Of a stretch of DNA of 64,000 nucleotides, positions 1 through 64,000 are shown piece after piece. How positions within the stretch are numbered: position 1 is the first letter of the stretch; each line of letters opens with the position of its first letter. The notes beneath the pieces are model-generated. The model was not told where the DNA came from. It saw nothing but the letters and a program-made list of their open reading frames with translations, and searched no databases. A program made the translations under genes and the position numbers. Source of the stretch: Thermoanaerobaculia bacterium (lineage in GTDB: Bacteria > Acidobacteriota > Thermoanaerobaculia > Multivoradales > SZUA-115); NCBI GenBank assembly GCA_036274895.1, contig DASUEU010000058.1, positions 84,885-148,884 on the forward strand, in the 5' to 3' direction.

Positions 1-1527
1 CCGGGCGACCATCACGGGCGCCATCAACCGCTCGACCTCGGCGAGCAGGGCAGGCACCGAGCGGAAGGAGACCGACAGCCGCTCGAGCCGCCCGCCGGCC
101 GCCAGCACTTCGGCCACGAAGCCCTCGTAGGCCGCGAGGTCGGCATTGCGCCAGCCGTAGATCGACTGCTTGGGGTCGCCGACCAGGAAGAGCACCGGCC
201 GCTCCTCCACCGGACCCGCGAGGACGAGGGAGCGCAGCAGGTCGCATTGGGTGGCGTCGGTGTCCTGGAACTCGTCGACCAGCAACTGGGCGATCCGCCG
301 CCGCTCCCGGGCGGCCAGGGGCGGGTGGCGGGCGAGCAGGTCCCGGGCCCCGGTCAGCAGCTCCTCGTAGACCAGGATGCCCCGCTCGGTGCGCCGCCTC
401 TCGACCTCGGCGAGCAGGGGGCGGAGCACGGCGCGCGCTGCCTCGAAGAGGCGGGGAGAGAGGCGGAGCAGGCGGCGACCTCGTGAGGAGAGCTCCCCGG
501 CCGCCTCGACCATCGCACCCCGGGCCTCCCCCAGGGCCTTCTCCTCGGTTGTGCCTACGACCCCTTTCCCCCAATCGGCGAGGCGCCGCCCGTCCTCCTC
601 GTCGAGGAGGCCCGCGATGTCCGCGATCAAGCCCTCCAGGCCGTCGAGGTCTCGGGGCGGCCAGCCGGCCGCTCGATCCAGGGCCGCGATGGCCTCGACC
701 GCACAGCGCGTCGAGTGGGTGCGGGTGGAGCGAGGCGGCACGGTGGCGAGGGCGGACCCCGCGGCGGCCACGAAGCGGCGAGCGGCTTCGACCAGGCCCT
801 CGGCCCAGGCCTGGATCTCCCTCGCTGCGAAAGCGGGCCGCGACAGCTCGGCCGAGGGCAGGCCGCACGCGGCCAGCTCGGCGAGGGCCCCGGCCAGGTC
901 CGCCGGCCCGAGTCCGGCAGCGGCCAGAGCGCGGGCGGGCTCACCCTGGCGGTAGACGGTGGCGAGAGCGTCCTCCAGCACCTCGCGCACGACGGCCTCG
1001 GTCAAATCCTTCTCGGCATCCACCTGGAAGGCCGGATGGAGCCCGGCCTCGAGCGGGTAGGTGCGCAGGAGCCGGGCGCAGAAGGCGTGGATGGTCGAGA
1101 CGCTCAGCCGGTCGAGGTGGGCGAGCAAGGCCCGGGCCCGCGACTCCCCCTCGGCGGCCTCGAGCCCGAGCAGCTCCGCCTCGAAGCCCCGCACCTCCTC
1201 GCCCGCGCCGAGCTTGGCCAGGGCTGCGGCCACCCGCTCGGCCATCTCGGCGGCGGCGGCCTCGGTGAAGGTGATCGCCGTCACCCCGTCGAGCACCTTC
1301 CCCGCCACCCGGTCGTCGGTCGGGTCCCCGGTCTCGGCCAGGGCCGCGGCGGCCCCCTCCCAGCCCGGCCCCAGGCACCAGGCCAGGATGCGGGCCACCA
1401 GGGTGGCCGTCTTGCCCGTGCCGGCCCCGGCCTCGAGCACCAGGGGCCGCGACAGCTCCCTCTGCGCCGTGCGGCGCGCCGCGCGGTCGGCTTCGGCGAG
1501 GAAGAGCGCTCCCGGGGCCACGCTCAT
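1..1527 (-). CDS. UvrD/AddA-like superfamily I DNA helicase, N-terminal part (gene runs off window start)
   Basis: The minus-strand reading from the ATG at 1527 gives ..LVLEAGAGTGKTATLVARILAWCLGPGWE.., a Walker A motif typical of UvrD/AddA helicases. There is no stop before position 1, so the six-frame track (complete ORFs only) does not list it. Its start codon overlaps the stop of the upstream nuclease gene as ATGA. Confidence 0.7.
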   Translation of the reverse strand, partial: MSVAPGALFLAEADRAARRTAQRELSRPLVLEAGAGTGKTATLVARILAWCLGPGWEGAAAALAETGDPTDDRVAGKVLDGVTAITFTEAAAAEMAERVAAALAKLGAGEEVRGFEAELLGLEAAEGESRARALLAHLDRLSVSTIHAFCARLLRTYPLEAGLHPAFQVDAEKDLTEAVVREVLEDALATVYRQGEPARALAAAGLGPADLAGALAELAACGLPSAELSRPAFAAREIQAWAEGLVEAARRFVAAAGSALATVPPRSTRTHSTRCAVEAIAALDRAAGWPPRDLDGLEGLIADIAGLLDEEDGRRLADWGKGVVGTTEEKALGEARGAMVEAAGELSSRGRRLLRLSPRLFEAARAVLRPLLAEVERRRTERGILVYEELLTGARDLLARHPPLAARERRRIAQLLVDEFQDTDATQCDLLRSLVLAGPVEERPVLFLVGDPKQSIYGWRNADLAAYEGFVAEVLAAGGRLERLSVSFRSVPALLAEVERLMAPVMVAR

Positions 1528-4500
1528 TCGCCCCCTCCTTCCTCGACACGGCCGAGCCAGAACAGGGCGCGGGCCGCGGCCGGCCCGGGGCCCTCGGTCT
1601 CCCCCGCCGCCTCGGCCCAGCGGGTGAAGCGCCGGCGGGCGCCAGAGTCCTCCTGGAGGCAGGCCTCCTTGACCGTGCAGGAGCGGCACCGGGGCCCCTG
1701 CTTCTCTAGGGCCGGGTCGAGCAGGCGGGGTACCCGGCTGCCCCGGGCCAGGGCCGCCACCACGGTGCCAGCCGACTTGGTGAAGGCGGGCCGGAGGGCC
1801 TCGAGCTCGTCCGGCTGGAGGCGCAGCAGGCGCTCTTCCGGCTGCCAATTCAGCTCCGGCCGGCCGAGGAAGAGATAGCCCCCACCGGGGCCATCGGACA
1901 GGGCCGAGGCGTAGGCCACGCCCTGGAGCCAGCGCCCTTGCGCCACCAGGACGGGCAGGCGTTTGCGGCTGTTGGCGGAGGCGGGTGGGTCGCTCCCCCG
2001 CTCGTCGAGGAACGGTCGACCCGCCTTGAGATCGAGCAAGGTCGGCTCCCCGGCCAGGGGCAGCAGCAGATCGGCGCGGAAGCCCACCCGCAGGCCCTCG
2101 GCGCCGGTCATGGCCTCCCCCCGCAGCTCCGCGCCCATCACAGCGGGCTGGGGCCCGAGGCCCTCGCGCAGCACGTTCCAGAACACCGCGGCCCGCTCGG
2201 CCAGGGCCGGTGTGAGCAGGGGCACCCCGTCCTCCCGGGCCACCCGCTCTGCCTCCCGCTCCAGCTCGGCGGCGATCTCGCCGGCCGGCGGCAGGGGCAC
2301 GCTCACCGGCGATCGGACCAGGGCCTCGGCGAGCTCGACCTCCACGGCCCCTCCCGCCCGCGCCACCAGCCGGGCCAGCAGAGCGTGCACCACCATGCCC
2401 ACCAGGCGCGGCGACAGCTCGGGCAGGCCGGAGCGCGGATCCGGCAAGGCGCCCAGGCGCAGCTCGCGGCCGAGGAAGCTCTGCCAGGGGCAGGCGGCGA
2501 CGGCCTCGATGGCGGTGACGGGAAGCACCTCCGGCAGGCTCCCCCTGCCGAGCAGCCCGAACCAGGGCCCCAACCGCCGAGCCCGTTCCCGGCCCTCGGG
2601 GCTGCCGAGGTCGGGGTCGAGCTCGTCGAGCACCGCCCGCCGCAGCCGCGGCGGCTCCCGCCGGCCGGCGAGGGCGAGAGCGGGAGGCAGGGCCGAGTCC
2701 CAGGCCCGGCGGTCGCCGGCCAGGCCGGCGCCGATCAACCACTCGAGGGCCGGCCAATCGCCGTCGCCCGAGGGATGCCGAAGGGTGCCAGCCGAGTTGG
2801 GTACGGCCCCCGACCAGCGCAGGCGATCGACGAACGGCGAGGCGGGCAACGGCTGGCCGGCCTCGTCCGCGACCGCCCAGGAGACCTCGACGGCCGGCGC
2901 CGAGCCGAGCAATTGGCCGAAGAGGTAGCTCTCTTCCTCCACCCCCAGCCCCTTGACCGGCAGGTCGGGCAGCAGCAGGGTGAGGGCCCGGCGCAGGTCG
3001 TCCGGCAGGAAGGGATCCTCCCGCACGGATCTGGGGAATGAACCGGCCTGCGCCCCGAGCAGGAAGAGGTGTTCGAACACCCGCCCCCTCGCCTCGGTCA
3101 CCGAGAGCAGCTGGACCCCGCTCCCGGCCCCTCCCAGGGACGGAGCATCCAGGCGCTCCTCGGCCCGCTCGGCGAGCAGGAAGAGCTCCTCGGGGGCCAA
3201 CGGCAGCTCACCCGGCAGCTCGGCCTCCAGGACCGCCAGCACCTGCCACGGTCGAGCCGGCGGGGACTCGGGGAGCCAGCCGAGGGCCTCCACGAGGAAG
3301 GTCCGGGCGTGGCGGAGGTGGGCCGACAGGGGGCGGGGCCCCCCCTCCCGTCCCGGCCAGCCGTCCAGGGCCGTCGCCGCCCGCTTCGCTCGCGCCAGCG
3401 CCGCGCGAAGCTCCGGCCCGGGCAGCCCCCGGCGCTGGCGCCCCGACCCTGCACCCTCCTCGTCCTCTCCTTCCTCGATGCTCGCCGCGATCGGCAGGGG
3501 CACTTGACCTGCGACCAGCACCGAGCCGGGATCCAGCCTCGAGAGGTCGGCCAGGCGCGAGGCCCCGAGGATGCGCAGGGCCAGGCGCAGCTCGGTGCTG
3601 CGGCCCTCCCCGGCCGCCTCCAGCCAGCGGTCGACGGGCGTCGCGGTGCCGGAGCGCAGCAGCTCGAGGAAGGCCGCCATGCGACGCTCCGGCCCGCCCG
3701 GCGAGGCGGCAGTGCCGGGAGCCGAGAACGGCACGCCGAGCCGGCCAAACGCCTCCGCCAAGGCCAATCGGTGCGAACCGACGTCCCGAGCCACCAGGGC
3801 GATGCGCTCGGGGACGGCGCCGGCATCGAGCAAGGCCCGGGCCGCCACCACGGCCCGGCGGGCCTCCGCTCCGGGCGTGGCGCAGGGGTGGAGCGACACG
3901 GCCGCGGCCTCCCCGTCCGGCTCGAGGGCGAGCTCGCTGGCCGGGCGGCCGGTGAGGCGCAGGGCCAGCCGGTCGGCGAAGGCGAGGCCGCCGGCTCGGG
4001 GGCCGGGCAAGTCGAGTAAGACCTCGGCCCGGCGGGCCACGACCAAGGTCTCGAGCAGGTCGAGAGCGAGGCCGGTGGCGTCCGCCCAGCCGTGGAGGAG
4101 AATGGCGCGGGCCGGCAGCAGCTCCGGGCGTGAGCGCAGCAGGGAAGCTGCGCGGGCGTAAGCCTCGCCGGTGCGGCCGAGCCCCAGGGCCGCGAGCTCC
4201 TCGCCGGTGTCGGCGGCCACTCGCAGCAGGGCGCGAGCCCGCTCGAGAGTGGGCTGCGGAAACGCCCCGGAGAGGGCCGCCACCCGCTCCAGGCAGGCTT
4301 CGAGATGGGCGCGTTCGAAGCCGGCGTCGAGCAGGTCCCGCACCGTGCCGGCGAGGGCGCCGTAGCCGTCGGCGAAGCCCCCGAGGGCCGCGGCCAGGGC
4401 TCGCTCGGCGCGGGCGCGGCGGCGCACCAGCACTTCGAAGACCAGGCCTCCCGTGGGCATCGGCTCCCCGGCCTCGAGCAGGGCACGACGGGCGAGGGCC

Positions 4501-4760
4501 CACAGGGTCTCGATCGCCACCCCGGCGAAGGCCCGGCCGCGGCGGGAGAGCCACGCCGCCCCGAGGTGCCCGGCGAGGCTGGTGGAAGGCACCACCACCA
4601 GCACCGCCCGGCCCAGCTCGGCGGGATTGGACTTCGCTTCGGCAGCGAGCTCGTCCAGGCGCTCGAGCAGGCGGGCCTCCACCTGGCGGGGACCTCGACC
4701 CACCGTCCACGCCGCTGCCCGCGGGCCTCTCGAGGTCGCGTCGTCGCTGTCCACTGTCAT
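1524..4760 (-). CDS. AddB-like helicase-nuclease subunit (PD-(D/E)XK nuclease with C-terminal Cys cluster)
   Basis: 1078-aa ORF with a C-terminal ..CRSCTVKEAC.. cysteine cluster like the AddB Fe-S/nuclease domain. It is directly followed by a UvrD-type helicase gene and is translationally coupled to it by an ATGA overlap at 1524-1527. Confidence 0.6.
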   Translation of the reverse strand: MTVDSDDATSRGPRAAAWTVGRGPRQVEARLLERLDELAAEAKSNPAELGRAVLVVVPSTSLAGHLGAAWLSRRGRAFAGVAIETLWALARRALLEAGEPMPTGGLVFEVLVRRRARAERALAAALGGFADGYGALAGTVRDLLDAGFERAHLEACLERVAALSGAFPQPTLERARALLRVAADTGEELAALGLGRTGEAYARAASLLRSRPELLPARAILLHGWADATGLALDLLETLVVARRAEVLLDLPGPRAGGLAFADRLALRLTGRPASELALEPDGEAAAVSLHPCATPGAEARRAVVAARALLDAGAVPERIALVARDVGSHRLALAEAFGRLGVPFSAPGTAASPGGPERRMAAFLELLRSGTATPVDRWLEAAGEGRSTELRLALRILGASRLADLSRLDPGSVLVAGQVPLPIAASIEEGEDEEGAGSGRQRRGLPGPELRAALARAKRAATALDGWPGREGGPRPLSAHLRHARTFLVEALGWLPESPPARPWQVLAVLEAELPGELPLAPEELFLLAERAEERLDAPSLGGAGSGVQLLSVTEARGRVFEHLFLLGAQAGSFPRSVREDPFLPDDLRRALTLLLPDLPVKGLGVEEESYLFGQLLGSAPAVEVSWAVADEAGQPLPASPFVDRLRWSGAVPNSAGTLRHPSGDGDWPALEWLIGAGLAGDRRAWDSALPPALALAGRREPPRLRRAVLDELDPDLGSPEGRERARRLGPWFGLLGRGSLPEVLPVTAIEAVAACPWQSFLGRELRLGALPDPRSGLPELSPRLVGMVVHALLARLVARAGGAVEVELAEALVRSPVSVPLPPAGEIAAELEREAERVAREDGVPLLTPALAERAAVFWNVLREGLGPQPAVMGAELRGEAMTGAEGLRVGFRADLLLPLAGEPTLLDLKAGRPFLDERGSDPPASANSRKRLPVLVAQGRWLQGVAYASALSDGPGGGYLFLGRPELNWQPEERLLRLQPDELEALRPAFTKSAGTVVAALARGSRVPRLLDPALEKQGPRCRSCTVKEACLQEDSGARRRFTRWAEAAGETEGPGPAAARALFWLGRVEEGGGE
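1764..1780. repeat. dispersed motif copy (inside nuclease gene)
   Basis: ggtgccagccgacttgg. Confidence 0.7.
2784..2800. repeat. dispersed motif copy (inside nuclease gene)
   Basis: ggtgccagccgagttgg. Confidence 0.7.
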
Positions 4761-4774
4761 ACTCTGCGCCCGCC

Positions 4775-5987
4775 GATGAGCACCCAGGCCCCGTCCTCTC
4801 CCGGCCGCGCCGCCCTCTTCGCGGTCTACGCCACGGTCTTCCTCGACCTGCTCGGCTTCGGGATCCTGCTGCCGGCGCTACCCTACTATGCCGAGCGCCT
4901 GGGGGCCTCGGGCACCGGCGTGGCGTTGCTTTTCGCGTCCTACTCTTTGGCCCAACTGGTCGGGGCCAACCTGCTCGGCCGGCTCTCCGACGCCCGCGGC
5001 CGGCGCCCCGTGCTGCTGCTCTCGCTGGTGGGCTCCGCCCTGGGGATGACCGCCTCGGGCCTCGCCCAGAGCCTGCTCACCCTGTGCGCCGCACGGGCCC
5101 TGGCCGGCCTCTCAGGGGGCAGCATCGGCACCGCCCAGGCGTTCATCGCCGACACCACCACGCCGGAGCAGCGCCCGGCTCGCATGGGTGGGCTCGGGGC
5201 CTCGATCGGCCTCGGCTTCGTCGCCGGCCCGGCCCTGGGCGCCCTGCTGCTCGGCCGCGGCCTGGGCTTCGCCGGCGCCGCCTTCACCGCCGCCGCTCTG
5301 GCCCTGGCCAACCTGGTGTTCACCTTCCTGGTGCTGCCGGAGTCGCGCCGGCCCGGCGCGGCGCCCACCGCCTCGCGGGGCCTGGCCGCCTGGCGCACGG
5401 CGGTCAGTCGGCCGGTCCTGCGGCCGGTGCTCGCCGCGTCGTTCCTGGTGCTCGCCGCCTTCGTCGCCATGGAGACCACCTTCGCCCTCTGGACCGAGGA
5501 GCGCTTCGGCTTCCGGGAGCGGGAGTTCGGCCTGGTGCTGACCCTCGCCGGAGCGGTGATGGTGATCGTCCAGGGCGCTCTGGTGGGCCCGATCAGCCGG
5601 CGTTTCGGGGTGCGCCGGGTGGCGGCTGCCGGCGGCGCCCTCCTCGGCCTGGCCCTGGCGGCGATGCCCTGGGCCCCGGGCAAGGCCTGGCTGCTGGCCA
5701 ACGTGGTCGTGATGGCCCTGGGCCTGGGCCTGGCCCTGCCGAGCCTCTCCTCCCTGCTCTCCCAGCTCTCGCCCGCCGAGGACCAGGGCACCGTGCTCGG
5801 CGCGGGCCAGTCCCTCCAGGCCCTGGCCCGGGCCACCGGCCCGCTCGCCGCCGGCCTCCTCTTCGACCTCGGCCCCGCCCTGCCCTACCTCTGGGCGGGG
5901 GGGTTGGGGCTGCTGGCGGCTTGGGTGGTGGGGAGAGGGAGCTACAGCACCGTGCCGGTCAACACCGCCCGGGCCACGGAGAAGTAG
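4775..5987 (+). CDS. MFS transporter (Tet/drug:H+ antiporter-like)
   Basis: Starts MSTQAPSS... at ATG 4775, inside the longer ORF 4305..5987. It has 12 predicted TM segments and the MFS signature GRLSDARGRRPVLL. Confidence 0.8.
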
Positions 5988-7279
5988 AACAGCAGCCCGA
6001 AGACGTCGACCAGGGTGGCGACGAAGGGGGCGGAGGCGCTGGCGGGGTCGAGGCCGAGGCGTTTGAGGAGGAGGGGCAGCATGGCCCCGGAGAGGGTGCC
6101 CCACAGCACCACGCCCAGCAGGGCTGTGCCGATGGTCAGGGCGTAGAGCAGGTAGTGCTCGCCGTAGGTGCCGAAGGCCTGCTCCCAGATCACGATGCGG
6201 CCGATGCCGATCGCCGCCAGGATCAGCCCCAGGGCCAGGCCCGAGGCCAGCTCGCGGCGGGCGATGCGGTACCAGTCGCGCAGCCTCACTTCGCCCAGGG
6301 CCATGGCCCGGATCACCAGGGTCGAGGCCTGGGAGCCGGAGTTGCCACCGGAGGAGATGATGAGGGGCACGAAGAGGGCGAGCACCACGGCCTTGCTGAT
6401 CTCGTCCGCGAAGCGGCCCATCGCCGAGGCGGTGATCAGCTCGCCGCAGAAGAGCAGGGCGAGCCAGCCGGCCCGCTTCTTGACCATCTCGCCGAGGCCG
6501 GTCTCGAGGTAGGGAGCGTCGAGGGCCTCGAGGCCGCCCAGCTTGTGGATGTCCTCGGTGGCTTCCTCCTCGACCACGTCGACGATGTCGTCGACGGTGA
6601 CGATGCCCTTCATCCGCCCCTCGGCATCCACCACCGGGATCGCCGTCAGGTCCTCCTCGGCGAAGACCCGGGCCACCTGCTCCTGGTCCATGTCCTCGGG
6701 GACGGTGACCACCTCGCGCTGCATCACCTCGTGCACCGGCCGGGCACCCGGAGCGGCGAAGAGGTCCCGGAAGGAGACCACGCCCAGCAGCCTCTGCTCC
6801 GAGTCGAGGACGTAGACGTAGTAGAGGGTCTCGAGCCGCCCTCGCGCCTGGAGCCGCAGGTAGCTGATCGCCTCGTCCACGGACATGTCGGGCCGCAGGC
6901 GGGCGAAGCGGGGGCTCATCAGGCCGCCGGCTTCGTCCTCGGCGTACGCCAGAAGAGCGCGCACGTCGCGCCGGGTGGGCTCGTCCAGCAAGCTCAGCAG
7001 CTCGGGACGCTCCTCGGGCTCGAGCTCCTGGAGCACGTCGGCGGCGTCGTCCGGGGCCAGCAGGCGCAGCCAGACCCGCTGCTCGGTCGGGCGAAGCTCG
7101 ACGAGGAGGGCTGCCTGGCCGTGGGAGGGGAGGCTCTGGAAGAAGTCGTCCGCCTCGGTCGGATCGAGCAGACGGAAGCCCTCGACCTGCTCGGGAGGCG
7201 CCAAGGCCGGCCAGGCCTCGTGCAGCTCCTCGGCGGTCAGCCGGGTGGTGGGGACGAGCGTTTCCACGGCGCGGAGCAT
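5942..7279 (-). CDS. mgtE: Magnesium transporter MgtE
   Basis: 445 aa with an MgtE N-domain, tandem CBS domains and the C-terminal MgtE TM domain (..ISSGGNSGSQ..). Confidence 0.85.
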   Translation of the reverse strand: MLRAVETLVPTTRLTAEELHEAWPALAPPEQVEGFRLLDPTEADDFFQSLPSHGQAALLVELRPTEQRVWLRLLAPDDAADVLQELEPEERPELLSLLDEPTRRDVRALLAYAEDEAGGLMSPRFARLRPDMSVDEAISYLRLQARGRLETLYYVYVLDSEQRLLGVVSFRDLFAAPGARPVHEVMQREVVTVPEDMDQEQVARVFAEEDLTAIPVVDAEGRMKGIVTVDDIVDVVEEEATEDIHKLGGLEALDAPYLETGLGEMVKKRAGWLALLFCGELITASAMGRFADEISKAVVLALFVPLIISSGGNSGSQASTLVIRAMALGEVRLRDWYRIARRELASGLALGLILAAIGIGRIVIWEQAFGTYGEHYLLYALTIGTALLGVVLWGTLSGAMLPLLLKRLGLDPASASAPFVATLVDVFGLLFYFSVARAVLTGTVL

Positions 7280-7344
7280 AACCGCAACGGGCCGCCTCCG
7301 AGCCCGTCGTGACGGCGTCGTTACGGCCTCGCCGTAGCCGGAGT

Positions 7345-8484
7345 CTAGCGGCCGAAACGGCGCTGGCGCTGGTGGTAGGAGCGCAGGGCCCGCAGCAGGT
7401 CGATCTTGCGGAAGGCGGGCCAGTTGGTGTCGCAGAAGTAGAACTCGGAGTAGGCGCTCTGCCAGAGCAGGAAGCCCGAGAGGCGCACCTCACCGCTGGT
7501 GCGCAGGATGAGGTCCGGCTCGGGCAGCCCCGAGGTGTAGAGGTGGGGCTCGATGGTCCGGTCGTCGAAGCCGGCGATCACCTCGTCGAGCTCCTTGCCC
7601 TGGCGCTTCGACTCGGTGAGGAAGCTGCGGAAGGCGTCGGTGATCTCTTCGCGCCCGCCGTAGGCCATGGCGATGTTGAGCTGGAAGCGCTCGTAAGCGG
7701 CGGTGACGCTCTCTGCCCTCTCGATCGCCGCCTGCAAGCTGTCCGGCAGCAGCTCGAGCTTGCCCAGGTAGCGCACCCGCACCTCGTTGGTGTGCACGTC
7801 GGAGTGTCCGGCGAGGCGCAGGGTCTCGCGCTCGAAGAGCTGGAGCAGGGCCTCCACCTCGGAGGTGTCCCGGGAGAGGTTGTCGAGGGAGAAGCTCCAC
7901 ACCGTGACCACCGGGATGTCGAGCTCGTAGCACCAGGAGAGGACTTCCCGCAGCTTCTCGGCCCCCCGCTCGTGGCCGAAATGCGAGCCGCCCAGCCCGC
8001 TCTCCCGGGCGAAGCGACGGTTGCCGTCCATGATGATGCCGATGTGCCGGGGCAGCCGCCAGGTCGGGACCTCCTCCATCAGGCGCTTCTCGTAGAGGAG
8101 GTAGAAGGGCCGCTTGATGAAGCCCTTGAGCGTCTGCCAGACGAAGGAGAGGCGGCGCGGGCGTGCTTTGGGCGCGGGAATCGAGAGAGGTGCGGTCAGG
8201 GGTTCACCCTCGGGTGCCGAAATGCCGTGGAGGCATGATGTTACACCAAACGGCGAGCTGGGGCGGGGCGCCCCCCTCCGGCTGGCTTCCGTCCGTGGCC
8301 GAGCCTCGCCGCTTCGCTCTCGCCCGGGTGGTCCAGCGGTGCTGGAAGAGGAACTTCCTGCTCGCGCTCGAAGCCGCCGGGGCGAGCGAGGATGAGGCGG
8401 GCGGGATCGCGGCGGCGATGAGCCTGGGGGAGGCGGGTTGGAGAAGGCTGGGGGGTGGTGAGGTGAGTGCTCACTAACGTTCAT
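7345..8484 (-). CDS. cis-isoprenyl (Z-prenyl) diphosphate synthase, UppS family, Rv1086-like; true start uncertain
   Basis: The C-terminal 263 aa align along their full length with the UppS fold: HIGIIMDGNRRFA, YGGREEI, LILRTSGEVRLSGFLLWQSAYSEFYF, RRFGR. From memory it is closest to Mycobacterium Rv1086 short-chain Z-FPP synthase (PFYLLYEKRL.. matches PLYRLYELRL..). The 120-aa Pro/Arg-rich N-terminal stretch of the ORF looks non-coding, but no ATG/GTG/TTG exists in frame near the homology boundary. Confidence 0.75.
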   Translation of the reverse strand: MNVSEHSPHHPPAFSNPPPPGSSPPRSRPPHPRSPRRLRARAGSSSSSTAGPPGRERSGEARPRTEASRRGAPRPSSPFGVTSCLHGISAPEGEPLTAPLSIPAPKARPRRLSFVWQTLKGFIKRPFYLLYEKRLMEEVPTWRLPRHIGIIMDGNRRFARESGLGGSHFGHERGAEKLREVLSWCYELDIPVVTVWSFSLDNLSRDTSEVEALLQLFERETLRLAGHSDVHTNEVRVRYLGKLELLPDSLQAAIERAESVTAAYERFQLNIAMAYGGREEITDAFRSFLTESKRQGKELDEVIAGFDDRTIEPHLYTSGLPEPDLILRTSGEVRLSGFLLWQSAYSEFYFCDTNWPAFRKIDLLRALRSYHQRQRRFGR

Positions 8485-8602
8485 CGCCTGAGCGGCGCCG
8501 CCAAAGGCGGTGACCGCCTCCAGGCGCCGGGTTCTGCGTGGAGGTCACGCGCTCCAGGCTCTTCGCGTAGTCGATTCCTGGTGCGAAGCCCGTCGAAGCC
8601 CG

Positions 8603-9154
8603 TCATCGCGCCGCTCTTGCGATCATACGCAGAAACTGCTGAAAGACGAAGTACAGGGCAACCCCTGTGAGTACCCATAGCACCAGCGTAGCGAGCATGA
8701 TCGATGCGCTTCGGTAGTGGAGCCAGGTCCCGGCGCCGATCAGAGGAGCCTGCAGGAACAGAGCGCGCAGTATCCTGACCCTGCCTCTCCGGCGAAGTAG
8801 GCGATCGCGCTGTCCCTCACATCCAAGGAGCCTCTCTTCGGCCGAGTGGAAGAGAGCTCCGACCGCAGGAGCAGCGCTGCGCTGGTGGAAGCGGGTCCAG
8901 TTCCGCCCGTTGTACCATTTCAGGTAAGGAAGTGACGCCAGATAGCACAGATGATCGACCACGGTTCCGAGTGAGTAGCAAGCAACGAGAAGGACGAAGA
9001 GCAAGGATGGTCCCAGGTTGTCCGGGAGTCGAGTTATCCAGTCGATGAGAGACTCCGGGGAGCTGCCGCTCACGGCCAACCCAAAGAGGCTGATCCAGAG
9101 GGCGGCGAGGCAGCCAACGACGAGGTACTCCGCGATGAGTGTCGTCCAACTCAT
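8603..9154 (-). CDS. hypothetical 4-TM membrane protein (low-GC island gene C)
   Basis: 183 aa with four hydrophobic helices and ordinary codon/amino-acid composition in a ~52% GC segment. I recognise no family. Confidence 0.5.
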   Translation of the reverse strand: MSWTTLIAEYLVVGCLAALWISLFGLAVSGSSPESLIDWITRLPDNLGPSLLFVLLVACYSLGTVVDHLCYLASLPYLKWYNGRNWTRFHQRSAAPAVGALFHSAEERLLGCEGQRDRLLRRRGRVRILRALFLQAPLIGAGTWLHYRSASIMLATLVLWVLTGVALYFVFQQFLRMIARAAR

Positions 9155-9274
9155 GACTCACCTATGGTTCGCTACTAACCGCCCTTTGCCGTCGCCGAAC
9201 GTTCATCGCCTCACCGCCGCGCACCAGCGCGGGCAGTGCAGGCAGTGGTTGGGCAACTCTAGATGACGTCAGGT

Positions 9275-10405
9275 TCACTGACTTGCCCCAATCTCTTTGA
9301 GTTTAGAAGCCATATCAAGAACCTCTTGCACCGCAGTCTTAGGTGCCTCGCCGAACGGTTGAGGCGAGACTGAGACTGTCTTTACGACCTCCCTTCTCAG
9401 AAGAGCACTTGCCTCTTGGTCAGAAGCAATGAGTTGCAGCGACTCAGCCTTCTGAGCAAGGACAGCAGCCTGGTGGCTGTGGTATTTGTAGACAGAAAAG
9501 AAAATCTGAACAAGCAGGAGAGTAAGCACAGCGATGGTAGCGCGGATCGCAATATCAGGCCAGCTTGTTTGTGACTGGGTCTGAATCGTCTTTAACAACT
9601 GCTCATAGCTCTGGCTATGGCTATAGTTTTGACGAATCTCGCTGAGGAGTTCCGGTGCGCGCTTCTGGAAGAACTCTCGGGCTTCGCTTGAGACAGCTTC
9701 CTTCTCAAGACGCTCCATTACGGTGGCCAGTCGAAGCACCTTGTACCTCTCGGCCTCTACGTCACGGAGGCGCTCGACATGACTACTCATCCAGAGTCCT
9801 ACAGAGGCGCCCCCGCCGATGAAGACAAGAACAAACATCGCGGCCATACTGATTCGGCTCGTTCGCTCGGCTGCAAGGCTTCTGGCGTAAAGCCTTCGAG
9901 TTACCAGACCTAGAGCCTTCTGCGATGTCTCTGGCTCTAGTGCAGATGGCAGAGACACAGAGGCATCGCTATCCTCAAGGCCTTGGTCCCGGTGCGAGTT
10001 TGGAGCCGACTGAATGTCAATGCCTGACGAGTGTTCAGCACGGGCTACCCGAGAGAGGAGCACCGAGAGTACTCCGATTAGAGATATTCGCACCCCCGCG
10101 GTAATCGCTTCGGCGACGCCGGCCGGCACACTCAATATGTATTGTGAGAATGAAGCTACAATTAATTCCTGGGCAAAAAAAAGGAGAAAAAAAGAATGAG
10201 GCAATACTTCCCATGGCCCAGATAGTTTACCAAGGCGGACAACATGGCGTGCTATCTGCGCCATCAGAAGTGCGGAGACAAGCCCCAAGAGAAACCACGC
10301 GTCGATACGATTGCCAGATAAGAAGCGGACATAACTAGTCGTAACCCCGACGACAGCTGCCAAGGCGACAAGCCAGGTGCTCGAGCTGGGTTGCACGATT
10401 GCCAT
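9275..10405 (-). CDS. hypothetical multi-pass membrane protein with central coiled-coil (low-GC island gene B)
   Basis: Likely starts MAIVQPSS at ATG 10405, preceded by a GAAGGGGGAAG RBS. The listed ORF extends to 10540 through an inverted repeat. It has four N-terminal TM helices, a fifth TM, an Arg/Glu-rich coiled-coil, a further TM and a C-terminal tail. Confidence 0.55.
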   Translation of the reverse strand: MAIVQPSSSTWLVALAAVVGVTTSYVRFLSGNRIDAWFLLGLVSALLMAQIARHVVRLGKLSGPWEVLPHSFFLLFFAQELIVASFSQYILSVPAGVAEAITAGVRISLIGVLSVLLSRVARAEHSSGIDIQSAPNSHRDQGLEDSDASVSLPSALEPETSQKALGLVTRRLYARSLAAERTSRISMAAMFVLVFIGGGASVGLWMSSHVERLRDVEAERYKVLRLATVMERLEKEAVSSEAREFFQKRAPELLSEIRQNYSHSQSYEQLLKTIQTQSQTSWPDIAIRATIAVLTLLLVQIFFSVYKYHSHQAAVLAQKAESLQLIASDQEASALLRREVVKTVSVSPQPFGEAPKTAVQEVLDMASKLKEIGASQ

Positions 10406-10472
10406 CTTCCCCCTTCCAATATCTAGCCTCTCAGAGTGTTGAGCTCTGTCGCCCAACGTTTGAGCTGAGGCG

Positions 10473-10559
10473 CCCGCAACGGCAGGCCGCCTTGGCCGGG
10501 CAGCCGAGAATGGCCGAAGGCTGAGCGGCTGCCCGGCCAAGGCGGCCTGCCGTTGCGGG
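10473..10559. repeat. perfect 34-bp inverted repeat (19-nt loop)
   Basis: cccgcaacggcaggccgccttggccgggcagccg at 10473-10506 is exactly the reverse complement of 10526-10559. Confidence 0.9.
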
Positions 10560-10591
10560 TCGCATCGAGCGAAGGGTTAGGCATCGCCGGG

Positions 10592-11596
10592 CTACGCGAG
10601 CTTGGACTGAAGAAAGCGAACGAGTGCTATCGCGCCGTCGATGCCTTGCTCGACCTGTGGGGCCTCGACGTCCTTCTGCGCGATGTTTCCGTGAACCAGA
10701 TCGTTGCGAATGCCACGTAAGCGATCAACTGCATCGATCGCAGCTTGAACCCTGCGGAGGTCGGTCTTGCCGAGAGAGAGCGGAAGGACGATGTTTAGGA
10801 GGTTGTTGAACGTAAGTTCATCACGAAGGCGCTTGATCTTGTTGTTGCTGAAGCCGCTCTCCTTGAGGGCTTTGAGCCCGTATGCTCGAAGCAGCGTCTC
10901 GGAGATGATAGACGCCTCGATGGCGGCTGCACGTAGCTCCCGCCAGCCAGCTTTCCCTCGGATTCTGTAGAGCTCAAGAAGCTCGCCTTCAGGAAAGGTC
11001 CCATTGTCAGCGGCGCGCTGCATGTCGCGCCAGCGTACGGGAGTGACTAGTTGCGCGGCGGTGTACAGCGGGTTGCGGCCGCGTGGTTTGGTTAGCTTCG
11101 GCTGAAATGGGGTGAACGTCGTTCCGTCAACGCTCCACTCAACTTGACCGCGAGACAGTCTGCCGCCGGTAAAGAAGTTGGTCATCGACTCGGGACCCAT
11201 CCGCATCAGGTAGCGCACCTTCCCAGCTGAGTACAAGAGGGCCTCGAACTTGGTGTGCGCTTCTACGTAGGCATCGTAAATGGCTTCGGCGGCAGTAGCA
11301 CTAGCCGTGCCTTTGCGCGAGAGACTTTGGACGAGATCCGGGGGCGCTGGGGCGTAGTGAAGTTCGATTCGACCACTTGGGAAGAGGATCACGTCTCGCT
11401 TCCAAGGATGCTTCTCTTCCTCCAAGTAGACGAGCACCTTGGCGCGCGTCAGCTGCATGGACAGCGGGGTATCGTGATCCTGCTTCCGCCACTTTGATGC
11501 GCCAAAGCTCGGGAAGTCGATCGGCCTGCGGATGATGAGCTGCGACATACAGTGGATGCGATGCCTAACCAGTAAGCGTCTTTCCGAAGTCCGCAC
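10592..11596 (-). CDS. hypothetical protein with C-terminal HEPN-like R-x4-H motif (low-GC island gene A)
   Basis: The ~110-aa alpha-helical C-terminus contains ..DRLRGIRNDLVHGN.. (RNxxxH) at 10691-10708. The alternative ATG start at 11548 would give 318 aa. The N-terminal 200 aa match no family I recognise. Confidence 0.5.
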   Translation of the reverse strand: MRTSERRLLVRHRIHCMSQLIIRRPIDFPSFGASKWRKQDHDTPLSMQLTRAKVLVYLEEEKHPWKRDVILFPSGRIELHYAPAPPDLVQSLSRKGTASATAAEAIYDAYVEAHTKFEALLYSAGKVRYLMRMGPESMTNFFTGGRLSRGQVEWSVDGTTFTPFQPKLTKPRGRNPLYTAAQLVTPVRWRDMQRAADNGTFPEGELLELYRIRGKAGWRELRAAAIEASIISETLLRAYGLKALKESGFSNNKIKRLRDELTFNNLLNIVLPLSLGKTDLRRVQAAIDAVDRLRGIRNDLVHGNIAQKDVEAPQVEQGIDGAIALVRFLQSKLA

Positions 11597-11972
11597 GTGG
11601 TTGGGTATGGCAGATCGCCCCGGGGGCCATCGAGGGCTCCCCGGAGACGCGCGGATTTCGGAAAGACGTGCGTTGGACGAAGCCGCGGGCCGCTGGCGCA
11701 GGTCTATGGAGTTTGAATCGAGCGCTGGTGAAGCGGCGCAGGGAGGGGGTCCTGGTCTGAGCCTCGCTCGCCGGGGCGCGGGTGCCGCGCCAGCGGGCGT
11801 GCCGAGCCTCCGGGATCTGATTCCTGCTGCTTAGCAGTTGCACGGTGGAGCGATTTTAGCACTGCGCACCTCCGGGCGCAGAGAGGCTTCCTGGGGCCCG
11901 AGCTGTGGGCCGAGCGAGGAGGGTTGGGATCATGGGGCAGCAGCTCCGGCGCCGGGCGGAGGGCGGGCGCGA

Positions 11973-12113
11973 GCCACCGCCGGTGACGACCGTGCGCTCG
12001 TGGGGATGAAAGGTCAGGGTCTGGCTCCAGGTGTAGAGGGCGGAGAGCAAACCGATTTCCGCACCGAGGTGCTTGGGGTCGGCGGCGCCGAGGGCGTCCA
12101 GGAACTTGAACAA
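11973..12113 (-). pseudogene. IS91-family (Y2 HUH) transposase remnant
   Basis: The fragment ..LLSALYTWSQTLTFHPHERTVVTGGG.. matches the conserved IS91 Tnp block (..LHTWGQNL.LHPHLHCLVTGG..) with the HUH histidines degraded. It is only ~47 aa and the surrounding frames are broken. Confidence 0.4.
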
Positions 12114-12191
12114 GTACGGCCCAGGTCACCGGGCCTTCTCAGCCAGCCGGTCGAGGACGTCGACCCGCCTCCAAGATAAGCTTCGACGCTC

Positions 12192-13673
12192 ATGCTCCGG
12201 ATCCAGCTCCCCCGTGGCGGCCGGGCCGTCGGCCTGGTCCTGGGCGTCCTCGCTTACCTCGCGATCTTGTTCTTCGCGACGCCGCTCCGGGCGGATCCGG
12301 AGTGGGGTGCCCGGCCGGCCTTGGCCGCCGCAGCAGCAGCGCTCATGGCCATCTGGTGGCTCAGCGAGGCGATCCCGATCTACTGGACGGCGGCGTTGCC
12401 GCTGCTGCTTTTCCCCGCCTCCGGCGTGTTCGGCCGCGGCTTCTTCGGCGACCTCGCCCGCACGGTCGACGCCTACGTCGACCCCTACCTCTTCCTCTTC
12501 GCCGGCGGCATGGCCATCGCCGGCGCCATGCAGCAGTGGAACCTCCATCGCCGCATCGCGCTCTCCGTGATGAAGGCCATCGGCACCGAGCCGGCGCGCC
12601 TGCTGGCCGGCCTGCTCGCGGCCACGGCCTTCATCTCGCTGTGGATCTCCAACACCGCCACGGCCGCCATGATGCTGCCCATCGGCCTGGCCCTGATCGC
12701 CCAGATCGAGCGTTCGACCGGCGGCCGGCGCCTCCAGCATTACGGCGCCGCCCTGATGCTCGCCATCGCCTACGGCGCCAACGTCGGCGGCATCGGTACC
12801 AAGATCGGCACGGTGCCCAACGCCCAGTTCGCCGGCTTTCTCGAGCGGCGGGGCACGCCGATCTCCTTTCTCGAGTTCATGGCCGTGGGCCTGCCCTTCG
12901 TGCTGATGTTCCTGCCCGTGGTCTGGCTCGCCCTCTGGCGCATCGGCCGCAAGGAGGACTTCGGCGCCGCGGTGGGTGCCGGGGTGATCGCCGACGAGCT
13001 CGCCCGCCTGGGGCCGGTGCGGCGTGCCGAGAAGCTGATCCTCGGCGTCTTCGCCGCCACCGCCCTGGTGTGGATCTTCGGCAAGGGCCTGGGGGCGACG
13101 CTCGCCCGCGCCTGGCCGGGGGCCGGCATCACCTCCGCCCACGTCGAGGGAGGGGTGGCGGTGCTCGCCGCCCTCGTCCTGTTGCTCTTGCGGGCGGAGC
13201 GGCAGCCGGTGCTCGCCCTCGCCTCGCTCAAGGCCGTGCCGTGGGAGACCCTGCTGCTGCTCGGCGGCGGCTTCGCCCTGGCGGCCGGGGTGCAGGACAG
13301 TGGCCTCTCAGCCTTCATGAGCCGGGGGCTCACCGGCATCCGCGACCTGCCCCCCGGGCTCCAGGTGGCCATCGCCGCCCTCGCCGCCGTGGGCATCTCG
13401 GCGGTGGCGAGCAACACCTCGACCATCGCCGTGCTGCTGGTGGTGCTCGCCGAGGCCGTGTCACCGGAAGCCCTCTCGACCGTCCTCTTCACGGCCACCA
13501 TCGCCGCCTCTTGCGACTTCGCCCTGCCCGCCGGCACTCCGCCCAACGCCATCGTCTTCGGCAGCGGCTACGTCACCATCCCGCGCATGGCCAAGACCGG
13601 CGTGCTGCTCGATCTCGCCGCCGCCCTGCTGGCCGCGGCCTGGTGCTGGCTGGTGGTCGACCTGGTGCTCTGA
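12192..13673 (+). CDS. DASS/SLC13 family anion:Na+ symporter
   Basis: 493-aa polytopic protein with the SNTATAAMMLPI (SNT) motif of divalent-anion:sodium symporters. Confidence 0.8.
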   Translation: MLRIQLPRGGRAVGLVLGVLAYLAILFFATPLRADPEWGARPALAAAAAALMAIWWLSEAIPIYWTAALPLLLFPASGVFGRGFFGDLARTVDAYVDPYLFLFAGGMAIAGAMQQWNLHRRIALSVMKAIGTEPARLLAGLLAATAFISLWISNTATAAMMLPIGLALIAQIERSTGGRRLQHYGAALMLAIAYGANVGGIGTKIGTVPNAQFAGFLERRGTPISFLEFMAVGLPFVLMFLPVVWLALWRIGRKEDFGAAVGAGVIADELARLGPVRRAEKLILGVFAATALVWIFGKGLGATLARAWPGAGITSAHVEGGVAVLAALVLLLLRAERQPVLALASLKAVPWETLLLLGGGFALAAGVQDSGLSAFMSRGLTGIRDLPPGLQVAIAALAAVGISAVASNTSTIAVLLVVLAEAVSPEALSTVLFTATIAASCDFALPAGTPPNAIVFGSGYVTIPRMAKTGVLLDLAAALLAAAWCWLVVDLVL

Positions 13674-13682
13674 GCGCCGCCT

Positions 13683-16133
13683 CTACTCCGAGCGTAGGGT
13701 CTCGCTCGGTGCCACCCGCGCCGCCGTGCGCGCCGGCAGGAAGTTGGCGACCAGGGCCACCGCGGTGATCAGCGTCGGGATGAAGACGAAGGTCAGGGGG
13801 TCCATGGCGTCGATGCCGAACAGGAACTGGCGCAGCAGCTGGGAGGCGGCCAGCGCCAGCAGGATGCCGATGCCCAGACCGAGACCGACCGTGCGCATGC
13901 CTTCCCCGACCACCAGCCGCACCACGTCGCGGGTTTCGGCGCCCACGGCCATACGGATTCCCACCTCGCGCCGGCGCCGAGCCACCGAGTAGGCCACCAC
14001 GCCGTAGATCCCCACCGCCGCGAGCAGGATGCCGAGCAGGCCCAGGAGGCCGAGGATCAGGGCTCCCATCCGCGCCGGGAAGAGCATGAAGGCGAGGTGC
14101 TCGGAGAGGGTCTTGAGCTCGAAGATCGGCACCTCGCGGTCGATCTCTTCGACCGTGCGGCGGATCGGGCCCAGGAACGAGCTGGCGTCCCCGGCCACAG
14201 CGACCACAACCCCGGCCATGGCGTTCCAGTCCTGGTCGTGGGCCCGGTAGACGAAGGGCCGCGGGGACTCGCCGAGCGTGCGGTACTTGCCATCAGCCGC
14301 GACCCCGATCACCTCGTGCCAGGGCTCATCCTCGCCGAAGCGAACCCTCTTGCCCAGGGCCGAGATCCCCGGGAAGTGCTGCTGGGCGGCGGTCTGGTTC
14401 AGGATCACCACCCGCGGCGCCTCGGCCGAGTCGCCGGGGCCGAAGTCACGGCCGGCCACCAGCTCGATGCCCAGGGTGCGGAAGTAGCCGCTGCCCACTT
14501 CGACCGTGTCGATCGCCGGGGCCTGGTCCCAGTCCTCGATCACCTCGCCCTCGGCCGCCATCGAGTTGACGTGGACGTTGGCGCCCAGGGGCAGATGCCC
14601 GACGATCGCCGCCGAGCGCACGCCGGGCAGGGCCGAGAGGCGCTCGACGACCTGCCGGTAGTAGACCCGGCCCTGCTCCTCCGACAGCCGGTTGCCGATG
14701 CCCGGGGCGAGCTGGACCATCACGCCGTCGCGCAGAGAGAAGCCCGGGTCCACCTTCTGGAAGCTGCCGAGGCTGCGCAGGAAGAGGCCGCCGCCGATCA
14801 GCACCAGGGTCGAGACCGCCACCTGCCCGACCACCAGCATGTTGCGCAGGGTGAAGCGCCGCCGGCCCGAGGCCAGGCCGCCCTCCCCTCCCTTGAGGGA
14901 GGTGACCAGGTCGGCGCGCGAGGCAGAGCGCGCCGGGGCGAGGCCGCAGGCGAGGCCGGTGACCACGGCCACCACCAAGGTGAAGAGCAGCACCCGGCCG
15001 TCGAGGGAGACGTCCAGCACCAGCGGGATGGGCAGATCGGGGGTGGCCCGCACCAGCAGCTGAGCCAGCAGCAGGGCCACGCCCAGCCCGGCGACGCCGC
15101 CCATGGCCGCGAGCAGGAAGCTCTCGGCCAGAAGCTGGCGGATCAGCCGGAAGCGCCCCGAGCCCAGGGCGAGGCGCAGGGCGATCTCTCGGCCGCGGTC
15201 CGAGGCCCGGGCCAGCAGCAGGTTGGCGATGTTCGAGCAAGCGATCAGCAGCACCAGGCCGACGACCGTCATCAGCAGGGCAGCCACGGCCTTGAGCGGC
15301 TTGTCGAGGCCGGGGTTCAAGGCCACGTCCTCGGCAGGGACCACCCTGACCTTGCGGCCTTCGTTGGTGTCCGGGTAGGCGGCGGCCAGCCGCGCGGCAA
15401 TGGCTCCCAGCTCGGCCTCGGCCATCTGGGGGGAGATTCCGGGCTTCAAGCGCCCGCGCAGGAACAAAGAGCGGGCGCCCCGCTGCTCGAGCCGCGGGCG
15501 CTCGGCGACGCGATCGCTCATCGCGAGCGGGATGAAGTAGTCGACGGCGACCACCGAGAAGGTGCCCTTGAAGCCCTCGGGAGCCACGCCGATGACGGTG
15601 AAGGGCTGACCGTTCAGGGTGAGGCTCTGGCCGACCACTCCCGGATCGCCGCCGAAGCGGCGCCGCCACAGGCTCTCACCGAGGATCACCACCGCCGCCG
15701 CGGTGCCGGCCTCGTCTTCGGAGGAGAGGAAGCTGCGCCCGAGCTGGGGCTTGCCCCCCCAGAGGTCGAAGTAGTTGGCCGAGACCTCCTCACCGAAGAG
15801 CAGCTCGGAGCGCTCCCCCGCGGGAGAGGAGGCGATGCCCATCTGCTGGGCGGCGATCTGTTCGAAGCTGGTGGCCGAGCGGCGTATGTCGAGGTAGTCG
15901 GGCACCGAGAAGGTGGCGTAGGCGAAGCCGCTGCTGTCCGAGAAGTAGATCTGCGCCAGGCGCTCGTCATCCTGCCCGGAGGCCCCGCGCCAGAGCACCG
16001 CGTCGATCACCGAGAACAGGGCCGTGTTGGCCCCGATGCCAAGGGCCAGGGAAAGCACCGCCAGCCCGTTGAGCCACGGCCGGCGCGCAAGCTCACGGCC
16101 GGCGAAGCGGAAGTCCCTCAACAGTCCATTCAT
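13683..16133 (-). CDS. ABC transporter permease, duplicated FtsX/MacB-like (ADOP family)
   Basis: 816 aa with an N-terminus MNGLLRDFRFAGRELARRPWLNGLAVLSLALGIGANTALFSV typical of acidobacterial duplicated orphan permeases, and two FtsX-like 4-TM modules. Confidence 0.8.
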   Translation of the reverse strand: MNGLLRDFRFAGRELARRPWLNGLAVLSLALGIGANTALFSVIDAVLWRGASGQDDERLAQIYFSDSSGFAYATFSVPDYLDIRRSATSFEQIAAQQMGIASSPAGERSELLFGEEVSANYFDLWGGKPQLGRSFLSSEDEAGTAAAVVILGESLWRRRFGGDPGVVGQSLTLNGQPFTVIGVAPEGFKGTFSVVAVDYFIPLAMSDRVAERPRLEQRGARSLFLRGRLKPGISPQMAEAELGAIAARLAAAYPDTNEGRKVRVVPAEDVALNPGLDKPLKAVAALLMTVVGLVLLIACSNIANLLLARASDRGREIALRLALGSGRFRLIRQLLAESFLLAAMGGVAGLGVALLLAQLLVRATPDLPIPLVLDVSLDGRVLLFTLVVAVVTGLACGLAPARSASRADLVTSLKGGEGGLASGRRRFTLRNMLVVGQVAVSTLVLIGGGLFLRSLGSFQKVDPGFSLRDGVMVQLAPGIGNRLSEEQGRVYYRQVVERLSALPGVRSAAIVGHLPLGANVHVNSMAAEGEVIEDWDQAPAIDTVEVGSGYFRTLGIELVAGRDFGPGDSAEAPRVVILNQTAAQQHFPGISALGKRVRFGEDEPWHEVIGVAADGKYRTLGESPRPFVYRAHDQDWNAMAGVVVAVAGDASSFLGPIRRTVEEIDREVPIFELKTLSEHLAFMLFPARMGALILGLLGLLGILLAAVGIYGVVAYSVARRRREVGIRMAVGAETRDVVRLVVGEGMRTVGLGLGIGILLALAASQLLRQFLFGIDAMDPLTFVFIPTLITAVALVANFLPARTAARVAPSETLRSE

Positions 16134-16228
16134 GGTCAGCTCCTCTCGGGGAGATCAACGACGCCAACGCGGTTCGGTTACAGCGCGGTTCCGCGGTTTT
16201 CCGTCTACGTCGTAGAGGAGGAGTCGAC

Positions 16229-17383
16229 GTGATCGCAGACTCGAGACGGAAGGACGAATCGTTCCTGGACCAGTTGGTGCGCCAGCGCTGGCTGACTCCC
16301 TGGCAAGCTGAGGTTCTCGCCGTGGCGCAGGTGGACTCGGTGGAGACGTTGTGGGCCGTGCTGGTGACCTTCCCATCCCTCGGACGGATCCCGGGATTCG
16401 ACCTCCCGGGCCTGACCAACCGTCTGGCCAGAGGCTTCGGAGCTGAGATCGGCATCCTCGCCGAATCGCCCGGTGCCCCCGGCGTTGCCCTACCAGCCTT
16501 CGCCTTCGGGTGCGAGTACCCAGGGCAAGACGAGCCGGCTGCTCCCGGCTGGGAGGTTCCACTGCCCGCTCACGGGGGGCTCAGGAGCCTGGCCCTCCAA
16601 TCTACCGGGGCGGAATCTCTGCAAGATGCCATCGACGTCCGCTGCGGGCCGTGGCCGGTGCGGGACCAGGGTGAGCGCGGCGCCTGCATCGCCTTTGCGA
16701 CGGTCGCCTGCCGAGAGCAGCTGGAATGCCGGCGGGCTCTCGCGCTACCAGACCTCTCCGAGCAGTACTTCTACTGGGCTCTGAAGGCCCGGAGCGCTGA
16801 TCCGTGGCCGGAGAGCGAAGGCAGTCTCCTGCGGTTCGCGCAGCGAGCCCTCGCATCGGAGGGTGTGTGCACCGAGCGGCTGTGGCCCTACAACCCGGCG
16901 AGGGTCCCGGGCAACGTCCCTCAGGCCGGTGTCGGTGGCCCCACACCCGCTGCCCGCGCAGATGCACCGCTTTATGCCGTCGCTTCAAGGGCCTTCTGCG
17001 GCGGGACGTCCGTCGGCAATGCCACCCGGCTCTACGGCTGGCTGAAGGATCGGCAGCGCGCCGTCGCCATCTCGCTCCCGGTCTTCTCGAACCCGCGCAA
17101 GCCGAGATCCAACAACTGGGGAAGCCTGGCCGGATGGCGACACGGGCGCGTCCTCGACCCTCCCCCAACAGCCACATCCATCGGAGGGCACACCGTCTGC
17201 GTCACCGGCTTCCGCCCCGATCGCCGCGAACCGCTGGGCGGCTACTTTGTGATCCGCAACAGCTGGGGTCCTCGCTGGGGAAAGCGCCTGCCAAACCCCG
17301 AGCACGCCGGCCCAGAGCCCGGCTATGGGCAGGTCTCGGCGACCTACGTGGAGCGCTTCCTGTGGGAGATGCTGCAGCTGTGA
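16229..17383 (+). CDS. papain-like cysteine peptidase (C1 family) with N-terminal extension
   Basis: Catalytic signatures are present: Q..GERGACIAFA (Gln/Cys), GGHTVCVTGF (His) and IRNSWGPRWG (Asn/Trp). Confidence 0.7.
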   Translation: MIADSRRKDESFLDQLVRQRWLTPWQAEVLAVAQVDSVETLWAVLVTFPSLGRIPGFDLPGLTNRLARGFGAEIGILAESPGAPGVALPAFAFGCEYPGQDEPAAPGWEVPLPAHGGLRSLALQSTGAESLQDAIDVRCGPWPVRDQGERGACIAFATVACREQLECRRALALPDLSEQYFYWALKARSADPWPESEGSLLRFAQRALASEGVCTERLWPYNPARVPGNVPQAGVGGPTPAARADAPLYAVASRAFCGGTSVGNATRLYGWLKDRQRAVAISLPVFSNPRKPRSNNWGSLAGWRHGRVLDPPPTATSIGGHTVCVTGFRPDRREPLGGYFVIRNSWGPRWGKRLPNPEHAGPEPGYGQVSATYVERFLWEMLQL

Positions 17384-17425
17384 GCAGTGGCTGTCACCGG
17401 TCCCGGAGAGTTATACTGCCCTCCC

Positions 17426-17776
17426 ATGAACGTCCGGTATCTGCGCTCAGCAGTCGGCCTGGCTCTCGACCGCGGTGACTTTGGCGTGGCAGTAGCGGGT
17501 GAGGTTCTCGAACTGCCGCGGGAGCTCGCGCTGGCAGCTGAGCGCCTGGGTGTGTACACCCCCGAGGATCTTCTGGCCATGATCGGCACTTTCCCCGAAG
17601 CCATCGCGCATGAGCTCGGTTGGCAGCCCGAGGAGGTGGAGACGGCATTTTCCGGGCTCCGTGCCACCCTCCGGGGGCATCTGCCGCAGGACGTTCTCGA
17701 GCCTGAAGAGCATGAGACGCCGCCGACCGGAGCCCTCTGTCCCTGGGAGGTCCCTGCCCTCCCCGCCCGCCGCTGA
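17426..17776 (+). CDS. small hypothetical protein sharing a motif with the N-terminus of the upstream protease
   Basis: MNVRYLRS.. starts at 17426, inside ORF 17387..17776. It contains TPEDLLAMIGTFPEAIAHEL, which resembles SVETLWAVLVTFPSLGRI in the protease N-terminus. Confidence 0.4.
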   Translation: MNVRYLRSAVGLALDRGDFGVAVAGEVLELPRELALAAERLGVYTPEDLLAMIGTFPEAIAHELGWQPEEVETAFSGLRATLRGHLPQDVLEPEEHETPPTGALCPWEVPALPARR

Positions 17777-17840
17777 GCTGTTGGTCCGGAGCCGGACGGC
17801 CGGCTCGCGCCGGGTTCTTTCGTTGTAATCTCCCGCCGCC

Positions 17841-19397
17841 ATGAAGACCCTCAAGAGCTACGTTTGCGGCCAATGGTTCGAAGCCTCCTCGGGCTTCAGC
17901 TCCCTCTTCGACCCCGCCACCGAGCAGGAGATCGCCCGCGCTTCGACCGCCGGTGTCGACTTCGGCGCCGTTCTCGCCCACGCCCGGGAGCAGGGCCTGC
18001 CGGCCCTCCAGGCGATGACCTTCCGCGAGCGGGCCGAGTTGGTCAAGGGCCTCTCCAAGGTGATCCGCGACCACCGCGACGAGCTGCTCGACCTCTCCCG
18101 CCAGAACACCGGCACCACCATCCCGGACGGCGCCTTCGACGTCGACGGCGCCTCGGGCACTCTGGCCTTCTACGCCGCCCTGGGCAAGGGCCTGGGGGAC
18201 TCGCCCTTCGTCATCGACGGCGAGAGCACCCAGCAGTCCCGCTCGGGCGAGGTGGTGGGCCAGCACGTCTTCGTGCCCCGCCGGGGCGTGGCCGTGCACG
18301 TCAACGCCTTCAACTTCCCGCTCTGGGGCTTCGCCGAGAAGGCGGCTTGCAGCCTGCTCGCCGGCATGCCGGTCGTCACCAAGCCGGCGACCGCCACGGC
18401 CCTTGTCACCGAGCGCTGCATCGAGCTGATCGTCGCGGCGGGCATCCTTCCAACCGGTGCCCTCCAGCTGCTGACCGGCAACACCGGCGACCTGCTCGAC
18501 CGCCTCGGCCCCTTCGACGTGCTCGCCTTCACCGGCTCGGCGGACACCGCTCGCGGCTTGAAGGCCCGGGGGCGCATCCTCGAGGCCTGCACCCGGGTCA
18601 ACGTCGAGGCGGACAGCCTCAACGCTGCCGTGCTCGGTCCCGACGTGGCTCCCGGCTCGGCGACCTTCGACCTCTTCGTGCGCGACGTGGTGCGTGAGAT
18701 GACCCAGAAGACGGGGCAGAAGTGCACGGCGGTGCGCCGCATCCTGGCGCCGGCGGTGCAGCTGGGCGCGGTGCGGGAAGCCCTGGCCGAAAGCCTGGGC
18801 CGGGTCGTCACCGGCAACGCCGCCGACCCCGCCGTGACCATGGGTCCGCTCGCAACCGCTTCCCAGCTCGCCGACAGCCTCTCCGGGCTCGCCGAGCTCG
18901 CGGCCGAGGCCAGGATGGTGGTGGGGCAGGCGGCCCGCGCGGACGGCGTGGGCAGCCCGGCGGGCAAGGGCTGGTTCCTGGCGCCGGTGCTGCTCGAGGC
19001 CGCGGACGCCCGCAGCTCCCCGGCAGTGCACCGCCGCGAGGTCTTCGCGCCGGTCGCCACCCTGCTACCCTACGACGGCTCTGCCGCCGAGGCCGCGGCC
19101 CTGGTGACCCTGGCCGAAGGCACACTGGTGACCTCGGTCTACACCGACGACGGCGGCTGGTTGGCCCCCTTCGCAGCCGTGGCCGGCGCCGCCACCGGCC
19201 GGATCTACATCGGCTGCGAGGCGGCGGCCGCCGAGGCGCCGGGCTCGGGCGCGGCCTTCCCCCAGAACCTCCACGGCGGCCCGGGACGGGCCGGCGGCGG
19301 CGAGGAGCTGGGCGGACTGCGCGGCCTGGCCCTCTACCTCCAGCGCGTGGCCCTGCAAGGCGGTAAGGGCTTGATCTCGGCCCTGACGGCGGCCTAG
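17841..19397 (+). CDS. paaN: PaaN/PaaZ-type aldehyde dehydrogenase (oxepin-CoA ring-opening ALDH domain only)
   Basis: Starts MKTLKSYVCGQW. The blocks GVAVHVNAFNFPLWGFAEK, MPVVTKPATATAL and HGGPGRAGGGEELGGLR align closely with the E. coli PaaZ N-domain. There is no MaoC hydratase domain. Confidence 0.8.
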   Translation: MKTLKSYVCGQWFEASSGFSSLFDPATEQEIARASTAGVDFGAVLAHAREQGLPALQAMTFRERAELVKGLSKVIRDHRDELLDLSRQNTGTTIPDGAFDVDGASGTLAFYAALGKGLGDSPFVIDGESTQQSRSGEVVGQHVFVPRRGVAVHVNAFNFPLWGFAEKAACSLLAGMPVVTKPATATALVTERCIELIVAAGILPTGALQLLTGNTGDLLDRLGPFDVLAFTGSADTARGLKARGRILEACTRVNVEADSLNAAVLGPDVAPGSATFDLFVRDVVREMTQKTGQKCTAVRRILAPAVQLGAVREALAESLGRVVTGNAADPAVTMGPLATASQLADSLSGLAELAAEARMVVGQAARADGVGSPAGKGWFLAPVLLEAADARSSPAVHRREVFAPVATLLPYDGSAAEAAALVTLAEGTLVTSVYTDDGGWLAPFAAVAGAATGRIYIGCEAAAAEAPGSGAAFPQNLHGGPGRAGGGEELGGLRGLALYLQRVALQGGKGLISALTAA

Positions 19398-19562
19398 GGA
19401 CGCGGTCACCGCGCCCCATCGCCCGCAGGGCCGACACGCTGTCCGCCCCTCCCGCCGCCCCCTTGGACGTGGCGCCGTGGCGCTTCGTATGCTATGTCGT
19501 CATTTATGGCACATCGGCATGCGTAGGTCCTGCCGGGACCGCGCACCCCCAAGGAGGAACCC

Positions 19563-21581
19563 ATGCACCGCCCTTCCCGTGCTCCACGCCTCGGTTCCCT
19601 GATCTTCCTCGCCTCCCTCGCCGTTTCCGTCCTCCTCCCACCCCTCCCCGCCCTCGGCCAGCTCGTCCCCTCCGGCCTCAACCGCCGGGCCTCCGAGGGC
19701 ACCGTCTCCGAGCTGGCCTTCGCCGCCGCCGCCGATGAGGACAGCTCCCTCTGGCTGGTCTGGCAGGAGGCCACGGGCACGGTATCCGGCGGGCCGGTGC
19801 GGGTGCGCCATCTGCGCTCCTCGGGCCTTCCCTTCGGCCCGTCACAGGTGGTGGCACAGCCGGGCGAGCCCGTGGAGGTCGCCGCCGCCCTCGATCCCGA
19901 AGCGGGGTTCCTCACGCTCTGGACCGAGCGCACCAGCAACAACAACGTCAACCTCCGGGCCCTGCGCCAAGGAACCTCGGCCTCCTACGTGGTCAACGGC
20001 AGCGGCAACCGCCTGCGCACCAGGCCCTCGATCTCTTGCCGCCGCGACCTCGGTTGCGTCGCCGTCTGGCTCGAGTACAACGCGACCGCGAGTCCCTTCG
20101 CCGGGCACATCTGGGCGCGGCGCCTCGACGCCTTCGCTCAGCCGGTGGGTCAGGCCTTCCGCGTCACCGACACTCCCGAACCGTTCTTCGCCGCGCCCAG
20201 CGTCGACCTCGCCTCTGATGGCCGCTCGGTGGTCTCCTGGCCCGCCGGTCGGCTCGTCCCCGGTGGCTATCCGGGCACCTTCGTGGTCATCCAGAGCCCT
20301 CGGGCACGCACCTTCTCCGCCTCCGGCACGCCGCTCGGGCCGGCGGCCAGCCTGGACGACCTCGAGACCTTCGGCGACGTCGCCGTCGACGCGCGCTGGG
20401 ACGAGGACGGCCAGATCGTGGCGGTGTGGAACCAACCGTTCAGCCACTCCAACCGGGAGTTCGGCGTCTTTGCCCGGGCGTTGGACGCCTTCGCGGGCTT
20501 CCGCTCCAACGTCGTCCGCCTGGCCCGCGGCGTGGCCTATGCGCCCAGCCTGCGCTTCCTGCCCCTCGCCGGGCGCTTCGTGGCCGGCTGGCAAGACGCC
20601 CCCGCCAGCAACAACCTCGCCGGCCTGGCCCAAGCCTTGACCCTGCTGATCGACGCCAACGCCAGCCCCGCGGGCACTCCCATCCCCGCCACCCAGTCCG
20701 CCGAGGCGCTGCCGTTTCAGCTCCGACTCGCTGCCGGCGAGCGGGACACGGCCTGGGCGGTGTGGCCGGAGCGGGGCTCCGGCGGCACGCCCGGTCCTCT
20801 CGTCGTGCAGCGGGTCTTCGCTTCGGGCTCCCCCTGCATCGGCTTCCCGCCGATCCCCTGCGCCGTGATGCGGGGGGACGAGCGCTTCGTCGCCTGGATC
20901 AACTACCGCGACCCCCGCGGCGTGCAGTTCCTCGCGCCGCCCGTACCCTTGACCGCCGACACCACCGGCTTCACCTTCACCTCGGCCGAGGTGCCGGAGA
21001 TCGTCGCCAAGGTCCTCGACGGCCGGGACTTGAACGAGCGCTTCTGGGTCTTCTACGCCTCGCTGACCGACCAGGAGTTCTCGCTGGTGATCCTCGATCG
21101 GGCCACCGACAACACTCGCGCCTACTACAACCGCCAGGGTCGGCTGGCCAGCTCCGCCGATACCGGCGCCTTCGCCGATCCACCCGGCGGAGCTCCCGCC
21201 CCGCCGGCCCTCGAGGGCCTGGTCGGGCCCCGAGCCCTGGCCACTGCGTGCCCGGGCACCGCCACCTCGCTCTGCCTGCTCGACAGTCAGTATTTCGTCG
21301 AAGTGGACTGGGAAGACTTCCAAGGTGCCACCGGCCAGGGCCAGACGGTGCCCGCGACCTCGATCGGCGGCTACTTCACCTTCTTCGATCCGGCCAACAT
21401 CGAGCTGGCGGTCAAGCTGATCGACGGCCGGGCCGTCAACGGCCACTTCTGGGTCTTCTATGCCTCGCTGACCAGCGTGCCGTTCACCCTGCGGATCAAG
21501 GACGCGGGAGGCAACGTGGTGGCCGAGTACACCAATCCGTCTGGCAACATGGCGAGCGTGGCCGACGTTGAGGCCTTCTGA
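19563..21581 (+). CDS. secreted repeat protein, tandem paralog 1, with duplicated conserved C-terminal ~100-aa domain
   Basis: Signal peptide and an AAGGAGGA RBS. An internal and a terminal copy of the domain ..FTF..P.N.E.AVK(L/V)(I/L)DG..(V/L)N..FW(V/T)FY.SLT...F.L.I.D.. are present. The C-terminal 56 aa are identical to the downstream paralog. Confidence 0.7.
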   Translation: MHRPSRAPRLGSLIFLASLAVSVLLPPLPALGQLVPSGLNRRASEGTVSELAFAAAADEDSSLWLVWQEATGTVSGGPVRVRHLRSSGLPFGPSQVVAQPGEPVEVAAALDPEAGFLTLWTERTSNNNVNLRALRQGTSASYVVNGSGNRLRTRPSISCRRDLGCVAVWLEYNATASPFAGHIWARRLDAFAQPVGQAFRVTDTPEPFFAAPSVDLASDGRSVVSWPAGRLVPGGYPGTFVVIQSPRARTFSASGTPLGPAASLDDLETFGDVAVDARWDEDGQIVAVWNQPFSHSNREFGVFARALDAFAGFRSNVVRLARGVAYAPSLRFLPLAGRFVAGWQDAPASNNLAGLAQALTLLIDANASPAGTPIPATQSAEALPFQLRLAAGERDTAWAVWPERGSGGTPGPLVVQRVFASGSPCIGFPPIPCAVMRGDERFVAWINYRDPRGVQFLAPPVPLTADTTGFTFTSAEVPEIVAKVLDGRDLNERFWVFYASLTDQEFSLVILDRATDNTRAYYNRQGRLASSADTGAFADPPGGAPAPPALEGLVGPRALATACPGTATSLCLLDSQYFVEVDWEDFQGATGQGQTVPATSIGGYFTFFDPANIELAVKLIDGRAVNGHFWVFYASLTSVPFTLRIKDAGGNVVAEYTNPSGNMASVADVEAF

Positions 21582-21605
21582 ACCTCCCGTCTTGGAGACC
21601 CTGCC

Positions 21606-23594
21606 ATGAAGCAGCGACAACGCCGACTCGCCGCCTTCACGCTCCGGCTTTTCCTGCTCGTCCTCGGCTCGGCCGGCGTCGTGGCCGCCCAAGAGCTGAT
21701 ACCCATCGGGGTCAACGTCCCGGTTCCGGGGCAAGCCTCCGCGGCCTCGCTCGACGGCGAGGCCGTGCTGTTCGTCGGGCAAGTGCAAGTCCAGGCCTCG
21801 CCACCCCTCCACGAGTTGACGGGCCGCCTGTTCACCGCGGCGGGAGCCCCGGCTGGGGGAGAGGTCGTCCTGGTCTCCGGCCCGGCAGCCTTCAGCCACA
21901 CCCTCGCCACCGCTTCTGACGGCAGCTTCCTGTTGATCTGGGGCGAGAGTACCCCTTTGGGGGGCCTGCTCCACCTCTTCAGCCGATCCTATGGCCCCGG
22001 CCTCGTCCCTCTCGGAGCGGTCCGGGATCTCGGCATCGAGGCGATCGCCGGCCTGCGAGGTGAATCGCCGGCCCTGGCCTGCGGCGCCGACCAGTGCGTG
22101 CTGGCCTGGTGCGGCTTCGCTGGCGGCGTCCTCGAGGCGCGCTACCAGCGCCTCGCCCCGGACGGCACACCCCAGGGAAGCACCCACCTGGCCGGTGTGC
22201 TGCACTCCAGCTTCAATGGACCGGTGTCCGTCGCCCTCGCCGACGACGGCAGCCTGGCCGTGGCCTGGACCGAGGTCACCACGGGTCCTTTCGCCACCAC
22301 CTTCGGCGCGCCCTTCCTGGCTCTCTTCGACCCGGCGGACGACCTGCGCTCGACACAGGCTCTGGAGCCGTCCCGACTGCTCAGCCCAAGGTCCATCGGC
22401 CTGGCCTGGGCTCCGGCCGGTGAGGTCCTGGTGGCCCTCGACGAGAACGTCGGGCACCCCCTCCTGCCGGTCTCCAGGGTCAAGGTGCAGCGTTTCGACG
22501 GCCAAGGCATGCCCCTCGCGCCGGCGACGGTGGTCGACGACGGCAGCGGCTTCGAGCCCGCTCTACTGTGGTCCCCCGACCTCGAGCGCTTCGTGCTCGC
22601 CTGGTGGTCCGCACCTTGCTGCTCCCCCCAGGGTCGGACCGCCGTGGTGACCCGCCTGCTCGACGCCACGGGCACGCCCACGGGCGTACCGCTGGAGGTC
22701 AGCCGCAACGTCAACCGAGAACCCTCCTTCCAGGTCAGCCGGCCGATGCTGGTGGACCTGGGCGGGGGCGAGATCTTCGCCGCTTGGCAAGTGGACGCGG
22801 CTCCGGGCGGCCCCTTCTTCGCCCAGCGGCTTTCGGCGACCTCGCCCTGTCTCGGCTTTCCCCCTACGCCCTGCATCTCCGCCGGACCGGACGACCGCTT
22901 CCTTCTCTTCGTCAACGTTCGCACCCCAGGCGGTGGGCAAATCCTGGCGCCGTCGTCCCGTCTGACGCCGGACAGCGTGGCCTTTACCTTCACCTCTCCC
23001 GACGTCCCCGAGGTCTTCGCCAAGATGATCGACGGCACGGGCTTGAACGACCAGTTCTGGACCTTCTACGGCTCGCTGACCGACCAGGAGTTCTCCCTCG
23101 TGGTGATCGACCGGGCCGCCCGGCTGACGCGGGGGTATCACAACCCGCCGGGACGGCTGGCCAGCTTCGGCGACACCTCGGCCTTCCCGGCCATGGCTCC
23201 GCCGCCGAGCGGGGAGCTGCTGCCGCTCGCCCTCGCGCCACCAGCGGCGGCCGCGGCCCCCTGTCCGCCGGTCGCCGGCCTGCTCTGCCTCCTCGACGGC
23301 CAGTTCTACGTCGAGGTGGAGTGGACCGACTTCCAGGGCGGCAGCGGCGACGGCCAACCGGTTCCGGCCACGGCGAACGGCGGCTACTTCACCTTCTTCT
23401 CGCCGGACAACGTCGAGATCGCGGTCAAGCTCCTCGACGGCCGCGCCGTCAACGGCCATTTCTGGGTCTTCTACGCCTCTCTGACCAGCGTGCCGTTCAC
23501 CCTGCGGATCAAGGATGCGGGAGGCAACGTCGTCGCCGAGTACACCAACCCCTCCGGCAACATGGCGAGCGTCGCTGATGTCGAGGCGTTCTGA
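21606..23594 (+). CDS. secreted repeat protein, tandem paralog 2
   Basis: Signal peptide. It has the same two-copy domain architecture as paralog 1. The last 170 nt are ~88% identical to paralog 1, and the differences are synonymous. Confidence 0.7.
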   Translation: MKQRQRRLAAFTLRLFLLVLGSAGVVAAQELIPIGVNVPVPGQASAASLDGEAVLFVGQVQVQASPPLHELTGRLFTAAGAPAGGEVVLVSGPAAFSHTLATASDGSFLLIWGESTPLGGLLHLFSRSYGPGLVPLGAVRDLGIEAIAGLRGESPALACGADQCVLAWCGFAGGVLEARYQRLAPDGTPQGSTHLAGVLHSSFNGPVSVALADDGSLAVAWTEVTTGPFATTFGAPFLALFDPADDLRSTQALEPSRLLSPRSIGLAWAPAGEVLVALDENVGHPLLPVSRVKVQRFDGQGMPLAPATVVDDGSGFEPALLWSPDLERFVLAWWSAPCCSPQGRTAVVTRLLDATGTPTGVPLEVSRNVNREPSFQVSRPMLVDLGGGEIFAAWQVDAAPGGPFFAQRLSATSPCLGFPPTPCISAGPDDRFLLFVNVRTPGGGQILAPSSRLTPDSVAFTFTSPDVPEVFAKMIDGTGLNDQFWTFYGSLTDQEFSLVVIDRAARLTRGYHNPPGRLASFGDTSAFPAMAPPPSGELLPLALAPPAAAAAPCPPVAGLLCLLDGQFYVEVEWTDFQGGSGDGQPVPATANGGYFTFFSPDNVEIAVKLLDGRAVNGHFWVFYASLTSVPFTLRIKDAGGNVVAEYTNPSGNMASVADVEAF

Positions 23595-23638
23595 CAGAGC
23601 TTCTGCTAGTCTCTGCGTCGAGGATCATCCGTCGCTCC

Positions 23639-25252
23639 ATGTTTCAAGCTTCGCTCGACCTCGGAACGCGAGAGGACTCAGTGGAGGCCGAGACGCAGGT
23701 AGCTGATCTCGAGGGCCGCCAGCTCGCTCTGCTCAACGAGATCGCTCGCATCGCCAGCGAAGATATCGAGCTGCAGCCGATGCTCCAGCGCATCACCGAC
23801 GCCCTCGCCGTGAGGTTCGGCTGGGAGCTGGTGGCGCTCATCCGCATCGACGGCGAACGCAGCGAGTTCGTCTGCGAAGCCTTGACCACCACGCTCGAGA
23901 CCCAGGTGCGACCCGGCTACCGCCGCGCTCTGGGCAGCGGCGTGGTGGGCCGGGTGGCCTCGACCGGTCAAGCGATCCTGCTCGACGACGTGCGCGAGGC
24001 CGACTTCTACGTCGACACCCTGCCCGATTGCCGTTCCGAGCTCTGCCTGCCGATCAAGCACCGTGGCGAGGTGGTGGCCCTGCTCAACCTGGAGAGCCCA
24101 CGCCTCGCCGCTTTCGCCGGCCAGCTCCCCATGCTCGAGACGGTGGCGGAGCAGGTAGCCGGAGTGATCGCCAGCGCCCGCCTCTATGAGGAGGCCCGGC
24201 GCCGCACCCGGGACCTCGAGATCCTCTCCGAGGTCTACCGCCGCGCCCTCGAGGGCTCGGAGCTGACTCGCACCCTCGATGCCATCGCGCGGGAGATCCG
24301 CAACCGCCTGGGCTTCGACTTCGTTTCGATCGGGGTGCTCTCCGAGGACGGCTCCAGCCTCGACCTCCAGGGCTGGGCGGCGAAGACCTCCCTGCCGCTG
24401 GCCCACGGTTATCTGTGGCCCGTGGACAAGGGGATCCTGGGGCGCGCCCTTCGGGACCGCAAGCCCCAGCTCGTCTTCGACGTCGACCGCGACCCCGACT
24501 ACGTGCCCTTCGTGCAGGGCGTCAAGGGCGAGTTGGCGGTGCCCATCCTGTTTCGTGACAACGCAGTGGGCTCGCTCAACGTCGAGACCGCCCGGCCCGA
24601 GGAGCTGTCGCAGGACAACGTGCGGCTGCTGGCGATGCTCGCCGACCAGATCGCCGGCGCCCTCCACCTGGCCCTGGTCAACCGCCGCCTGGAGGAGGCC
24701 AACCAGCGCTTGGTGCAAACCAACGAAGCCCTCTCGCACCTCTCCCTGATGGACGCTTTGACCGGGGTGAGCAACCGGCGCCATTTCGAGCAGGCCCTCG
24801 ACCTCGAGTGGCGGCGGGCCTACCGCGAGCGTCGCCCGCTGGCCCTCGCGATGGTCGACATCGACCACTTCAAGGCCTTCAACGACGCCTACGGACACCA
24901 GGCGGGCGACGACTCCCTGCGCCGGGTCGCTCAGGTGCTGAGCAACACCATCCAGCGCGCCGGCGACCTGGTCTCGCGCTACGGCGGCGAGGAGTTCGCC
25001 GTCATCCTCCCCGGCCTCGATGCCGGGGTGGCCGCCAACCTCTGCGAGCAGCTGCGCGCCCGGGTCGAGCAGCTCGGCATCCCCCACGGCTCGAGCACCA
25101 CCGCCCCGCAGCTGACCATCAGCGCCGGCGTGGCCGGGCTGGTGCCCCAGCCCGGCCAGTCCTCACGCAACCTGGTCGCCAAGGCCGACAACGCCCTCTA
25201 CCTGGCCAAGAGCTATGGCCGCAACCGCGTGGTGAGGGCGCCCGACGACTAG
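23639..25252 (+). CDS. GAF-GAF-GGDEF diguanylate cyclase
   Basis: The C-terminal GGDEF domain contains RYGGEEF and is preceded by two GAF-like regions. Confidence 0.85.
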   Translation: MFQASLDLGTREDSVEAETQVADLEGRQLALLNEIARIASEDIELQPMLQRITDALAVRFGWELVALIRIDGERSEFVCEALTTTLETQVRPGYRRALGSGVVGRVASTGQAILLDDVREADFYVDTLPDCRSELCLPIKHRGEVVALLNLESPRLAAFAGQLPMLETVAEQVAGVIASARLYEEARRRTRDLEILSEVYRRALEGSELTRTLDAIAREIRNRLGFDFVSIGVLSEDGSSLDLQGWAAKTSLPLAHGYLWPVDKGILGRALRDRKPQLVFDVDRDPDYVPFVQGVKGELAVPILFRDNAVGSLNVETARPEELSQDNVRLLAMLADQIAGALHLALVNRRLEEANQRLVQTNEALSHLSLMDALTGVSNRRHFEQALDLEWRRAYRERRPLALAMVDIDHFKAFNDAYGHQAGDDSLRRVAQVLSNTIQRAGDLVSRYGGEEFAVILPGLDAGVAANLCEQLRARVEQLGIPHGSSTTAPQLTISAGVAGLVPQPGQSSRNLVAKADNALYLAKSYGRNRVVRAPDD

Positions 25253-25989
25253 GCGGTGCGCTGGATGCGCGCGGCACGGCTGCTGCCCACCGCCAGCCAG
25301 GAGCCGGAGAGGATCACGATCGTCACCAGGAAGATGATGTAGGCCAGGATCTCGGGGGAGAGCCCAGAGGCCTTGGGCACCGCCAGCGTGGGGTCGTGCT
25401 TCATGGTCGCTGCCACCATGCCGGTGTAGTGCATGCCGCACACCGCGATGCCCATAACCAGGGCGCTGGCGATCATGTGCCACATCTTGACGGCGTGAAA
25501 GACCAGCCAGAGGGCGGCGATCGAGGCCACCACGGCGATGGCCACCGAGATCGAGACCAGGGCCGTGTCGTAGGTCAGGGTCCCCTGCATGCGCATCGCC
25601 GCCATGCCGGTGTAGTGCATGCTGGCGACGCCCGCACCCATCACCGTGCCACCCAGCACCAGACGGCCCGGCTGCTTCGGGCCCTGGCCCACCACGTAGA
25701 GACCGAAGCCCGTCACCAGCACGGCGACGATCAGGGAAGCGAGGGTGAGGGGAATGTCGTACTCGACCGGCATCCCCATCTTGTACGCCAGCATGCCGAT
25801 GAAGTGCATCGACCAGATGGCGCCCCCGCCCATCGCCAGGGCACCGGCGACCAAGGAGCGCCACTTCTCGCTTCCCATCGCTCCGGCCTCCTGGCGCAAC
25901 AGCCGCAACGCCGTGAACGCTCCGAGCACCGAAGTGACGTAGGAGAGAGCGACCAGCAGATAGTCGTAGTGGGCTTCGACGTGTTCCAT
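25249..25989 (-). CDS. MHYT-domain membrane sensor protein
   Basis: Three MHYT-type motifs (MHFIGM, MHYTGM twice) sit in 6-7 TM helices. The gene converges on the GGDEF gene with a 4-nt overlap. Confidence 0.8.
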   Translation of the reverse strand: MEHVEAHYDYLLVALSYVTSVLGAFTALRLLRQEAGAMGSEKWRSLVAGALAMGGGAIWSMHFIGMLAYKMGMPVEYDIPLTLASLIVAVLVTGFGLYVVGQGPKQPGRLVLGGTVMGAGVASMHYTGMAAMRMQGTLTYDTALVSISVAIAVVASIAALWLVFHAVKMWHMIASALVMGIAVCGMHYTGMVAATMKHDPTLAVPKASGLSPEILAYIIFLVTIVILSGSWLAVGSSRAARIQRTA

Positions 25990-26020
25990 GTACCCTCCTC
26001 GGCCGATCGGCCGATGTCCA

Positions 26021-26506
26021 TCAGCTTGCAGATGCCGAGCGATCGCCGGCGGCGCTCGGCAACCTCTCGAGACAGATCAGCAGATAGCTCCGGAATCCCC
26101 GCCAAAGGATGGGGATCACGAAGGTCTTCAAGTGACGCGGAAAGGAGATCTTGTCCGGCCTGCCCCACAGCACCACCGGCACCGAGATCAGGAACTCCGC
26201 ACCGAAGTATTGCCGGGCGTTGCCGGCGATGGTGTTGGCGACCTCGCCCACCAAATCGGCCAGGCTCTCGAAGCTGGTGTCGTGCTCACCGAGCACTCGC
26301 AGCAGCTCGGACAGCTGGTCGGCGCTGGAAGTGAAGTACACCGCGCCTCGATGGCGGCCGGAGATACCGATCACCCCGGTGAAGTCCAGGGTGACCGACT
26401 CCTCGCCCCGCAGGTAAGGCGTCTCGACCTCGGCGGCCTGGCGCGAAACGCGCTCGAAGTAACGGATCACTCCGTCGATGAAGACCTTGATTTCTTCGTC
26501 GGTCAT
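26021..26506 (-). CDS. CheX/CheC-like chemotaxis phosphatase
   Basis: The DLVGEVANTIAGNA motif is characteristic of CheX. The gene overlaps the upstream CheY gene by 4 nt. Confidence 0.65.
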   Translation of the reverse strand: MTDEEIKVFIDGVIRYFERVSRQAAEVETPYLRGEESVTLDFTGVIGISGRHRGAVYFTSSADQLSELLRVLGEHDTSFESLADLVGEVANTIAGNARQYFGAEFLISVPVVLWGRPDKISFPRHLKTFVIPILWRGFRSYLLICLERLPSAAGDRSASAS

Positions 26507-26868
26507 GGTGTCGATCCCAGCAGGTTGTCGAGCGCCTTGTTGATGTCCTCGACCGAGAACGGCTTGGTGACGTATTCGTTGGCTCCGCGCTCCACCGCCT
26601 CGATGGCCGTGGCGGCATCGCCCAGGGCCGAGATCACCATCAGATGGGTGTCGGGCTTGATCGCCATCATCTCGGTGATGCAGGTCAGGCCGTCCATCTC
26701 CGGCATGGTGATGTCCATGGTGACGAAGTCAGGCAGGTGCTGGCGAAACAGCTCCAGGGCCTCCCGGCCGTTCGCCGCTTGATAGATCTTGTGGATCCGA
26801 TCCGAGATGATGTGGCGCTCGATGGTCCGGCGAACAATGCTCGAGTCATCAACGATCAACAGCTTCAC
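26503..26868 (-). CDS. CheY-like single-domain response regulator
   Basis: 121-aa receiver domain with MKLLIVDDS.., ..DITMPEMDG.. and ..KPF... The spacing matches the phospho-acceptor Asp and Lys. Confidence 0.85.
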   Translation of the reverse strand: MKLLIVDDSSIVRRTIERHIISDRIHKIYQAANGREALELFRQHLPDFVTMDITMPEMDGLTCITEMMAIKPDTHLMVISALGDAATAIEAVERGANEYVTKPFSVEDINKALDNLLGSTP

Positions 26869-26888
26869 TCTGGTCTCCTCACTCGGCC

Positions 26889-29606
26889 TCAGCCCGCCAC
26901 CGGCAGGACGATGTGGAACTCACAGAACTGACCCGGCCGGTGCCGCATCTGGATCTTGCCGCCCAGCTCGGTCAGTGACTCCTTCACCGTGTTGAGACCG
27001 TAGCCCCGACCGGCGTCGCCGGTAGCCTGGCTCATGGTGGTGAATCCTGGATGGAAGACCATCTCCTCTAGCGCGCCGGGCCTCCAGCGGTTCTGCGCGC
27101 GATCGACGAGACGATCGAAAAGCTCGGGATCCGTCTTGGCCATCTCACGGACGCGCTCGGCGACGCGCTGGTAGTCGAGGCCACGTCCGTCGTCGCGCAG
27201 CATCACCTCGAGATGGCCGTTGTGCCGTTGCAGGCTCACCTCGATTATGCCGCTCCGGGGCTTGCCCGCCGCCGCCCGGTCGAGGGGCGGCTCGATGCCG
27301 TGCGCGATCGAGTTGCGCACCAGCTGGGCGAGCACGTCCTGCAGCGGCTTGCGCAACCGCATCGGCACGTCCAGCGGGTCGGTGGCGCGGAAGACCAGGG
27401 CGGCCTCTTTGCCGGCCCTTTCCGCCAGGTCGCCAACGAAGCGCTCGAGCTGGGCCTTGAGCGCTCCCGCCCCCTCCTCGCCGCCGGTGGCGGCGAAGGT
27501 GTGCTGGATCGCCGCGAAGCGCTCGATCACCTCGCGGATCTCGGTGAGGCTCTCCGACAGCCGCGACAGCTCGAGCACCACCGGCACGAAGTCGTTGCCG
27601 TCGAGGCTCCGGCGGGCGCGCAGGTCGGAGAGCTTGTCCTCGAAGCGGTGGGCAGCCGCGGCGTAGTAGTCGATGCGCAGCAGCGCGGCCGTGCCCTTGA
27701 TGCCGTGGACGCGCCGGTAGATCTGATCGATGAGCCGCTGGTAGAAGGCGTTGCGCTCGCCCGCCGAGAGGTTGTCGGCCTTTGCTTCCTTGAGCAGCTC
27801 GTTGATCTGCGCGAGCTCGCCCTGGGCGCCTTCGACGAACTCGCGCAGGAGCTGGGGATCGACGTGCATCACCGAGAGCAGCAGCTCGGCCTGGCGCTCG
27901 AGGCGCTCCTGGGATTGCTTGAGCTGCACGGCGAGCTGGATGCGAGCGGTGACGTCGGTCACCGTCACCATCGCCGAGACGATGGCACCGCCCTCACGAA
28001 TTCGGTCGAAGGTGAAGGACAGGTACTTGTGCCGCAGGGCCCCGCCGCCGGCGGCGAAAGCCGTCTCGACCTCTCGCAGCGGGTTGATCTTGGCGATCAC
28101 CGAGTCGTTCTTGCTCGGGTTGAACAGCAGGCGGAGGAAGCGTTCCGTCAGCTCGAAGGTCCTCTCGGGCAGGCTGGTTCGCAGCAGATCCGGCAGCCGC
28201 TTGCCCGTCAGGTCCGCCCTGCCGAGGATGCCTTCCAGAGCCGCGGAGTACTTCGGCCCGAGGCGCAGCTCTGGATCGAGAAGGAAGAGACCCTCGCGCA
28301 CGGTGCCCATGATGGTGTCGGTCACCGTGAGGTTGTGCTCCAGCTGGGCGTTGGCCTGCTCGAGGCTCTCGGTCTTGGCGCGCATCTGCCCGACCATCGA
28401 GTTGAACGAGTCGGCCAGCTCGCCGATCTCGTCCCGGCCGGGCACCTCGACGGCGAGCCCGAGGTCACCTTCGCGCACCAGGTTGGACGCCTCGGCCAGC
28501 GTGGTCACGGGACGGATCCAGGCGCGCGACAGGAACAGGTAGAGGGGCAGGAGCACTGCCACCAGGATGCCCGAGAGCAGGGTCACCAGGGAGCGCGAGA
28601 GCTGCGCGGCGGCCCGCTCGAGGCTCGAGCGGGACGACACCAGGGCGAGCCTCCAGGTCGAGCCCGGCACCGGGAAGAGGAAAGCTTCGGACTCCTCACC
28701 GGTGACGAAGTCGCGAGCGACGGACACGGTCTCGAGCGCCGGCTCGCTGCCAGCGGCGGCAAGCCGGCCAAGGCTCTCGGCGATCGGCCGGAAGTCCGCC
28801 TGACGGGTGGCCAGTTGGCCGGCCGAGGCGATGGCCCCGGCGGCTGCGGGCTGCTTCGGCGCCGCGCTCTTTGCCGGCTCCGAAGAGAGGAAGCGTCCCT
28901 GACCATCGACCAGGAAGGCGTAGCCGCCGGCCGCCTCCTGCCAGCCCTCGGCCAGGGCGGCGAGGGCGGAGAGGCGCAGGTCGACGGTGGCGATCCCCAG
29001 CACGGCGTCCGAGCGATAGGCTGCCACGGCGCCGGTCACTACGGGCTCGCCGCCGTCGGGGCGACGGTGCGCGTCGCTCCACACCACACTGCCGGGAGGC
29101 AGCTGCCGCAGCCGCTCCAGGAGCTCGGCGTCCGGCCCGGCATCGGCGGGAACGGGCAGGGGCTGGTAGCGTGCGGCCACCACCCCGGGGTCGCCGGCCG
29201 ACCGGAACAGCGCAGAGAGAACGGCGTCCGCCCCGGCATCCTGGGCCAAGTCCGGGGCGGTCGCGGCGATCGAGCGAGCCACGGCCGCAGCCTCGGCGGT
29301 GCGCCGGCGCACCTGCTCAACGGCCTGGTTGCCCGCCCCCACCACCTTGAGGCGGGACTCGGCCACCACCAGGCTCTTGCCGTAAGTGTTCATGACCAGC
29401 ACGATGCCGAGCAGAATCAGGCCGAAGAGCAAGGCCAGGGCCAGGACACCCTGACCGGCGAGGCCGAAGCCGAGGCGGCGGGAGCGCCCCGCCGACCGGC
29501 CGAGGCCGCTGCCTTCGGTGGACACCGAGGGCACGGGCGTTGCTTGAAGTTCCGAGGGTTGTGATTCCACGAAGAGTCCTCCTTCCCCCACCAAAGCTAG
29601 AAACAC
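26889..29606 (-). CDS. CheA-like histidine kinase fused to an N-terminal TM sensor and HAMP domain
   Basis: GTG start with a TM segment and periplasmic region. It carries a HAMP domain (..DEIGELADSFNSM..), an HPt domain (RRVHGIKGTAALLRI) and an HATPase domain (..GRGYGLN..). Confidence 0.8.
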   Translation of the reverse strand: MFLALVGEGGLFVESQPSELQATPVPSVSTEGSGLGRSAGRSRRLGFGLAGQGVLALALLFGLILLGIVLVMNTYGKSLVVAESRLKVVGAGNQAVEQVRRRTAEAAAVARSIAATAPDLAQDAGADAVLSALFRSAGDPGVVAARYQPLPVPADAGPDAELLERLRQLPPGSVVWSDAHRRPDGGEPVVTGAVAAYRSDAVLGIATVDLRLSALAALAEGWQEAAGGYAFLVDGQGRFLSSEPAKSAAPKQPAAAGAIASAGQLATRQADFRPIAESLGRLAAAGSEPALETVSVARDFVTGEESEAFLFPVPGSTWRLALVSSRSSLERAAAQLSRSLVTLLSGILVAVLLPLYLFLSRAWIRPVTTLAEASNLVREGDLGLAVEVPGRDEIGELADSFNSMVGQMRAKTESLEQANAQLEHNLTVTDTIMGTVREGLFLLDPELRLGPKYSAALEGILGRADLTGKRLPDLLRTSLPERTFELTERFLRLLFNPSKNDSVIAKINPLREVETAFAAGGGALRHKYLSFTFDRIREGGAIVSAMVTVTDVTARIQLAVQLKQSQERLERQAELLLSVMHVDPQLLREFVEGAQGELAQINELLKEAKADNLSAGERNAFYQRLIDQIYRRVHGIKGTAALLRIDYYAAAAHRFEDKLSDLRARRSLDGNDFVPVVLELSRLSESLTEIREVIERFAAIQHTFAATGGEEGAGALKAQLERFVGDLAERAGKEAALVFRATDPLDVPMRLRKPLQDVLAQLVRNSIAHGIEPPLDRAAAGKPRSGIIEVSLQRHNGHLEVMLRDDGRGLDYQRVAERVREMAKTDPELFDRLVDRAQNRWRPGALEEMVFHPGFTTMSQATGDAGRGYGLNTVKESLTELGGKIQMRHRPGQFCEFHIVLPVAG

Positions 29607-29731
29607 AGCGTCCGCGGCACGACGAGTCTTCGCGCTCGCTCAACTGTCGGATCATATTTTCTGAAAGACCTTACGGCCAGCATTACGTGCCCGGCCCATC
29701 GACGCCGGCACTTCAAGTAGACTTTGTCCCA
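29607..29731. promoter_or_regulatory. AT-richer divergent promoter region between the CheA-like and kinase operons
   Basis: The local GC drop (..tcggatcatattttctgaaagaccttacgg..) lies between divergently transcribed genes. Confidence 0.3.
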
Positions 29732-31408
29732 GTGACCGCAACGCTCGGCAAGCTCAGTCGCTTCGACCTTCTAGAGCAGATCGCCGCCAGCCCCTTCGCG
29801 CTGGTCTACCGCGCGCGTGACCCGGAGACCGCCTCTTGGGTGGCGGTCAAAGTCTGCGTGGTGGCCGATCAGGCTCTGCGCAAGCGCTTCCTCTCAGCGG
29901 CGGAGCGCGCCGCCACTCTCTCGCATCCCCACATCGCCCGCATCCTCGAGTTCGGCTCGGGGGGCGGCCGGCCCTACCTGGTCGAGGAGTTCCTGAGCGG
30001 CCCGGACCTGCGGCAGCTGGTGCCCAACCTGCGGGCCTCCCCCGGCGCCCGCGAGCTGGCGATCCTGGTGCAGATCGCTCGCGCTCTGCAGTACGCCCAT
30101 CGCCAGGGCGTGGCACACCAGGACCTCAAGCCCGCCACCGTCCACCTGGAGGCACACGACGAGGTCAAGCTGGTGGACTTCGGCATCGCCCGGCTGGCGA
30201 CGGCGGTGATCTCGCTTTACGCTCCGGAGCAGCCCCCCGCCACCTCCGGCTATCTGGCCCCGGAGCAGGCCCTCGGGCTGCCGGCCGATGAGCGCACGGA
30301 CCTGTTCTGCTTCGGTGCCCTGGCCTGGGAGCTGCTGGCCAGACGCTCTCCCTTCGCCGGCGCGACCACGGCCGAGCTGGCCAGGGAGACCCTGCAAGCG
30401 GCCGAGGTGGCGCCGCTGTCCACCCTCTGGCCGGCTTGTCCGGCCGAGCTGGAGGCCCTGGTCGCCCGCTGCCTGGCCAAGAGCCCCGGCGAGCGCTACG
30501 CGGGCTTCGACGACCTGCTCCTCGACCTGATACCGATCCTCGAGGCCGTGCGGATCCCGGGCTGGCTCGCCCAGCGCAGCCTCGAGGACTCCGATACCGA
30601 GGCCCTGAATCCCGTGTCGTCCCTCGACGACACGGTGGCGATCCCCCTGGCGCAGATCGCCGCCCTGACCAGCGGCGATCCCGGCGAGGCGACCCTGGCC
30701 GACCGCCTCGCCACGGCGGTGCTGCCCTCTCCCGCGCCGCCGTCGCCCCTGACCGGCGTGACCATGCCCCTGCCGACCGAGGAGCTGCCGGCGAGCGCAA
30801 GAGCGCAGGCCGCGCCAGTCGATCCTGCGCCCACCGCCCAGGCGGCAGCTGCCGTCGCGCCATCCCGTCCGATGGCACCGCCTCCGGAGCCCACGCGTCC
30901 GGAGATGGTGCGCCCGGCCCTGGCGGCGCGAGGGGCGCCAGCGGGGGCGCCGGGGCCCGCACCCACGCGGTCCCGCAAGGGGCTGAAGCTGGCCCTGGCG
31001 TCAGCCGCCGCCCTGGCCGTGATGCTCTTGGGCGTGCTGGCGGTAATCCAGGCCCGAGACCAGGCGCCGCCGACCCTGCCCGCCCCGGCAACGCCGCCCG
31101 TTCCGGCCGCCACGCCGGCGCGGGTGGTGCCGACCTACCCGGCACGCTTCGACGCCGCGCCGTGGGCCGAGCTGATCTCTCTGACCGACGCCGGCGGCAA
31201 GGCCCTGGCCCTGCCCGCCGAGCGCCACACGCCGGTCGCCCTGTTCCTGCCCGCGGGCCGCTACACCGGCCTGCTGCGCCATCCTGGATCCGCCACCCCC
31301 CTGCCCTGCCAGCTCGAGGTCAAGGCCCTGGGGCCCAACGAGTGCCAGGTGGAAGCCCGGCGGGTGGACGTGGACGAGTACTTCCAGCGTGCCGGGTGGT
31401 GGCGATGA
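29732..31408 (+). CDS. Hanks-type Ser/Thr protein kinase with TM segment and extracytoplasmic C-terminal domain
   Basis: In-frame GTG at 29732 (VTATLGKLSRFDLLEQ..). The kinase motifs VAVK, HQDLKPATV and DFGIA are present, followed by a Pro/Ala-rich linker, a TM helix and a C-terminal domain. Confidence 0.8.
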   Translation: MTATLGKLSRFDLLEQIAASPFALVYRARDPETASWVAVKVCVVADQALRKRFLSAAERAATLSHPHIARILEFGSGGGRPYLVEEFLSGPDLRQLVPNLRASPGARELAILVQIARALQYAHRQGVAHQDLKPATVHLEAHDEVKLVDFGIARLATAVISLYAPEQPPATSGYLAPEQALGLPADERTDLFCFGALAWELLARRSPFAGATTAELARETLQAAEVAPLSTLWPACPAELEALVARCLAKSPGERYAGFDDLLLDLIPILEAVRIPGWLAQRSLEDSDTEALNPVSSLDDTVAIPLAQIAALTSGDPGEATLADRLATAVLPSPAPPSPLTGVTMPLPTEELPASARAQAAPVDPAPTAQAAAAVAPSRPMAPPPEPTRPEMVRPALAARGAPAGAPGPAPTRSRKGLKLALASAAALAVMLLGVLAVIQARDQAPPTLPAPATPPVPAATPARVVPTYPARFDAAPWAELISLTDAGGKALALPAERHTPVALFLPAGRYTGLLRHPGSATPLPCQLEVKALGPNECQVEARRVDVDEYFQRAGWWR

Positions 31409-32634
31409 ACGGCGCACGCCGCCTGCTCGCGGCGGGGCTCCTCGCCCTGATCGCCGCCACGCCGGCGCGGGCGGACTTCCTCGACCGCTACAAGCAGGGG
31501 CTCGAGGCGATCGAGAAGAAGGCCTGGGGCGACGCGGCCACGGCCTTGCGGGCGGCCATCGCCGAACGCCCCGAGGAGAACGACCGGCTGCCCAAGAAGC
31601 TCTATTTCAAGCGCTATCTGCCCCACTTCTACCTGGGCGTCGCCCTCGCCGAGCTGGGTGACTGTGACGGCGCCCTCGCCGCCTGGCGCGAGTCCGAGCG
31701 CCAGGGCGTGGTGCAGCGCTTCGAGGAGCACAAACGGCTGAAGGAAGGGCGCAACCGCTGCGGCGAGCGGCTCTCGGCCGCGGCCGCCCTCGAAGACGCC
31801 CTGGCGGTGTCGCGTGAGGCCGTGCGCAAGGCCACCGAGGCCCGCAACGAAGCCATGGCCGCCCTCTCGGCCCTGCCCGCCGGCGGCAACGAGGCCAACT
31901 CGGCCTCCTTCGCGAGCAGCGAGCAGGAGGCCAACCGCAGCCTGGAGTCGGCACGGGAGCGGCTGGCGACGGCCCGCGAGAAGAGCGACCTCGAGGCCGC
32001 CCGCGAGTCGGCCGAGCAGGCCGACCGCGCCACGCGCCTCTACCACGACCTCACCGCCGAGGTCCGGCGTGCCGGCGAGACCGCCCAGGCTGAGCGTGCC
32101 GCAGCAGCGGGAGAGCTGGGTACCCTGCTCGCCAATGCCCAGCGGGCGCTCGACTCGATGCCGCTCGCCGCCCCTTTCCCGCCGGAGGTGGGCCGTCGCC
32201 GCGACGAGGTGGCCGCCCTGATCACCGAGGGCAAGCGCCTCGGGCCGAGCGCCAGTCCGGCGACAGTGACTGATTGGAAGGGGCGCCTCGACGCCGGCCT
32301 GGGCCGGCTACGCAAGGCTCTGGTGCCGCCCCCGGCCGAGCTCCAGGAGGCCGCCCGGCTGCTCTTCGCCGCCGATTACGAGGGGGCCGTCGCCCGGCTC
32401 GCCCTGGTCGCCTACACCGACCGCCGGACCCAGGCTCACGCCCTGCTGCTGCGCTCGGCAGCCCGCTACCTGCTCTACCTCGAAGGGGGGGCCAAGGACG
32501 CCGCCCTGCTGGTGGGAGCTCGGGCCGATCTCGCCGCCAGCCGCGACGCCGACGCCGGCGTGAAGCTCGCCCGTGACCTCTTCTCCCCCCGCTTCGTGGC
32601 GTTCTACGACCAGGAGACCGGCCAGGGCCGATGA
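31405..32634 (+). CDS. secreted Ala/Glu-rich coiled-coil protein, translationally coupled to the kinase
   Basis: Starts MNGARRLLAAGLLALIAATPARA (signal peptide) at ATG 31405, overlapping the kinase TGA as ATGA. The listed ORF 30436..32634 is coding only from here. Confidence 0.6.
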   Translation: MNGARRLLAAGLLALIAATPARADFLDRYKQGLEAIEKKAWGDAATALRAAIAERPEENDRLPKKLYFKRYLPHFYLGVALAELGDCDGALAAWRESERQGVVQRFEEHKRLKEGRNRCGERLSAAAALEDALAVSREAVRKATEARNEAMAALSALPAGGNEANSASFASSEQEANRSLESARERLATAREKSDLEAARESAEQADRATRLYHDLTAEVRRAGETAQAERAAAAGELGTLLANAQRALDSMPLAAPFPPEVGRRRDEVAALITEGKRLGPSASPATVTDWKGRLDAGLGRLRKALVPPPAELQEAARLLFAADYEGAVARLALVAYTDRRTQAHALLLRSAARYLLYLEGGAKDAALLVGARADLAASRDADAGVKLARDLFSPRFVAFYDQETGQGR

Positions 32635-34319
32635 TCGACCGGCGGACCTTCCTGGCCCTGGCCTCCCTGCTCGGCGCCGGCCCCGCCGCCGTCGCCCGCG
32701 CAGTCGAGGCGAGCGGCGAGGAGGACTTCCTGGTTCGCCTGGCCGCCGCGGCCGAGGGTCTCCTCGACCTGCCGATGACCGCCGAGGAGCGGCGCCTGAT
32801 GGCCGACGGGCTCGGCGAGCAGTTGGCGGCCTACCGGGAGCTGCGCCAGGTGCCCATCCCCGACCCGGTGAGCCCGGCCCTGACCTTCGACCCCCGGCCC
32901 GGCGGGGACTGGCGCCCCGGACCGACCCGCTCCCCCGCCGCCCGCCCCACGGCCGAGGCCCTGCGGCCGCCGGCCACCGCCGACGGTTGGGCCTTCCGCT
33001 CGGCCGCCGAGCTGGGGCGCTCGGTCGCCCGCCGCGAGGTCAGCTCGCTCGAGCTCACCCGGCTCTATCTCGAGCGGCTCGAGCGCCACGACCCGAAGCT
33101 GCTGTGCGTCATCACGCTGCTCGCCGAGCGCGCCCTGGCCGAGGCCGAGGCCGCCGATCGCGCCCTGGCGCGGGGCGAGAGCCGGGGGCCCCTCCACGGC
33201 GTGCCTTGGGGTGCCAAGGACCTGCTCGCCACCCGGGGCTCCCCGACCACCTGGGGGGCCGCGCCCTACCGGAACCAGAGCTTCGACCAGGACGCCTCGG
33301 TGGTCACCCGCCTGGGAGAGGCCGGGGCTCCCCTGCTGGCCAAGCTGACCCTGGGCGAGCTCGCCTGGGGCGACCTGTGGTTCGGTGGCAAGACGCGCAA
33401 TCCCTGGAACCTCGAGGAGGGCTCGAGCGGCTCCTCCGCCGGCTCCGCCTCGGCCGTTGCGGCCGGGCTCGTGGGCTTCGCCCTGGGCTCGGAGACCTGG
33501 GGCTCGATCGTCTCCCCCTGCGACCGCTGTGGCGTCTCCGGCCTGCGCCCGACCTTCGGCCGGATCAGCCGCCACGGCGCCATGGCCCTGTCCTGGTCGA
33601 TGGACAAGCTGGGGCCGATCGCTCGCACCGTCGAGGACCTGGCCCTGGTCTTCGCCGCGACCTACGGCCCGGACGATCGAGATCCCTGGAGCCTGGACGG
33701 CCCCGGCTTTTCCTGGCCGGTGAGGCTCGAGCCCCGCCGGCTCAGGGTCGGCGTGCTGGCTGCGGACTTCGAGCGCAAGAGCGAGGACGACGCCGACGCC
33801 GAGCGGCAGGCCCTCGAGAAGGCGGCGCTCGCTGCAGTGGCCGGCCTGGGGGTGGACCTGATCCCGGTCGAGCTGCCGAGGATCCCGGTCGAGCCCCTGT
33901 CGATCATCCTCTCGGCCGAAGCCGCCGCGGCCTTCGACGAGCTGACCAGGAGCGGCCGGGACGACCTGCTCAGCCGCCAGGGCACGGCCTCCTGGCAGAA
34001 CGTCTTCCGCCACTCCCGCTTCATCCCGGCCGTCGAGTACCTCCAGGCCAACCGGGTGCGCCGCCTCTTGATCGCCGAGATGGCGAGGCTCTTCGAGCGG
34101 GTCGACGCCTACCTCGCCCCACCCTTCGCCGGCCCCAACCTGCTGCTGACCAACCTCTCCGGCCATCCCCAGGCGGTGGTGCCCTGCGGCTTCCGCGAGA
34201 ACGGCACGCCGGTGTCGATCACCTTCGTCGGCAACCTCTTCGCCGAGGCCGACCTCCTGGCCCTGGCCCGGGCCTACCAGGAAGCCACCGGCCACCACCT
34301 GCGCCATCCGGCGCTGTGA
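32631..34319 (+). CDS. amidase-signature family amidase with Tat signal peptide
   Basis: Has an MIDRRTFLALASLLGAG twin-arginine leader and the amidase signature GGSSGSSAGSASAVAAGL. Its start overlaps the upstream stop as ATGA. Confidence 0.8.
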   Translation: MIDRRTFLALASLLGAGPAAVARAVEASGEEDFLVRLAAAAEGLLDLPMTAEERRLMADGLGEQLAAYRELRQVPIPDPVSPALTFDPRPGGDWRPGPTRSPAARPTAEALRPPATADGWAFRSAAELGRSVARREVSSLELTRLYLERLERHDPKLLCVITLLAERALAEAEAADRALARGESRGPLHGVPWGAKDLLATRGSPTTWGAAPYRNQSFDQDASVVTRLGEAGAPLLAKLTLGELAWGDLWFGGKTRNPWNLEEGSSGSSAGSASAVAAGLVGFALGSETWGSIVSPCDRCGVSGLRPTFGRISRHGAMALSWSMDKLGPIARTVEDLALVFAATYGPDDRDPWSLDGPGFSWPVRLEPRRLRVGVLAADFERKSEDDADAERQALEKAALAAVAGLGVDLIPVELPRIPVEPLSIILSAEAAAAFDELTRSGRDDLLSRQGTASWQNVFRHSRFIPAVEYLQANRVRRLLIAEMARLFERVDAYLAPPFAGPNLLLTNLSGHPQAVVPCGFRENGTPVSITFVGNLFAEADLLALARAYQEATGHHLRHPAL

Positions 34320-34346
34320 GCCACCCGCCGGAAGGTGCCGCCGGAA

Positions 34347-34399
34347 GGTGCCAGCCGAGTAGGTACGGCGATGCCGCACCAAGGTGCCAGCCGACTTGG
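34347..34399. repeat. tandem pair of the dispersed motif GGTGCCAGCCGAsTTGG
   Basis: ggtgccagccgagtagg (34347-34363) and ggtgccagccgacttgg (34383-34399) lie between convergent gene ends. Confidence 0.8.
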
Positions 34400-34440
34400 G
34401 CAAGATGTCCGGCGCCGAGCCCTGGGAGTCGCCCGGGCGC

Positions 34441-35214
34441 CTACCGCTCAGCCCAGAACAGGATCCGCTGGAAGGGGTAGAAGTACGGGCGTTGACCCCC
34501 GAGCACCGACATCAGCTCTCGCCGGTACTCCTCGAGATAGGCATCCCACAGCTCGCCAGGCAGGCGACTCTGGTAGTCGGTGAGCAGGGTGCCCTTCACC
34601 CACTCCACCACCTCCTCGGCTCCGGCCAGCAGGTGCCCGTAGACCTCGAGGCGCACGCGTTGGCGGCCGGCTCCTGCGTCGTGGAGCACCTGGGCGTAGC
34701 GCTCCGGGGCGAGCACCGGCGAGGCGCGCTGGTAGCCACCCAGGGCCGCTGAGAAGGGTTCACGGCCGGCGATTTCGTGGGCCAGGGTGTGGGAGGGATG
34801 GCCATGGTTCGCCGGCACCTGGACGGCGAGCTGCCCATCGGGGGCCAGGTGGGCGAAGAGCCTTGGAATCAGGGACTCGTGATCCGGAAGCCAGTGGAGG
34901 GCAGCGTTCGAGAACACGAGGTCGTAAGACTCGGCCGGAGCGAAGCCGGCAATATCGCCTTCGGCGAACGACAGCCCCGGCTCGACGAATCCCTCGCTCT
35001 CGGCGAGCATCGAGCTCGAACGGTCGATGCCCAGGGTGGAGACGGCGCCGAGCCGCCGGTGGAGCTCGCGGGTCAGCTCTCCCGTGCCGCAGCCGAGGTC
35101 AACGATCCTCATCGTGGGCCGGGCCTCGACCATCGCGAGCAGGTCCCGAAACGGCTGGGCCCTCTCCTCGCGGAAGCGGTCGTACTGCATCGGGCTCCAG
35201 GAGTCCTGGCTCAT
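34441..35214 (-). CDS. tam: trans-aconitate 2-methyltransferase
   Basis: MQYDRF.., VDLGCGTGELT and LVFSNAALHWLPDH align with E. coli Tam. The start may be ATG 35190. Confidence 0.8.
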   Translation of the reverse strand: MSQDSWSPMQYDRFREERAQPFRDLLAMVEARPTMRIVDLGCGTGELTRELHRRLGAVSTLGIDRSSSMLAESEGFVEPGLSFAEGDIAGFAPAESYDLVFSNAALHWLPDHESLIPRLFAHLAPDGQLAVQVPANHGHPSHTLAHEIAGREPFSAALGGYQRASPVLAPERYAQVLHDAGAGRQRVRLEVYGHLLAGAEEVVEWVKGTLLTDYQSRLPGELWDAYLEEYRRELMSVLGGQRPYFYPFQRILFWAER

Positions 35215-35232
35215 GGCCGTCTCTCACTCCCC

Positions 35233-35271
35233 AAGAACGAAAACGGGCGAGAGCCCGAAAGCCCTCGCCCG
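35233..35271 (-). terminator. rho-independent terminator downstream of secreted paralog gene
   Basis: The minus strand reads cgggcgag..ctcgcccg hairpin then gttttcgttc. Confidence 0.45.
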
Positions 35272-35293
35272 CAAGGATCCGCTCGAGTGAAGC

Positions 35294-36562
35294 TCAGTTG
35301 CCGATGGTCGTGTCGACGACCGCCGGATCGGTCACGTTGCTCAGCTGGAAGGCGTCGAAGCCAACGCTGAAGCGGCCGCTGGCATCCATGATCGCCGTCA
35401 CCCAGTTCTGCATCTCGGGCTCGAACGGCACCTGGCTGCCCACCACGGTGGAGTTCAGGTTGAGGTACAGCCAGCCGAAGTCGAACGGCACCGGGAAGTC
35501 CGCGCCACCCACGGCCACGCGGTTCGCCTCCCACGGGAAGGGGATCAGCGACGTGCCCGGGATCGGCGGCGAGAAGGGGCTGGAAACCGGGATGTCCGGG
35601 TTCTCCTGCTCGTCGAAGATCACGATCTGGTTCTGGCTGAGCGGGAACGGGCTCGGGGCCACCAGAGCGCAGCTGAAGGGAGCGATGCCCCGCTTCGAGT
35701 CGCGCCACACCACCAGGTCGGTGCCGCCGTCGAAGGCGCCGCCGTTCAAGAACCGGACGAAGAACAGGTTGTCCAGACCCTCGCGGTTGTCGTCACCGGC
35801 GGTGAACTTGCGGTAGAAGGTGTAGTTGCCCGCGCCGAGCTGCGCGTCGGCCTCGATGTGCACCATCGTCTCGCCCTGGGCGAAGTTCTCGGCCGAGTTG
35901 ACGTAGAAGTAGTCGCCCAGCATGACGTTCTGGTTGGTGGCGTCGCCCTGGCCGCCGCTGATGAAGTAACCGACGTCGCCGGGGAAGCGCAGCGAGCAGT
36001 TGTTCACCGTGTCGACGGTGATGTAGCCACGGGCGACGTTGTCGCCGTGGTCCACGCCCGAGCACAGGCCACCGAAGACCACCGGCGAGGCCTGGCCGGT
36101 GTGGGCCGCCCGGATGTGGTCGAGCAGCACGGCCGGCAGCGGCGGCAGCGGGAGCTGGCCGGTGCAGCTGGCGAAGTTGATGTCCTGGGAGAAGTCACCC
36201 TGGGGGCTGATGGTGTCCGCCGGGTCCTGACCGTCCGACGCGGTCCGCGGCACCGTACCGCTGCTGAACAGGTCGCGCAGGTTGAAGGACTGCACGTCGT
36301 AGCCGGTCAAGTAGACGTTGAAGTCCAGGGTCGGCACCGAGAGGTCGGTCCACAGGGTCACGTGGGCCAGGATCGCGGTGGCGGAGGAGTTGTTGATCGA
36401 GAAGAGGGTGGTGACGCCGTTGGGGTCGTCGAGGTCGACCTCGAAGTACGGCAGCAGCAGGGTCGCCGCCGGCACGTCGTCGATGGTGCCGATCTCGGCG
36501 CGGATCTGCCCGGCCCCGGCCACCAGGCCGACGAGCGCGAGGGCAAGCGCGATACGCTTCAT
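35294..36562 (-). CDS. secreted hypothetical protein, tandem paralog A
   Basis: Signal peptide MKRIALALALVGLVAGAGQIRA. 422 aa, ~90% identical to the neighbouring gene. Confidence 0.7.
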   Translation of the reverse strand: MKRIALALALVGLVAGAGQIRAEIGTIDDVPAATLLLPYFEVDLDDPNGVTTLFSINNSSATAILAHVTLWTDLSVPTLDFNVYLTGYDVQSFNLRDLFSSGTVPRTASDGQDPADTISPQGDFSQDINFASCTGQLPLPPLPAVLLDHIRAAHTGQASPVVFGGLCSGVDHGDNVARGYITVDTVNNCSLRFPGDVGYFISGGQGDATNQNVMLGDYFYVNSAENFAQGETMVHIEADAQLGAGNYTFYRKFTAGDDNREGLDNLFFVRFLNGGAFDGGTDLVVWRDSKRGIAPFSCALVAPSPFPLSQNQIVIFDEQENPDIPVSSPFSPPIPGTSLIPFPWEANRVAVGGADFPVPFDFGWLYLNLNSTVVGSQVPFEPEMQNWVTAIMDASGRFSVGFDAFQLSNVTDPAVVDTTIGN

Positions 36563-36730
36563 GGTTCCTCCTGGTTTGAGATGTCAGTCGCACCCCTAAG
36601 TGGGGCGCAGGACACGTTGCCGGTGATCCGATCAGCCCCCACCTCAGGAGCTGCTTCAAGACTCAACGGGCTTTGACGGCGGTATCTTACACAGGACGGC
36701 CACCGACCTCAACCCGGTTTCTCGCCCCAA

Positions 36731-36766
36731 ACGAAAAAAGGGCGAGGGCCGCAGCGGCCCTCGCCC
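36731..36766 (-). terminator. rho-independent terminator downstream of secreted paralog gene
   Basis: The minus strand reads gggcgagggcc-gctgc-ggccctcgccc followed by TTTTTTCGTTT. Confidence 0.6.
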
Positions 36767-36789
36767 TCTTGGCGTCCCTCGGGAATGGC

Positions 36790-38064
36790 TTAGAAGCCGC
36801 CGCCGATCAAGATGTCGTTGACACCCGGCGCCGTGACGTTGCTCAGCTGGAAGGCGTCGAAGCCCACGCTGAAGCGGCCGTTGGCGTCCATGATCGCCGT
36901 CACCCAGTTCTGCATCTCAGGCTCGAACGGCACCTGGCTGCCCGCCACGGTGGAGTTCAGGTTGAGGTACAGCCAGCCGAAGTCGAACGGCACCGGGAAG
37001 TCCGCGCCGCCCACGGCCACGCGGTTGGCCTCCCAGGGGAAGGGGATCAGGGAGGTGCCGGGGATCGCCGGCGAGAAGGGCGACTGCACCGGGATGTCCG
37101 GGTTCTCCTGCTCGTCGAAGATCACGATCTGGTCCTGGCCGAGCTGGAACGGGCTCGGGAAGGGCAGGGCGCAGCTGAAGGGAGCGATGCTGCGCTTGGA
37201 GTCGCGCCACACCACCAGGTCAGTGCCACCGTCGAAGGCGCCGCCGTTCAAGAACCGGACGAAGAACAGGTTGTCCAGACCCTCGCGGTTGTCGTCACCG
37301 GCGGTGAACTTGCGGTAGAAGGTGTAGTTGTTCACATTCAGGGTGGAGTCGGCCTCGATGTGCACCATCGTCTCGCCCTGGGCGAAGTTCTGGGCCGAGT
37401 TGACGTAGAAGTAGTCGCCCAGCAGCACGTTCTGGTTGGTGGCAATGCCGAGGCCGCCGCCGACGAAGTAGCCGACGTCGCCGGGGAACTGCAGGGTGCA
37501 CTGGTTCACCGTGTCGACGGTGACGTAGCCGCGGGCGATGTTGTCGCCATGGTCGACGCCCGAGCACAGGCCACCGAAGACGATCGGCGAGCCCTGGCCG
37601 GTGTGGGCCGCCCGGATGTGGTCGAGAAGGGTCGCCGGCAGGTTCGGCAACGGGAGCTGGCCGCTGCAGCTGGCGAAGTTGATGTCCTGGGAGAAGTCAC
37701 CCTTGGGGCTGATGGTGTCGCCCGGATCCTGGCCTGCCGAAGCCGTCCGCGGCACCGAGCCGGTGGTGAACAGGTCGCGGAGGTTGAAGGACTGCACGTC
37801 GTACCCGGTCAGGTAGACGTTGAAGTCCAGGGTCGGCACCGAGAGGTCGGTCCACAGGGTGACGTGGGCCAGCACCGCGGTGGCGGAGGCGTTGTTGATC
37901 GAGAAGAGAGTGGTGACGCCGTTGGGGTCGTCGAGATCGACCTCGAAGTACGGCAGCAGCAGGGTCGCCGCCGGCACGTCGTCGATGGTGCCGATCTCGG
38001 CGCGGACCTGCCCGGCACCGGCCACCAGGCCGAGCAGGGCGAGAACGAGAACGATGCGCTTCAT
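36790..38064 (-). CDS. secreted hypothetical protein, tandem paralog B
   Basis: Signal peptide MKRIVLVLALLGLVAGAGQVRA. 424 aa, collinear with paralog A. Confidence 0.7.
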   Translation of the reverse strand: MKRIVLVLALLGLVAGAGQVRAEIGTIDDVPAATLLLPYFEVDLDDPNGVTTLFSINNASATAVLAHVTLWTDLSVPTLDFNVYLTGYDVQSFNLRDLFTTGSVPRTASAGQDPGDTISPKGDFSQDINFASCSGQLPLPNLPATLLDHIRAAHTGQGSPIVFGGLCSGVDHGDNIARGYVTVDTVNQCTLQFPGDVGYFVGGGLGIATNQNVLLGDYFYVNSAQNFAQGETMVHIEADSTLNVNNYTFYRKFTAGDDNREGLDNLFFVRFLNGGAFDGGTDLVVWRDSKRSIAPFSCALPFPSPFQLGQDQIVIFDEQENPDIPVQSPFSPAIPGTSLIPFPWEANRVAVGGADFPVPFDFGWLYLNLNSTVAGSQVPFEPEMQNWVTAIMDANGRFSVGFDAFQLSNVTAPGVNDILIGGGF

Positions 38065-38252
38065 GGATCCTCCTGGTTAGAGAGCGCGGAGCGTCCCTTC
38101 CAGGGGACGCGAGCCAGCAACCGCCGCAAGTGAGCAGCGGTCACGAGCGCGGGATTGTACACAGCGCGGGAGCCGACCACAAGGGGTTTGGAGCGAGGAA
38201 GGGCCGCCGAGGCGGGTAGCCCCGGCGGCGGGGGGAAGGGGGAGGAGGCGGG

Positions 38253-41237
38253 CTAGCGGAAGCTGACGCGCGCCCCGAGGCGGAAGACCCGGGGGCTCAC
38301 GACCTCGCGGACAAAGTCGCCGACCCCGGCACCGACCTCTGTCTCGCGCTGGAGCACCTCGTTGTTGTTGAGCAGGTTGAAGCCGTCGAGTGAGAGGGCC
38401 AGGGCCCACTCACCGAGCTGGAGCTCCTTCTCGACGCGGGCGTTCACCACGTACACGTCCTCGGCGCGGTAGCGCTCGACGTCGTCAACCACCAGGACGT
38501 TGCGCCCTCCGAGGCCGTCACCCAGGTCGACCTCGAGGTTGTAGGGCAGGGGGTAGCCCTCACGGCCGCTGACGTTGGCCGCCAGGTTGAAGCCCCAGGG
38601 CTGGTCGGGCGCGACCTGATAGAGGCCGGCGACGTTGAACGACCAATCGCTGTTGATGAAGACGTTGCCGAACTGGCCGGAAGTGTTGCCCGCTCCGAGC
38701 AGGACCGCGCCGCCGTCCTCGAATCTGCCGGGCAGCAGGCGGGTGGGATCCTCCAGCTCGGAGTCGGCCACGTCCCAGGTCCAGTCGCTATAGGTGACGT
38801 GGGCCCGCAGCATCCAGCCCTGGGCCAGGCGCTTGTGGGCGGTCAGGCTGTAGCCGGCGTAGTCCTGCTCGCGGTCGCTGTTGTTGAGGTACAGGCCGCC
38901 GTTGAACGAGCGGCCCGGCTTCAGGGTGTAGACCGGCGCGCTGTAGGGAGTGCCATCCGGCAGGGTGCCCGTGAGCACCGTGCCGACCTCGTAGTCCGCG
39001 GCGGTATGCGGCCGGCCAATCGAGCCCAAGGGAGAGCCTTCGTCGATGATCAGGCGGTCGAGGTCGAGCACGCCCGAGTAGCGGCGGAAGGTCGCCGACA
39101 GCCCGACCATGAGCTCCGGACGCAGGGAGTGCTCCACGGCGAGAACCACCTCGTTGGTGATCGGCGCCTCGAGGTTCGGGTCCGTGGCGTTGATGGTGCG
39201 CAGTCCCCCCAGCTGGGGATCGATGCCGGCATAGCCGATGAAGGCCCCGACCTCGTCGGGAGTGATCGCCAGGTCGCCGTTGTCGCCCCAGGCGAAGAAG
39301 CCGTACTGGTAGTTGGCCGGGTTGGTGTTCGAGACCGTCCCGGAGGCGAGCTGATCGGCGAATCGCGAATAGGAGGCGCGCAGCAGGGTCTTGCGCTGCT
39401 CACCCAGGGCATAGGTCAGGCCCAGGCGGGGGGAAAGGTCGTCCCACTCGAAGCCAGGGTCGCCACCGGCGAAGGCGCCGCCACTCGGCACCACGTTGCC
39501 GGCCTCGTCGCGGATGGGCACCGGCGCGGCGGGGATCGTCGAGGGGTTGTTGTGGCCCTGCTGGAGGTCCCAGCGCAGCCCGAGGTTGGCCACCAGGCTA
39601 CCCAGGGTCAAGGTGTCCTGCACATAGGCGGTGCTGTACTCGACCTCGTCCGAGACGTTGCGGTCGGTGCGGGTGAAGCCGACATAGCAGTTGGGGTTGC
39701 CGTCGCAGAAGAAGTCCGGCAGGCCCTGGTCGGCGCGGCCGACGATCTGCAGGCCCGGCCAGGTCGAGAAAGACTCCACAGTGGCCTTGCGGTACCCGAC
39801 GCCGAATCGCAGCTCGTGGCTGCTCGCGCCGACCTGAAAGAAGTAGTTGCCATCGACCTTGGCTTGCTCCTGCGGGCGATCGGTCGAGACGCCGAGGAAG
39901 CTGTTCTGCCAGACCCGGTCCGGCTGGCGGACCACGTTCGGGAAGGAGGGGTCACCGAACCCGCCGCCCACCGGCTCGAGGGCGAAGCCACCGCCCACGT
40001 AGGAGGCCATGCCGGTCAAGAAGAAGCTCGCGCCGAAGATCTGGGTATCCTCGAGCTTGTAGATGTCGGTGGGGCCGCTCTGGTTCCAGGTCGTCGGGGC
40101 GGGGCGCAGGGGGCTGGCGTTGCGCCCGCTCTTGATCTTGTCGCCGTAGTGATAGAAGGCGGTGAGCGAGTTGCTGTCCGAAAGCTGCGCGTTGACCTTC
40201 GCCGCCCAGCTCTCGAGCTTGGTGGTGTCGTGGGACCCTGGGCCAGTCGAGCCCCGCACGCCGGCCAAGGTCAGCAGGTCAATGTCCTGCACACCGTAGG
40301 AACCCCAGGCCCAGACGCGGTCCTTGACCACCGGTCCACCGGCCTCGACACCATAGTCGAGGATCTCGACGATGGCGTTGCCCTGCTCGAAGCGCTCCTG
40401 GCCGGGACCGAGATCCGAGGCGTCGAAGTCGAGGTCCGACTGCCACGAGTCGTCGGTCACCAGGTAACGACCGGATCCCCGCAGCTCGTTGGTACCGCGC
40501 TTGATCACCATGTTCATCGCGACACCGGCGGTGCCCAGCGAAACGTCACTGCCGCCGGTCGAGACCTGCATCTCCTCGAAAGAATCGAAGTTGTAGTACG
40601 AGGGGGAAGAGCCGATGGCTCCCATGTCGGTGATGGTGACGCCGTCCACCAGCCACACCGAGTTGTCGTCGCTCGTGCCCGGGCTGATGTAGGTCGCCTG
40701 CTGGCCGCTCTGGTTGCCACCGACGTTGATGCCATTCGTCAAAACCGCCGGTGTCATCGCCAGCAGCGCCCAGGGATCTCGCGCCGTGGGGATTTGCTCG
40801 AGCTCGACCTGCGAGAAGGTCGGGCCCACGTTGATCTTGCGTTCGTCGACAACCGGGCTGGCCTCGGCGATGACCTCGATCACCGCTTCGAGGCTGGGGC
40901 GGAGCTGGAAATCGAGAGAGGTGTTCCTGCCGGTGGTGATGGTGACGTTCGGGTTCTCGACGGTGGCGAAGCCCGCGAGCTCGACGTTGACCGTCCAGAC
41001 CCCCGGCGCGAGGCCGAGGAAGCGGAACTCCCCGAGATCGTTGCTGTTCTGCGTCTGCGTGGCGCCCAGGCCGGAGAGGGTGATGGTCGCGCCGGGCAAG
41101 GGCTCGCCGGTTTCGGTCATGACCTTGCCGTAGAGATTGCCGCTCTGGACCTGTGCCCAACCGGGAACGGCTCCGAACAGAGCGATGGCGACCGTCGCGA
41201 GAGTGAAACGGCTCCAGCGGAAAAGATTTCCTTTCAT
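38253..41237 (-). CDS. TonB-dependent receptor-like outer-membrane protein with N-terminal CarboxypepD_reg domain
   Basis: Real start MKGNLFRWSRFTLATVAIALFGAVPGWAQ at ATG 41237 with a GAGGAGGA RBS. A CarboxypepD_reg domain (GKVMTETGEPLPGATITL) is followed by plug and barrel regions ending in a terminal F. Confidence 0.8.
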   Translation of the reverse strand: MKGNLFRWSRFTLATVAIALFGAVPGWAQVQSGNLYGKVMTETGEPLPGATITLSGLGATQTQNSNDLGEFRFLGLAPGVWTVNVELAGFATVENPNVTITTGRNTSLDFQLRPSLEAVIEVIAEASPVVDERKINVGPTFSQVELEQIPTARDPWALLAMTPAVLTNGINVGGNQSGQQATYISPGTSDDNSVWLVDGVTITDMGAIGSSPSYYNFDSFEEMQVSTGGSDVSLGTAGVAMNMVIKRGTNELRGSGRYLVTDDSWQSDLDFDASDLGPGQERFEQGNAIVEILDYGVEAGGPVVKDRVWAWGSYGVQDIDLLTLAGVRGSTGPGSHDTTKLESWAAKVNAQLSDSNSLTAFYHYGDKIKSGRNASPLRPAPTTWNQSGPTDIYKLEDTQIFGASFFLTGMASYVGGGFALEPVGGGFGDPSFPNVVRQPDRVWQNSFLGVSTDRPQEQAKVDGNYFFQVGASSHELRFGVGYRKATVESFSTWPGLQIVGRADQGLPDFFCDGNPNCYVGFTRTDRNVSDEVEYSTAYVQDTLTLGSLVANLGLRWDLQQGHNNPSTIPAAPVPIRDEAGNVVPSGGAFAGGDPGFEWDDLSPRLGLTYALGEQRKTLLRASYSRFADQLASGTVSNTNPANYQYGFFAWGDNGDLAITPDEVGAFIGYAGIDPQLGGLRTINATDPNLEAPITNEVVLAVEHSLRPELMVGLSATFRRYSGVLDLDRLIIDEGSPLGSIGRPHTAADYEVGTVLTGTLPDGTPYSAPVYTLKPGRSFNGGLYLNNSDREQDYAGYSLTAHKRLAQGWMLRAHVTYSDWTWDVADSELEDPTRLLPGRFEDGGAVLLGAGNTSGQFGNVFINSDWSFNVAGLYQVAPDQPWGFNLAANVSGREGYPLPYNLEVDLGDGLGGRNVLVVDDVERYRAEDVYVVNARVEKELQLGEWALALSLDGFNLLNNNEVLQRETEVGAGVGDFVREVVSPRVFRLGARVSFR

Positions 41238-41626
41238 GCGTCCTCCTCGGCGAACTTCGGGGTTCGCCTGCTCCGCAAGGTCACTTGCGGTGTTCGTGAG
41301 GTCCGCGGCGCCGCGGCTGCGAGTCTTCGTCGGCTCTCGGCGCTGCCCCCGATGGGCCGGCCGGTGAGACGTTCTCGACACGAGACACTCAGAGCAACGA
41401 CTGTGCCAGTGTTTTAGAAACATTTTCCTGAACGAGTGATTCAAACCTCTGGAGCCGAGGCCGAGGGGCTCAATGCCGCTCGGTGGGGCCATCGTCGCCA
41501 GCCGGCGTAGACCAGTCCGGGGAGAGGGTGGGATGAGATCCAGAGACTTGAATCGCGGGGCGGCTCGTCGCTGGGCTCCGGTGGCCGTCGACGTCCAAGC
41601 GGGCGGACGGCGCCGATCCAATTCCC

Positions 41627-42055
41627 GTGGCGGCCCCGTCCCTGCTTGACACCAATTCGGCTGGCACCTACAATTGCACCATGACGCAAACGTGCAATCT
41701 GGGCGATCGACACGCCTGCTGCGCCCAGGTGGGTGCCCTGCTCCGGCCGGAGCTGTTCCGGGCCCTCGCCGACCCGACCCGCCTGGCGGTGCTGCTCCGG
41801 CTCGTTGAGCTCGGCCGGCCGGCCACCGTGTCCGAGATCGCCTGCTGCTGCCCGATCGACCTTTCCGTGGTCTCTCGCCATCTGGCGGCCCTCAAGGCCG
41901 CGGGAATCACTACCTCCAAGAAGGAAGGCAAGGAGGTGCGCTACCGCGTGCTCTATGCCTCGCTGGCCGCAACCCTGCGCGAGCTGGCAGCGACGATCCT
42001 CGCCTGCTGCCCGTCGCAAGAGGACCCGGAACCCAACCCAGGAGAAACTCCATGA
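41627..42055 (+). CDS. arsR: ArsR/SmtB-family metalloregulator
   Basis: Winged-helix block ELFRALADPTRLAVLLRL with Cys pairs. The start is either GTG 41627 or ATG 41681. Its stop overlaps the arsM start as ATGA. Confidence 0.8.
   Translation: MAAPSLLDTNSAGTYNCTMTQTCNLGDRHACCAQVGALLRPELFRALADPTRLAVLLRLVELGRPATVSEIACCCPIDLSVVSRHLAALKAAGITTSKKEGKEVRYRVLYASLAATLRELAATILACCPSQEDPEPNPGETP
41652..41668. repeat. dispersed motif copy (arsR 5' region)
   Basis: ccaattcggctggcacc. Confidence 0.7.
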
Positions 42056-42888
42056 GTCGTCCCGAAGAGGTCCGTTCCACTGTCACGGCTTCCTACACCC
42101 GAGCCGTCCTCCAACTCGGTACCGGCTGCTGTGGCGGAGGCGCCAAGGGCGTCGCCGCCCGAGTTGCCGGCTACCAGAGCGAAGAGCTCGCCGCGCTGCC
42201 CGCCGACGCGGTCGCCAACTCCTTCGGCTGCGGCAATCCCGTGGCCTTCGCCGGTGTCCAGGAGGGCCAAGTCGTGCTCGACCTCGGCTCCGGCGCCGGC
42301 ATCGACCTCCTCCTCGCAGCCCGCAAGGTCGGGCCGACCGGCAAGGTCATCGGCGTCGACATGACCGAGGCCATGATCGAGCGGGCCCGGGCCAACGCCG
42401 CGGCGGCCGGACTCTCCAACGTGGAGGTACGCCGCGGGATCATCGAAGAGCTGCCAGTCGAATCTTCTTCGGTCGACTGGGTGATCTCGAACTGTGTGAT
42501 CAACCTCTCCCCCGAGAAGGACCGCGTCTTCGCCGAGATCGCCCGCGTGCTCAAGCCGGGCGGGCGAGTGCTGGTGTCGGACATCGTGGCGGAGGACCTC
42601 CCCGCCGCCGTGCGTGAGAACCCCGACCTCCACTGCCAGTGCGTGGCGGGGGCGATCTCTGAAGCCGAGTACCTGGCAGCACTCGAACAGGCTGGCTTCA
42701 CCGAGGCCAGTGTCGAGGATCGCCTGTTCTACGACCCCGAGCAGCTCCAGGCCCTGGTCGAGTCCGAGCTGGCCGGGCAGGCAGCTTCCTGCTGCGGCAG
42801 CTCCCTCGCCGACCTCTCGGCCGACCTCGTCGCCTCCTTCGCCGGCAAGGTGTGGAGCGCGCGGGTATCCGCCACCAAGCCGGTCTGA
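42052..42888 (+). CDS. arsM: arsenite S-adenosylmethionine methyltransferase
   Basis: SAM-MTase motif VLDLGSGAG. ArsM cysteine pairs (GCCGGG, FGCGNP, CQC, SCCG) and VISNCVINL are present. Confidence 0.85.
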   Translation: MSRPEEVRSTVTASYTRAVLQLGTGCCGGGAKGVAARVAGYQSEELAALPADAVANSFGCGNPVAFAGVQEGQVVLDLGSGAGIDLLLAARKVGPTGKVIGVDMTEAMIERARANAAAAGLSNVEVRRGIIEELPVESSSVDWVISNCVINLSPEKDRVFAEIARVLKPGGRVLVSDIVAEDLPAAVRENPDLHCQCVAGAISEAEYLAALEQAGFTEASVEDRLFYDPEQLQALVESELAGQAASCCGSSLADLSADLVASFAGKVWSARVSATKPV

Positions 42889-44321
42889 GCACCCTCCCCC
42901 ACCTCGGCGCCCGGTCCAACCCCCGGCGCCGAGCCCTCCTCCTCGGAGGTGCCAGCCGCTTTGGGAACGGGCGGCTCGACAGAGTTGCCCGAAGCCTCGA
43001 CGAGAGGCCCCGGCTCGCCCTTGTGCTCTGCTCGGCCAGGCGCTTCGGTGGCCGCCAGGACGAACGAGTTGTTCTCGACGACCACCTCGGCAGCCCCGTC
43101 CGCGACCACCCGCCCCCCTTCGAAGCGGTTCCTGGACACCACGAAACGAGGGAGACGAAGCCCCGGCCCGCGGACCTTCCAGCGGATCTCCTCGCCGCTG
43201 CTCAACCGATTGCCGACCACTGTGACCCGGCCCCCGAAAGCTGGGTCCAGCCCCCCTCGCAGGCGCAACGCCAGGAACGTTCCACCGCCCTTGGAGAAGT
43301 TGTCTTCGATCGCCACGTCGCCGTTCCAGCCGAGATTGACGGTCGCGACCGCTGCGTTGTGGAGATCCTCGAAGCGATTGGCGACAACATGCGTCCCCCG
43401 GTTCTTCGCCGAGAAGGTCACCGCACCATCGCTGTGCCCCGCTTCTCGGTGCCTCCTCCCCAGCGCGCTGAAGCTGTTGCCCTCGATCAGCACACCAGTG
43501 GTCGCCGAGAGATGGACTCCCGCCCCGGCCCCACCATGAAACTGGTTGCCGGTGAGCTGGACGTCATTGGCTGAGAAGAGCTGTACAGCGTCGCCCCAGG
43601 AATCGACGAAGCGACATCCTGTCACCGCCAACCTGCGCCCCATCAAGAGGAGGGACTCTCCCCGCTGCCAGGCCACGTATTGGTGATTCCCCCGGTAGTT
43701 CCCATCGAAGATCAGCCCCTCGACCCTGAACCCGTCGACCGGCGCCCAGGCACGCACCAGGGAGGCGATCGTGACCACCCGATCGCCCGCTCGGTAACCT
43801 CGGCCGAGCTGTGCGCCCAGGATCAGCCGGCGGCCGCTGTCGACGCTGAGCACCCGCAACCGCCGGTGCGGACCTTCGCCGTCGGCCATGGCCAGACCCG
43901 CGACCGGCGTCACGTAGAAGCCGGGCCGGAACGCTGAAGCATCTTCGAGCTCGACGGCGGTGGCCCCCGCCGCCACGTCGTTCAGCAAGCGAGCCACCAC
44001 GCTGTCCATCCTCAGGAGGGTGGCTCCCCGGCCGACCCAGCGTTGACCTGGCAGGGGTCGGAGCTCGCTGCACAGCCGGTAAACCCGATCCGGCTCGAAA
44101 AGCACCACTCCCCCCACTCCCGCGGCCGCGACCACGGCCTGGAGGCGCCCCTCCTCGCAGCCGGTGTCCTGACCAGCGCCAAACCGAAAACCCGATACCT
44201 CAACAGTCCGCGGCAGCAGGGGGTGCGGCAAGCCACGGGAAGGCGCTGCAGCAAGCAGCGATGTGAGGCCGGCGGCGAGCCAGAGCAGGGATCGCTTGCC
44301 AGGGCGGGTGTTCTCCCTCAT
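42729..44321 (-). CDS. secreted right-handed beta-helix (pectate-lyase-like) repeat protein
   Basis: Signal peptide followed by repeated GN-rich beta-helix turns (NDVQLTGNQFHGG.., IEGNSF.., IEDNFS..). The 3' 160 nt overlap the arsM 3' end convergently, and the low-complexity C-tail may be non-functional. Confidence 0.6.
   Translation of the reverse strand: MRENTRPGKRSLLWLAAGLTSLLAAAPSRGLPHPLLPRTVEVSGFRFGAGQDTGCEEGRLQAVVAAAGVGGVVLFEPDRVYRLCSELRPLPGQRWVGRGATLLRMDSVVARLLNDVAAGATAVELEDASAFRPGFYVTPVAGLAMADGEGPHRRLRVLSVDSGRRLILGAQLGRGYRAGDRVVTIASLVRAWAPVDGFRVEGLIFDGNYRGNHQYVAWQRGESLLLMGRRLAVTGCRFVDSWGDAVQLFSANDVQLTGNQFHGGAGAGVHLSATTGVLIEGNSFSALGRRHREAGHSDGAVTFSAKNRGTHVVANRFEDLHNAAVATVNLGWNGDVAIEDNFSKGGGTFLALRLRGGLDPAFGGRVTVVGNRLSSGEEIRWKVRGPGLRLPRFVVSRNRFEGGRVVADGAAEVVVENNSFVLAATEAPGRAEHKGEPGPLVEASGNSVEPPVPKAAGTSEEEGSAPGVGPGAEVGEGAQTGLVADTRALHTLPAKEATRSAERSARELPQQEAACPASSDSTRAWSCSGS
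42948..42964. repeat. dispersed motif copy (3' tail of beta-helix ORF)
   Basis: ggtgccagccgctttgg. Confidence 0.6.
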
Positions 44322-44356
44322 CGAGCAGGCAGCCTATCTCGACAAGAGCAGGCCAG

Positions 44357-44373
44357 GGTGCCAGCCGCCTTGG
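44357..44373. repeat. dispersed motif copy (between beta-helix and RAYT gene starts)
   Basis: ggtgccagccgccttgg. Confidence 0.6.
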
Positions 44374-44431
44374 GAGAAGGGAGCTCGACCCGCCTCTTCG
44401 GGGCGCTGCCGCTGTTTTCCGTCTAGTACAA

Positions 44432-45352
44432 GTGATGGCTCGTCCGCTGCGCTACACCGTCCCCGGATCCCTCATGGAGGTCACCATGCGAACCCTCCAA
44501 GGCAGGTTCCTGCTCAGACCCTCCACCCGGTTGAACCAGATCATCGCGGGCTGCCTGGGGCGAGCCCAAAAGCGCCATGGCATGGCGATACACGGCTGCG
44601 TCTTCCTCTCGAACCACTTCCATCTCTTGCTCAGTCCTTCGGATGCCCACCAACTCGCCCGTTTCATGAACCACTTCGCTTCGAAGCTCGCTCGGGAGGT
44701 GGCCAGGCTCTACGGCTGGCGGGAGCACGTGTGGGGACGCCGCTACCAGGCCATCCCGGTCAGCGACGAGGAGCCGGCTCAAGTAGGGCGCCTGCGCTAT
44801 CTCCTCGCGCACGGCTGCAAGGAGTCACTTGTCGAGCGCCCCGAGGACTGGCCGGGGGTGAACTGCGCTCGGGCTCTGGCAACGGGAGAGACCCTCTGCG
44901 GTGTCTGGCAGGACCGCTCGGCGGAGGCTGTCGCCCGCCACGAGGGTCGAGAGATCGATCCGTCGCGTTTCGCCGTGGCGGAAGAAGTGCGCCTCTCAGC
45001 CCTGCCCTGCTGGGCCCCCCTGTCGCCGGCTGAGTACCGGCAGCGCGTTCAGCAGCTACTGGAGGAGATCACGCACCACTACGCAGCCGAGCGAGCTCGC
45101 CAGGGCATCCGCTGCCTTGGCGCCCGGTGGGTGCTGCGCCAACACCCCCACTCTCGACCCAAGATCCTGCCGAGACGGCACGCACCGAGGATCCACGCGT
45201 TCACCTCCGAGGCCAGGAGGGCCTTTCAAGAGGCCTATCGAGCCTTCGTCCACACCTTTCGACTTGCTGCGCGGCGACTGCGGGCAGGTGACCTGGCCGT
45301 CCGGTTCCCGCCGTGGAGCTTTCCCCCACCTCTGCCCCTGCCCACCGGCTGA
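44432..45352 (+). CDS. IS200/IS605-like Y1 HUH transposase (RAYT-like)
   Basis: N-terminus MARPLRYTVPG.. and HUH motif FLSNHFHLLLSP. The Tyr motif HVWGRRYQAIPV resembles the RAYT WQRGYY block. Confidence 0.6.
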   Translation: MMARPLRYTVPGSLMEVTMRTLQGRFLLRPSTRLNQIIAGCLGRAQKRHGMAIHGCVFLSNHFHLLLSPSDAHQLARFMNHFASKLAREVARLYGWREHVWGRRYQAIPVSDEEPAQVGRLRYLLAHGCKESLVERPEDWPGVNCARALATGETLCGVWQDRSAEAVARHEGREIDPSRFAVAEEVRLSALPCWAPLSPAEYRQRVQQLLEEITHHYAAERARQGIRCLGARWVLRQHPHSRPKILPRRHAPRIHAFTSEARRAFQEAYRAFVHTFRLAARRLRAGDLAVRFPPWSFPPPLPLPTG

Positions 45353-45448
45353 CTTGGAGGCGCCACGCGGATCGCAGCTGGGGCGGCAAGGTGCTCCGTC
45401 ACGGTCGACGATGCTACGCTCCGGCGCACCAACGCCTCGAGAGTCGCC

Positions 45449-46159
45449 ATGTACCGACACATCGACTCATCCAAGGTCCAGGGCACCCTGGGCCAGCTGG
45501 GACGACGAATCTCTGAGCGCTTTCCCAACTCGGGGCTGTCCAAGGTCTGCGCCGAGATCGAGCTGGTGGCCCGCGAGACCGAGGAGCACTGCAGCTGGAT
45601 CGCCCGCCCTCAGTGGTCCATCCGTGCCGCCGTCGGCGCAGTGATCCTGATCGCCGCGCTGGGCCTGGCGAGCGTCTTCGTGCGTCTCCAGGTCCGGGTC
45701 GAGAGCCTGGACGTGAGCAATATCCTCCAGGGAGCCGAGGCTGCCACGAACGAGTTGGTGCTCCTCGGCCTCGCCGCGGTCTTTCTCGCCGGAGTCGAGA
45801 GTAGGGTCAAGCGAAAGCGAGCCCTGCAAGGGCTCCACCAGCTACGCGCTCTGGCGCACGTGGTCGATATGCACCAGCTGACGAAAGACCCGGAGAGCTC
45901 CGTGTTCCCCGGCCGCAGCACGCCATCCTCTCCCCAACGCAACCTCTCCCCCTTCGAGATGGTGCGCTACCTCGACTATGCGAGCGAGATGCTGGCCCTG
46001 ATCGGCAAAGTCGCCGCGGTCTACGCTCAGCACTTCGACGACCCAGCGGTCCTCGCCGCGGTCAACGACATCGAGGACCTGACCACCAACCTCTCGCAGA
46101 AGATCTGGCAGAAGGTGACGATCGTCGAGAGCTTGCGCGATCGCGCGGGGTCCCACTAA
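45449..46159 (+). CDS. hypothetical 2-TM membrane protein
   Basis: 236-aa ORF with ATG start and two hydrophobic helices. I recognise no family. Confidence 0.45.
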   Translation: MYRHIDSSKVQGTLGQLGRRISERFPNSGLSKVCAEIELVARETEEHCSWIARPQWSIRAAVGAVILIAALGLASVFVRLQVRVESLDVSNILQGAEAATNELVLLGLAAVFLAGVESRVKRKRALQGLHQLRALAHVVDMHQLTKDPESSVFPGRSTPSSPQRNLSPFEMVRYLDYASEMLALIGKVAAVYAQHFDDPAVLAAVNDIEDLTTNLSQKIWQKVTIVESLRDRAGSH

Positions 46160-46203
46160 GCGGTCGTCGCCCAGGACGCGAGGTCTCCCAACTCGGCGGT
46201 CAC

Positions 46204-46264
46204 CCAAGTCGGCTGGCACCTTTGGATTGGGGTTCCCCTGGGGTTCCCCAAGTCGGCTGGCACC
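46204..46264. repeat. tandem pair of the dispersed motif (reverse orientation)
   Basis: ccaagtcggctggcacc at 46204-46220 and 46248-46264, separated by ttggattggggttcccctggggttcc. Confidence 0.8.
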
Positions 46265-46276
46265 TCTTGTGGGGCG

Positions 46277-47692
46277 TCAGGCCGCTTGCCAGCAGGTGTG
46301 GAAGGCCAGATTCATCGGCTTCGGTGCCGTCAGCCGCGCCAGCGGCGCCGCCCCGGGCTCGGCGAAGGCGTCGAGCAGCAGAAAAGTCGTGGTCATCGTC
46401 GCCACGTCCAGCTCCGGCACCAGCACCACGCCCGTGCTCCCCAGCCCCGCCACGAAGGCAGGCTCTGCCGCTAGGTAGCGGCCGGGCGCCGGGGCGTACA
46501 TCTCGGTCAGCCGCCCCTCCTGCCAGTCGCCTCTCACCAGCCGGTCGAGGAACTTCCTCCCGTTCCGGCCCGTGTGCGCCACGCTCAGCATCCAGAACCA
46601 GCGGTAGCCTTTCCCGGCCAGGTGGGGGTCGATCGCCGCGAAGTCCGCCGCCTGAGCGAAGGGCAGCTCCCGGCGTGAGAGCAGCCGCCCCGCCCTCGGG
46701 TCGACCACCAATCGCACCGGCCTGCCCGGCTCGACGTCGACGAACAGATCCGGCAAGGGCTGGTAGTCGGGATAGACCGGCTCCGAGAGCTCCAGCAGAT
46801 CGACCACCAGGTTCTCTCCCTGCTCGAAGGCGTTGATGTGGTGCAGGCAGTAGCCCTGCCCCACCGGCACCACACTCGCCAGGTCGCCGCTCTCACGGTC
46901 GAAGATCCACAGCCGGCTGCCCCGCTCGGGATGCCAGCCGAGGGCCTCCTGGACCGACGCGCCCCGCTCGAGGAAGGCCTTCATGTCGAGCAAGTAGGGC
47001 GCCACGTGGACGGCTGCCCAGCGGGGCGAGAGGCTGAAGTCGTGGACCGAAGCGGGCAGGTCGAGGGCGTGTCGCCGGCGGTAGATCAGTTGGCCGTCCG
47101 CACTGAAGCGGTAGAGGGTCAAGGTGGGCTCGGTGGTGGCGAAGGAGATCCCGAAGTTGACCATCTCGCCGTTGTCGGGATCGAAGTTCGGGTGTGCTGA
47201 GAAAGGCGAGATGTGGTTCAGCCGGCGCTCGAAGGTGTGCTCGCCGAGGGTCTCGAGGGACGTCGGGTCGAGCTCCCAGGGCAGGCCCTGCTCGCCAAAG
47301 GCCAGGAGCTTGCCGGCAAAGGGATAGACGCTGACGTTCACCGGCGTCGCCAAGGCCACGTTGCGCACCAGCCGGTCGCCTTCGAAGGAGGTGCCGAAGG
47401 TACGGTAGAGAAAGCGCCCGGCCGCCTCCTCCTCGACCTGCTTCGGGCTGGCCAGCCAGCGGGTGGTGAGCTGCGCCCCTGCTGCCGAGATGCACAACCG
47501 GAAGACCATGCCATCGCCGTCCAGCCAGTGGCGGTAGCGCATCTCGCCGCGACGGAAACGGGCCGGGCCGATGCCGAGATAGGAGCCCGAGAGCCAGTCC
47601 GGCAGACGGCCCTCCACGGCCACCTCACCCTGCTGCTCCTCCGGGATGAGCTCGAACGCCTTTTCGAGGCCGGGCGCGAAGTCCGCGCTCAT
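46277..47692 (-). CDS. carotenoid cleavage oxygenase / RPE65 family dioxygenase
   Basis: Starts MSADFAPG at ATG 47692, overlapping the upstream stop as ATGA. It has the CCD blocks RYRHWLDGDGMVF, AHPNFDPDNGEMVNFG and GYCLHHINAFE (Fe-ligand His). Confidence 0.8.
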   Translation of the reverse strand: MSADFAPGLEKAFELIPEEQQGEVAVEGRLPDWLSGSYLGIGPARFRRGEMRYRHWLDGDGMVFRLCISAAGAQLTTRWLASPKQVEEEAAGRFLYRTFGTSFEGDRLVRNVALATPVNVSVYPFAGKLLAFGEQGLPWELDPTSLETLGEHTFERRLNHISPFSAHPNFDPDNGEMVNFGISFATTEPTLTLYRFSADGQLIYRRRHALDLPASVHDFSLSPRWAAVHVAPYLLDMKAFLERGASVQEALGWHPERGSRLWIFDRESGDLASVVPVGQGYCLHHINAFEQGENLVVDLLELSEPVYPDYQPLPDLFVDVEPGRPVRLVVDPRAGRLLSRRELPFAQAADFAAIDPHLAGKGYRWFWMLSVAHTGRNGRKFLDRLVRGDWQEGRLTEMYAPAPGRYLAAEPAFVAGLGSTGVVLVPELDVATMTTTFLLLDAFAEPGAAPLARLTAPKPMNLAFHTCWQAA

Positions 47693-49458
47693 ACGGTCAC
47701 CAGCTCCTCCGCGGCGGCAGGCACCGCCTTGCGCGGCCGGGCCGCCCGGAAACGCTCCATCGGGCAGGTGGCGAAGCTCCACTCGTGGCGACCCGCCGGC
47801 CGGCCGGCGGCCGCCCAGCGCTGGCGGATGGCTTCCGGATCGAAGGGGTAGTCGGCCAGGTCGATGGCCGCCACGAAGCCCGGGTGGTGCAGGGCCTCGG
47901 CGTCGCCCACCACCACCGAGCTCAAGTAAGCCAGGATGTACCGGCAGAGTTCCTCCAGGTTGGCCAGCTGCTCGCCCAGCACCTCTTTGCCCTCGTCAAC
48001 CGAGATGCCGACCTTGTAGAAGGTCTTCTCAGCCCGGGCGAGGGGAGCCAGCTCGAAGAAGTCGAGGAAGATCGGTTCGGCCGGCGTCTCCAGGTGGTCC
48101 TTGGCCCAGCGCGCGTAGGCGGAGGTGAAGCGCATCACCGTGCGGTTCAACGGGCCGAGCCGATTGAACCGGTTGAAGAAGTTAAGCAGGAAGCGGCGAT
48201 CCGTGAAAAAACCGTTGATGAACGGGAAGGTCAGGAAGGCGAAGTAGACGGTGAGCTCCCAGGTGTACTTGAGCGAATACGCCTCCTGGTCGCCGAGCAC
48301 GTTGTAGCTGTCGGCGTAGCTCGGCACGTAGGCCTCGTAGATCGCCCGCATCAAGGAGTCGTAAGCGCGAACCTTCTCCGCGAGCAGCTCCGGATCGCGG
48401 GTGGCGATGGCGTCGACGATGACCGTGGTGTAGATCGAGATGAGGTCGCCGCCCGGGCTGTAGAGGGGGTCGGAGAACCGTCCCGCCATGCCGGCCAGGG
48501 CCCAGCGTTGCGCCGAAATGGTCTGCGCGCAGTCGTAGCCGTAGTCGGGGATGCCACCGAAGTCCAGCACTTTCCGCTGGGGCAGGTCGCGCGCGAAGAG
48601 GGGAAACTCCTTGCAGATCCAATCGATCAGCTTCTGCGCCGAGGACACCGTTCGATGATCGATCACCTCGCGGTCGAACACCAGCCCGATGGAGGTTATG
48701 CCCTGGAGCGGGATGACCCACACCCAGAAGCCCTCACCACAGAAGTGATTGGTGGCGAGCCAGAAGGGCAAATGGCCGAGGGCGGAGCGCGACGGATGCC
48801 GCAGCATCTCGGTGCGGGACAGCCCGGTCAGCTTCTCGATGTTGAGCAATCCTTCGACCCAAAGGAAGACCGAGCCGTGACGGATGTTGCCCGGTCGACC
48901 CAGCCCGAGCTTCCTCGCCAGGATGCGAGCACGCCCGCTGCAGTCCACCACCCACCGGGCCGTCACCTCCCGCGCGCCATCGGGGCTGTCGAAGCGCACG
49001 GTGTGGGGGCCTTCTTGAGCCAGCTCGACGTCGACGTTGACCGACTGCCCTCGGAAGGTGAAGCGCGAATCGGCGAGATTGCGGGCGAACAGCTCAGCCT
49101 CGATCTTGTTGCGGTCCAGTTGGTAGCTCGCAATGTTGGACAAGGGCCGTGGGTAGGACTGTCCGACGTGCTCGAAGGCATCGTTGGGCAGCCCCGCCGA
49201 CTTCCAGTAGAAGCGGAGGTTGTACTTCATGAAATGCTCGCGGAGCAGGTATTCCTCGAGATCCAGGACCTTCGAGAAGTAGTAGCCGGAGACCTGGACC
49301 GTGGCTTCCCCCACCTTCTGGTTAGGGGCCGGCAGCTCGGCTCTCTTGTCGAGGAGGAGGACGGATTCTTCCGTCTCGATCAGGAGCTGGCGGGCGAGGG
49401 ACTGGCCGGCGAGACCCCCGCCGAGGATCACGACGTCGACGTGCTCTCGGGTCGGCAT
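47689..49458 (-). CDS. flavin-dependent halogenase (tryptophan-halogenase family)
   Basis: FAD site VVILGGGLAGQ and the halogenase-specific WxWxIP motif (GFWVWVIPL). A GGAGG RBS precedes ATG 49458. Confidence 0.8.
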   Translation of the reverse strand: MPTREHVDVVILGGGLAGQSLARQLLIETEESVLLLDKRAELPAPNQKVGEATVQVSGYYFSKVLDLEEYLLREHFMKYNLRFYWKSAGLPNDAFEHVGQSYPRPLSNIASYQLDRNKIEAELFARNLADSRFTFRGQSVNVDVELAQEGPHTVRFDSPDGAREVTARWVVDCSGRARILARKLGLGRPGNIRHGSVFLWVEGLLNIEKLTGLSRTEMLRHPSRSALGHLPFWLATNHFCGEGFWVWVIPLQGITSIGLVFDREVIDHRTVSSAQKLIDWICKEFPLFARDLPQRKVLDFGGIPDYGYDCAQTISAQRWALAGMAGRFSDPLYSPGGDLISIYTTVIVDAIATRDPELLAEKVRAYDSLMRAIYEAYVPSYADSYNVLGDQEAYSLKYTWELTVYFAFLTFPFINGFFTDRRFLLNFFNRFNRLGPLNRTVMRFTSAYARWAKDHLETPAEPIFLDFFELAPLARAEKTFYKVGISVDEGKEVLGEQLANLEELCRYILAYLSSVVVGDAEALHHPGFVAAIDLADYPFDPEAIRQRWAAAGRPAGRHEWSFATCPMERFRAARPRKAVPAAAEELVTV

Positions 49459-49483
49459 GACAGCAACCTCCTGGACGTTGGCC

Positions 49484-50728
49484 TCACGCCGCGTCGCTGC
49501 GCGTGAGAATCAGAGCCGCCGCGTGGCCGTCGAGGCCGAGCGCGGTGGCGAGCACCGTCCGCGCGTTGACGGCCCGGGGCCGGTTCGAAAGGGAGAGCGC
49601 GAGGCCCGGCTCCGGTTCGCCGAGACCGCCGATGCCGGGAAGTCGGCCGGAGGACAGGATCTCCAGCAGGGCAAGGGCCTGGAACCCGCCCGAGGCTCCG
49701 AATGCCTCGCCGAGGGCTCCCTTGATGGCCGTGGCGGGCACCGCCTCGGCCGCTTCCTCCAGGGACGAGGCGAGGCCCAGGGCCTCGGCGAGGTCCAGCT
49801 CCAGACTGCCCGACCCGCCGGTGACCACGGCCCCCAGGTCCCCGGGCCCGAGGCCCGCATCGGCGAACGCCGCTCGCACCGCCCGGCCCAGGGCCGAGGC
49901 GGCGCTCCACGGGTCCTGGCCCATCGATGGATCGAAGGCGGAAGCGTGGCCCACCACCTCCCCAAAGAGGCTGGCACCTCTGGCGCGGGCCCCTTCGAGC
50001 TCTTCGAGCAGCACCAGCGCGGCCCCCTCGCCGAGGGCGAACCCTCGCCGCCCGGCCCCGAACGGCACCGGTGAGCTCCCGGCCGCGGCCAGCAGGCCGG
50101 CACGACCGTAGGTCAGCCCGGCCTCCGGCGACAGCTCCTCCGCCCCCCCGGCCAGCAGCGCTTCGGCGTGCCCACCGCGGATCAGATCCGTGGCGTGACC
50201 GATCGCCGCCAACCCCGCCGTGGCCCCCCCGGCCATCGTCGAGTTGAGTCCCACCAGACCGTGCCAGATGGCTGTCTGCCCAGCCGGGGCGTTGATCACG
50301 CTGTTGGCGAAATCCAGGGGCTTGACGTAGTTCGGGCCGGCGGTCAGCCCGCGGCGATCGAACTCGGCGATGGTCTTGAGGCTGCCGAACTGGGTGCCCA
50401 GAACCAGCCCCACCGGCTGCGTCCGGCTCTCGACCTGGGCCAGACCCGCCTCGGCGAGAGCCAGTCCGGCAGCTGCCGCGGCCAGCCGCGAGGTCCGGTC
50501 GAGGGGCCGGACGTTGCGGTCGCCGAAGTAGGTCTCCGGCGCGAAGCCCCAGACCTCGCCGGCGACCACCGCGGCACAGCCGTTCCAGGTCGCCAGCGCC
50601 GACGGCCCGAGGCCCGACCGGCCCTCCTCGAGCGCAGCGGCGAAGGCCCCCGGCGTGTCCCCGAGGGGTGAGACGAGGCCCCGTGCGGTGACCACGACGC
50701 GGCGGCGGGAAGCGTTCAGGGCCGCCAC
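49484..50728 (-). CDS. ketosynthase-like chain-length-factor (KS beta, no active-site Cys)
   Basis: KS fold (..RRVVVTARGLVSPLGD..) with AGG at the position aligned to the catalytic TACAAG Cys. A GTG start overlaps the KS alpha 3' end. The listed ORF extends further in the same frame. Confidence 0.65.
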   Translation of the reverse strand: MAALNASRRRVVVTARGLVSPLGDTPGAFAAALEEGRSGLGPSALATWNGCAAVVAGEVWGFAPETYFGDRNVRPLDRTSRLAAAAAGLALAEAGLAQVESRTQPVGLVLGTQFGSLKTIAEFDRRGLTAGPNYVKPLDFANSVINAPAGQTAIWHGLVGLNSTMAGGATAGLAAIGHATDLIRGGHAEALLAGGAEELSPEAGLTYGRAGLLAAAGSSPVPFGAGRRGFALGEGAALVLLEELEGARARGASLFGEVVGHASAFDPSMGQDPWSAASALGRAVRAAFADAGLGPGDLGAVVTGGSGSLELDLAEALGLASSLEEAAEAVPATAIKGALGEAFGASGGFQALALLEILSSGRLPGIGGLGEPEPGLALSLSNRPRAVNARTVLATALGLDGHAAALILTRSDAA

Positions 50729-51936
50729 TTGATCATCACCGTCGAAGCGTTGTTGCCGCCGAAGGCGTAGGCATTGTTCATCGCCACCGCCACCGGCATC
50801 TCCCGCGCCTCGTTGGGCACACAGTCGACGTCGCACTCGGGATCCGGCTCCTCGAAGTGGATGGTCGGCGGCACTCGGTCCTCGGCCACGGCCAGAGCAC
50901 ACACCGCCGCTTCGATCGCCGACGCCGCGCCCATGGTGTGGCCGAGCATCGACTTGATCGAGGACATCGGCACCCGCGGCGATCGTTCGCCGAACACCCG
51001 CTTGACGGCGATCGACTCCAGCCGGTCGTTGGTCGGCGTGCCGGTGCCGTGGGCGCTGACGTAGGAGACGTCCTCCGGCGCCAGGCCCGCCATACGTAGG
51101 GCCCGCTCCATCGCCCGCGCCGCCCCCTCGCCTTCCGGATGGGCGGCGGTCATGTGGTGGGCGTCGCAGGAGAGGCCGTAGCCCGCCACCTCGGCGATGG
51201 GCTCGACGCCGCGGGCGAGGGCTCGATCGAGGGGCTCGAGGACCAGCACCGCCGCCCCCTCGCCGGGGATCATGCCCTGACGGTTCTTGTCGAAGGGCCG
51301 GCAGACATCCGGAGCGATCGCCCCCAGACGGGCGAAGCCGGTGTAGGTGATGCGCGAGAAGCAATCCGCACCGCCCGCCAGCATCAGCTCCGCCCGGTCG
51401 TTGACCAGTGCGTCGTAGGCGTAGGCGAGAGCGTAGTTGCCGGCCGCACAGGCGGTGGGGATCATGGCGTTGACGCCGGCGAAGCCCACCTCCGCGGCGA
51501 CGTGCGCGGCGATGAGGTGGCAGGGGTACCGGCGCACGAAGCCGTGGCCGGCCTGGGCGAGATCCTCCGCCACCAGGGCATCGTCGAGCCGCTCCACCTC
51601 CTGAGGCTCACCGGAGGTGGTACCCATCGCCACACCGGCCCGCGCCGGATCCAGTGCTTCCGGATCGAGCCCGGCATCCGAGAGGGCCAGTCGCGCGGCG
51701 GCAGCGCCGAGCTGCGAGGCACGACCGATCTGCGCCGGGACGAGGCGCTTCAGATGATCGTCGGGGCGGAAGCCCTTGATCTCGCCCCCCTGGTGCACGG
51801 GGTGGCGCGATGTGTCGAAGGACTCGACCGTCGAGGTGCCACGCCGGCCGGCGAGCAGGGCCTGCCATGCCGCCCGGCGGCCGATGCCCACCGAGGTCAC
51901 CATGCCGATGCCGGTGACCACGATTCGACGGCTCAT
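50716..51936 (-). CDS. beta-ketoacyl-ACP synthase (KS alpha)
   Basis: Carries the Cys-His-His triad: IPTACAAGNY, SAHGTGT and SMLGHTMGAAS. Confidence 0.85.
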   Translation of the reverse strand: MSRRIVVTGIGMVTSVGIGRRAAWQALLAGRRGTSTVESFDTSRHPVHQGGEIKGFRPDDHLKRLVPAQIGRASQLGAAAARLALSDAGLDPEALDPARAGVAMGTTSGEPQEVERLDDALVAEDLAQAGHGFVRRYPCHLIAAHVAAEVGFAGVNAMIPTACAAGNYALAYAYDALVNDRAELMLAGGADCFSRITYTGFARLGAIAPDVCRPFDKNRQGMIPGEGAAVLVLEPLDRALARGVEPIAEVAGYGLSCDAHHMTAAHPEGEGAARAMERALRMAGLAPEDVSYVSAHGTGTPTNDRLESIAVKRVFGERSPRVPMSSIKSMLGHTMGAASAIEAAVCALAVAEDRVPPTIHFEEPDPECDVDCVPNEAREMPVAVAMNNAYAFGGNNASTVMIKWRP

Positions 51937-52211
51937 GCCAGAGCTGCCTCGGGCTGGGGCTGGGCGAGCTCGCTCAGCCGCTCGAGCACCAGCGCCACGG
52001 TTTCTTCCACGTTCGAAAGGGAGCGCATACGCTCCTCTGGCAGGTTGAGCTTGAAGGCGTAATCGACGTCTACGCCGATCTCGAGGAGCGAAAGGGAGTC
52101 GAGGTTGAGATCGTCGATGTATGAGTCAGTGTCACCGATCTTGGCGGGATCGAGGTTGGTGACGTTGGCGATGATCTCTTTGATCTTGGTGCGGATTGAC
52201 TCGACTTCCAT
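51933..52211 (-). CDS. acyl carrier protein
   Basis: 92 aa with phosphopantetheine site DLNLDSLSLLEI. An AGGAGAG RBS precedes the start, and its stop is coupled to the KS start as ATGA. Confidence 0.8.
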   Translation of the reverse strand: MEVESIRTKIKEIIANVTNLDPAKIGDTDSYIDDLNLDSLSLLEIGVDVDYAFKLNLPEERMRSLSNVEETVALVLERLSELAQPQPEAALA

Positions 52212-52467
52212 GGGTTCTCTCCTCTGACTTTGCGTCCATGATAACCGACTGGCGAATCACGGACGTTGCCCGGCGTGCAACTCGGCATAGCTCGCGAAAA
52301 ATCGTTCTTTTCGCGCTTCGACGATCAATGCGACCACAGAATGATCAGATTTCTTGTCCGCTCTCGGACCAGCTCGCGTGTCACGACCTCGACAGCGCCA
52401 GCGATCGAGATAGGTTTCTCCCAGGAAGATTCGTTACAGCGAGGAAAAAGGGGACATCGGAGCTCGA
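52212..52467. promoter_or_regulatory. AT-richer intergenic region upstream of the ACP-KS-CLF-halogenase-CCD operon
   Basis: 256-bp lower-GC spacer (..cgaaaaatcgttcttttcgcgc..) directly 5' of the ACP gene. Confidence 0.3.
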
Positions 52468-55400
52468 TCAAGGCCATCCGAGCCCCTCGAGCTCGGCCGC
52501 CGGGCGGCCTTCGACGCCGAGATCGACCACCAGGGTGGCGTCGTCCGAGGAGAGCTCGACCTCGCGCAGGCAAGCCCGATCCCGGCGTGGATCGGCAAAG
52601 ATGACTCGATAGCGGCCCGGGGCCAGCCCGGCGAAAGCGAAGCGCCCCTCCGGATCGGTCTGACCCACGACCATCGAGCCGTTCGCCCCCAACGCGCCGA
52701 CGGTGGCTTCCACGAACGGGACGCCGTTCGACAGCAGCAGGCCGGCCAGACGCAGACCTTCGGCGAGCACCAGCTCGAGCTCGACGAGACGCTGCCCGGC
52801 CCCGATCTCGACCGTCGCCTCGGTCCCCTGGTTGGTGGCGGCGCTGACCACCGAGACCCGCCAGGTGCCCGGGGCAAGCCCCTTCATCTCGAAGCCTCCC
52901 CGGGCGTCGAGCCTGGCCCAGGCCGTCTGACCGTTTTCGTCGGCGGCCGTCACCTGCACGCCCGCCATCTGCGCGGCTTCGAGGCCCACCACTCGTCCCG
53001 CGAGCGTCGCACCTCGCGCCAGGACCACCTCGAAGTCCGCGATCGGCCGCTCGCCGACTTCCAGCGGCAGGCCTTCGCTGGGAACCAGGAAACCCTGGGT
53101 CTGGACCATCAGCCGATAGGTGCCGGGTGGCACGGACGGCATGCGGAACTGGCCGTCCGGGGCCGACATGGTGTGGAGGGCGGCACCGGAACCCTCCGGC
53201 TGGGCGAGCAGCAGCAAGGCCCCCCCCACGCCCGCACCCTCCTCGTCCACGACCCGACCTGCGACCGACACGCCCCGGCGCAGCACGAAGTCTCGCTGCT
53301 GGGTGCCGGGCCGGATGTCGACCTCGTGGGTCTCGGCGACGAAGCCTTCGGCCGCGACCCTGACCGAGATCTGCCCCACCGCGAGGCCGGCCAAGCGGTA
53401 GCGGCCCGAGGCATCCGTGGCGCCGCCTGCGGTCCCCAGCATGGTCACGGTCTCGGACTTCGTCTGGGCGAAGATCGCGGCCCGGGGATGGGGGCGGCCC
53501 TCCTCGTCGACCACCGTGCCCTCGAGCATGGCCCCTGGCTGCAGGCGCAGGACGATGCCGGCCCGGCGCTCGCGGGGACCCAGCTCCAGTCCGGCGAGGG
53601 CAGCGGGCAAGTAGTCGTCCGCGGTGGCCGCCAGCTCATAGCTGCCGGGCTCGATCCCCGAGAGGACGAACTCGCCATTGCTTTCGGTGGGCTCGGCCGC
53701 GAGGATCGGGATGCGAAAGCGCGGACTCGCCTCCCCGGCGCCGGGCCCGGCGGGGAGCAGGTGCACCGTGGCGCCCTCGACCGGTGCCCCGGCCCCGTCC
53801 ACCACCTGCCCCGAAACCTGCGCTCCCGGGTCCAACACCAGCCGCAGGGGCCGCTCGGGCGGGACTTCCACGCCCGCCGCCCGGGTGACCCGGTAGCCGG
53901 TCTTGCGGGCCGTCAGGTCGACCGTGCCTCCAGCCGGGAGCCCGCCGATCTCGAAGCGCCCGTCGGCACCGGTCGAGGCGAAAAAGGAGGCCTCCTCTCC
54001 CGGGGACACACCGAGCACCGGAGCGGAACCGGAGGCGAGCTTGGGCGTGGCCTGGAGGTCGACGCCGGCGACCGGCTCGCCGTCGCGGTCGACGACCTTG
54101 CCTTCCAGCCGGGCTCCGGGGTGAAGGGTGATCACCCCGAGATCGGCTACCCCCGCCTCGCTCGCGACCGGCTGCCGCCGGATCTGCCCGGGAGCGAAGC
54201 CGGGCGCCTCGGCCCTGAGATCGACCAGGTCGCCGGCCAGGCCTACCAGCTGGTAGGCCCCCGACTCGTCCGTGGTGGCTCGGGTCTCTGGCTTCGCCGG
54301 CTCCGGGGAGACCCAAGCGAGATCGTCCTCGAGGTGCAGCGAGGCGTAGACGGTCGCACCCACCACCGGGCGGCCCTCGCGGTCCTCCACCCGGCCGTGG
54401 CCCTCGACCCGGGAGCGCAGCACGATGCGCAGCCCCGTGTGGCTGCCGCCGGCGTCGAGGCCGGCCAGACGGATCGGCTCGGCCCAGAAGCCTTCGACCT
54501 CCACCCCCACGGCATATCGGCCTCGGGGATCCAGGCCTACGAGCGCGAAGCGACCGTCCGGCCCGCTGCGACCCAGTGCCATGGCATCTCGGGCGTCGAC
54601 TCGCAGGCCGCCCCAGCCGGCCAGGACCAGCACGTCGGGCACCGCGACGCCCTCCCCGTCGACCACCACCCCCTCGATCCTCACCGCCGGTCGCAGCAGG
54701 AGAGAGACTTCGGAGCCGTCCTGCCGGCTCGGCCGTTCCTGATCTGGATGGAAGCCGGCCGCCGCGGCCGCCAGGGAAGCCGCGGCGCCCTCGGGCCGCA
54801 CCGCCAGACGGAAGCGGCCGCCCCGACCGGAGACGGCATGGGACCCGTGTTGTCCCGGCGCCCACACCACCGCCCCTGCCACCCCCTCGAGGTCGGGCAG
54901 AGACCTCACCCGGCCCTCCCTCACCACCAGGGCCGGCAAGGTCACCGGCTCGGGCCTCGGCTCGGCCTCGGTCTCGAGCGGCGGCAGAGTCAAGGCCAGC
55001 TCTTCGCCGTCCGGCCCCACCAGTAGCCGCTCGAGGGGCCGGCCGGCCTGGCCGCGCAGCACCAGCAGGCCGTCCGGTCCGGTGGGCCCGGCCACAGGCA
55101 GGTCGGCGAGGAGGGCGAGGACTCCCGCCAGGGGCCGACCCCGGGGGTCGCGAGCCACCACGGGCCTCTCCCGCCCGGGCTCGAGAGTCAGCGCCACCTT
55201 CTCGCAGGACGGCGGCAGGCTCTCAAGCAGGGGAGCCTTGCCCGGTGCCTCCACCGCCACGCTCACCGCCACCCCCGCCGCGCACGGCAGAGCGAGGCGC
55301 CCGGCCTCGTCGCTGGCGAGGAAAACGGGGGCGAGCAGGGTCTTGAGCCTCTGCGAAGGGCCCAGGTGCCGGAAGTCGGCCGCGCTCTCCCCCAAGGTGC

Positions 55401-55881
55401 CAGCCGAGTTGGGGGCCGCCTCGAAAGTGGCGAGGATCCGCGCTCCGGCCAGGGGCTCGCCCCTCTCGTCGCGCACGGTCAGCGTCCTCCTCCCGGCCCG
55501 CGGCAGCGAGAAGGGAGCCAGCTCCCGCTCTTCCACCAAGGGCGTCAGGAAGAGGGCGAGGCCCAGGTGGTCGGGGGCCCCCACCGTCAGCCGCCACAGG
55601 CCCGGCTCGGGAGCCAGGATCTCGAAGCGGCCGTCGCGGCCGGCCCGCGAGCGGGCCACCGGCTCGGCCACGATCGGCAACACCGGCGCCAGCTCCACCG
55701 AAGCTCCGGCGAGCCCTTGGCCGTCCGGCCCGGTAACGACGCCGGAAACGGGGATCGGCTCGGCCAAGACCGCGAGGGGGAAGAAGGAGAGGACAAGTAG
55801 CTGGGCGAGGACGGTGCGGGCGAGGCGGCGGTGGCAGGACACACGATCCCCCTTCCTTCGAGAGCGAGAGAATACGCCCAT
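52468..55881 (-). CDS. giant secreted protein of tandem CarboxypepD_reg/prealbumin-like domains
   Basis: 1137 aa with a signal peptide and ~10 repeats of the G.VVD..G.P..GA.V pattern. Confidence 0.65.
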   Translation of the reverse strand: MGVFSRSRRKGDRVSCHRRLARTVLAQLLVLSFFPLAVLAEPIPVSGVVTGPDGQGLAGASVELAPVLPIVAEPVARSRAGRDGRFEILAPEPGLWRLTVGAPDHLGLALFLTPLVEERELAPFSLPRAGRRTLTVRDERGEPLAGARILATFEAAPNSAGTLGESAADFRHLGPSQRLKTLLAPVFLASDEAGRLALPCAAGVAVSVAVEAPGKAPLLESLPPSCEKVALTLEPGRERPVVARDPRGRPLAGVLALLADLPVAGPTGPDGLLVLRGQAGRPLERLLVGPDGEELALTLPPLETEAEPRPEPVTLPALVVREGRVRSLPDLEGVAGAVVWAPGQHGSHAVSGRGGRFRLAVRPEGAAASLAAAAAGFHPDQERPSRQDGSEVSLLLRPAVRIEGVVVDGEGVAVPDVLVLAGWGGLRVDARDAMALGRSGPDGRFALVGLDPRGRYAVGVEVEGFWAEPIRLAGLDAGGSHTGLRIVLRSRVEGHGRVEDREGRPVVGATVYASLHLEDDLAWVSPEPAKPETRATTDESGAYQLVGLAGDLVDLRAEAPGFAPGQIRRQPVASEAGVADLGVITLHPGARLEGKVVDRDGEPVAGVDLQATPKLASGSAPVLGVSPGEEASFFASTGADGRFEIGGLPAGGTVDLTARKTGYRVTRAAGVEVPPERPLRLVLDPGAQVSGQVVDGAGAPVEGATVHLLPAGPGAGEASPRFRIPILAAEPTESNGEFVLSGIEPGSYELAATADDYLPAALAGLELGPRERRAGIVLRLQPGAMLEGTVVDEEGRPHPRAAIFAQTKSETVTMLGTAGGATDASGRYRLAGLAVGQISVRVAAEGFVAETHEVDIRPGTQQRDFVLRRGVSVAGRVVDEEGAGVGGALLLLAQPEGSGAALHTMSAPDGQFRMPSVPPGTYRLMVQTQGFLVPSEGLPLEVGERPIADFEVVLARGATLAGRVVGLEAAQMAGVQVTAADENGQTAWARLDARGGFEMKGLAPGTWRVSVVSAATNQGTEATVEIGAGQRLVELELVLAEGLRLAGLLLSNGVPFVEATVGALGANGSMVVGQTDPEGRFAFAGLAPGRYRVIFADPRRDRACLREVELSSDDATLVVDLGVEGRPAAELEGLGWP
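55394..55410. repeat. dispersed motif copy (inside giant CarboxypepD_reg gene)
   Basis: ggtgccagccgagttgg. Confidence 0.7.
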
Positions 55882-55980
55882 CGATACGGATGAGAGATTT
55901 CTCCCCTTCCCCTCCGGCCTCCCCCTCTCCCGGACGGCTGTGCCGGCGGGCCGGGAGAGGGGGAACGAGGGGGTGAGGGC

Positions 55981-57570
55981 CTACCTCTCGTCCGGCGGCG
56001 GCGGGGCCGCCGGGGTCTGGACGTCGGTCCAGACGTCCGGGTCATTGCGCGTGCCGACCAGGTTGCGGTCGTCGGCCCACTGGATCACGGCGCCGTCGGC
56101 CGTCACCACCGACTGGTCGTAGTCGCCGTGGTAGCAGGTGGCGAGGTTGGGATCGAGGCGGATCGGGCTGTTGACGTCGGTGATGCGCACGTTCGGCCCC
56201 CAGGTCAGGCCGCCGTCGTTCGAGGTGCGCTTGAAGTAATCGACGCGGACGTTCTGGGCGTGGTTGCGCCGGTCGTACCAGGCAGTGACGATGGTCGTGC
56301 CATTCGACTGGATGGTGGGGAAGAACTGGTCCTCGGCGTTGACGTCGTTGAGCTTGAATTCCGCGCTCCAGGTCGAGCCGCTGTTGGTCGAGCGCTTGTA
56401 GTAGACGTTGACCACGTCGCCGTTGTTGAAGGCGTTCGGGTCGCGGCTGTAGACCACGTGGAGGGTGCCGGCGCTGTCCACCGTGATCTGCGGCGAGGCC
56501 AGGTAGCGAATGTTGCCCTTCAAGGCCGGCCGGCCGCAGGAGTTGGTGGCGGCGCTCTGCCGCGGGCTGACGGCATTGACCAGCGGGCTGGTGACCGCCG
56601 CGTAGGTCAGGCCGCCGTTGGTCGAGCGGGCGACCTCGACGGTGATGTTGCCGCTCGGGAAGCTGGCGTAGCGCAGCCAGGCCACGAACACGTCGCCATT
56701 CGGCGCCACCGCCGGCCAGGCACCCTGCACCAGGCCCGCGGCGCTGATGTTGGTGGCCGCCGACCAGGTCAGGCCGCCGTCCACCGAACGCGAGCCGCGG
56801 ATCGGCGTACCGGCCACGCCGAAGTCGGTCCACACCAGGTAGAGGTTGCCGTAGTTGGGGCTGGCCGGGTTGTTGTCGACCGCCAGCAGCTCCTTGTCGT
56901 CACTGCCGGTCGAGGGGGTCGAGATCTGGGTGAAGGTCTGGCAGTCGTCCGTCGAGCGCCACACCGCCAAGCCGCCCCCCGCGTCCAGGGTGGCCAGGTA
57001 GAAGTTGGCGTCCACCTGCCGCCAGACCACGCTGGGGTCGCCGAAGGAGTTGCCGCCCACGGCGCCGCGGTCGTTCCAGGAGACGCCGCCGGTGGTCGAG
57101 CGCGAGAAGCCGGTGAAGCCGCCGCCGCCGGTTGACCCGAAGAACTCCCACGAGTCGTTGAACGAGGAGCAATAGGTGCCGGTGTTGGGGTTGTAGGCGA
57201 TCGACGTCTCGCTCTGGGTGGTCGAGGTGCCGGTCTCCCCCGCCGAGTTGTTGACCTGCACGTCCACCGCCTCGATGGTGGCGAAGTCCGGATCGCCCTG
57301 CTTCTCGAGGGCCGGCACGTAGCGCTTGGCCAGCTCGGCCTCGCGCCCGCAGGACCACGCCAGGTTGAAGTACAGCCCGTCCATCCGCCCCACGGCCTCC
57401 TTGCTGTCGAGCAGGCGGCAGGACTCGGCCGGCGCCTGCCGGATGATCGTGCGCGGGGACGGGCGCGGCGCGGCGGCGGGCTCCTGGGCGAGCAGCGCAC
57501 TCGCCAGCGGACCTGCGGCGAGGGCGGCCAGGGCGAGGACAAGGGTGGAAGTCGGCTTCTTGCGCAGCAT
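55981..57570 (-). CDS. BNR/Asp-box repeat beta-propeller protein (sialidase-like)
   Basis: Starts MLRKKPTSTLVLALAALAAG at ATG 57570 with a GGAGG RBS. Repeated SxDxGxTW boxes are present (SVDGGLTWS, STNGGLTYA, STNSGSTWS, TSNDGGLTWG). Confidence 0.7.
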   Translation of the reverse strand: MLRKKPTSTLVLALAALAAGPLASALLAQEPAAAPRPSPRTIIRQAPAESCRLLDSKEAVGRMDGLYFNLAWSCGREAELAKRYVPALEKQGDPDFATIEAVDVQVNNSAGETGTSTTQSETSIAYNPNTGTYCSSFNDSWEFFGSTGGGGFTGFSRSTTGGVSWNDRGAVGGNSFGDPSVVWRQVDANFYLATLDAGGGLAVWRSTDDCQTFTQISTPSTGSDDKELLAVDNNPASPNYGNLYLVWTDFGVAGTPIRGSRSVDGGLTWSAATNISAAGLVQGAWPAVAPNGDVFVAWLRYASFPSGNITVEVARSTNGGLTYAAVTSPLVNAVSPRQSAATNSCGRPALKGNIRYLASPQITVDSAGTLHVVYSRDPNAFNNGDVVNVYYKRSTNSGSTWSAEFKLNDVNAEDQFFPTIQSNGTTIVTAWYDRRNHAQNVRVDYFKRTSNDGGLTWGPNVRITDVNSPIRLDPNLATCYHGDYDQSVVTADGAVIQWADDRNLVGTRNDPDVWTDVQTPAAPPPPDER

Positions 57571-57760
57571 TCCTACCTCCTTCGACAGATGCCGCCGGGT
57601 GGCGGCGGCGGTTCGACGAACCCTCGGCAGTCGAGGGGATCTCTCTTGGATAGCGAAAGCAACCCCCGCAAGAGATAGGAATAGCCAACTCACAACGTCA
57701 CGATCTGCAGAATGATCGCTAGACACAGAGTGCAGCCGTGGTCCCGAAATGGGGCAGCCG

Positions 57761-60700
57761 TTACGGCGCGGCGCGTGGCAGTTGGGAGAGGTCCAGCTCC
57801 AACGTCTGGTCAGCGTCGAGCGTGAGCACCTGCTCGTAGGCCGCGGCCATCCGCTCGCCCAAGGTGCTGAGGACCATTCGATACCGCCCCGGCTTGAGCC
57901 CCCGCAAAGCGAAGCGACCCTTCTCGTCGGTCATCGTGCTCGCGCGTCCTGCCTCGCCCTCGAGCGCGAGGTGCATCCGCTCGACGGGCGCCGTCCCCCA
58001 CAGCAGCTGGCCGGACAGCGACAGCCCCGGCGCGAGAGGCAGCGTCACCGACGCCTCGAGCGCCCCTTCGGCGAGCTCGACGGCGGCGGACCCGCTCAAG
58101 TTCTGGGCGCCCGGCACCGCCTGCACCTGGTACGAACCGGGAGCCAGGCCCTCGAGCCGGAAGCGGCCTCGAGCGTCGACGGCGGCCGAGGCCCGAGGGC
58201 CCTTCCCATCGAAAGCGGCGACCCGCAGCCCGACCGTTTCCGCGGGCTCGACACCGGTGACGGCCCCGACGATCGCCCCACCCCGGTCGAGCACCAGCTC
58301 CAGATCCTCCACCGCCTGGCCTCCCACCTCGACTGAGGTGGGGCCGGCCGGAGCCCGATAGCCCTCGCGCTGCGCCGCGATCACGTAGCGCCCCGGCGGC
58401 ACGCCGCCGATGCTGAACGAGCCCTCCCGGCCGCTCTGGATCATGGCCAGGAATGGCCCGCCGGCTTGCTCCTCCAACACCACGTTGGCACGGGGCACGG
58501 GGACCCCCTCGGCGTCGATCACCCGGCCTCGCACGGTCGCGCCCCGCCGCAGGGTAAAGTCGAGCCGGCCGCCGGTTTCGGTGACCTCCACCGACTTCTC
58601 GACCGACAGCCACCCCTCGGCGCCGGCGGCCAGCTGCTGATGGCCCGGAGCGATCCCCTCCAACCGATAGCGCCCCGCGCCGTCGACCCCCGTGCCACCA
58701 TCGCGGATCAGCTCTCCGGACAGCTCGCGGACCTGGCTGACCCACGCCCCCAGGACCGGCTGGCCGGCCTCGTCCAGCACCTGCCCCTCGAGCACGGCTC
58801 CTTTCGAGAGCACCAGGTCGAAGCCCTCGACCTTCGAACCGGCTGGCACCTCGATCGTGCGCGGGGAGGCCGGCAGGTAGCTGCGCGCGCTCGCCGCAAC
58901 GCGGTATGGACCCCCGGCCAGCTTCTTGACCTCGAACCGGCCCTCCTCGTCGGTGCGAGCCCGTGCCGCTCGCCACGGCCTCGACCGCCGCAGCTCCGGC
59001 GGCAGGGGCGAGACCGGATCGACCTCGACCTCTGCTCCAGCGATCGGCTCGCCGCCCGCCGCGACGACCCGGCCCAGCAGCCGTGCCGCCGGTTCCAGAA
59101 CCACTTCGAGAGGCGAGTCTGGAAGGGGCACTTCGACGTCCTCGGTGGTGGCGCTCAGGTAGTCATCGTGCTCGACCCATACCGAGATCCGCGCCCCGCT
59201 CGGCAGCTCCCCGAAACGGAAGCGACCCTCCTCGTCCGTGAAGCGGGGTAGTAAGGCCCGGATTGGCCGAGGCGTGCCTTGCGTGAGCCCGGGCAACCCT
59301 CGGCTCAGCCGGTAGCCGACCCTCGCCCCGGCGACGGGCAAGCCCGAGCGGTCTACGACCCGACCTGAGACGACGGCCTCCGGGCCCAGGCGCAGGGTAC
59401 CGAGGTCCAGGGGACCTCGGCCGGCATCGACCTCGCGATCCGCCTCGATGGCGGGGGCGAAGCCCTCAGCCCGGGCGATCACCTCGAGCCGCTGCGCCGG
59501 GGGCAGGGCCTCGACGCGGAAGCGGCCTTCCTCTGCGGAAACCACGGGCGCTCCTGGCTCAGTGCCCATCCGCAGCTCGCGCTCTTCGGCGCCGGACGGC
59601 CTGGCCGTCACGTAGACCTCCGCTCCGGCCACCGGTCGGCCTTCGGGATCCACAACCAGGCCGAAGCCGGCGCGTTGGGCGGTGAGCACCAGCCGTAGCC
59701 CGGTGACGGGCTCGCCGCTCTCGAGGCCCTCGACCACCAACGGCTTGCCCACGAACCCTGGAGCCGAGGCCGAAAGCAGCGGCCAGAAGCCAGGAGGCAC
59801 TCCCCTGATGTGGAATCGGCCGTCGGCGGTGGAGATGGCTCGGTGGGCCGTGAGCCGGCCCTCGGGGCCCAGGGTCACGATGGCTCCACGAACGGGCGCA
59901 CCTTTCTCGTCCACGACCTCCCCTGCAAGGGAAGCGGCCGGGCGGAGAGCCAGGATCAGCTCGCCCTCGGTCATCGGGGAAGCGGGCAGCACCCCCGGCG
60001 CGAATCCGGGCGCTGCCGCGCGCAGCTGCACCGATCCCACCGGGGCGCTCAGGCGGAAGCCTCCCCGCCGATCGCTGAGCACGTAGCCGGCGAGGATGCC
60101 TGCCCCCTCGAGCCAGACCACGGCCCCGGGCAGCGGTTCGTAGGGCTCGGCGACCATCACCCGGCCGGTGACCTCGGGGACGGGCTCGAGCGTCACTCGC
60201 CACGGAGTCGGGGGCGCCGGCGAAGGGCCGACCTCGGCGCGCCAGCCGTCTGGGGCCTGGAGTGAAAGGGCTGCCGCTCGGGCGGGGTCGAAGCGCAGGG
60301 CGAGCCGGCCGTCCCTGTCACTCGGTCCGGCGACCTTCACCCCCTCGAGCCGCGCCTCGACTCCCTCGACGGGTCGGCCTCGCGGCCCCACCAGCTCGAC
60401 GGTGCGCTCGACGCCGCCGGTCACGGTCCAGGAAGCGGCGTCGCAGCCGTCCGGAAGATCCTCCGCCCGCGGCGCGAGGCCGTCGGCAGCCACCACCAGG
60501 CGCCACCTCACCGCTTCCGCACAAGGCAGCTCGATCGAGCCGTCGCTGCCAGTTGTGCCGGAGATCTCGGCCGGCCTGGCCTCGCCGCGGGCTCGAGGCC
60601 AGGGAGAGCCGGGTCTGGGCTGGACTTCGGCGACCGGTTGGGCCAACCACCGGGCGCCGGAGAGGGCGCGGCCGGCTGCGTCCCGCAGCGTCAGGGGTCG

Positions 60701-61036
60701 CAGCCTCGCTCGCGGCAGCTCGAGGGGCGCGAGGAGGGTCTCCTCGACCAGAGGCACCAAGCGCAGCTCGACGGGAAGGTGCCCTCCGGCCCCGGCCACC
60801 AGCCGCCACAGGCCGGAGCCGGGGGCTTCGAGCTGGAAGCGGCCCTCACGGTCGGTGGTCGCCCGGGCCGCCGGCGCAGGCCGGCCCGCCTCGATCGCCG
60901 CGAGCGTCACCGTAGCCCCGGCCAGGGGCTCACCATCCGGCGCTACCACGGTGCCGGAGACGGAGATGGGTTGAGCGGACAGTGCGCCCGAGAGGAAGAG
61001 GAGGGCCAAGAACGACCGGCTGGCGATACCCGTCAT
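57761..61036 (-). CDS. giant secreted protein of tandem CarboxypepD_reg/prealbumin-like domains (paralog)
   Basis: 1091 aa with a signal peptide [23 protein letters not shown]. It has the same repeat architecture as 52468..55881. Confidence 0.65.
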
Positions 61037-61125
61037 GACGGCAGCCCCATTTGCGCTCCTCCTCGAATCTTGATCGAAGAGTGTACGAACCAGGTGACCG
61101 TTCGTCCAGCCCGGGGCTCGCCCGA

Positions 61126-62016
61126 CTACAAGATCTTCTTCCCCAAAGCCGACAGTACCAGCTCCACGGCCACGTTGGCGGTCAGGTTGCTCTGGTCGAG
61201 GATCGGGTTGATCTCCACCACGTCCATCGAGCAGAGCTTGCCGGAGTCCGCCAGGATCTCCATCAGCACGTGGGCCTCGCGGTAGGAGAGGCCGCCGGCG
61301 ACCGGGGTGCCGACGCCGGGTGCTTCGGTGGGGTCGAGCACGTCCATGTCCAGGCTGACGTGCAGGCGCGAGACGTGGGCGAGCTTGGACAGGGCCTCGT
61401 GGGCCACCTCGCCGATGCCCCGCTCGTCGACGTCCCTCATGGTGTAGGCGGTGACGCCGGCCTCGCGGATCAGCAGCCGTTCAGGGGGATCGAGGTCCCG
61501 CACGCCGAGGATCACCACGTCTCGGTCCGCCACCTTGGCCCCGGGCCGGCCGATGTCCACCAGCTCCTGGACGCCGCGGCCGGTCAGGGCCGCGAGCGGC
61601 ATGCCGTGGAGGTTGCCGGAGGGCGAGGTCTCGGCAGTGTTGAAGTCGCCGTGGGCGTCCACCCACAGCACCCCGACCGGACCCCGGCTGGCCGCGGCCG
61701 CCACCGTGCCCATGGCGATCGAGTGGTCACCGCCCAGGAAGACCGGCAGGCCCCCGTCATCGAGGCTGCGGCAGCCGAAGCGATAGATCGCCTCACAGGC
61801 CTCCACCACCGCCGGCAGGTAGGCCAGACCGCCTTCGGGAGGCAGGGTGTCGCGCAGGGCGACGGGCACGTCGCCGAAGTCCTTGACGGTGAGACCCATG
61901 GCCTTGAGGCGCTGGTTCAGCCCGGCGTAGCGCACCGCCGCCGGGCCCATGTCCACACCGCGCCGGGACTGGCCGAGGTCCAGCGGCACCCCGATCGTGC
62001 AAACCGTTTTTTCCAC
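61126..62016 (-). CDS. arginase/agmatinase-family ureohydrolase
   Basis: Mn-binding motifs [15 protein letters not shown] and SLDMDVLDP. Confidence 0.8.
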
Positions 62017-62067
62017 GCATTCCCCCGGAGCAAGGCTGTCGTTGTCGAGCCGGCAGTCTAGCAGGGC

Positions 62068-63201
62068 CTATCCCGTGCGCTCGATCAGCAGCAGGGTCAC
62101 GTCATCCTCGATCGAGCGTGCCCCGCGGTGGCGGTCGAGCTCGGCCAGCAGCCCGTCGAGCACCGCCGCGACCGGCAGCGACCGGCTGGCCTCGAAGACC
62201 TCCGCCACCCGCTCGAGGCCCAGCTCGGCGTCGGCGCCGTCGCGGGTCTCGAAGAGGCCGTCCGAGTAGAGCAGGATCCGCTCCCCGGGGGTCAGCTGGA
62301 CCTCCCGCGCCGGCCGCTCGAGGCCGGCCAAGGCCCGGCAGACGAAGGTGCCGGTGGAGCCCAGGCGCTGGACCCCGCCGTCCGAGCGCAGCCACAAGGC
62401 CGGCGGGTGGCCGGCGTTGACGTAGCGGACGCGGCCATCGGCTTCGAGCCGGGCGAAGACCAGGGTGACGAAGCGGGGGCCGCCCAAAAAGTCCGCCCCG
62501 GCGGCCAGCTCGGCCACCACCTCGGCCGGGTCCGGGTCCCGCCGGCGCGCGGCGTCCAAGGCGGAGCGCACCATGCCGGCCACCATCGCCGCCGAGACGC
62601 CGTGGCCGACCACGTCCGAGAGGCTGCAGAGCACCGAGCCCCGCAGGTCGACCAGAGCCTGGTAGAGGTCCCCCCCGAGCGCGTCACAGGGCCGGAAGCG
62701 CCCCTCGAGCCGCCAGCCGAAGGCGGCCAGGGGCTTCCTGGGCAGGAGGCTGCCCTGGAAGCGCCGCGCCTGCTCGAGGTCCGAGCGGGCCTGGCGCTCG
62801 AACTCCTCGTTGGCCCGGCGCGCAGCCTTGAGGCGCAGGCAGCGCTCCACCAGGGCGCGCAGCACCCGCCGCTCGAAGGGCTTGTAGAGGAAGTAGAAGG
62901 CGTTCTCCTCGAGGGCCCGGTAGAGGCTCTCGTCGCTCGCCCCCACCGAGCCGGTCATCAGGATCACGTCGGTGGCGGGCGACAGGCGCTGGATGTCGCG
63001 GGAGAGGCAGTAGCCGTCCCCGTCCGGGAGCTGAACGTCGACCAGGGCGACCTCGAAGGCGGAGCGCCCCAGCTGCGCCAGGGCCTCGGCCACGGTGCCC
63101 ACCCCGGCCACCGTGTAGAGGGGGGCGAGCACCCGTTCGAGGGCCCGGCGTAGGGTGGCATCGTCCTCCACCACCAGGATCGCGGCCGGCTCCGCGCTCA
63201 A
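62068..63201 (-). CDS. response regulator with PP2C-type (SpoIIE/RsbU-like) phosphatase output
   Basis: N-terminal REC domain (ILVVEDD..DVQLPDGDG..KPF) plus a PPM domain (GDLY.., SDVVGHG, YSDGL). Confidence 0.8.
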   Translation of the reverse strand: MSAEPAAILVVEDDATLRRALERVLAPLYTVAGVGTVAEALAQLGRSAFEVALVDVQLPDGDGYCLSRDIQRLSPATDVILMTGSVGASDESLYRALEENAFYFLYKPFERRVLRALVERCLRLKAARRANEEFERQARSDLEQARRFQGSLLPRKPLAAFGWRLEGRFRPCDALGGDLYQALVDLRGSVLCSLSDVVGHGVSAAMVAGMVRSALDAARRRDPDPAEVVAELAAGADFLGGPRFVTLVFARLEADGRVRYVNAGHPPALWLRSDGGVQRLGSTGTFVCRALAGLERPAREVQLTPGERILLYSDGLFETRDGADAELGLERVAEVFEASRSLPVAAVLDGLLAELDRHRGARSIEDDVTLLLIERTG

Positions 63202-64000
63202 GCGCTCTCCCCGCTGGCGCCGACCGGACCCGCCAGAGGCAGGCGGACCTCGGCCACGGTGCCCCGGCCCGGCGCGCTGTCGAGGTGGAGGGAACCACCG
63301 AGGTGCCAGGCCAGGGAACGGCAGATCGACAGCCCCAGCCCGCGACCTCCCGGCTTGGTCGAGAAGAACGGCTCCTGCACCTTGGCCAGCACCTCGGGGG
63401 CGATGCCCGGCCCGTCGTCGGCCACCAGCAGGGCGACGCCGTAGCCGTCGATCGGCGCCGTGGCCAGCGAGATCCGCCCCGGCCGGCTCTCGAAGGACTC
63501 GATGGCGTTGGTCACCAGGTTCCAGAGGATGCGCTCGAGATGGCTGCGGGAGGAGCGCACCACCGGCACCGTCTCGGCCAGGGCCAGCTCGAGGGCGATC
63601 GGCCGGGCTCCCACCTGGGCCTCGAGCAGGGGCAGCACCTCGGAGACCAGCTGGTTGACGTCGACCGGCCCCGCTCCCACCCGCCGCGAGGCCATGCGCA
63701 GCATGTTGGAGAAGATCCGCCGGGCCAGGGTGGCCTTGTCGAGGACGCCGGCGAGGTCCTCGGCCAGGCGGGTGGGCTCGGCGACGCCGGCCTGCACCTC
63801 CTCGCGCGCCTGCTCGGCCAGGAGGACGATCGAGGCCAGGGCGCCGTTGACGTCGTGGGCCACGGCGTGGGCGAGGGTGACCAGGCCGGCCTTGAGCTCG
63901 GCCTCGACGGCGCGGTCCTCGAGCCCGAGGTTCACCCGCACGTTGCGCAGGGCCACCTCGACGGCGGGCAGGAAGCGGGCCACCACCGAGGCGTCCCGGG
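63198..64000 (-). CDS. sensor histidine kinase, C-terminal part (N-terminus beyond window)
   Basis: HisKA H-box (LAHAVAHDVNGAL) and HATPase (DDGPGI, GGRGLGL). The reading frame remains open to the window edge, and it overlaps the downstream regulator by 4 nt. Confidence 0.7.
   Translation of the reverse strand, partial: RDASVVARFLPAVEVALRNVRVNLGLEDRAVEAELKAGLVTLAHAVAHDVNGALASIVLLAEQAREEVQAGVAEPTRLAEDLAGVLDKATLARRIFSNMLRMASRRVGAGPVDVNQLVSEVLPLLEAQVGARPIALELALAETVPVVRSSRSHLERILWNLVTNAIESFESRPGRISLATAPIDGYGVALLVADDGPGIAPEVLAKVQEPFFSTKPGGRGLGLSICRSLAWHLGGSLHLDSAPGRGTVAEVRLPLAGPVGASGESA

Follow-up and report, generated by a model that had tools for sequence, protein, structure and literature searches.

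The stretch of DNA analyzed here (64 kb, the window) raises the question of why a single 17-base word recurs within genes for unrelated proteins, seemingly always in one reading frame and one orientation. The word follows the consensus (c)CCAA-NNN-GGCTGGCACC(t), for which the window contains 10 perfect, one one-off, and three two-off matches, versus chance expectations of 0, 0.1, and 1.8, respectively, for CCAA-NNN-GGCTGGCACC. The original prediction that such a motif is present and enriched is therefore borne out. The exact sequence CCAANTCGGCTGGCACC occurs seven times (0.00 expected), the most frequent 12-mer of the window derives from the motif, and among the 12 GGCTGGCACC decamers, 11 have a preceding CCAA or CCTA. 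Copies are distributed over both strands (seven minus, five plus). Five of the 12 window copies are intergenic, and intragenic copies account for 5 of the 11 that bear the motif (~40%). The proposal that the repeat is a DNA-level element rather than a protein motif also stands, because perfect copies occur outside genes, rare codons are kept, and changes in the NNN positions alter the encoded peptide. Thus, the recurrence of the word is genuine and lies at the level of DNA, and the word accompanies a transposase-like gene in the same window.

Four coding copies in the window are read in the sense direction in the frame NCC-AAN-NNG-GCT-GGC-ACC. Two of them reside in a gene for an AddB-like PD-(D/E)XK nuclease, namely the perfect copies at 1764..1780 on the minus strand (CCAAGTCGGCTGGCACC, encoding KSAGT at amino acid 995) and at 2784..2800 on the same strand (NSAGT at amino acid 655, within a length-variable loop). 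The third, a perfect copy with NNN = AGC at 42948..42964 (minus), encodes KAAGT in the C-terminal tail of a beta-helix/NosD-like ORF, and the fourth, also perfect, encodes NSAGT at amino acid 158 of a 1137-aa CarboxypepD_reg protein (55396..55412, minus; placed at 55394 in the original prediction, whose other coordinates were correct). For these four copies the claim of a shared frame and sense orientation holds. However, the perfect copy CCAAAGAGGCTGGCACC (NNN = AGA) at 49962..49978 on the plus strand lies antisense in a ketoacyl-synthase gene (49484..50728, minus), where it is read as GGT GCC AGC CTC TTT GG, or GASLFG. Among relatives, a sense copy in another frame encodes QVGWH in a lipid-A acyltransferase (L049), and an antisense one-off copy is present in addA (L119, position 7947). 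The statement that coding copies always share frame and orientation is therefore incorrect.

The copy at 41652, which had been taken as part of an upstream extension of arsR (TNSAGTY), proved to be noncoding. At 41646..41683 on the plus strand, TTGACA, the motif copy (41652-41668), TACAAT, 6 nt, and an ATG follow one another, such that the word constitutes the 17-bp spacer of a TTGACA-N17-TACAAT promoter. This promoter matches at 11 of 12 positions and is followed by a leaderless ATG/GTG start 6 nt past the −10 element. The promoter block and start codon are conserved in the second species examined (JBIO), and the alternative starts located upstream are not.

To account for the frame, we used a model of independent codons with usage taken from the window's own genes, which predicts that 67.5% of coding copies fall in the observed frame and 75% on the sense strand. 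The frame recurs because it offers the best tolerated codons in a GC-rich genome. Genic copies would survive only where the word reads as tolerable codons, and in a genome of 70% GC the tolerable frame would overwhelmingly be NCC-AAN-NNG-GCT-GGC-ACC, or x-[N/K]-x-A-G-T. Therefore, no transcription-coupled mechanism is needed, and codon compatibility in a high-GC genome can be the full explanation for a same-frame repeat in unrelated proteins.

A different account would invoke a signal coupled to transcription or acting at the RNA level, or else a small insertion element, and would have it tolerated only in one frame and only in the direction of the gene. Such a model draws on the four coding window copies that share sense orientation and frame, on the position of intergenic pairs downstream of a co-directional gene, and on an RPE65-adjacent pair that is missing, along with its ~100-nt intergenic region, from the motif-free locus L181. 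However, codon usage alone predicts the frame bias, antisense coding copies are conserved, and a copy in another frame exists. In addition, the arsR copy sits between the −35 and −10 elements, upstream of the transcription start, and is not transcribed from that promoter. A signal selective for frame and orientation or coupled to transcription, as originally envisaged, is not supported by these results. The same is true for the idea that the peptide was inserted into the host proteins, because the nuclease copy at amino acid 995 aligns to 40 homologs, and the ketoacyl-synthase copy to 4 motif-free homologs, with zero indels. The tandem direct pair at 34347..34399 on the minus strand, with a 36-nt period (34383 perfect, 34347 one-off with CCTA), is located between convergent amidase and methyltransferase genes and shows no significant RNA structure. 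Fold z-scores of −1.0 and +0.1 gave no significant signal, no Rfam family matched the motif, and no shared hairpin was evident when 18 copies were folded as DNA on both strands. An RNA-level element was rejected because of the missing structure signal and Rfam family and because antisense and promoter copies exist. The insertion or transcription-coupled model is largely refuted, and we regard it as highly improbable.

The core contains TGGCAC, as does the sigma-54 −24 element (CTGGCAC), and AddAB is encoded in the window, which brings to mind a polar sequence of the Chi or KOPS type; the density of the motif in the window resembles that of Chi in E. coli. However, no copy carries a TTGC −12 element at the required spacing (TGGCAC-N5-TTGC), and the sole TTGCA, found at 41652, misses the sigma-54 register by one base. 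A recombination hotspot had been offered as one source of the motif; a hotspot of the Chi/KOPS type conflicts with the use of both strands in one window with no GC-skew switch, and 14 fixed bases are too long for a sequence of this kind. We give almost no credence to these identities.

Comparison with the second species (77–91% protein identity) reveals strong conservation of the word itself. At nine orthologous copies, core bases are identical at 125 of 126 positions, versus 14 of 27 for NNN and 224 of 360 (62%) for the flanks (Fisher p = 2e-20). Rare codons are retained in the copies, including GCT (7% of Ala), GGT (10% of Gly), and TTT (5% of Phe). The NNN positions change KSAGT to KVAGT at the 1764 site (CCAAAGTGGCTGGCACC in the JBIO ortholog) and KAAGT to NSAGT at the 42948 site (CCAATTCGGCTGGCACC, in the same tail, a coding region in both species), with the 14 core bases unchanged. 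The copy at 49962 is identical in JBIO, the site at 55396 is a one-off there (CCACCTCGGCTGGCACC, encoding TSAGT), and the copy at 2784 is found as an identical 18-mer in an ortholog (L119, position 3108). Over both species, perfect copies outnumber one-off copies by about 18 to 5–6. All nine testable loci are common to both species, and therefore no transposition event was seen. At the ketoacyl-synthase site, a motif-free syntenic relative has GATVLG and already matches 9 of the 14 core bases. From these alignments, two or more of the intragenic copies originated by substitution, with no indel.

Copies that arise by substitution would also be expected of a DNA-uptake-sequence-like or other genome-wide 'drive' word that spreads by biased uptake or conversion and is fixed by point mutation where coding allows. 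The use of both orientations, a frame distribution that equals codon compatibility, positions conserved in the sister species, and the excess of perfect over one-off copies agree with this possibility. So does the presence of copies in the genome-maintenance genes addB and addA, since Neisseria uptake sequences are reportedly biased toward such genes. Like Neisseria DUS and Pasteurellaceae USS, the motif accumulates by point mutation, occupies frames that give benign peptides, and persists at the orthologous positions of sister species. Unlike them, it is clustered and apparently low in copy number; uptake sequences number in the hundreds to thousands, are evenly spread, contain 9–12 fixed bases, and have no link to a transposase gene. 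The motif is unevenly spread: the window has a 31-kb gap (2.8–34.3 kb) devoid of copies, and 21 kb of sequence from a different, independently chosen JBIO locus contains no perfect copy. A 17-mer scan of a genome collection returned at least 118 matches, which were mostly single chance matches in unrelated taxa, and the useful ones were L040 and L049 from the genome MAG040. For MAG040, two stretches are among the matches listed and at least five exact matches are known, which suggests roughly 10–30 copies per genome, not hundreds. Moreover, 14 fixed bases exceed the length of any uptake sequence known to us, the intergenic pairs are direct rather than inverted, and an uptake word would leave unexplained the tight link to a transposase-like gene in three lineages. 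We consider this alternative very unlikely.

The gene in question, which lies in the middle of the cluster, was absent from the original prediction, as was the copy at 49962. Located at 44435..45352 on the plus strand, it encodes a 305-aa RAYT-like protein of the Y1/HUH tyrosine transposase family, with an HUH motif formed by H61-F-H63 (SNH61-F-H63LLL), a candidate catalytic Tyr122 (RLRY122), and a conserved C-terminal extension of ~160 aa. The protein scores 31.7 bits with Pfam Y1_Tnp (cut-off 23) and 51.3 bits (E = 1e-13) with NCBIfam REP_Tyr_transpos (NF047646), the latter being under the cut-off of 80. H61, H63, and Y122 are invariant in the 9 closest homologs, and H61 and Y122 in 38. At E < 1e-30 the family comprises 555 clusters, and its profile matches ISDra2 TnpA (7e-5; 2xo6/2xm3) and E. 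coli TnpArep 4er8 (1.2e-3). REP_Tyr_transpos is matched by all 38 family members and the IS200 model by 6 of them, and homologs carry the JGI label 'REP element-mobilizing transposase RayT'. The Y---NP signature of class-2 RAYTs (Quentin et al. 2018) is missing, and the family consensus reads Y-x-L-x-x-G-x-K-E-G-L-V, with no NP. Because of the score below the NCBIfam cut-off and the lack of NP, we describe the protein as RAYT-like and not as an equivalog. Homologs were found neither in viral contigs nor in plasmids, and a single-sequence structure prediction (mean pLDDT 36) was unusable. Synteny of the gene is conserved in both species examined.

The RAYT-like gene is bracketed by inverted copies of the word. 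On its left, a perfect copy (NNN = GGC) at 44357..44377 lies on the minus strand, opposite to the gene, with its GGCTGGCACC end 69 nt ahead of the start codon. The right side of the bracket (46188..46264, plus) comprises a degenerate copy at 46188 (2 mismatches) and two perfect copies at 46204 and 46248, which form a tandem direct pair with a 44-nt period on the strand of the gene; JBIO retains this pair with NNN = AGA, and the spacer between has diverged. The inverted arms (44357-44377 and 46200-46220) are 21 nt long and 90% complementary. Also enclosed is a co-oriented gene for a 236-aa protein of unknown function (45449..46159, plus), which is 85% conserved in JBIO and missing beside the RAYT-like homologs at loci L185 and L186. 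In both the window and JBIO, one to three other genes separate the RAYT-like gene from the downstream copies. Of nine motif loci in the window, seven lie within 10.6 kb of the RAYT-like gene (binomial p ~0.008, calculated from coordinates). All four doublets in the window and the relatives' loci are direct repeats and none is inverted, and the tandem intergenic units have periods of 35–44 nt.

The association recurs in other genomes, such that it is based on three independent lineages. In L186, an unrelated contig with a homolog of 49% identity, GGCTGGCACC occurs five times (0.14 expected); one opposite-strand copy precedes the start by 71 nt, and a tandem set of three same-strand copies (two perfect, one one-off) lies 232–295 nt downstream. 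The unrelated contig L185, whose homolog is 54% identical, carries AAGAATCGGCTGGCACC twice (0.04 expected for the decamer) and a one-off copy 58 nt upstream. Hence, an upstream copy on the opposite strand is found at three of four loci, at −69 in the window, −68 in JBIO, and −71 in L186. The inverted bracket is likewise present in JBIO and L186, with over-representation referring to the window and these loci. The distance from the CCAA arm to the core varies, being 3 nt here, 2 nt in L186, and 5–6 nt in L185. No motif was found in 64 kb of three related MAGs, sampled at loci that lack the RAYT-like gene, or in L178 and L179, which were picked via a highly conserved paralog family and are non-syntenic (L184 is a duplicate of L182). 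A metagenome scan for the two-copy pattern recovered only unrelated 15- or 20-bp tandem coding repeats, viral contigs held 54 single motif matches, consistent with chance, and a literature search for the motif string found primers only.

Conserved sites of this type could instead be operators or landing sites for some other sequence-specific DNA-binding protein, for example a local regulator or a factor with parS/KorB-like loading, kept under purifying selection and with the RAYT-like gene as just one member of the regulon. Origin in situ by substitution followed by near-perfect conservation is typical of selected binding sites, one copy forms the arsR promoter spacer, others fall in two divergent promoter regions, and the copies are clustered and apparently few. 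However, the RAYT-like gene is the sole gene common to the motif-bearing neighborhoods of the three lineages, whereas ArsR, HxlR, and the 236-aa protein are not present in L185 or L186. An asymmetric site with 14 fixed bases is also unlike the operators of dimeric HTH proteins, and for the many copies that are intragenic or between convergent genes a regulatory role is not obvious. We therefore view binding by such a protein as unlikely.

The reading that we favor, and consider reasonably probable from the sequence comparisons, is that the RAYT-like Y1/HUH enzyme from 44435..45352 would recognize the word as its cognate repeat. This repeat is non-palindromic, located partly within genes, and probably low in copy number. 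Under this reading, the locus would have a layout of the REPtron/TIRtron type, in which inverted copies of a short sequence enclose a domesticated gene for an IS200-related tyrosine transposase and additional copies are found in its vicinity and at a small number of other loci. The unit recognized would consist of an invariant 10-nt core, GGCTGGCACC, and a lineage-specific CCAA arm. The enzyme would bind the word, probably on DNA that is single-stranded during replication or repair, or alternatively on duplex DNA via its conserved C-terminal domain, and it may cut and rejoin at the word. Tandem intergenic units would behave like REP or TIR dimers.

Several observations run against this assignment. 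The motif lacks a consistent hairpin, unlike the REPs and IS200/IS605 ends known as Y1 targets, and about 40% of copies are intragenic. The RAYT score is below its cut-off, Y---NP is missing, and the upstream copy in L185 is imperfect and on the gene's own strand. The two or more intragenic copies that originated by substitution with no indel are not explained by Y1 'peel-and-paste' insertion.

Among known systems, TIRtrons offer a close likeness, since they too combine a RAYT-like Y1/HUH gene with inverted repeats that form no hairpin and keep a fixed distance to the CDS, and since these repeats are members of a moderately abundant family that occurs as singles, dimers, and clusters. TIRYT genes carry non-REP inverted repeats at fixed distances, and TIR families form dimers and clusters, including in Acidobacteria (Di Nocera et al. 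2013, PMC3733652). However, published acidobacterial TIRYTs have HVH and Y...NPV..GLV in ~180–200 aa (NPV..GLV is present in aba 1552/3477, tsa 392, aca 645, and gma 794 in the supplement alignment of PMC3733652), whereas the 305-aa protein here has HGCKESLV and the ~160-aa C-terminal extension. Furthermore, the motif does not fit the published TIR consensus GGGGWSAS and, unlike TIRs, has copies inside genes with no indels. REPtrons are similar in that a Y1/HUH gene has the most over-represented oligomer of the region in its flanks, the repeats are often paired and located downstream of genes or in the gap between convergent ones, and the association is long-lived; over-represented 16-mers in the flanks are a hallmark of RAYT genes (Bertels et al. 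2017, PMC5581495). REPs form imperfect palindromes that carry a GTAG/CGTC tag; they are extragenic, occur as inverted pairs, and usually exceed 100 copies (Nunvar 2010; Bertels & Rainey 2011; Ton-Hoang 2012; Messing 2012). In contrast, the motif has no hairpin and no GTAG/CGTC tag in its consensus, forms direct pairs, is ~40% intragenic, and probably exists in only tens of copies. REPs have been described within genes as well, with many examples in genes for replication and repair (PMC3733652). As with Rickettsia RPE and the intragenic REPs of Opitutus terrae, copies are in-frame in functional genes, DNA repair genes among them (uvrA and uvrB in those cases, addB and addA in ours), but those elements insert 20–30 amino acids, whereas the two well-aligned copies here add none and derive from near-matches. 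IS200/IS605 elements share the catalytic superfamily (HUH and a single Tyr), and the family profile matches ISDra2 TnpA, but they are multicopy with asymmetric subterminal hairpins, in place of the inverted repeats around the gene seen here.

A broader proposal, which we regard as speculative and quite unlikely, is that a large branch of domesticated Y1/HUH enzymes (~310 aa, no NP) uses the fixed, non-palindromic GGCTGGCACC and would maintain or write a few copies at defined chromosomal positions, including addB/addA and the ketoacyl-synthase gene, by substitution-type short-patch conversion and not by insertion. If true, the word would be a functional landmark for single-strand DNA processing and not a selfish repeat. 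Copies derived by substitution in essential-looking genes have stayed perfect across species-level divergence, a pattern more indicative of constraint at the level of the host than of selfish spread. The case thus bears on the host role of domesticated RAYT/TIRYT enzymes, and it provides testable features in the form of a short hairpin-free word, a 10-nt core kept beside homologs of ~50% identity, and a copy at about −70. A defined oligonucleotide and a defined protein are at hand for binding and cleavage tests.

One further site in the window, at 58834..58850 on the plus strand, is a half-site in which a perfect GGCTGGCACC occurs with no CCAA arm (2 mismatches), antisense in a second CarboxypepD_reg gene. 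This site could be the remnant of a decayed copy or could be fortuitous; 1.8 sites with two mismatches are expected by chance.

The sequence CCAANTCGGCTGGCACC is matched exactly seven times in the window, whereas 0.00 matches are expected from shuffles. Inspection of every GGCTGGCACC occurrence in the window revealed CCAA or CCTA three bases upstream in 11 of 12 cases, and therefore the consensus of the repeated word, as depicted by a logo, is (c)CCAA-NNN-GGCTGGCACC(t). Considering only the 14 fixed bases, the window (70% GC, from a metagenome-assembled genome [MAG] of Thermoanaerobaculia, Acidobacteriota) carries 10 perfect, 1 one-off, and 3 two-off sites, compared with 0, 0.1, and 1.8 predicted by a third-order Markov model. 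The copies are clustered: seven of the nine loci fall within 10.6 kb of position 44.9 kb (binomial p ~0.008, computed from coordinates), and none resides between 2.8 and 34.3 kb, though ordinary genes are present there. No perfect copy was found in an independently chosen 21-kb locus of a sister species. Copies may number in the tens per genome rather than the hundreds, because hundreds would have yielded far more stretches among the matches listed in the genome scan than the two from MAG040, in which at least five exact matches are known. The 15- or 20-bp tandem repeats of unrelated contigs, from an actinomycete MAG and metagenomes (L063 409–665 and L120–L123), such as CCAAGTCGGCTGGCACC, match the motif by chance and were rejected; they are a trap for pattern scans, and those of 15 bp would read as five-residue …AGTKA…-type repeats.

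For the sister species, two MAGs were used, JBIOWG and JBIOYC (99.8% identical to each other; loci L119, L180, L183, and L040); its proteins are 77 to 91% identical to those of the window. The word is present there at all nine testable orthologous positions: two sites in the AddB-like gene, one in a ketoacyl synthase (KS) gene, one in the CarboxypepD_reg gene (one-off in the sister species), the beta-helix protein tail, the arsR promoter spacer, the site upstream of the RAYT-like gene, and the pair adjoining the RPE65 gene (46204 and 46248). Across these positions the two species agree at 125 of 126 core bases, compared with 14 of 27 NNN bases and 224 of 360 bases in the ±20-nt flanks (Fisher p = 2e-20 and 1e-10). 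Three other Thermoanaerobaculia loci, including one that is syntenic with the window at 66 to 69% identity (L181), carry 0 copies in 64 kb. Separately, two units of a different repeat (…CATCCCGAACGAAGTCAGGGTCATCCCGAGCGAAGCCGAGGGATCTC…) form an in-frame insertion of 31 aa in the sister AddB gene (L119 3035–3100), ending up ~10 nt upstream of the motif copy corresponding to 2784; this repeat has 0 matches in the window with three mismatches allowed.

The original prediction held that the motif is a DNA-level element that inserts a short peptide into unrelated proteins. A DNA-level element is borne out, in that the word imposes rare codons (GCT, 7% of Ala; GGT, 10% of Gly; TTT, 5% of Phe) and NNN differences between the species replace residues of the peptide (S to V; KA to NS) without any change to the core. 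Insertion is not, as judged from the homolog alignments. At residue 995 of AddB (copy 1764), FTKSAGTVV lies opposite FAGAVETLL and similar segments of 40 homologs with no indel. At the KS site (copy 49962), alignment with orthologs and paralogs places GASLFG, again with no indel, opposite GATVLG of a syntenic motif-free relative, in which 9 of the 14 core bases are already in place. The copy at AddB residue 655 (2784) occupies an indel-rich loop and is uninformative on insertion. It follows from these indel-free alignments that two or more of the coding copies originated in situ through substitution. A small insertion element or a transcription-coupled signal, as originally suggested, failed direct tests and is very improbable; sigma-54 or Chi/KOPS sites likewise failed direct tests, and we give them almost no credence.

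Gene calls made with a codon-usage caller and Pfam were used to assess the further claim that coding copies always share one frame and run co-directionally with the gene. This holds for copies 1764 and 2784 in the AddB-like PD-(D/E)XK nuclease and 55396 in the CarboxypepD_reg protein, all sense and in frame NCC-AAN-NNG-GCT-GGC-ACC, and for 42948 in the C-terminal tail of the beta-helix protein, a tail that is coding in both species. However, copy 49962 (NNN = AGA), which had been overlooked, is antisense in the ketoacyl synthase gene, and relatives carry a sense copy that reads QVGWH, in a different frame of a lipid-A acyltransferase gene, and a one-off antisense copy in addA. An independent-codon model derived from the genes of the window itself assigns coding copies shares of 67.5% to the observed frame, 18.7% to antisense V-P-A-x-L, 6.9% to Q-x-G-W-H, and 5.2% to G-A-S-x-F/L-G, and fits the respective tally of 4, 1, 1, and 1 independent coding loci. 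The frame regularity therefore is ordinary codon compatibility and requires no special mechanism; the word is real, but the frame claim was over-generalized. Substitution origin, frame behavior, and location in addAB would also suit a word resembling an uptake sequence, but the clustering and the apparently low copy number weigh against this reading, which we consider quite unlikely.

The ORF at 44435–45352 (+), at the center of the copy cluster, encodes a Y1/HUH protein (Pfam Y1_Tnp, 31.7 bits; cut-off, 23) that matches 141 of 146 positions of the NCBIfam model 'REP-associated tyrosine transposase' with E = 1e-13 at a score under the equivalog cut-off. It carries the HUH motif (H61-F-H63) and Tyr122 and belongs to a family of ~310-aa proteins with 555 cluster representatives at E < 1e-30. 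H61, H63, and Y122 are invariant in the nine closest homologs, and H61 and Y122 in 38; the RAYT model is matched by all 38 aligned members, compared with only 6 for the IS200 model. In the PDB, the family profile detects ISDra2 TnpA and E. coli TnpArep, and JGI labels homologs 'REP element-mobilizing transposase RayT'. This gene and a co-oriented 236-aa gene lie between inverted copies of the word (arms 44357–44377 and 46200–46220, 21 nt, 90% complementary). A conserved TT(C/G)CGTCT box, perhaps a −10 element of the ECF type or some other control element, precedes the RAYT-like start codon by 10 to 15 nt at four of four loci (window 44412–44434, L183, L185, and L186).

The same association recurs on the contigs of two distant homologs, L186 (49% identity) and L185 (54%). 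L186 contains five GGCTGGCACC occurrences versus 0.14 expected, with three tandem same-strand copies (two perfect, one one-off) 232 to 295 nt past the RAYT-like stop codon and another direct pair 4 kb away. L185 has AAGAATCGGCTGGCACC twice, both intragenic, and a one-off copy 58 nt upstream of its RAYT-like gene. An opposite-strand copy sits upstream of the RAYT-like start codon at −69 in the window, −68 in the sister species, and −71 in L186, and tandem copies spaced by 43 to 44 nt lie downstream in all three. The distance from CCAA arm to core is 3, 2, and 5 to 6 nt across the three lineages. The motif-bearing neighborhoods that were compared have no gene in common besides the RAYT-like one.

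This arrangement of gene and copies is of the REPtron/TIRtron kind, and we therefore take the word to be, with reasonable likelihood, the cognate recognition repeat of the RAYT-like enzyme, which would bind or cut it. Over-represented 16-mers in the flanks are a hallmark of RAYT genes (Bertels et al., PMC5581495). RAYT-like 'TIRYT' genes have non-REP inverted repeats on either side, separated from the coding sequence by distances similar to those seen here, in taxa that include Acidobacteria; some of these repeats form moderately abundant families, as dimers or clusters, and intragenic REPs have been described, many within replication and repair genes (Di Nocera et al., PMC3733652). Many TnpA-Y1 subclasses have extra C-terminal domains and lack REPs (Quentin et al., PMC6006769). 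The word is not itself a REP, because it has no hairpin, its pairs are direct, and ~40% of copies are intragenic. Similarly, the protein falls outside the published acidobacterial TIRYT group and class 2 because it lacks their NP motif. On this reading, the word is a RAYT/TIRYT-associated repeat of a form not described before, unusual in its non-palindromic core, kept across distant homologs, and in its ancient, in-frame, substitution-made intragenic copies.

Copy 41652, previously read as coding, instead fills exactly the 17 bp between the two elements of TTGACA-N17-TACAAT; no other strong promoter match occurs in 13 kb. The arsR start codon, 6 nt past the −10 element, is conserved (ATG in the window, GTG in the sister species), whereas alternative upstream starts are not conserved there, and arsR appears to be leaderless (41646–41700). 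This promoter copy and the in-situ origin of copies could reflect sites for another DNA-binding factor, but the exclusive link of the word to the RAYT-like gene makes this explanation rather unlikely. An inverted repeat, TGCAC-N12-GTGCA, spans the arsR start codon (41646–41700) and may be an ArsR operator.

Other features of the window were also recorded. Between the RPE65-side motif pair and a 235-aa gene, the sister species carries genes for an HxlR-family protein and DinB (L180 8264–9415; L183 11611–12762) that are missing from window 46160–46276, where a third, degenerate copy (46188) lies directly beside the pair; rearrangement at the repeat could account for this difference. At 42729–42900, the beta-helix ORF extends ~55 codons beyond the sister-species stop position and overlaps a convergent methyltransferase gene by 160 nt; loss of a stop codon or an error in the assembly could explain this. 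A low-GC3 island at 8400–12000 (third-position GC 0.6–0.7 versus ~0.9 elsewhere) has 0 motif copies and three minus-strand ORFs (8603–9154, 9275–10540, and 10592–11596) with no Pfam match, and is probably horizontally acquired. Tandem paralogs at 35294–36562 and 36790–38064, 89% identical, belong to a very conserved family of ~420-aa proteins. This family lacks a Pfam domain, has >5000 homologs at E < 1e-40, and is represented by several paralogs in each Thermoanaerobaculia genome. Finally, an operon-like run at 46277–52211, conserved in three species, encodes an ACP, two ketoacyl synthases, a halogenase/lycopene-cyclase-like flavoprotein, and an RPE65-family oxygenase; together these genes could form a small cluster for the biosynthesis of a lipid or pigment.

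Follow-up and report, generated by a model that had tools for sequence, protein, structure and literature searches.

Gene conversion and purifying selection underlie an identical C-terminal tail in two tandem acidobacterial proteins carrying a paired, uncurated domain

The window analysed here is a 64-kb stretch of DNA (64,000 nucleotides) from a metagenome-assembled genome (MAG) of the Thermoanaerobaculia, within which no tRNA or Rfam features were found. Two tandem genes encoding proteins of 672 and 662 amino acids, as reported in an initial annotation of the sequence, were located on the forward strand. Gene A spans positions 19563–21581 and is labelled by NCBI as a hypothetical protein (VF017_16015), and gene B spans positions 21606–23594, leaving an intergenic gap of 24 nt. 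Direct reading of the forward strand placed a ribosome-binding site, AAGGAGG, at 19551–19557, with the ATG of gene A at 19563 lying 5 nt downstream; gene B is preceded by a GGAG of its own. Both products share one architecture, in which a signal peptide is followed by a predicted β-propeller and by two copies, D1 and D2, of a further domain. The predicted Sec signal peptide of A (residues 1–32, ...PALG/QLV; 19563–19658, + strand) displays by eye a basic n-region, a hydrophobic core and small residues at −3 and −1, and the AF2 model contains a helix at residues 10–24 followed by a disordered stretch of low pLDDT. The predicted Sec signal peptide of B (residues 1–28, ...VVAA/QEL; 21606–21689, + strand) was assigned by eye from its sequence features. 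No terminator-like site was found in 19300–23800, and neither sigma-70 promoter-like nor intrinsic terminator-like sites were found around the two genes. The two genes are probably co-transcribed and their products Sec-exported.

The N-terminal region of A (residues ~40–420; 19680–20822, + strand) is a repeat array with conserved tryptophans at residues 67, 120, 169, 226, 289, 343 and 401, giving seven Trp-centred repeats spaced by ~50–60 residues. The equivalent array in B (residues ~35–410; 21708–22835, + strand), recognised from its alignment to A and from its Trp repeats, is 24% identical to that of A, in agreement with the earlier description of the N-terminal ~400 residues as divergent W-rich repeats. 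The AF2 model of the A array consists of ~27 strands with pLDDT mostly between 75 and 95, and was matched by Foldseek to 6–7-bladed propellers with a probability of 1.0 and E values of 3e-9 to 5e-6, the matches including 3h6j (E 3e-9), GH93, PLL/PHL lectins and WD40 proteins. On this fold evidence the N-terminal regions of A and B are predicted to be ~7-bladed β-propellers. The predicted fold of the N-terminal 380 residues of A resembles the PLL/PHL lectins (5c9o, 6fhy), GH93 (3a71) and a pseudaminidase (2w38), with Foldseek E values of 3e-9 to 1e-6 for the lectin and glycosidase propellers; however, the array is only 8–15% identical to these proteins, matches no BNR, BNR_2 (Asp-box) or other repeat in Pfam, and no catalytic residues were identified in it. 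The BNR and BNR_2 models likewise found no match in B, and the ELWxxDGT repeat model TIGR04534 matched neither protein.

The remainder of each protein is made up of the two copies of a domain of ~112 residues, all on the + strand. In A, D1 lies at 20829–21173 (HMM E 1e-46) and is a divergent copy, 35% identical to the C-terminal D2 at 21246–21578 (E 4e-51); in B the copies lie at 22842–23186 (D1, E 8e-43) and 23256–23591 (D2, E 3e-51). The internal and C-terminal copies that had been noted in each protein are thus recovered by HMM, at E values of roughly 1e-43 to 1e-51. Across the four copies 31 columns are invariant, and each domain starts with a conserved Cys pair. The motifs FWFF and FWVFY of the domain are aromatic-rich. 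The AF2 model of A D2 is all-β with a pLDDT of 88, and its strand order looks like a sequential antiparallel meander. No support was found for the lectin-like β-sandwich raised earlier: among solved and viral structures Foldseek gave no match for the domain, lectin and CBM folds included.

The initial annotation had not recognised this domain, and the databases do not recognise it either. No family of Pfam-A or NCBIfam 20 matched A or B at E ≤ 1, and the matches obtained in other scanned carriers fell in their cargo regions or below curated cut-offs. A profile search of PDB sequences returned only chance antibody light-chain matches (E ≥ 0.04), literature searches on the name of the repeat, on the motifs and on sorting domains in Acidobacteriota gave no relevant paper, and cluster look-up gave only the names 'hypothetical protein' and 'ELWxxDGT repeat protein'. 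Plasmid records gave no match and viral contigs a single weak one. PF19410 (DUF5980), seen on two carriers, was rejected as a candidate: its hits are sub-threshold, fall within the ELWxxDGT region and have nothing to do with the domain.

An exhaustive profile search, with clusters defined at 50% identity, recovered 10,177 representatives at E ≤ 1e-3, of which 3,437 reached E ≤ 1e-30. Word-indexed protein searches had given few relatives (8, 6 and 19), and the size of the family was apparent only from the exhaustive search. Exactly two copies were present in 154 of the 162 proteins examined, joined by linkers of mostly 24–50 residues, and in 137 of the 162 the last copy finished no more than 5 residues from the C-terminus, typically in a conserved ...D[TV]xAF motif. 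D1 and D2 form distinct lineages: in 250 of 306 cases the nearest neighbour was a copy of the same position type. Each is ~60% identical across unrelated carriers. The attached cargo includes ELWxxDGT repeats, Sortilin/BNR, LamG, Calx-beta, PKD, BACON, GDSL lipase, M6 and M23 peptidases, lactonase and a cupredoxin, with some carriers of the paired domain matching the ELWxxDGT model at E 1e-135 to 1e-163. In 21 proteins the pair directly follows the signal peptide and the C-terminus shows no sorting motif, and stand-alone proteins consisting of a signal peptide and one domain also exist. The domain forms a large, widespread, undescribed and uncurated family, and dozens of extracellular enzymes and binding modules that are unrelated to one another carry it. 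The 80 best genome loci, found in a biased scan with a narrow peptide pattern, were all from Acidobacteriota, with several loci per genome. In the genomes sampled in this way the family is confined to that phylum, and the lineage specificity proposed by the initial annotation holds at the scale of the phylum only. The ±4 kb around each of these 80 loci contained no conserved gene for a partner or a machinery component; the neighbour-gene search yielded mostly antisense shadow ORFs, together with a scatter of unrelated genes.

A and B can be described as a fast-evolving head, the predicted propeller, joined to a conserved two-domain cassette. The most likely role of the cassette is docking or anchoring: whatever its position in the protein, it would hold secreted cargo of many kinds to a shared, lineage-specific partner, which could be a receptor protein or a component of the envelope or the exopolysaccharide. 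The 'binding, anchoring or sorting module' of the initial annotation remains the best functional guess. Accessory modules with a comparable distribution are known. Dockerin and CBM-type modules are similarly promiscuous and position-tolerant, being fused to many catalytic and binding modules, and the cassette is likewise strongly conserved in sequence regardless of its cargo; in contrast to these modules it has no sequence or fold match, and no cohesin-like scaffold or glycan was identified. SLH modules (PF00395) are also tandem-repeated and tether diverse secreted proteins, but A and B have no PF00395 match and the cassette is predicted to be all-β, whereas the SLH fold is helical. In one protein (P0166) the same type of propeller array as in A and B, FVVVW/QRFD, carries three SLH cell-wall anchors instead of the paired domain.

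Two other functions would account for part of this distribution. The cassette could be a pair of CBMs targeting its cargo to a common polysaccharide, either environmental or the EPS of the cell itself. The fusion to typical CBM partners (glycosidase-like propellers, LamG, BACON and PKD), the tolerance of position and the aromatic-rich motifs are consistent with this. The absence of CBM or lectin similarity in Foldseek and of any Pfam CBM match speaks against it, and ~60% identity across protease, lipase and cupredoxin carriers points to a single partner encoded by the cell itself and not to a range of substrates. We consider a CBM pair rather unlikely. If its ligand were the cell's own EPS, this reading would overlap with the anchoring model.

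The cassette could also be a C-terminal secretion or sorting signal, recognised and possibly cleaved by a dedicated export or attachment machine in the manner of the T9SS. The C-terminal domains (CTDs) of Bacteroidota T9SS cargo, of type A and type B, have their background in PMC9143113 and PMC5121618. Like these CTDs the cassette is all-β by prediction, is usually the last part of secreted enzymes and adhesins of many kinds, is limited in the sample to a single phylum and is found in many genes of a genome, and ELWxxDGT-repeat proteins among its carriers extend the likeness. T9SS CTDs are of a size roughly similar to the ~112-residue domain. Acidobacteriota are not known to have a T9SS. A CTD would be expected to be strictly C-terminal and single-copy, whereas the cassette is nearly always paired, follows the signal peptide directly in the 21 proteins described above and has single-domain stand-alone relatives. 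Together with the lack of any curated Pfam or NCBIfam sorting-domain model matching A or B at E ≤ 1, and of a conserved machinery gene around the 80 loci, these differences make a sorting signal unlikely.

The last part of D2 is identical in A and B. The identical run comprises 52 residues, encoded by codons 621–672 of A (21423–21578, + strand) and 611–662 of B (23436–23591, + strand); at the 53rd residue from the end A has isoleucine and B leucine. The initial annotation had given the run as 56 residues, with ~20 third-position differences in the 170 nt encoding it. The identity and the synonymous divergence both stand with these small numerical corrections, as 17 differences, a single one nonsynonymous, were counted by eye over the final 170 nt of the alignment, and the 156 nt of the tail differ at 15 positions, all synonymous third positions. 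The uniform nucleotide identity that the annotation had set against its reading of strong purifying selection was not seen, and the selection itself is upheld: none of 117.8 nonsynonymous sites was changed compared with 15 of 38.2 synonymous sites, giving an upper 95% bound on omega of 0.065. At the omega of the adjacent half-domain ~24 nonsynonymous changes would be expected in the tail, and the probability of none is ~4e-11. In five other diverged tandem pairs (L014, L034, L035, L040 and L064) the last 52 residues were 69–88% identical and never 100%. In other tandem pairs no stretch of the domain is usually better conserved than the tail.

The history of the tail was resolved by comparison with a sister genome, L001, which is syntenic and contains both paralogs (A2 and B2), and with the more distant L002, which has one copy in the same slot and was used to polarise the derived states of the tail. 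Informative sites supporting orthologous and concerted groupings split 369:13 in the upstream sequence and 1:10 over the final 52 codons (Fisher p = 6e-13), the pattern switching at codon ~621 with a breakpoint between codons 620 and 629. Upstream of the breakpoint the neighbour-joining bootstrap was 100% for both (A,A2) and (B,B2), whereas in the tail it was 99.9% for (A2,B2) and 75% for (A,B), with orthologous groupings at ≤ 0.1%. The tails are identical at 52/52 residues between A and B and at 50/52 between A2 and B2, compared with 46/52 for both A–A2 and B–B2. A and B have in common F629, G649 (two nucleotide changes) and the synonymous ACC642, and the two L001 paralogs V659 and the synonymous TTG643. 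Because the paralogs of each genome share such lineage-specific states, synonymous ones included, gene conversion is part of the explanation. In L001 pS drops from 0.45 in D1 to 0.08 in the tail, while between A and B it is 0.39 in the tail and 0.42–0.44 in the flanking sequence; as there is no drop, the case for conversion in A and B rests on the ~10 shared sites and the 75% bootstrap. A finer mosaic within the tail, with a near-identical patch at codons 636–651 between saturated flanks, was considered and is not claimed, the chance expectation being ~0.3 such runs by rough estimate.

The duplication that gave A and B is old, the propellers being 24% identical and the synonymous sites near saturation. 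After the two sister genomes separated, gene conversion homogenised the last ~52 codons, recently in L001 and longer ago in the genome of A and B, and since the last conversion between A and B every amino-acid change has been eliminated by purifying selection. With a tail omega of ~0.2, as is typical of the family, about 9 nonsynonymous changes would be expected after the conversion (a rough estimate from pN/pS values), so their complete absence needs an extra constraint beyond the family norm. The identity of the tail therefore reflects gene conversion together with strong purifying selection, and not selection alone; the initial annotation was right about selection but not in excluding conversion, given the 10:1 excess of concerted sites in the comparison with the syntenic L001. 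In an independent six-gene array from an unrelated assembly (L085) pS falls from ~0.5 at the N-terminus to 0.15–0.31 in the tail, and the L084 pair shows no homogenisation of the tail. Concerted evolution of bacterial paralogs by gene conversion is known, for example in tufA/tufB. A and B resemble such cases in that paralogs within a genome are closer than orthologs over a defined tract with a sharp boundary and a discordant phylogeny. They differ in that the tract is short (~156 nt), lies at the 3' end of genes that are very divergent elsewhere and has accumulated substantial synonymous divergence with no amino-acid change.

Purifying selection acting since the ancient duplication on 52 residues intolerant of change, with no conversion, would also produce synonymous differences only, a tail pS as high as that of the flanks and a tail that is the best-conserved part of the domain, all of which are seen. 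The tail is not invariant, however: A2, which is 83% identical to A, differs at 6 of the 52 residues, and the other paralog pairs are 69–88% identical there. The switch of topology at codon ~621, the shared synonymous states and the low tail pS of L001 already contradict selection alone, leaving it very improbable. An assembly or binning artefact, such as a collapsed repeat or a chimeric contig, is conceivable in a MAG but barely credible here, as the gene order and both genes recur in the independent assembly of L001, the phenomenon recurs in L085, and tails that differ at 15 nt have not been collapsed.

Taking the locus as a whole, we lean slightly towards A and B being exported propellers attached by a two-domain anchor, the tail of which is kept by conversion and selection. 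The C-terminal half of the second domain would have to stay matched to the partner, and such a requirement would account for the single version found in all paralogs of a genome. A more specific form of the anchoring model is offered only tentatively. The paired domain may be the cargo tag of a previously unrecognised surface display or docking system specific to Acidobacteriota, with a partner dedicated to it (a receptor, or else an envelope glycan in modified form) and with the C-terminal half of D2 as the co-evolving specificity determinant. Co-evolution of tag and partner would explain why conversion spreads each variant to all paralogs and why none may drift.

The tail of A and B is a clean natural case in which a very short conversion tract and purifying selection together leave protein identity beside synonymous divergence, a combination that is easily misread, when viewed alone, as the product of selection only. 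Acidobacteriota rank with the most abundant bacteria in soil, and little is understood about the proteins they secrete. The work defines an uncurated domain family of more than 10,000 clusters that tags many of their extracellular enzymes and binding proteins. As no relative was detected by sequence in Pfam, NCBIfam or the PDB, or by Foldseek among solved and viral structures, the family is a direct target for Pfam/InterPro curation and for solving a structure. Should the cassette prove to be a tag for anchoring or sorting, sequence alone would be enough to list the proteins that an entire phylum displays on its surface.

The tandem secreted paralogs A and B were located on the forward strand at 19563..21581 (A, 672 aa, with the ribosome binding site AAGGAGG) and 21606..23594 (B, 662 aa, with its own GGAG upstream), in agreement with the placement and lengths in the initial annotation. 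With 24 nt between the stop codon of A and the start of B, and no terminator-like site detected in 19300..23800, A and B probably share a transcript. Both proteins start with a Sec-type signal peptide, as judged by eye; in the full-length model a helix spans residues 10–24, with a disordered segment behind it. A and B share 42% identity across 585 aa, and each contains the two domain copies previously noticed: a domain of ~112 aa was located at 20829-21173 and 21246-21578 in A and at 22842-23186 and 23256-23591 in B (all + strand), with 31 invariant columns common to all four copies. The first and second copies are referred to as D1 and D2. NCBI annotation of A, which derives from a Thermoanaerobaculia (Acidobacteriota) MAG, gives a hypothetical protein only. 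The flanking genes are mutually unrelated, and comprise a Na/sulfate symporter, MacB/FtsX permease, C1-peptidase-like ORF and aldehyde dehydrogenase upstream and GAF-GGDEF, MHYT, CheX, response regulator and histidine kinase genes downstream.

Two features lie upstream of the pair. At 16229-17776 (+ strand) a 384-aa C1 (papain-like) peptidase ORF (PF00112, E 9e-10) and a 129-aa ORF separate the permease from the aldehyde dehydrogenase; in the sister genome L001, which is syntenic, these two flanking genes adjoin, 94 nt apart, which points to a ~1.6-kb insertion in the window or a deletion in L001. At 8603-11596 (- strand) there is an island with a GC content of 0.61, compared to 0.70–0.77 around it, flanked by a uppS-like prenyltransferase gene on one side and the Na/sulfate symporter gene on the other. 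Of its three ORFs, those of 183 and 421 aa resemble membrane proteins; the 334-aa protein has an RNDLVH (Rx4H) motif at its end and a sub-threshold match to HEPN_RiboL-PSP (E 9e-4, 19.6 bits against a cut-off of 28.4 bits). This island is possibly a HEPN-based cassette gained by horizontal transfer.

The N-terminal W-rich repeats described initially were resolved into seven repeats of ~50–60 aa within ~380 aa, each with a conserved Trp at its centre, and are akin to the FVVVW...QRFD...EFxVN-type arrays of other secreted proteins. A conserved cysteine pair, C159 and C165 of A, is found in the third repeat. The full-length AlphaFold model gave a mean pLDDT of 72.9, mostly 75–95 at residues 40–420, with about 27 strands. 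Foldseek matched this region to 6-7-bladed propellers at 8–15% identity (pseudaminidase, GH93, GH43, PLL/PHL lectins and WD40), and it is modelled as a generic propeller without assignable activity. Comparison with the L001 counterparts A2 and B2 gave pN/pS values of 0.108/0.31 for the propeller of A (19563-20822) and 0.241/0.51 for that of B (21606-22835); propeller evolution is thus rapid even between orthologs, with B-type genes changing at ~2x the rate of A-type genes. Such a fast-evolving propeller is consistent with a head that varies on top of a stalk that is conserved.

The C-terminal run shared by A and B, initially given as 56 identical residues with ~20 third-codon differences, measured 52 residues, and the 156 nt encoding it contained 15 differences, all third-position and synonymous. 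Substitutions between A and B were counted by the Nei-Gojobori method. The propeller was saturated (pS and pN both ~0.5), D1 gave a pS of 0.42–0.44 and a pN of 0.26, and the first 60 codons of D2 gave a pS of 0.42 and a pN of 0.22. In the tail, the last 52 codons, pS was 0.39 (15/38.2) and pN was 0 (0/117.8). At the omega of the neighbouring sequence the probability of no nonsynonymous change is ~4e-11, and the upper bound for the tail omega is 0.065. Taken by themselves, these counts favour the initial reading of purifying selection without conversion.

The tail was compared with two related genomes: L001 (GCA_044869955.1), in which both genes are present in synteny, A2 being 83% identical to A with B2 next to it, and the more distant L002, where only one copy, S, occupies the corresponding slot, flanked by the aldehyde dehydrogenase and GAF-GGDEF genes. 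Each informative nucleotide site was counted as orthologous where A=A2 and B=B2, and as concerted where A=B and A2=B2. Orthologous and concerted sites numbered 287 and 12 in the propeller, 59 and 1 in D1, and 23 and 0 in the first 60 codons of D2, switching to 1 and 10 in the last 52 codons (Fisher p = 6e-13). Both window paralogs contain F629, K646, G649, E655 and P659, where both L001 paralogs contain Y, T, A, Q and V. Polarisation by S identified F629, G649 (two nucleotide changes) and the synonymous ACC642 as derived in A and B of the window, and V659 and the synonymous TTG643 as derived in both genes of L001. Neighbour-joining bootstrap trees with three outgroups grouped (A,A2) and (B,B2) at 100% each upstream of the tail, while in the tail (A2,B2) received 99.9%, (A,B) 75%, orthologous groupings ≤0.1% and the four-tail clade 97%. 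In D1, B was the outlier, with 55–60% identity to A, S and the copies named X84 and Y84, which are mutually 70–80% identical; the tail of B is nonetheless identical to that of A. The 5' boundary of the converted tract falls between codons 620 and 629, and A/B similarity ends at the stop codons.

The A/B duplication is old, and short-tract conversion (~156 nt) took place in both lineages after their split, followed by very strong purifying selection. The initial annotation had attributed the identical tail to purifying selection and excluded gene conversion; the selection is borne out, but the exclusion is contradicted by the sister genome L001. The tail pS of A2 and B2 is 0.08, compared to 0.45 in their D1, so the L001 conversion was recent. 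Conversion in the window genome must have closely followed the split, since the tail pS between A and B equals that between A and A2 (0.39). In tension with this, the two genomes differ by seven nonsynonymous changes in the tail but A and B by none since conversion, which fits, without proving, selection for mutual identity of the paralogs.

Homogenisation of the 3' end was also examined at other loci. An independent array is found on the forest-soil contig L085 (L085:1-10780), which contains at least six head-to-tail paralogs with a propeller and didomain, of 674–696 aa and with gaps of 0–18 nt. Their pS decreases from ~0.5 in the propeller to 0.31–0.46 in D1 and 0.15–0.31 in the tail, which is 88–98% identical. 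The tandem pair of locus L084 has no homogenisation (tail 69% identical, pS 0.37), and in tandem ELWxxDGT-type pairs the tail is usually the best-conserved part (69–88% identity) with saturated pS. Homogenisation of the 3' end is thus recurrent but not universal, and full identity is unusual. The aldehyde dehydrogenase-GGDEF slot (L002:10001-12058, L084:1-4065) holds one copy in L002 and two each in the window, L001 and L084; in L084, where the locus is truncated on its upstream side, GGDEF and protein kinase genes come after the pair. The propellers of this slot have only 24–33% mutual identity, so that at a conserved locus both the number of copies and the sequence of the head change fast.

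When 1.84 billion cluster representatives were searched exhaustively with a profile, the domain was identified in 10,177 proteins at E ≤ 1e-3, of which 3,437 reached E ≤ 1e-30. Among 162 proteins examined, 154 had exactly two copies, with linkers mostly of 24–50 aa; the final copy was at the C-terminus in 137, and in 21 the pair was directly behind the signal peptide, the C-termini of those 21 showing no sorting motif. Stand-alone proteins consisting of a signal peptide and a single domain also occur. Six carriers of ~780–800 aa (P0037, P0039, P0045, P0074, P0102 and P0141) have the didomain right after the signal peptide, then ~500 aa of unannotated sequence; this subfamily has a conserved C-terminal motif, ...(K/R/F/A)HTP(E/D/Q), and the two members scanned, P0037 and P0074, had no Pfam or NCBIfam match. 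D1 and D2 form separate lineages family-wide, the nearest neighbour occupying the same position in 250 of 306 cases, and across carriers with unrelated cargo D1 and D2 are still ~60% identical. A and B are unusual in how far their D1 has diverged, sharing 35% identity with the D2 of the same protein. The cargo is highly varied: it includes ELWxxDGT-repeat propellers, which are the ~1,180-aa class, propellers of the Vgb-lyase, lactonase and Sortilin/BNR types, and also LamG, Calx-beta, PKD, BACON, GDSL lipase, M6 and M23 peptidases, PGA_cap and cupredoxin, and one protein with the same propeller repeat type has three SLH cell-wall anchors in the place of the didomain. Among GTDB species representatives, which were scanned with a narrow peptide pattern, all 80 best loci were from Acidobacteriota (Thermoanaerobaculia, Holophagales and Ca. 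Multivoraceae), often several per genome; the narrowness of the pattern biases this distribution. The plasmid records searched gave no match and 2.9 million viral contigs one weak match; no recurring gene family was found beside didomain genes, and the literature searched contained no mention of the repeat name or motifs. The family is genuine and large, with no curated entry in the libraries searched; this result is useful but not startling, as domains of unknown function are common in uncultured phyla.

The cassette of D1 and D2 is tentatively proposed to be a docking or anchoring module for a common, lineage-specific partner. Suggestive of this role are its fusion to many unrelated extracellular cargoes, its tolerance of either protein end, a conservation exceeding that of any cargo, the SLH domains that fill its slot in a related protein and its uniformity among paralogs. 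Polysaccharide binding, which overlaps with docking or anchoring, is unlikely as the role of the cassette, and a true secretion signal, which is hard to square with forms that are N-terminal or stand alone, is more doubtful still. The sharply bounded converted tail is more instructive than the discovery of the family, as it corrects the reasoning that the identity of the tails must reflect either purifying selection or gene conversion.

Follow-up and report, generated by a model that had tools for sequence, protein, structure and literature searches.

A dispersed, non-palindromic 17-bp repeat linked to a RAYT-like HUH-Y1 gene in Thermoanaerobaculia

Few repeat families persist in bacterial genomes by vertical descent, and REP/RAYT systems are among them. 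To our knowledge, the recognition and propagation of repeats by such enzymes is known only for the REPs of Proteobacteria that combine a hairpin with a GTAG tetranucleotide. A REP is expected to be an imperfect palindrome that folds into a stable hairpin, to carry a conserved 5' tetranucleotide, GT[AG]G (or CGTC), at the hairpin foot and to be overwhelmingly extragenic. The REPIN-RAYT concept has been set out (PMC3116915) and the REP/RAYT systems have been divided into classes (PMC6006769). A gene accompanied by oppositely oriented repeats defines a REPtron, and a TIRtron when the repeats are non-palindromic (PMC3733652; PMC6006769). Both REPs and families of non-palindromic TIRs are known to flank RAYT-like genes, and some of the TIR families are repeated and form dimers or clusters (PMC3733652; PMC6006769). 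Occasional in-frame copies within genes have been described for REPs too (PMC3733652).

The system analysed here lies in a window of 64 kb, the whole stretch of DNA under study, where a short motif brackets a RAYT-like transposase gene (44435-45352). The original prediction, made from the letters alone, had recognised no known function for this motif, a view that the bracketing of such a gene now revises. The arrangement is best read as REPtron- or TIRtron-like, atypical and non-palindromic, and the 17-mer family is probably tied functionally to the RAYT-like enzyme as its cognate DNA element.

With the REP/RAYT systems, exemplified by E. coli TnpA_REP and its REP/BIME elements, this arrangement shares a low-copy HUH-Y1 gene, flanking copies of opposite orientation and a dispersed short repeat. 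The repeat variant differs from paralogue to paralogue, the spacers of convergent genes are favoured, copies are inherited at orthologous sites and the closest fold to the window protein is that of the E. coli REP-associated transposase (4ER8). The differences concern both repeat and protein. The repeat lacks both a significant palindrome and, in its consensus, the GT[AG]G foot, copy 34347 alone having GTAG through a T-to-A variant; adjacent copies, 35-44 nt apart, are repeated in direct orientation and not as inverted, REPIN-like doublets. The protein, at 305 aa, carries an extra conserved C-terminal domain, and its best NCBIfam match, the REP-associated tyrosine transposase NF047646 (1.1e-13), is scored at 51.3 bits, below the equivalog cut-off of 80. 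The Y..NP signature, listed for all class 2 subclasses (Table 1 of PMC6006769), is absent and replaced by R-Y122-L-L-A-H-G-C-K-E (hereafter YLLAHG).

The TIRYTs and their TIRtrons (PMC3733652; roughly subclass 2.1 of PMC6006769) resemble the window system in a RAYT-like gene with non-palindromic inverted repeats, in some repeats being moderately abundant as singles, dimers and clusters, and in a protein lengthened by a C-terminal extension. TIRs have GGGGWSAS, whereas the core of the window repeat is GGTGCCAG, and the window protein, with its YLLAHG, departs from the subclass 2.1 signature of Y[IV]xLNP plus an HTH-like tail. Acidobacterial TIRYTs are proteins of ~190 aa with HVH and Y..NPV(K/R)RGLV motifs (PMC3733652), unlike the window protein in their sequence motifs, and TIRYTs are described as 'less productive' (PMC3733652), whereas the window has roughly one copy every 5 kb. 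The class 3 TnpA_Y1 systems of Acidobacteria and Planctomycetes (PMC6006769) have in common with the window system the phylum and the presence of atypical, weakly structured, multi-copy repeats around an HUH-Y1 gene. Their repeats are CnGA-footed and number ~600 in Solibacter (PMC6006769), and the window motif also has CCGA or TCGA. However, class 3 repeats read CnGAGCCGCGACCGTnAGGGAGCG..., with the CnGA foot followed by a GCCGCGACCGTnAGGGAGCG-type structure that the window sequence does not match, and class 3 proteins, of ~178 aa, carry a YV[VI]xEQ motif (Table 1 of PMC6006769) that is missing from the window protein. Identity with class 3 CnGA repeats or with acidobacterial TIRYTs was rejected on these mismatches of both sequences and motifs. 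By its defining features, the window system is not a canonical REP/RAYT, TIRYT or class 3 system.

The IS200/IS605 transposases (TnpA of ISDra2 and IS608) belong to the same catalytic superfamily. The window system differs from them in its want of subterminal hairpins, in that tnpB was not found in the flanks, in gene copies that are not near-identical (paralogues 62%) and in a repeat that is far commoner than the gene. The DUS of Neisseria and the USS of Pasteurellaceae are short oriented motifs with a conserved core and lineage-specific 'dialects', as is the window motif, and like it they sit both within genes, where they use tolerated frames and bring no indels, and in the spacers that follow genes. 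We know of no dedicated flanking transposase-like gene for either DUS or USS, whereas linkage to a RAYT-like gene is the strongest signal in the window system.

Copies of the motif in the window and in related genomes

Matches to GGTGCCAGCCGASTTGG with at most two mismatches were sought on both strands of the window, with 100 dinucleotide-preserving shuffles as control. Eleven were found, starting at 1764(+), 2784(+), 34347(+), 34383(+), 41652(-), 42948(+), 44357(+), 46188(-, degenerate), 46204(-), 46248(-) and 55396(+), against 0.02 expected from the shuffles, none of which reached 11. The claims that the motif recurs at least 10 times in both orientations, and that its density is beyond chance, are borne out by this comparison within the window. 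The positions originally listed were correct but for 55394, whose true start is 55396. One of the two degenerate copies proposed, 49964, exists as 49962-49978(-), while the other, 58834-58850(-), is probably a chance match. The proposed consensus, GGTGCCAGCCGAsTTGG, captured the recurring core but not the variability of its central triplet: the 10-mer GGTGCCAGCC occurs 12 times in the window and is directly followed by NNN-T[TA]GG in 11 of these cases, so that the consensus becomes GGTGCCAGCC-NNN-TTGG. Family-wide, the motif takes the form GGTGCCA-NN-CGA-N-TYGS. An extended context ending in '...gtacgg', ascribed to several copies, turned out to be common to 2784 and 34347 alone.

The 12 copies of the window extend across 54 kb (Table 1), in DNA of 70% G+C overall that ranges from 60 to 77% along the window. 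Their gene context was established by GC3-guided ORF calling and Pfam. As originally stated, they are both genic and intergenic: 3-4 are truly genic and 7 or 8 are extragenic or lie in a 3' tail; ~90% of the genome is coding. About half of the copies on L122, a contig of a related MAG, are genic. Among the spacer copies, 34347/34383 and 46188-46264 are found between convergent genes, 41652 and 44357 between divergent ones.

In two related MAGs, JBIOYC01 and JBIOWG01, the motif is present on other contigs (L028/L074, L031, L122 and L129) at orthologous and non-orthologous sites, with 7-8 copies on L122 and further ones on L031 and L129. The copies are dispersed in the window's lineage across unlinked contigs, which rules out the local duplication evoked as an alternative in the original prediction. 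Rfam and tRNA scans of the window gave no match, and a literature search with the motif string returned mouse qPCR primers alone. Among the matches listed in a genome-collection scan for the exact 17-mer, most were chance singletons in unrelated taxa and one was an unrelated 15-bp coding tandem repeat (L038); JBIOYC01 was found in this way. A metagenome scan for tandem motif pairs yielded just unrelated 15- or 20-bp coding tandem repeats.

Table 1. Motif copies and associated features of the 64 kb window
Feature	Coordinates	Strand	Context
Genic copy	1764..1780	+	Antisense to PD-(D/E)XK AddB-like gene 1524-4760(-); read K-S-A-G-T, residues 995-999
Genic copy	2784..2800	+	Antisense to AddB-like gene 1524-4760(-); read N-S-A-G-T, residues 655-659, in an indel-rich linker
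Locus from which the original prediction started	34328..34399	+	121-nt spacer between convergent amidase (ends 34319) and methyltransferase (ends 34441) genes
Truncated 5' unit ccggaaGGTGCC	34328-34339	+	Within the 34328..34399 locus
Full copy GGTGCCAGCCGAGTAGG	34347-34363	+	Within the 34328..34399 locus
Full copy GGTGCCAGCCGACTTGG	34383-34399	+	Within the 34328..34399 locus
Copy GGTGCCAGCCGAATTGG	41652..41668	-	Divergent spacer between an outer-membrane-protein gene and arsR
Copy GGTGCCAGCCGCTTTGG	42948..42964	+	59 nt past the stop codon of an arsM-like gene
Copy GGTGCCAGCCGCCTTGG	44357..44373	+	61 nt upstream of the RAYT-like start codon, on the strand of the gene
RAYT-like HUH-Y1 (TnpA_Y1) gene, 305 aa	44435..45352	+	N-terminal catalytic domain and C-terminal domain
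Three-copy cluster, inverted relative to 44357	46188..46264	-	Spacer of convergent genes 45449-46159(+) and 46277-47782(-)
Degenerate duplicate of the 3' part of the motif	46188-46204	-	Abuts the 46204 copy; part of the 46188..46264 cluster
Full copies, both GGTGCCAGCCGACTTGG	46204-46220 and 46248-46264	-	Part of the 46188..46264 cluster
Probable copy GGTGCCAGCCTCTTTGG, triplet TCT	49962..49978	-	Sense strand of ketosynthase-like gene; family membership uncertain
Genic copy	55396..55412	+	Antisense to CarboxypepD_reg-repeat gene 52468-55881(-); read N-S-A-G-T
Core 10-mer alone, without TTGG, GGTGCCAGCCGGTTCGA	58834..58850	-	Probably a chance match

The RAYT-like gene, its linked variants and the structure of the repeat

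The protein contains a HuH motif (N60-H61-F62-H63) and a catalytic Y122, and exceeds the cut-off of Pfam PF01797 (Y1_Tnp; 31.7 bits against 23). An alignment of 30 homologues showed H61, H63 and Y122 to be invariant and the C-terminal domain, of ~150 aa, to be conserved; the fold searches identified no relative of the latter. Searching the PDB with the single sequence produced no match and a profile was needed: that of the 30-homologue alignment retrieved ISDra2 TnpA (1.6e-5), whose alignment locates both the HuH and the Tyr motifs, and E. coli TnpArep 4ER8 (0.06). The invariance of the catalytic HuH and Tyr across the family argues for a retained nuclease/ligase chemistry. The family comprises 1,431 matches in a 90%-clustered database and 1,277 clusters at 50% identity (E <= 1e-30), mostly full-length at ~305-315 aa, and many of its members bear the IMG label 'REP element-mobilizing transposase RayT'. 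The window encodes one such gene; a paralogue in a related MAG (L122) is 62% identical.

The association between motif and gene was surveyed at nine family genes, including L028 and the loci around homologues 51-78% identical. An upstream, same-strand copy of GGTGCCA-NN-CGA type was found 45-218 nt away from eight of the nine genes and a downstream inverted copy 193-937 nt away from five, in a sample where related loci were partly found via the motif itself and several come from the same or sister MAGs. The window gene lies between opposite copies, 44357(+) and 46188-46264(-), with another gene intervening before the downstream inverted copies, and three genes in the relative. This bracketing, together with that of the homologues in every other genome examined, points to a REPtron- or TIRtron-like arrangement and not to an uptake sequence. 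The functions initially suggested for the motif, namely uptake sequences, HIP-like palindromes or sites of an abundant DNA-binding protein, thus give way to linkage with a RAYT-like gene as the reading favoured by the evidence.

The GGTGCCA-NN-CGA core is retained at all family loci, including between genomes whose enzymes are just ~51-57% identical, and the 3' half of the motif varies with the gene. It reads ...GCCGAsTTGG (GAsTTGG) for the window gene and its L028 orthologue, ...GCCGAnTTGC (GAnTTGC) for the 62%-identical paralogue of L122 in the same related MAG, ...GCCGATTCGC (GATTCGC) at L124, ...GTCGATTCGG at L126, ...CCCGnnTCGG at L127 and ...TGCGACTCGG or ...GGCGCCTCGG at L130. The motif variant follows the gene, differing between paralogues and between genomes. 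In L126 and L127, the copies encountered in ~21 kb adjoin the gene or are of uncertain status; a core match some 5 kb away from it, at 5014 of L127, was judged to be due to chance and disregarded.

The motif had been described as non-palindromic, and this description stands: folding of the motif loci as single-stranded DNA was no better than that of shuffles (z from -1.0 to +1.6), without a significant palindrome or hairpin. A fixed-register stem across 39 copies paired 59.4% of the cells, against 57.2% in column shuffles, 94 of 500 of which were as good. Permutation of the flanks revealed a weak copy-specific complementarity (2/300 permutations). By eye, flanks pairing around the core can be recognised as CCAA/TTGG in the window, GCGA/TCGC at L124, GCAA/TTGC at L122 and GTCCCCAA/TTGGGGAC at L129 3115, the relative's counterpart of copy 2784, where these arms are read on the sense strand of the gene. 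An outer stem CCAA/TTGG with the core as loop was nevertheless rejected, being significant neither in pair count nor in folding energies and weak in the permutation, as was an internal hairpin CCAG/TTGG, which breaks down in the L124 and L126 variants. A hairpin is therefore not established. A role of motif pairs as intrinsic terminators was discarded after a negative result in a simple terminator scan.

Upstream of full copies are stacks of 1-3 truncated units, each made of ~7 flanking nt and GGTGCC (or GGTGCT / AGTGCC) with a period of 11-14 nt. They were observed at no fewer than six loci, that is, at least at window 34328-34339, in the relative, on both sides of the gene in L126, and in L127, L130 and L131. 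In the vicinity of full copies there are 8.9 GGTGCC truncated units per kb, compared with 1.6 per kb overall, and all of them end at one point of the motif, GGTGCC. We infer from these ends that an HUH enzyme may cut or join just 3' of GGTGCC; alternatively, GGTGCC could be a separately bound half-site.

Maintenance and turnover of the copies

A contig of JBIOYC01 (L028 and L074) is syntenic with positions 35.6-49.9 kb of the window at 77-88% identity, and L129, from a sister MAG, encodes an orthologue of the AddB-like protein with 80% protein identity. Every window copy located within regions shared with the relatives has an orthologous counterpart. Seven orthologous copy pairs were compared between the window and the relatives: differences affect 1/70 positions of the 10-nt core, 0/28 positions of TTGG and 12/21 positions of the central triplet (binomial p ~ 2e-4 against a 20% background). 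Outside the copies, the intergenic flanks can for the most part no longer be aligned, nor can the spacers that separate paired copies. Since the core is near-invariant while its flanks diverge, it is maintained, via selection or homogenisation. The central triplet turns over abnormally fast, faster than its flanks. The counterpart of copy 1764 is GGTGCCAGCCACTTTGG, in which the triplet has changed at 3/3 bases within an otherwise ~90%-conserved coding segment, and in the tandem pair 46204/46248 both triplets are GAC in the window and TCT in the relative, with a conserved core.

Comparison of 14 kb between window and relative revealed no insertion polymorphism. Where the window has one copy at 44357, the relative L028 has two direct copies (6545/6580), a difference that fits recombination between copies. 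The relative also retains the 42948 copy, reading it PNSAGT shortly before a stop codon; in the window this copy is read KAAGT and falls at the 3' end of the open frame of a convergent beta-helix gene, in a tail of low complexity.

The genic copies bear on how the motif is acquired. At 1764 (KSAGT), the site is helical and the distance from a conserved F to the PRL motif is 17 residues in all representative orthologues counted; an alignment of 15 AddB-like sequences (14 orthologues and the window protein) showed neither gap nor length difference at the copy. Judged by this alignment, the 1764 motif was written into pre-existing sequence without change of length. The probable copy 49962, read G-A-S-L-F-G, aligns without indel with G-V-E-P-I-A of a paralogous ketosynthase, a residue-for-residue correspondence that simple cut-and-paste would not predict. 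The location of 1764, and of 49962 if it is real, in segments of unchanged length indicates that some copies did not arise from simple insertion. Insertion is a possible origin of the 2784 and 55396 copies. The loop that contains 55396 has 11 aa more than its equivalent in the paralogue 57761-61036; this paralogue was the sole comparison available for an insertion at 55396, since searching for homologues of the first 300 aa of the CarboxypepD_reg protein gave no match. All four antisense genic copies of the window are read in a single frame, (K/N)(S/A)AGT, and sense-strand genic copies (49962; L122 6378) in other frames.

A candidate mechanism and rival explanations

In the mechanism that we favour, the RAYT-like enzyme would recognise the motif when its DNA is single-stranded, such as at the replication fork, nick it and rejoin it via a 5'-phosphotyrosine intermediate. 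Such an activity could spread, duplicate and homogenise the copies, and the fast turnover of the bases after GGTGCC would fit repeated processing at the cut or join point suggested by the ends of the truncated units. The copies tolerated by the host would lie mainly in spacers, above all between convergent genes, and in loops or tails of proteins that can accommodate them. A bolder proposal, which we consider quite doubtful, is that the enzyme rewrites short resident DNA patches in place, as a site-specific single-strand 'editing' or conversion system. The motif would then be installed or homogenised without length change, even within genes, and the 3-nt cassette would turn over faster than by point mutation. 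If true, in-place editing would be carried by a large HUH-Y1 family of ~1,300 clusters at 50% identity.

The cognate-element reading has to be weighed against a serious rival, or additional function, according to which the motif is an operator or architectural site of a double-strand DNA-binding protein, maybe of the C-terminal domain of the RAYT-like protein in a domesticated state, and serves in regulation or in organising the chromosome; its copies would arise by point mutation and selection instead of transposition. This explanation is unlikely by our estimate, although much of what was observed would suit it: the bipartite conservation with a free 3-nt spacer, the stability of copies at orthologous positions over ~15-20% DNA divergence, the arrays of GGTGCC half-units with a 12-13 nt period, the genic copies without length change and the conserved C-terminal domain, to which no function is assigned. 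A copy ahead of 8/9 family genes would be expected under autoregulation, and copy 41652 is the exact 17-nt spacer of a near-consensus promoter. Against it, the catalytic HuH and Tyr are invariant across the family, and many copies lie within genes or downstream of convergent genes, odd places for operators. The triplet (12/21) outpaces neutral flanks, which is unexpected in a passive spacer, and the repeated origin of a 17-mer via point mutation is improbable without drive.

Linkage to the gene is what weighs most against a DNA-uptake-like or other genome-wide driven signal, produced by mutation and biased recombination and mechanistically unrelated to the RAYT-like gene. Such a signal would explain the over-representation on both strands, the indel-free genic copies with a preferred frame (xSAGT in 4/4 antisense genic copies of the window), the dialect-like 3' variants of related genomes and the two copies held by a DNA-repair-type gene. 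It offers no account of the position- and orientation-specific linkage at 8/9 genes, of the L126 and L127 copies that almost all adjoin the gene in ~21 kb, or of the different variants around two paralogues of one MAG; a competence context was not seen in the window, and we regard this explanation as very unlikely. That the motif has no function of its own and simply reflects codon usage or a conserved peptide (P-N/K-S-A-G-T), a sigma-54 -24 box (TGGCAC) or a local duplication is effectively refuted and retains hardly any credence. The frame common to the four antisense genic copies, the TGGCAC within the reverse complement of the motif and the 70% G+C of the window would be in its favour, but 7 or 8 copies are intergenic, dinucleotide shuffles give 0.02 copies and related genomes have copies on other contigs. 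Coding constraint, and with it a conserved xSAGT peptide, fails on the intergenic copies and on the sense-strand copies in other frames, in agreement with the original prediction, and the sigma-54 pattern TGGCAC-N5-TTGC fits 1/12 copies, and that one with a mismatch.

If the motif is indeed the cognate element of the RAYT-like enzyme, a large uncharacterised HUH-Y1 branch (1,277 clusters) would be linked to a non-palindromic repeat whose 7-10-nt core is conserved across genomes of Acidobacteriota, a phylum that has received little study. The GGTGCC-ended truncated units, the hyper-variable triplet and the length-neutral genic copies lead to testable predictions on the nick site and the recognition mode. 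For annotation purposes, the motif should be masked and labelled as a RAYT-associated repeat in Thermoanaerobaculia genomes.

Elements of this type may also be co-opted by their host, as promoter spacers or in protein loops. Copy 41652 is a candidate: the promoter-like site that it spaces ahead of arsR reads TTGACA-N17-TACAAT, and 6 nt separate the end of its -10 box from the ATG of arsR, a gene whose transcript is probably leaderless. The same arrangement is present in the relative, at 1295 of L074.

Divergence and truncation of the motif

Between the copies of the 17-mer in the window and their orthologues in a related MAG (JBIOYC01, loci L028 and L074) and a sister MAG (L129), 12 of the 21 sites of the central triplet (motif positions 11-13) were found to be changed, as were 1 of 70 in the 10-nt core and 0 of 28 in the terminal TTGG. 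In the tandem pair at 46204 and 46248, downstream of the RAYT-like gene, a GAC to TCT triplet change between window and relative is common to both copies.

Full motif copies in the window, in L028 and at four loci around RAYT-like homologues in other genomes are immediately preceded on their 5' side by truncated units in tandem. Each unit consists of about 7 nt followed by GGTGCC or GGTGCT, with a period of 11-14 nt, and the motif position where the units stop is identical in all of them.

Matches at L038 409-665 (Actinomycetes MAG), L119, L120 and L121 were rejected as unrelated 15-bp tandem coding repeats containing GGTGCCAGCC by coincidence; such repeats will yield false positives in any motif-based database scan.

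Features of the window and of related loci
Feature	Location	Strand	Remarks
Truncated units	window 34328-34339		
Truncated units	L028 about 3649		
Truncated units	L126 9690-9830, about 11100-11190		
Truncated units	L127 about 9930, 11280-11330		
Truncated units	L130 9915-9960, 11860-11930		
Truncated units	L131 about 15530		
GTTTTCCGTCT box	window 44405-44432; also L028, L126, L131		upstream of RAYT-like start codons
Putative arsR-arsM operon	arsR 41681-42055, arsM 42052-42888		
Paralogous proteins, about 1,100 aa each	52468-55881, 57761-61036	(-)	about ten CarboxypepD_reg domains apiece
Paralogous gene pair in tandem, 422 and 424 aa	35294-36562, 36790-38064	(-)	
Three ORFs, low-G+C region	8603-9154, 9275-10540, 10592-11596	all (-)	

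Motif copies at arsR and in a coding sequence

The copy at 41652-41668 forms the exact 17-nt spacer of a near-consensus sigma-70-type site, TTGACA-N17-TACAAT (41646-41683, 11/12 match). Since the arsR ATG lies 6 nt past the -10 box of this predicted promoter, the sequence points to a probable operon of arsR and arsM that is leaderless. Promoter-like site, motif spacer and arsR are identically laid out around 1295 in L074.

The products of the two CarboxypepD_reg paralogues share 42% identity at their N-termini; a motif copy is present only in 52468-55881, inside a lengthened loop, and none occurs in 57761-61036.

Surroundings of the RAYT-like gene

Several genes of the RAYT-like family carry, about 10-20 nt upstream of the start codon, a conserved GTTTTCCGTCT box that is distinct from the 17-bp motif and may be a promoter, leader or end-like element. 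A single contig, L131, encodes two RAYT-like paralogues (10001-10921 and 17433-18353) separated by 6.5 kb, both flanked by their own GGTGCCACCCGA-type sequences.

Compared with window 46160-46190, L028 has an insertion of about 1.1 kb (3700-4760), which separates the motif pair from the gene that follows the RAYT-like gene. The insertion includes a partial motif, GATCGGCTGGCACC, and appears to contain two small genes, tentatively read, on sequence alone, as an HxlR-type regulator and a DinB-like gene.

Other regions of the window

The same-strand gene run at 46277-51936(-) comprises a carotenoid oxygenase gene of the RPE65 type, an FAD halogenase/lycopene-cyclase-like gene and two ketosynthase-type genes, one ketosynthase-like (chain-length-factor-like) and one ketosynthase, and may be a small biosynthetic cluster for a lipid or pigment. 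Neither tandem paralogue (422 and 424 aa) has a Pfam match, and each is followed on its 3' side by a strong intrinsic-terminator-like hairpin (35272-35243 and 36770-36736). The three ORFs of region 8000-12000 likewise gave no Pfam match; G+C there falls to 0.61, against about 0.70-0.77 elsewhere, and the region may be foreign DNA.
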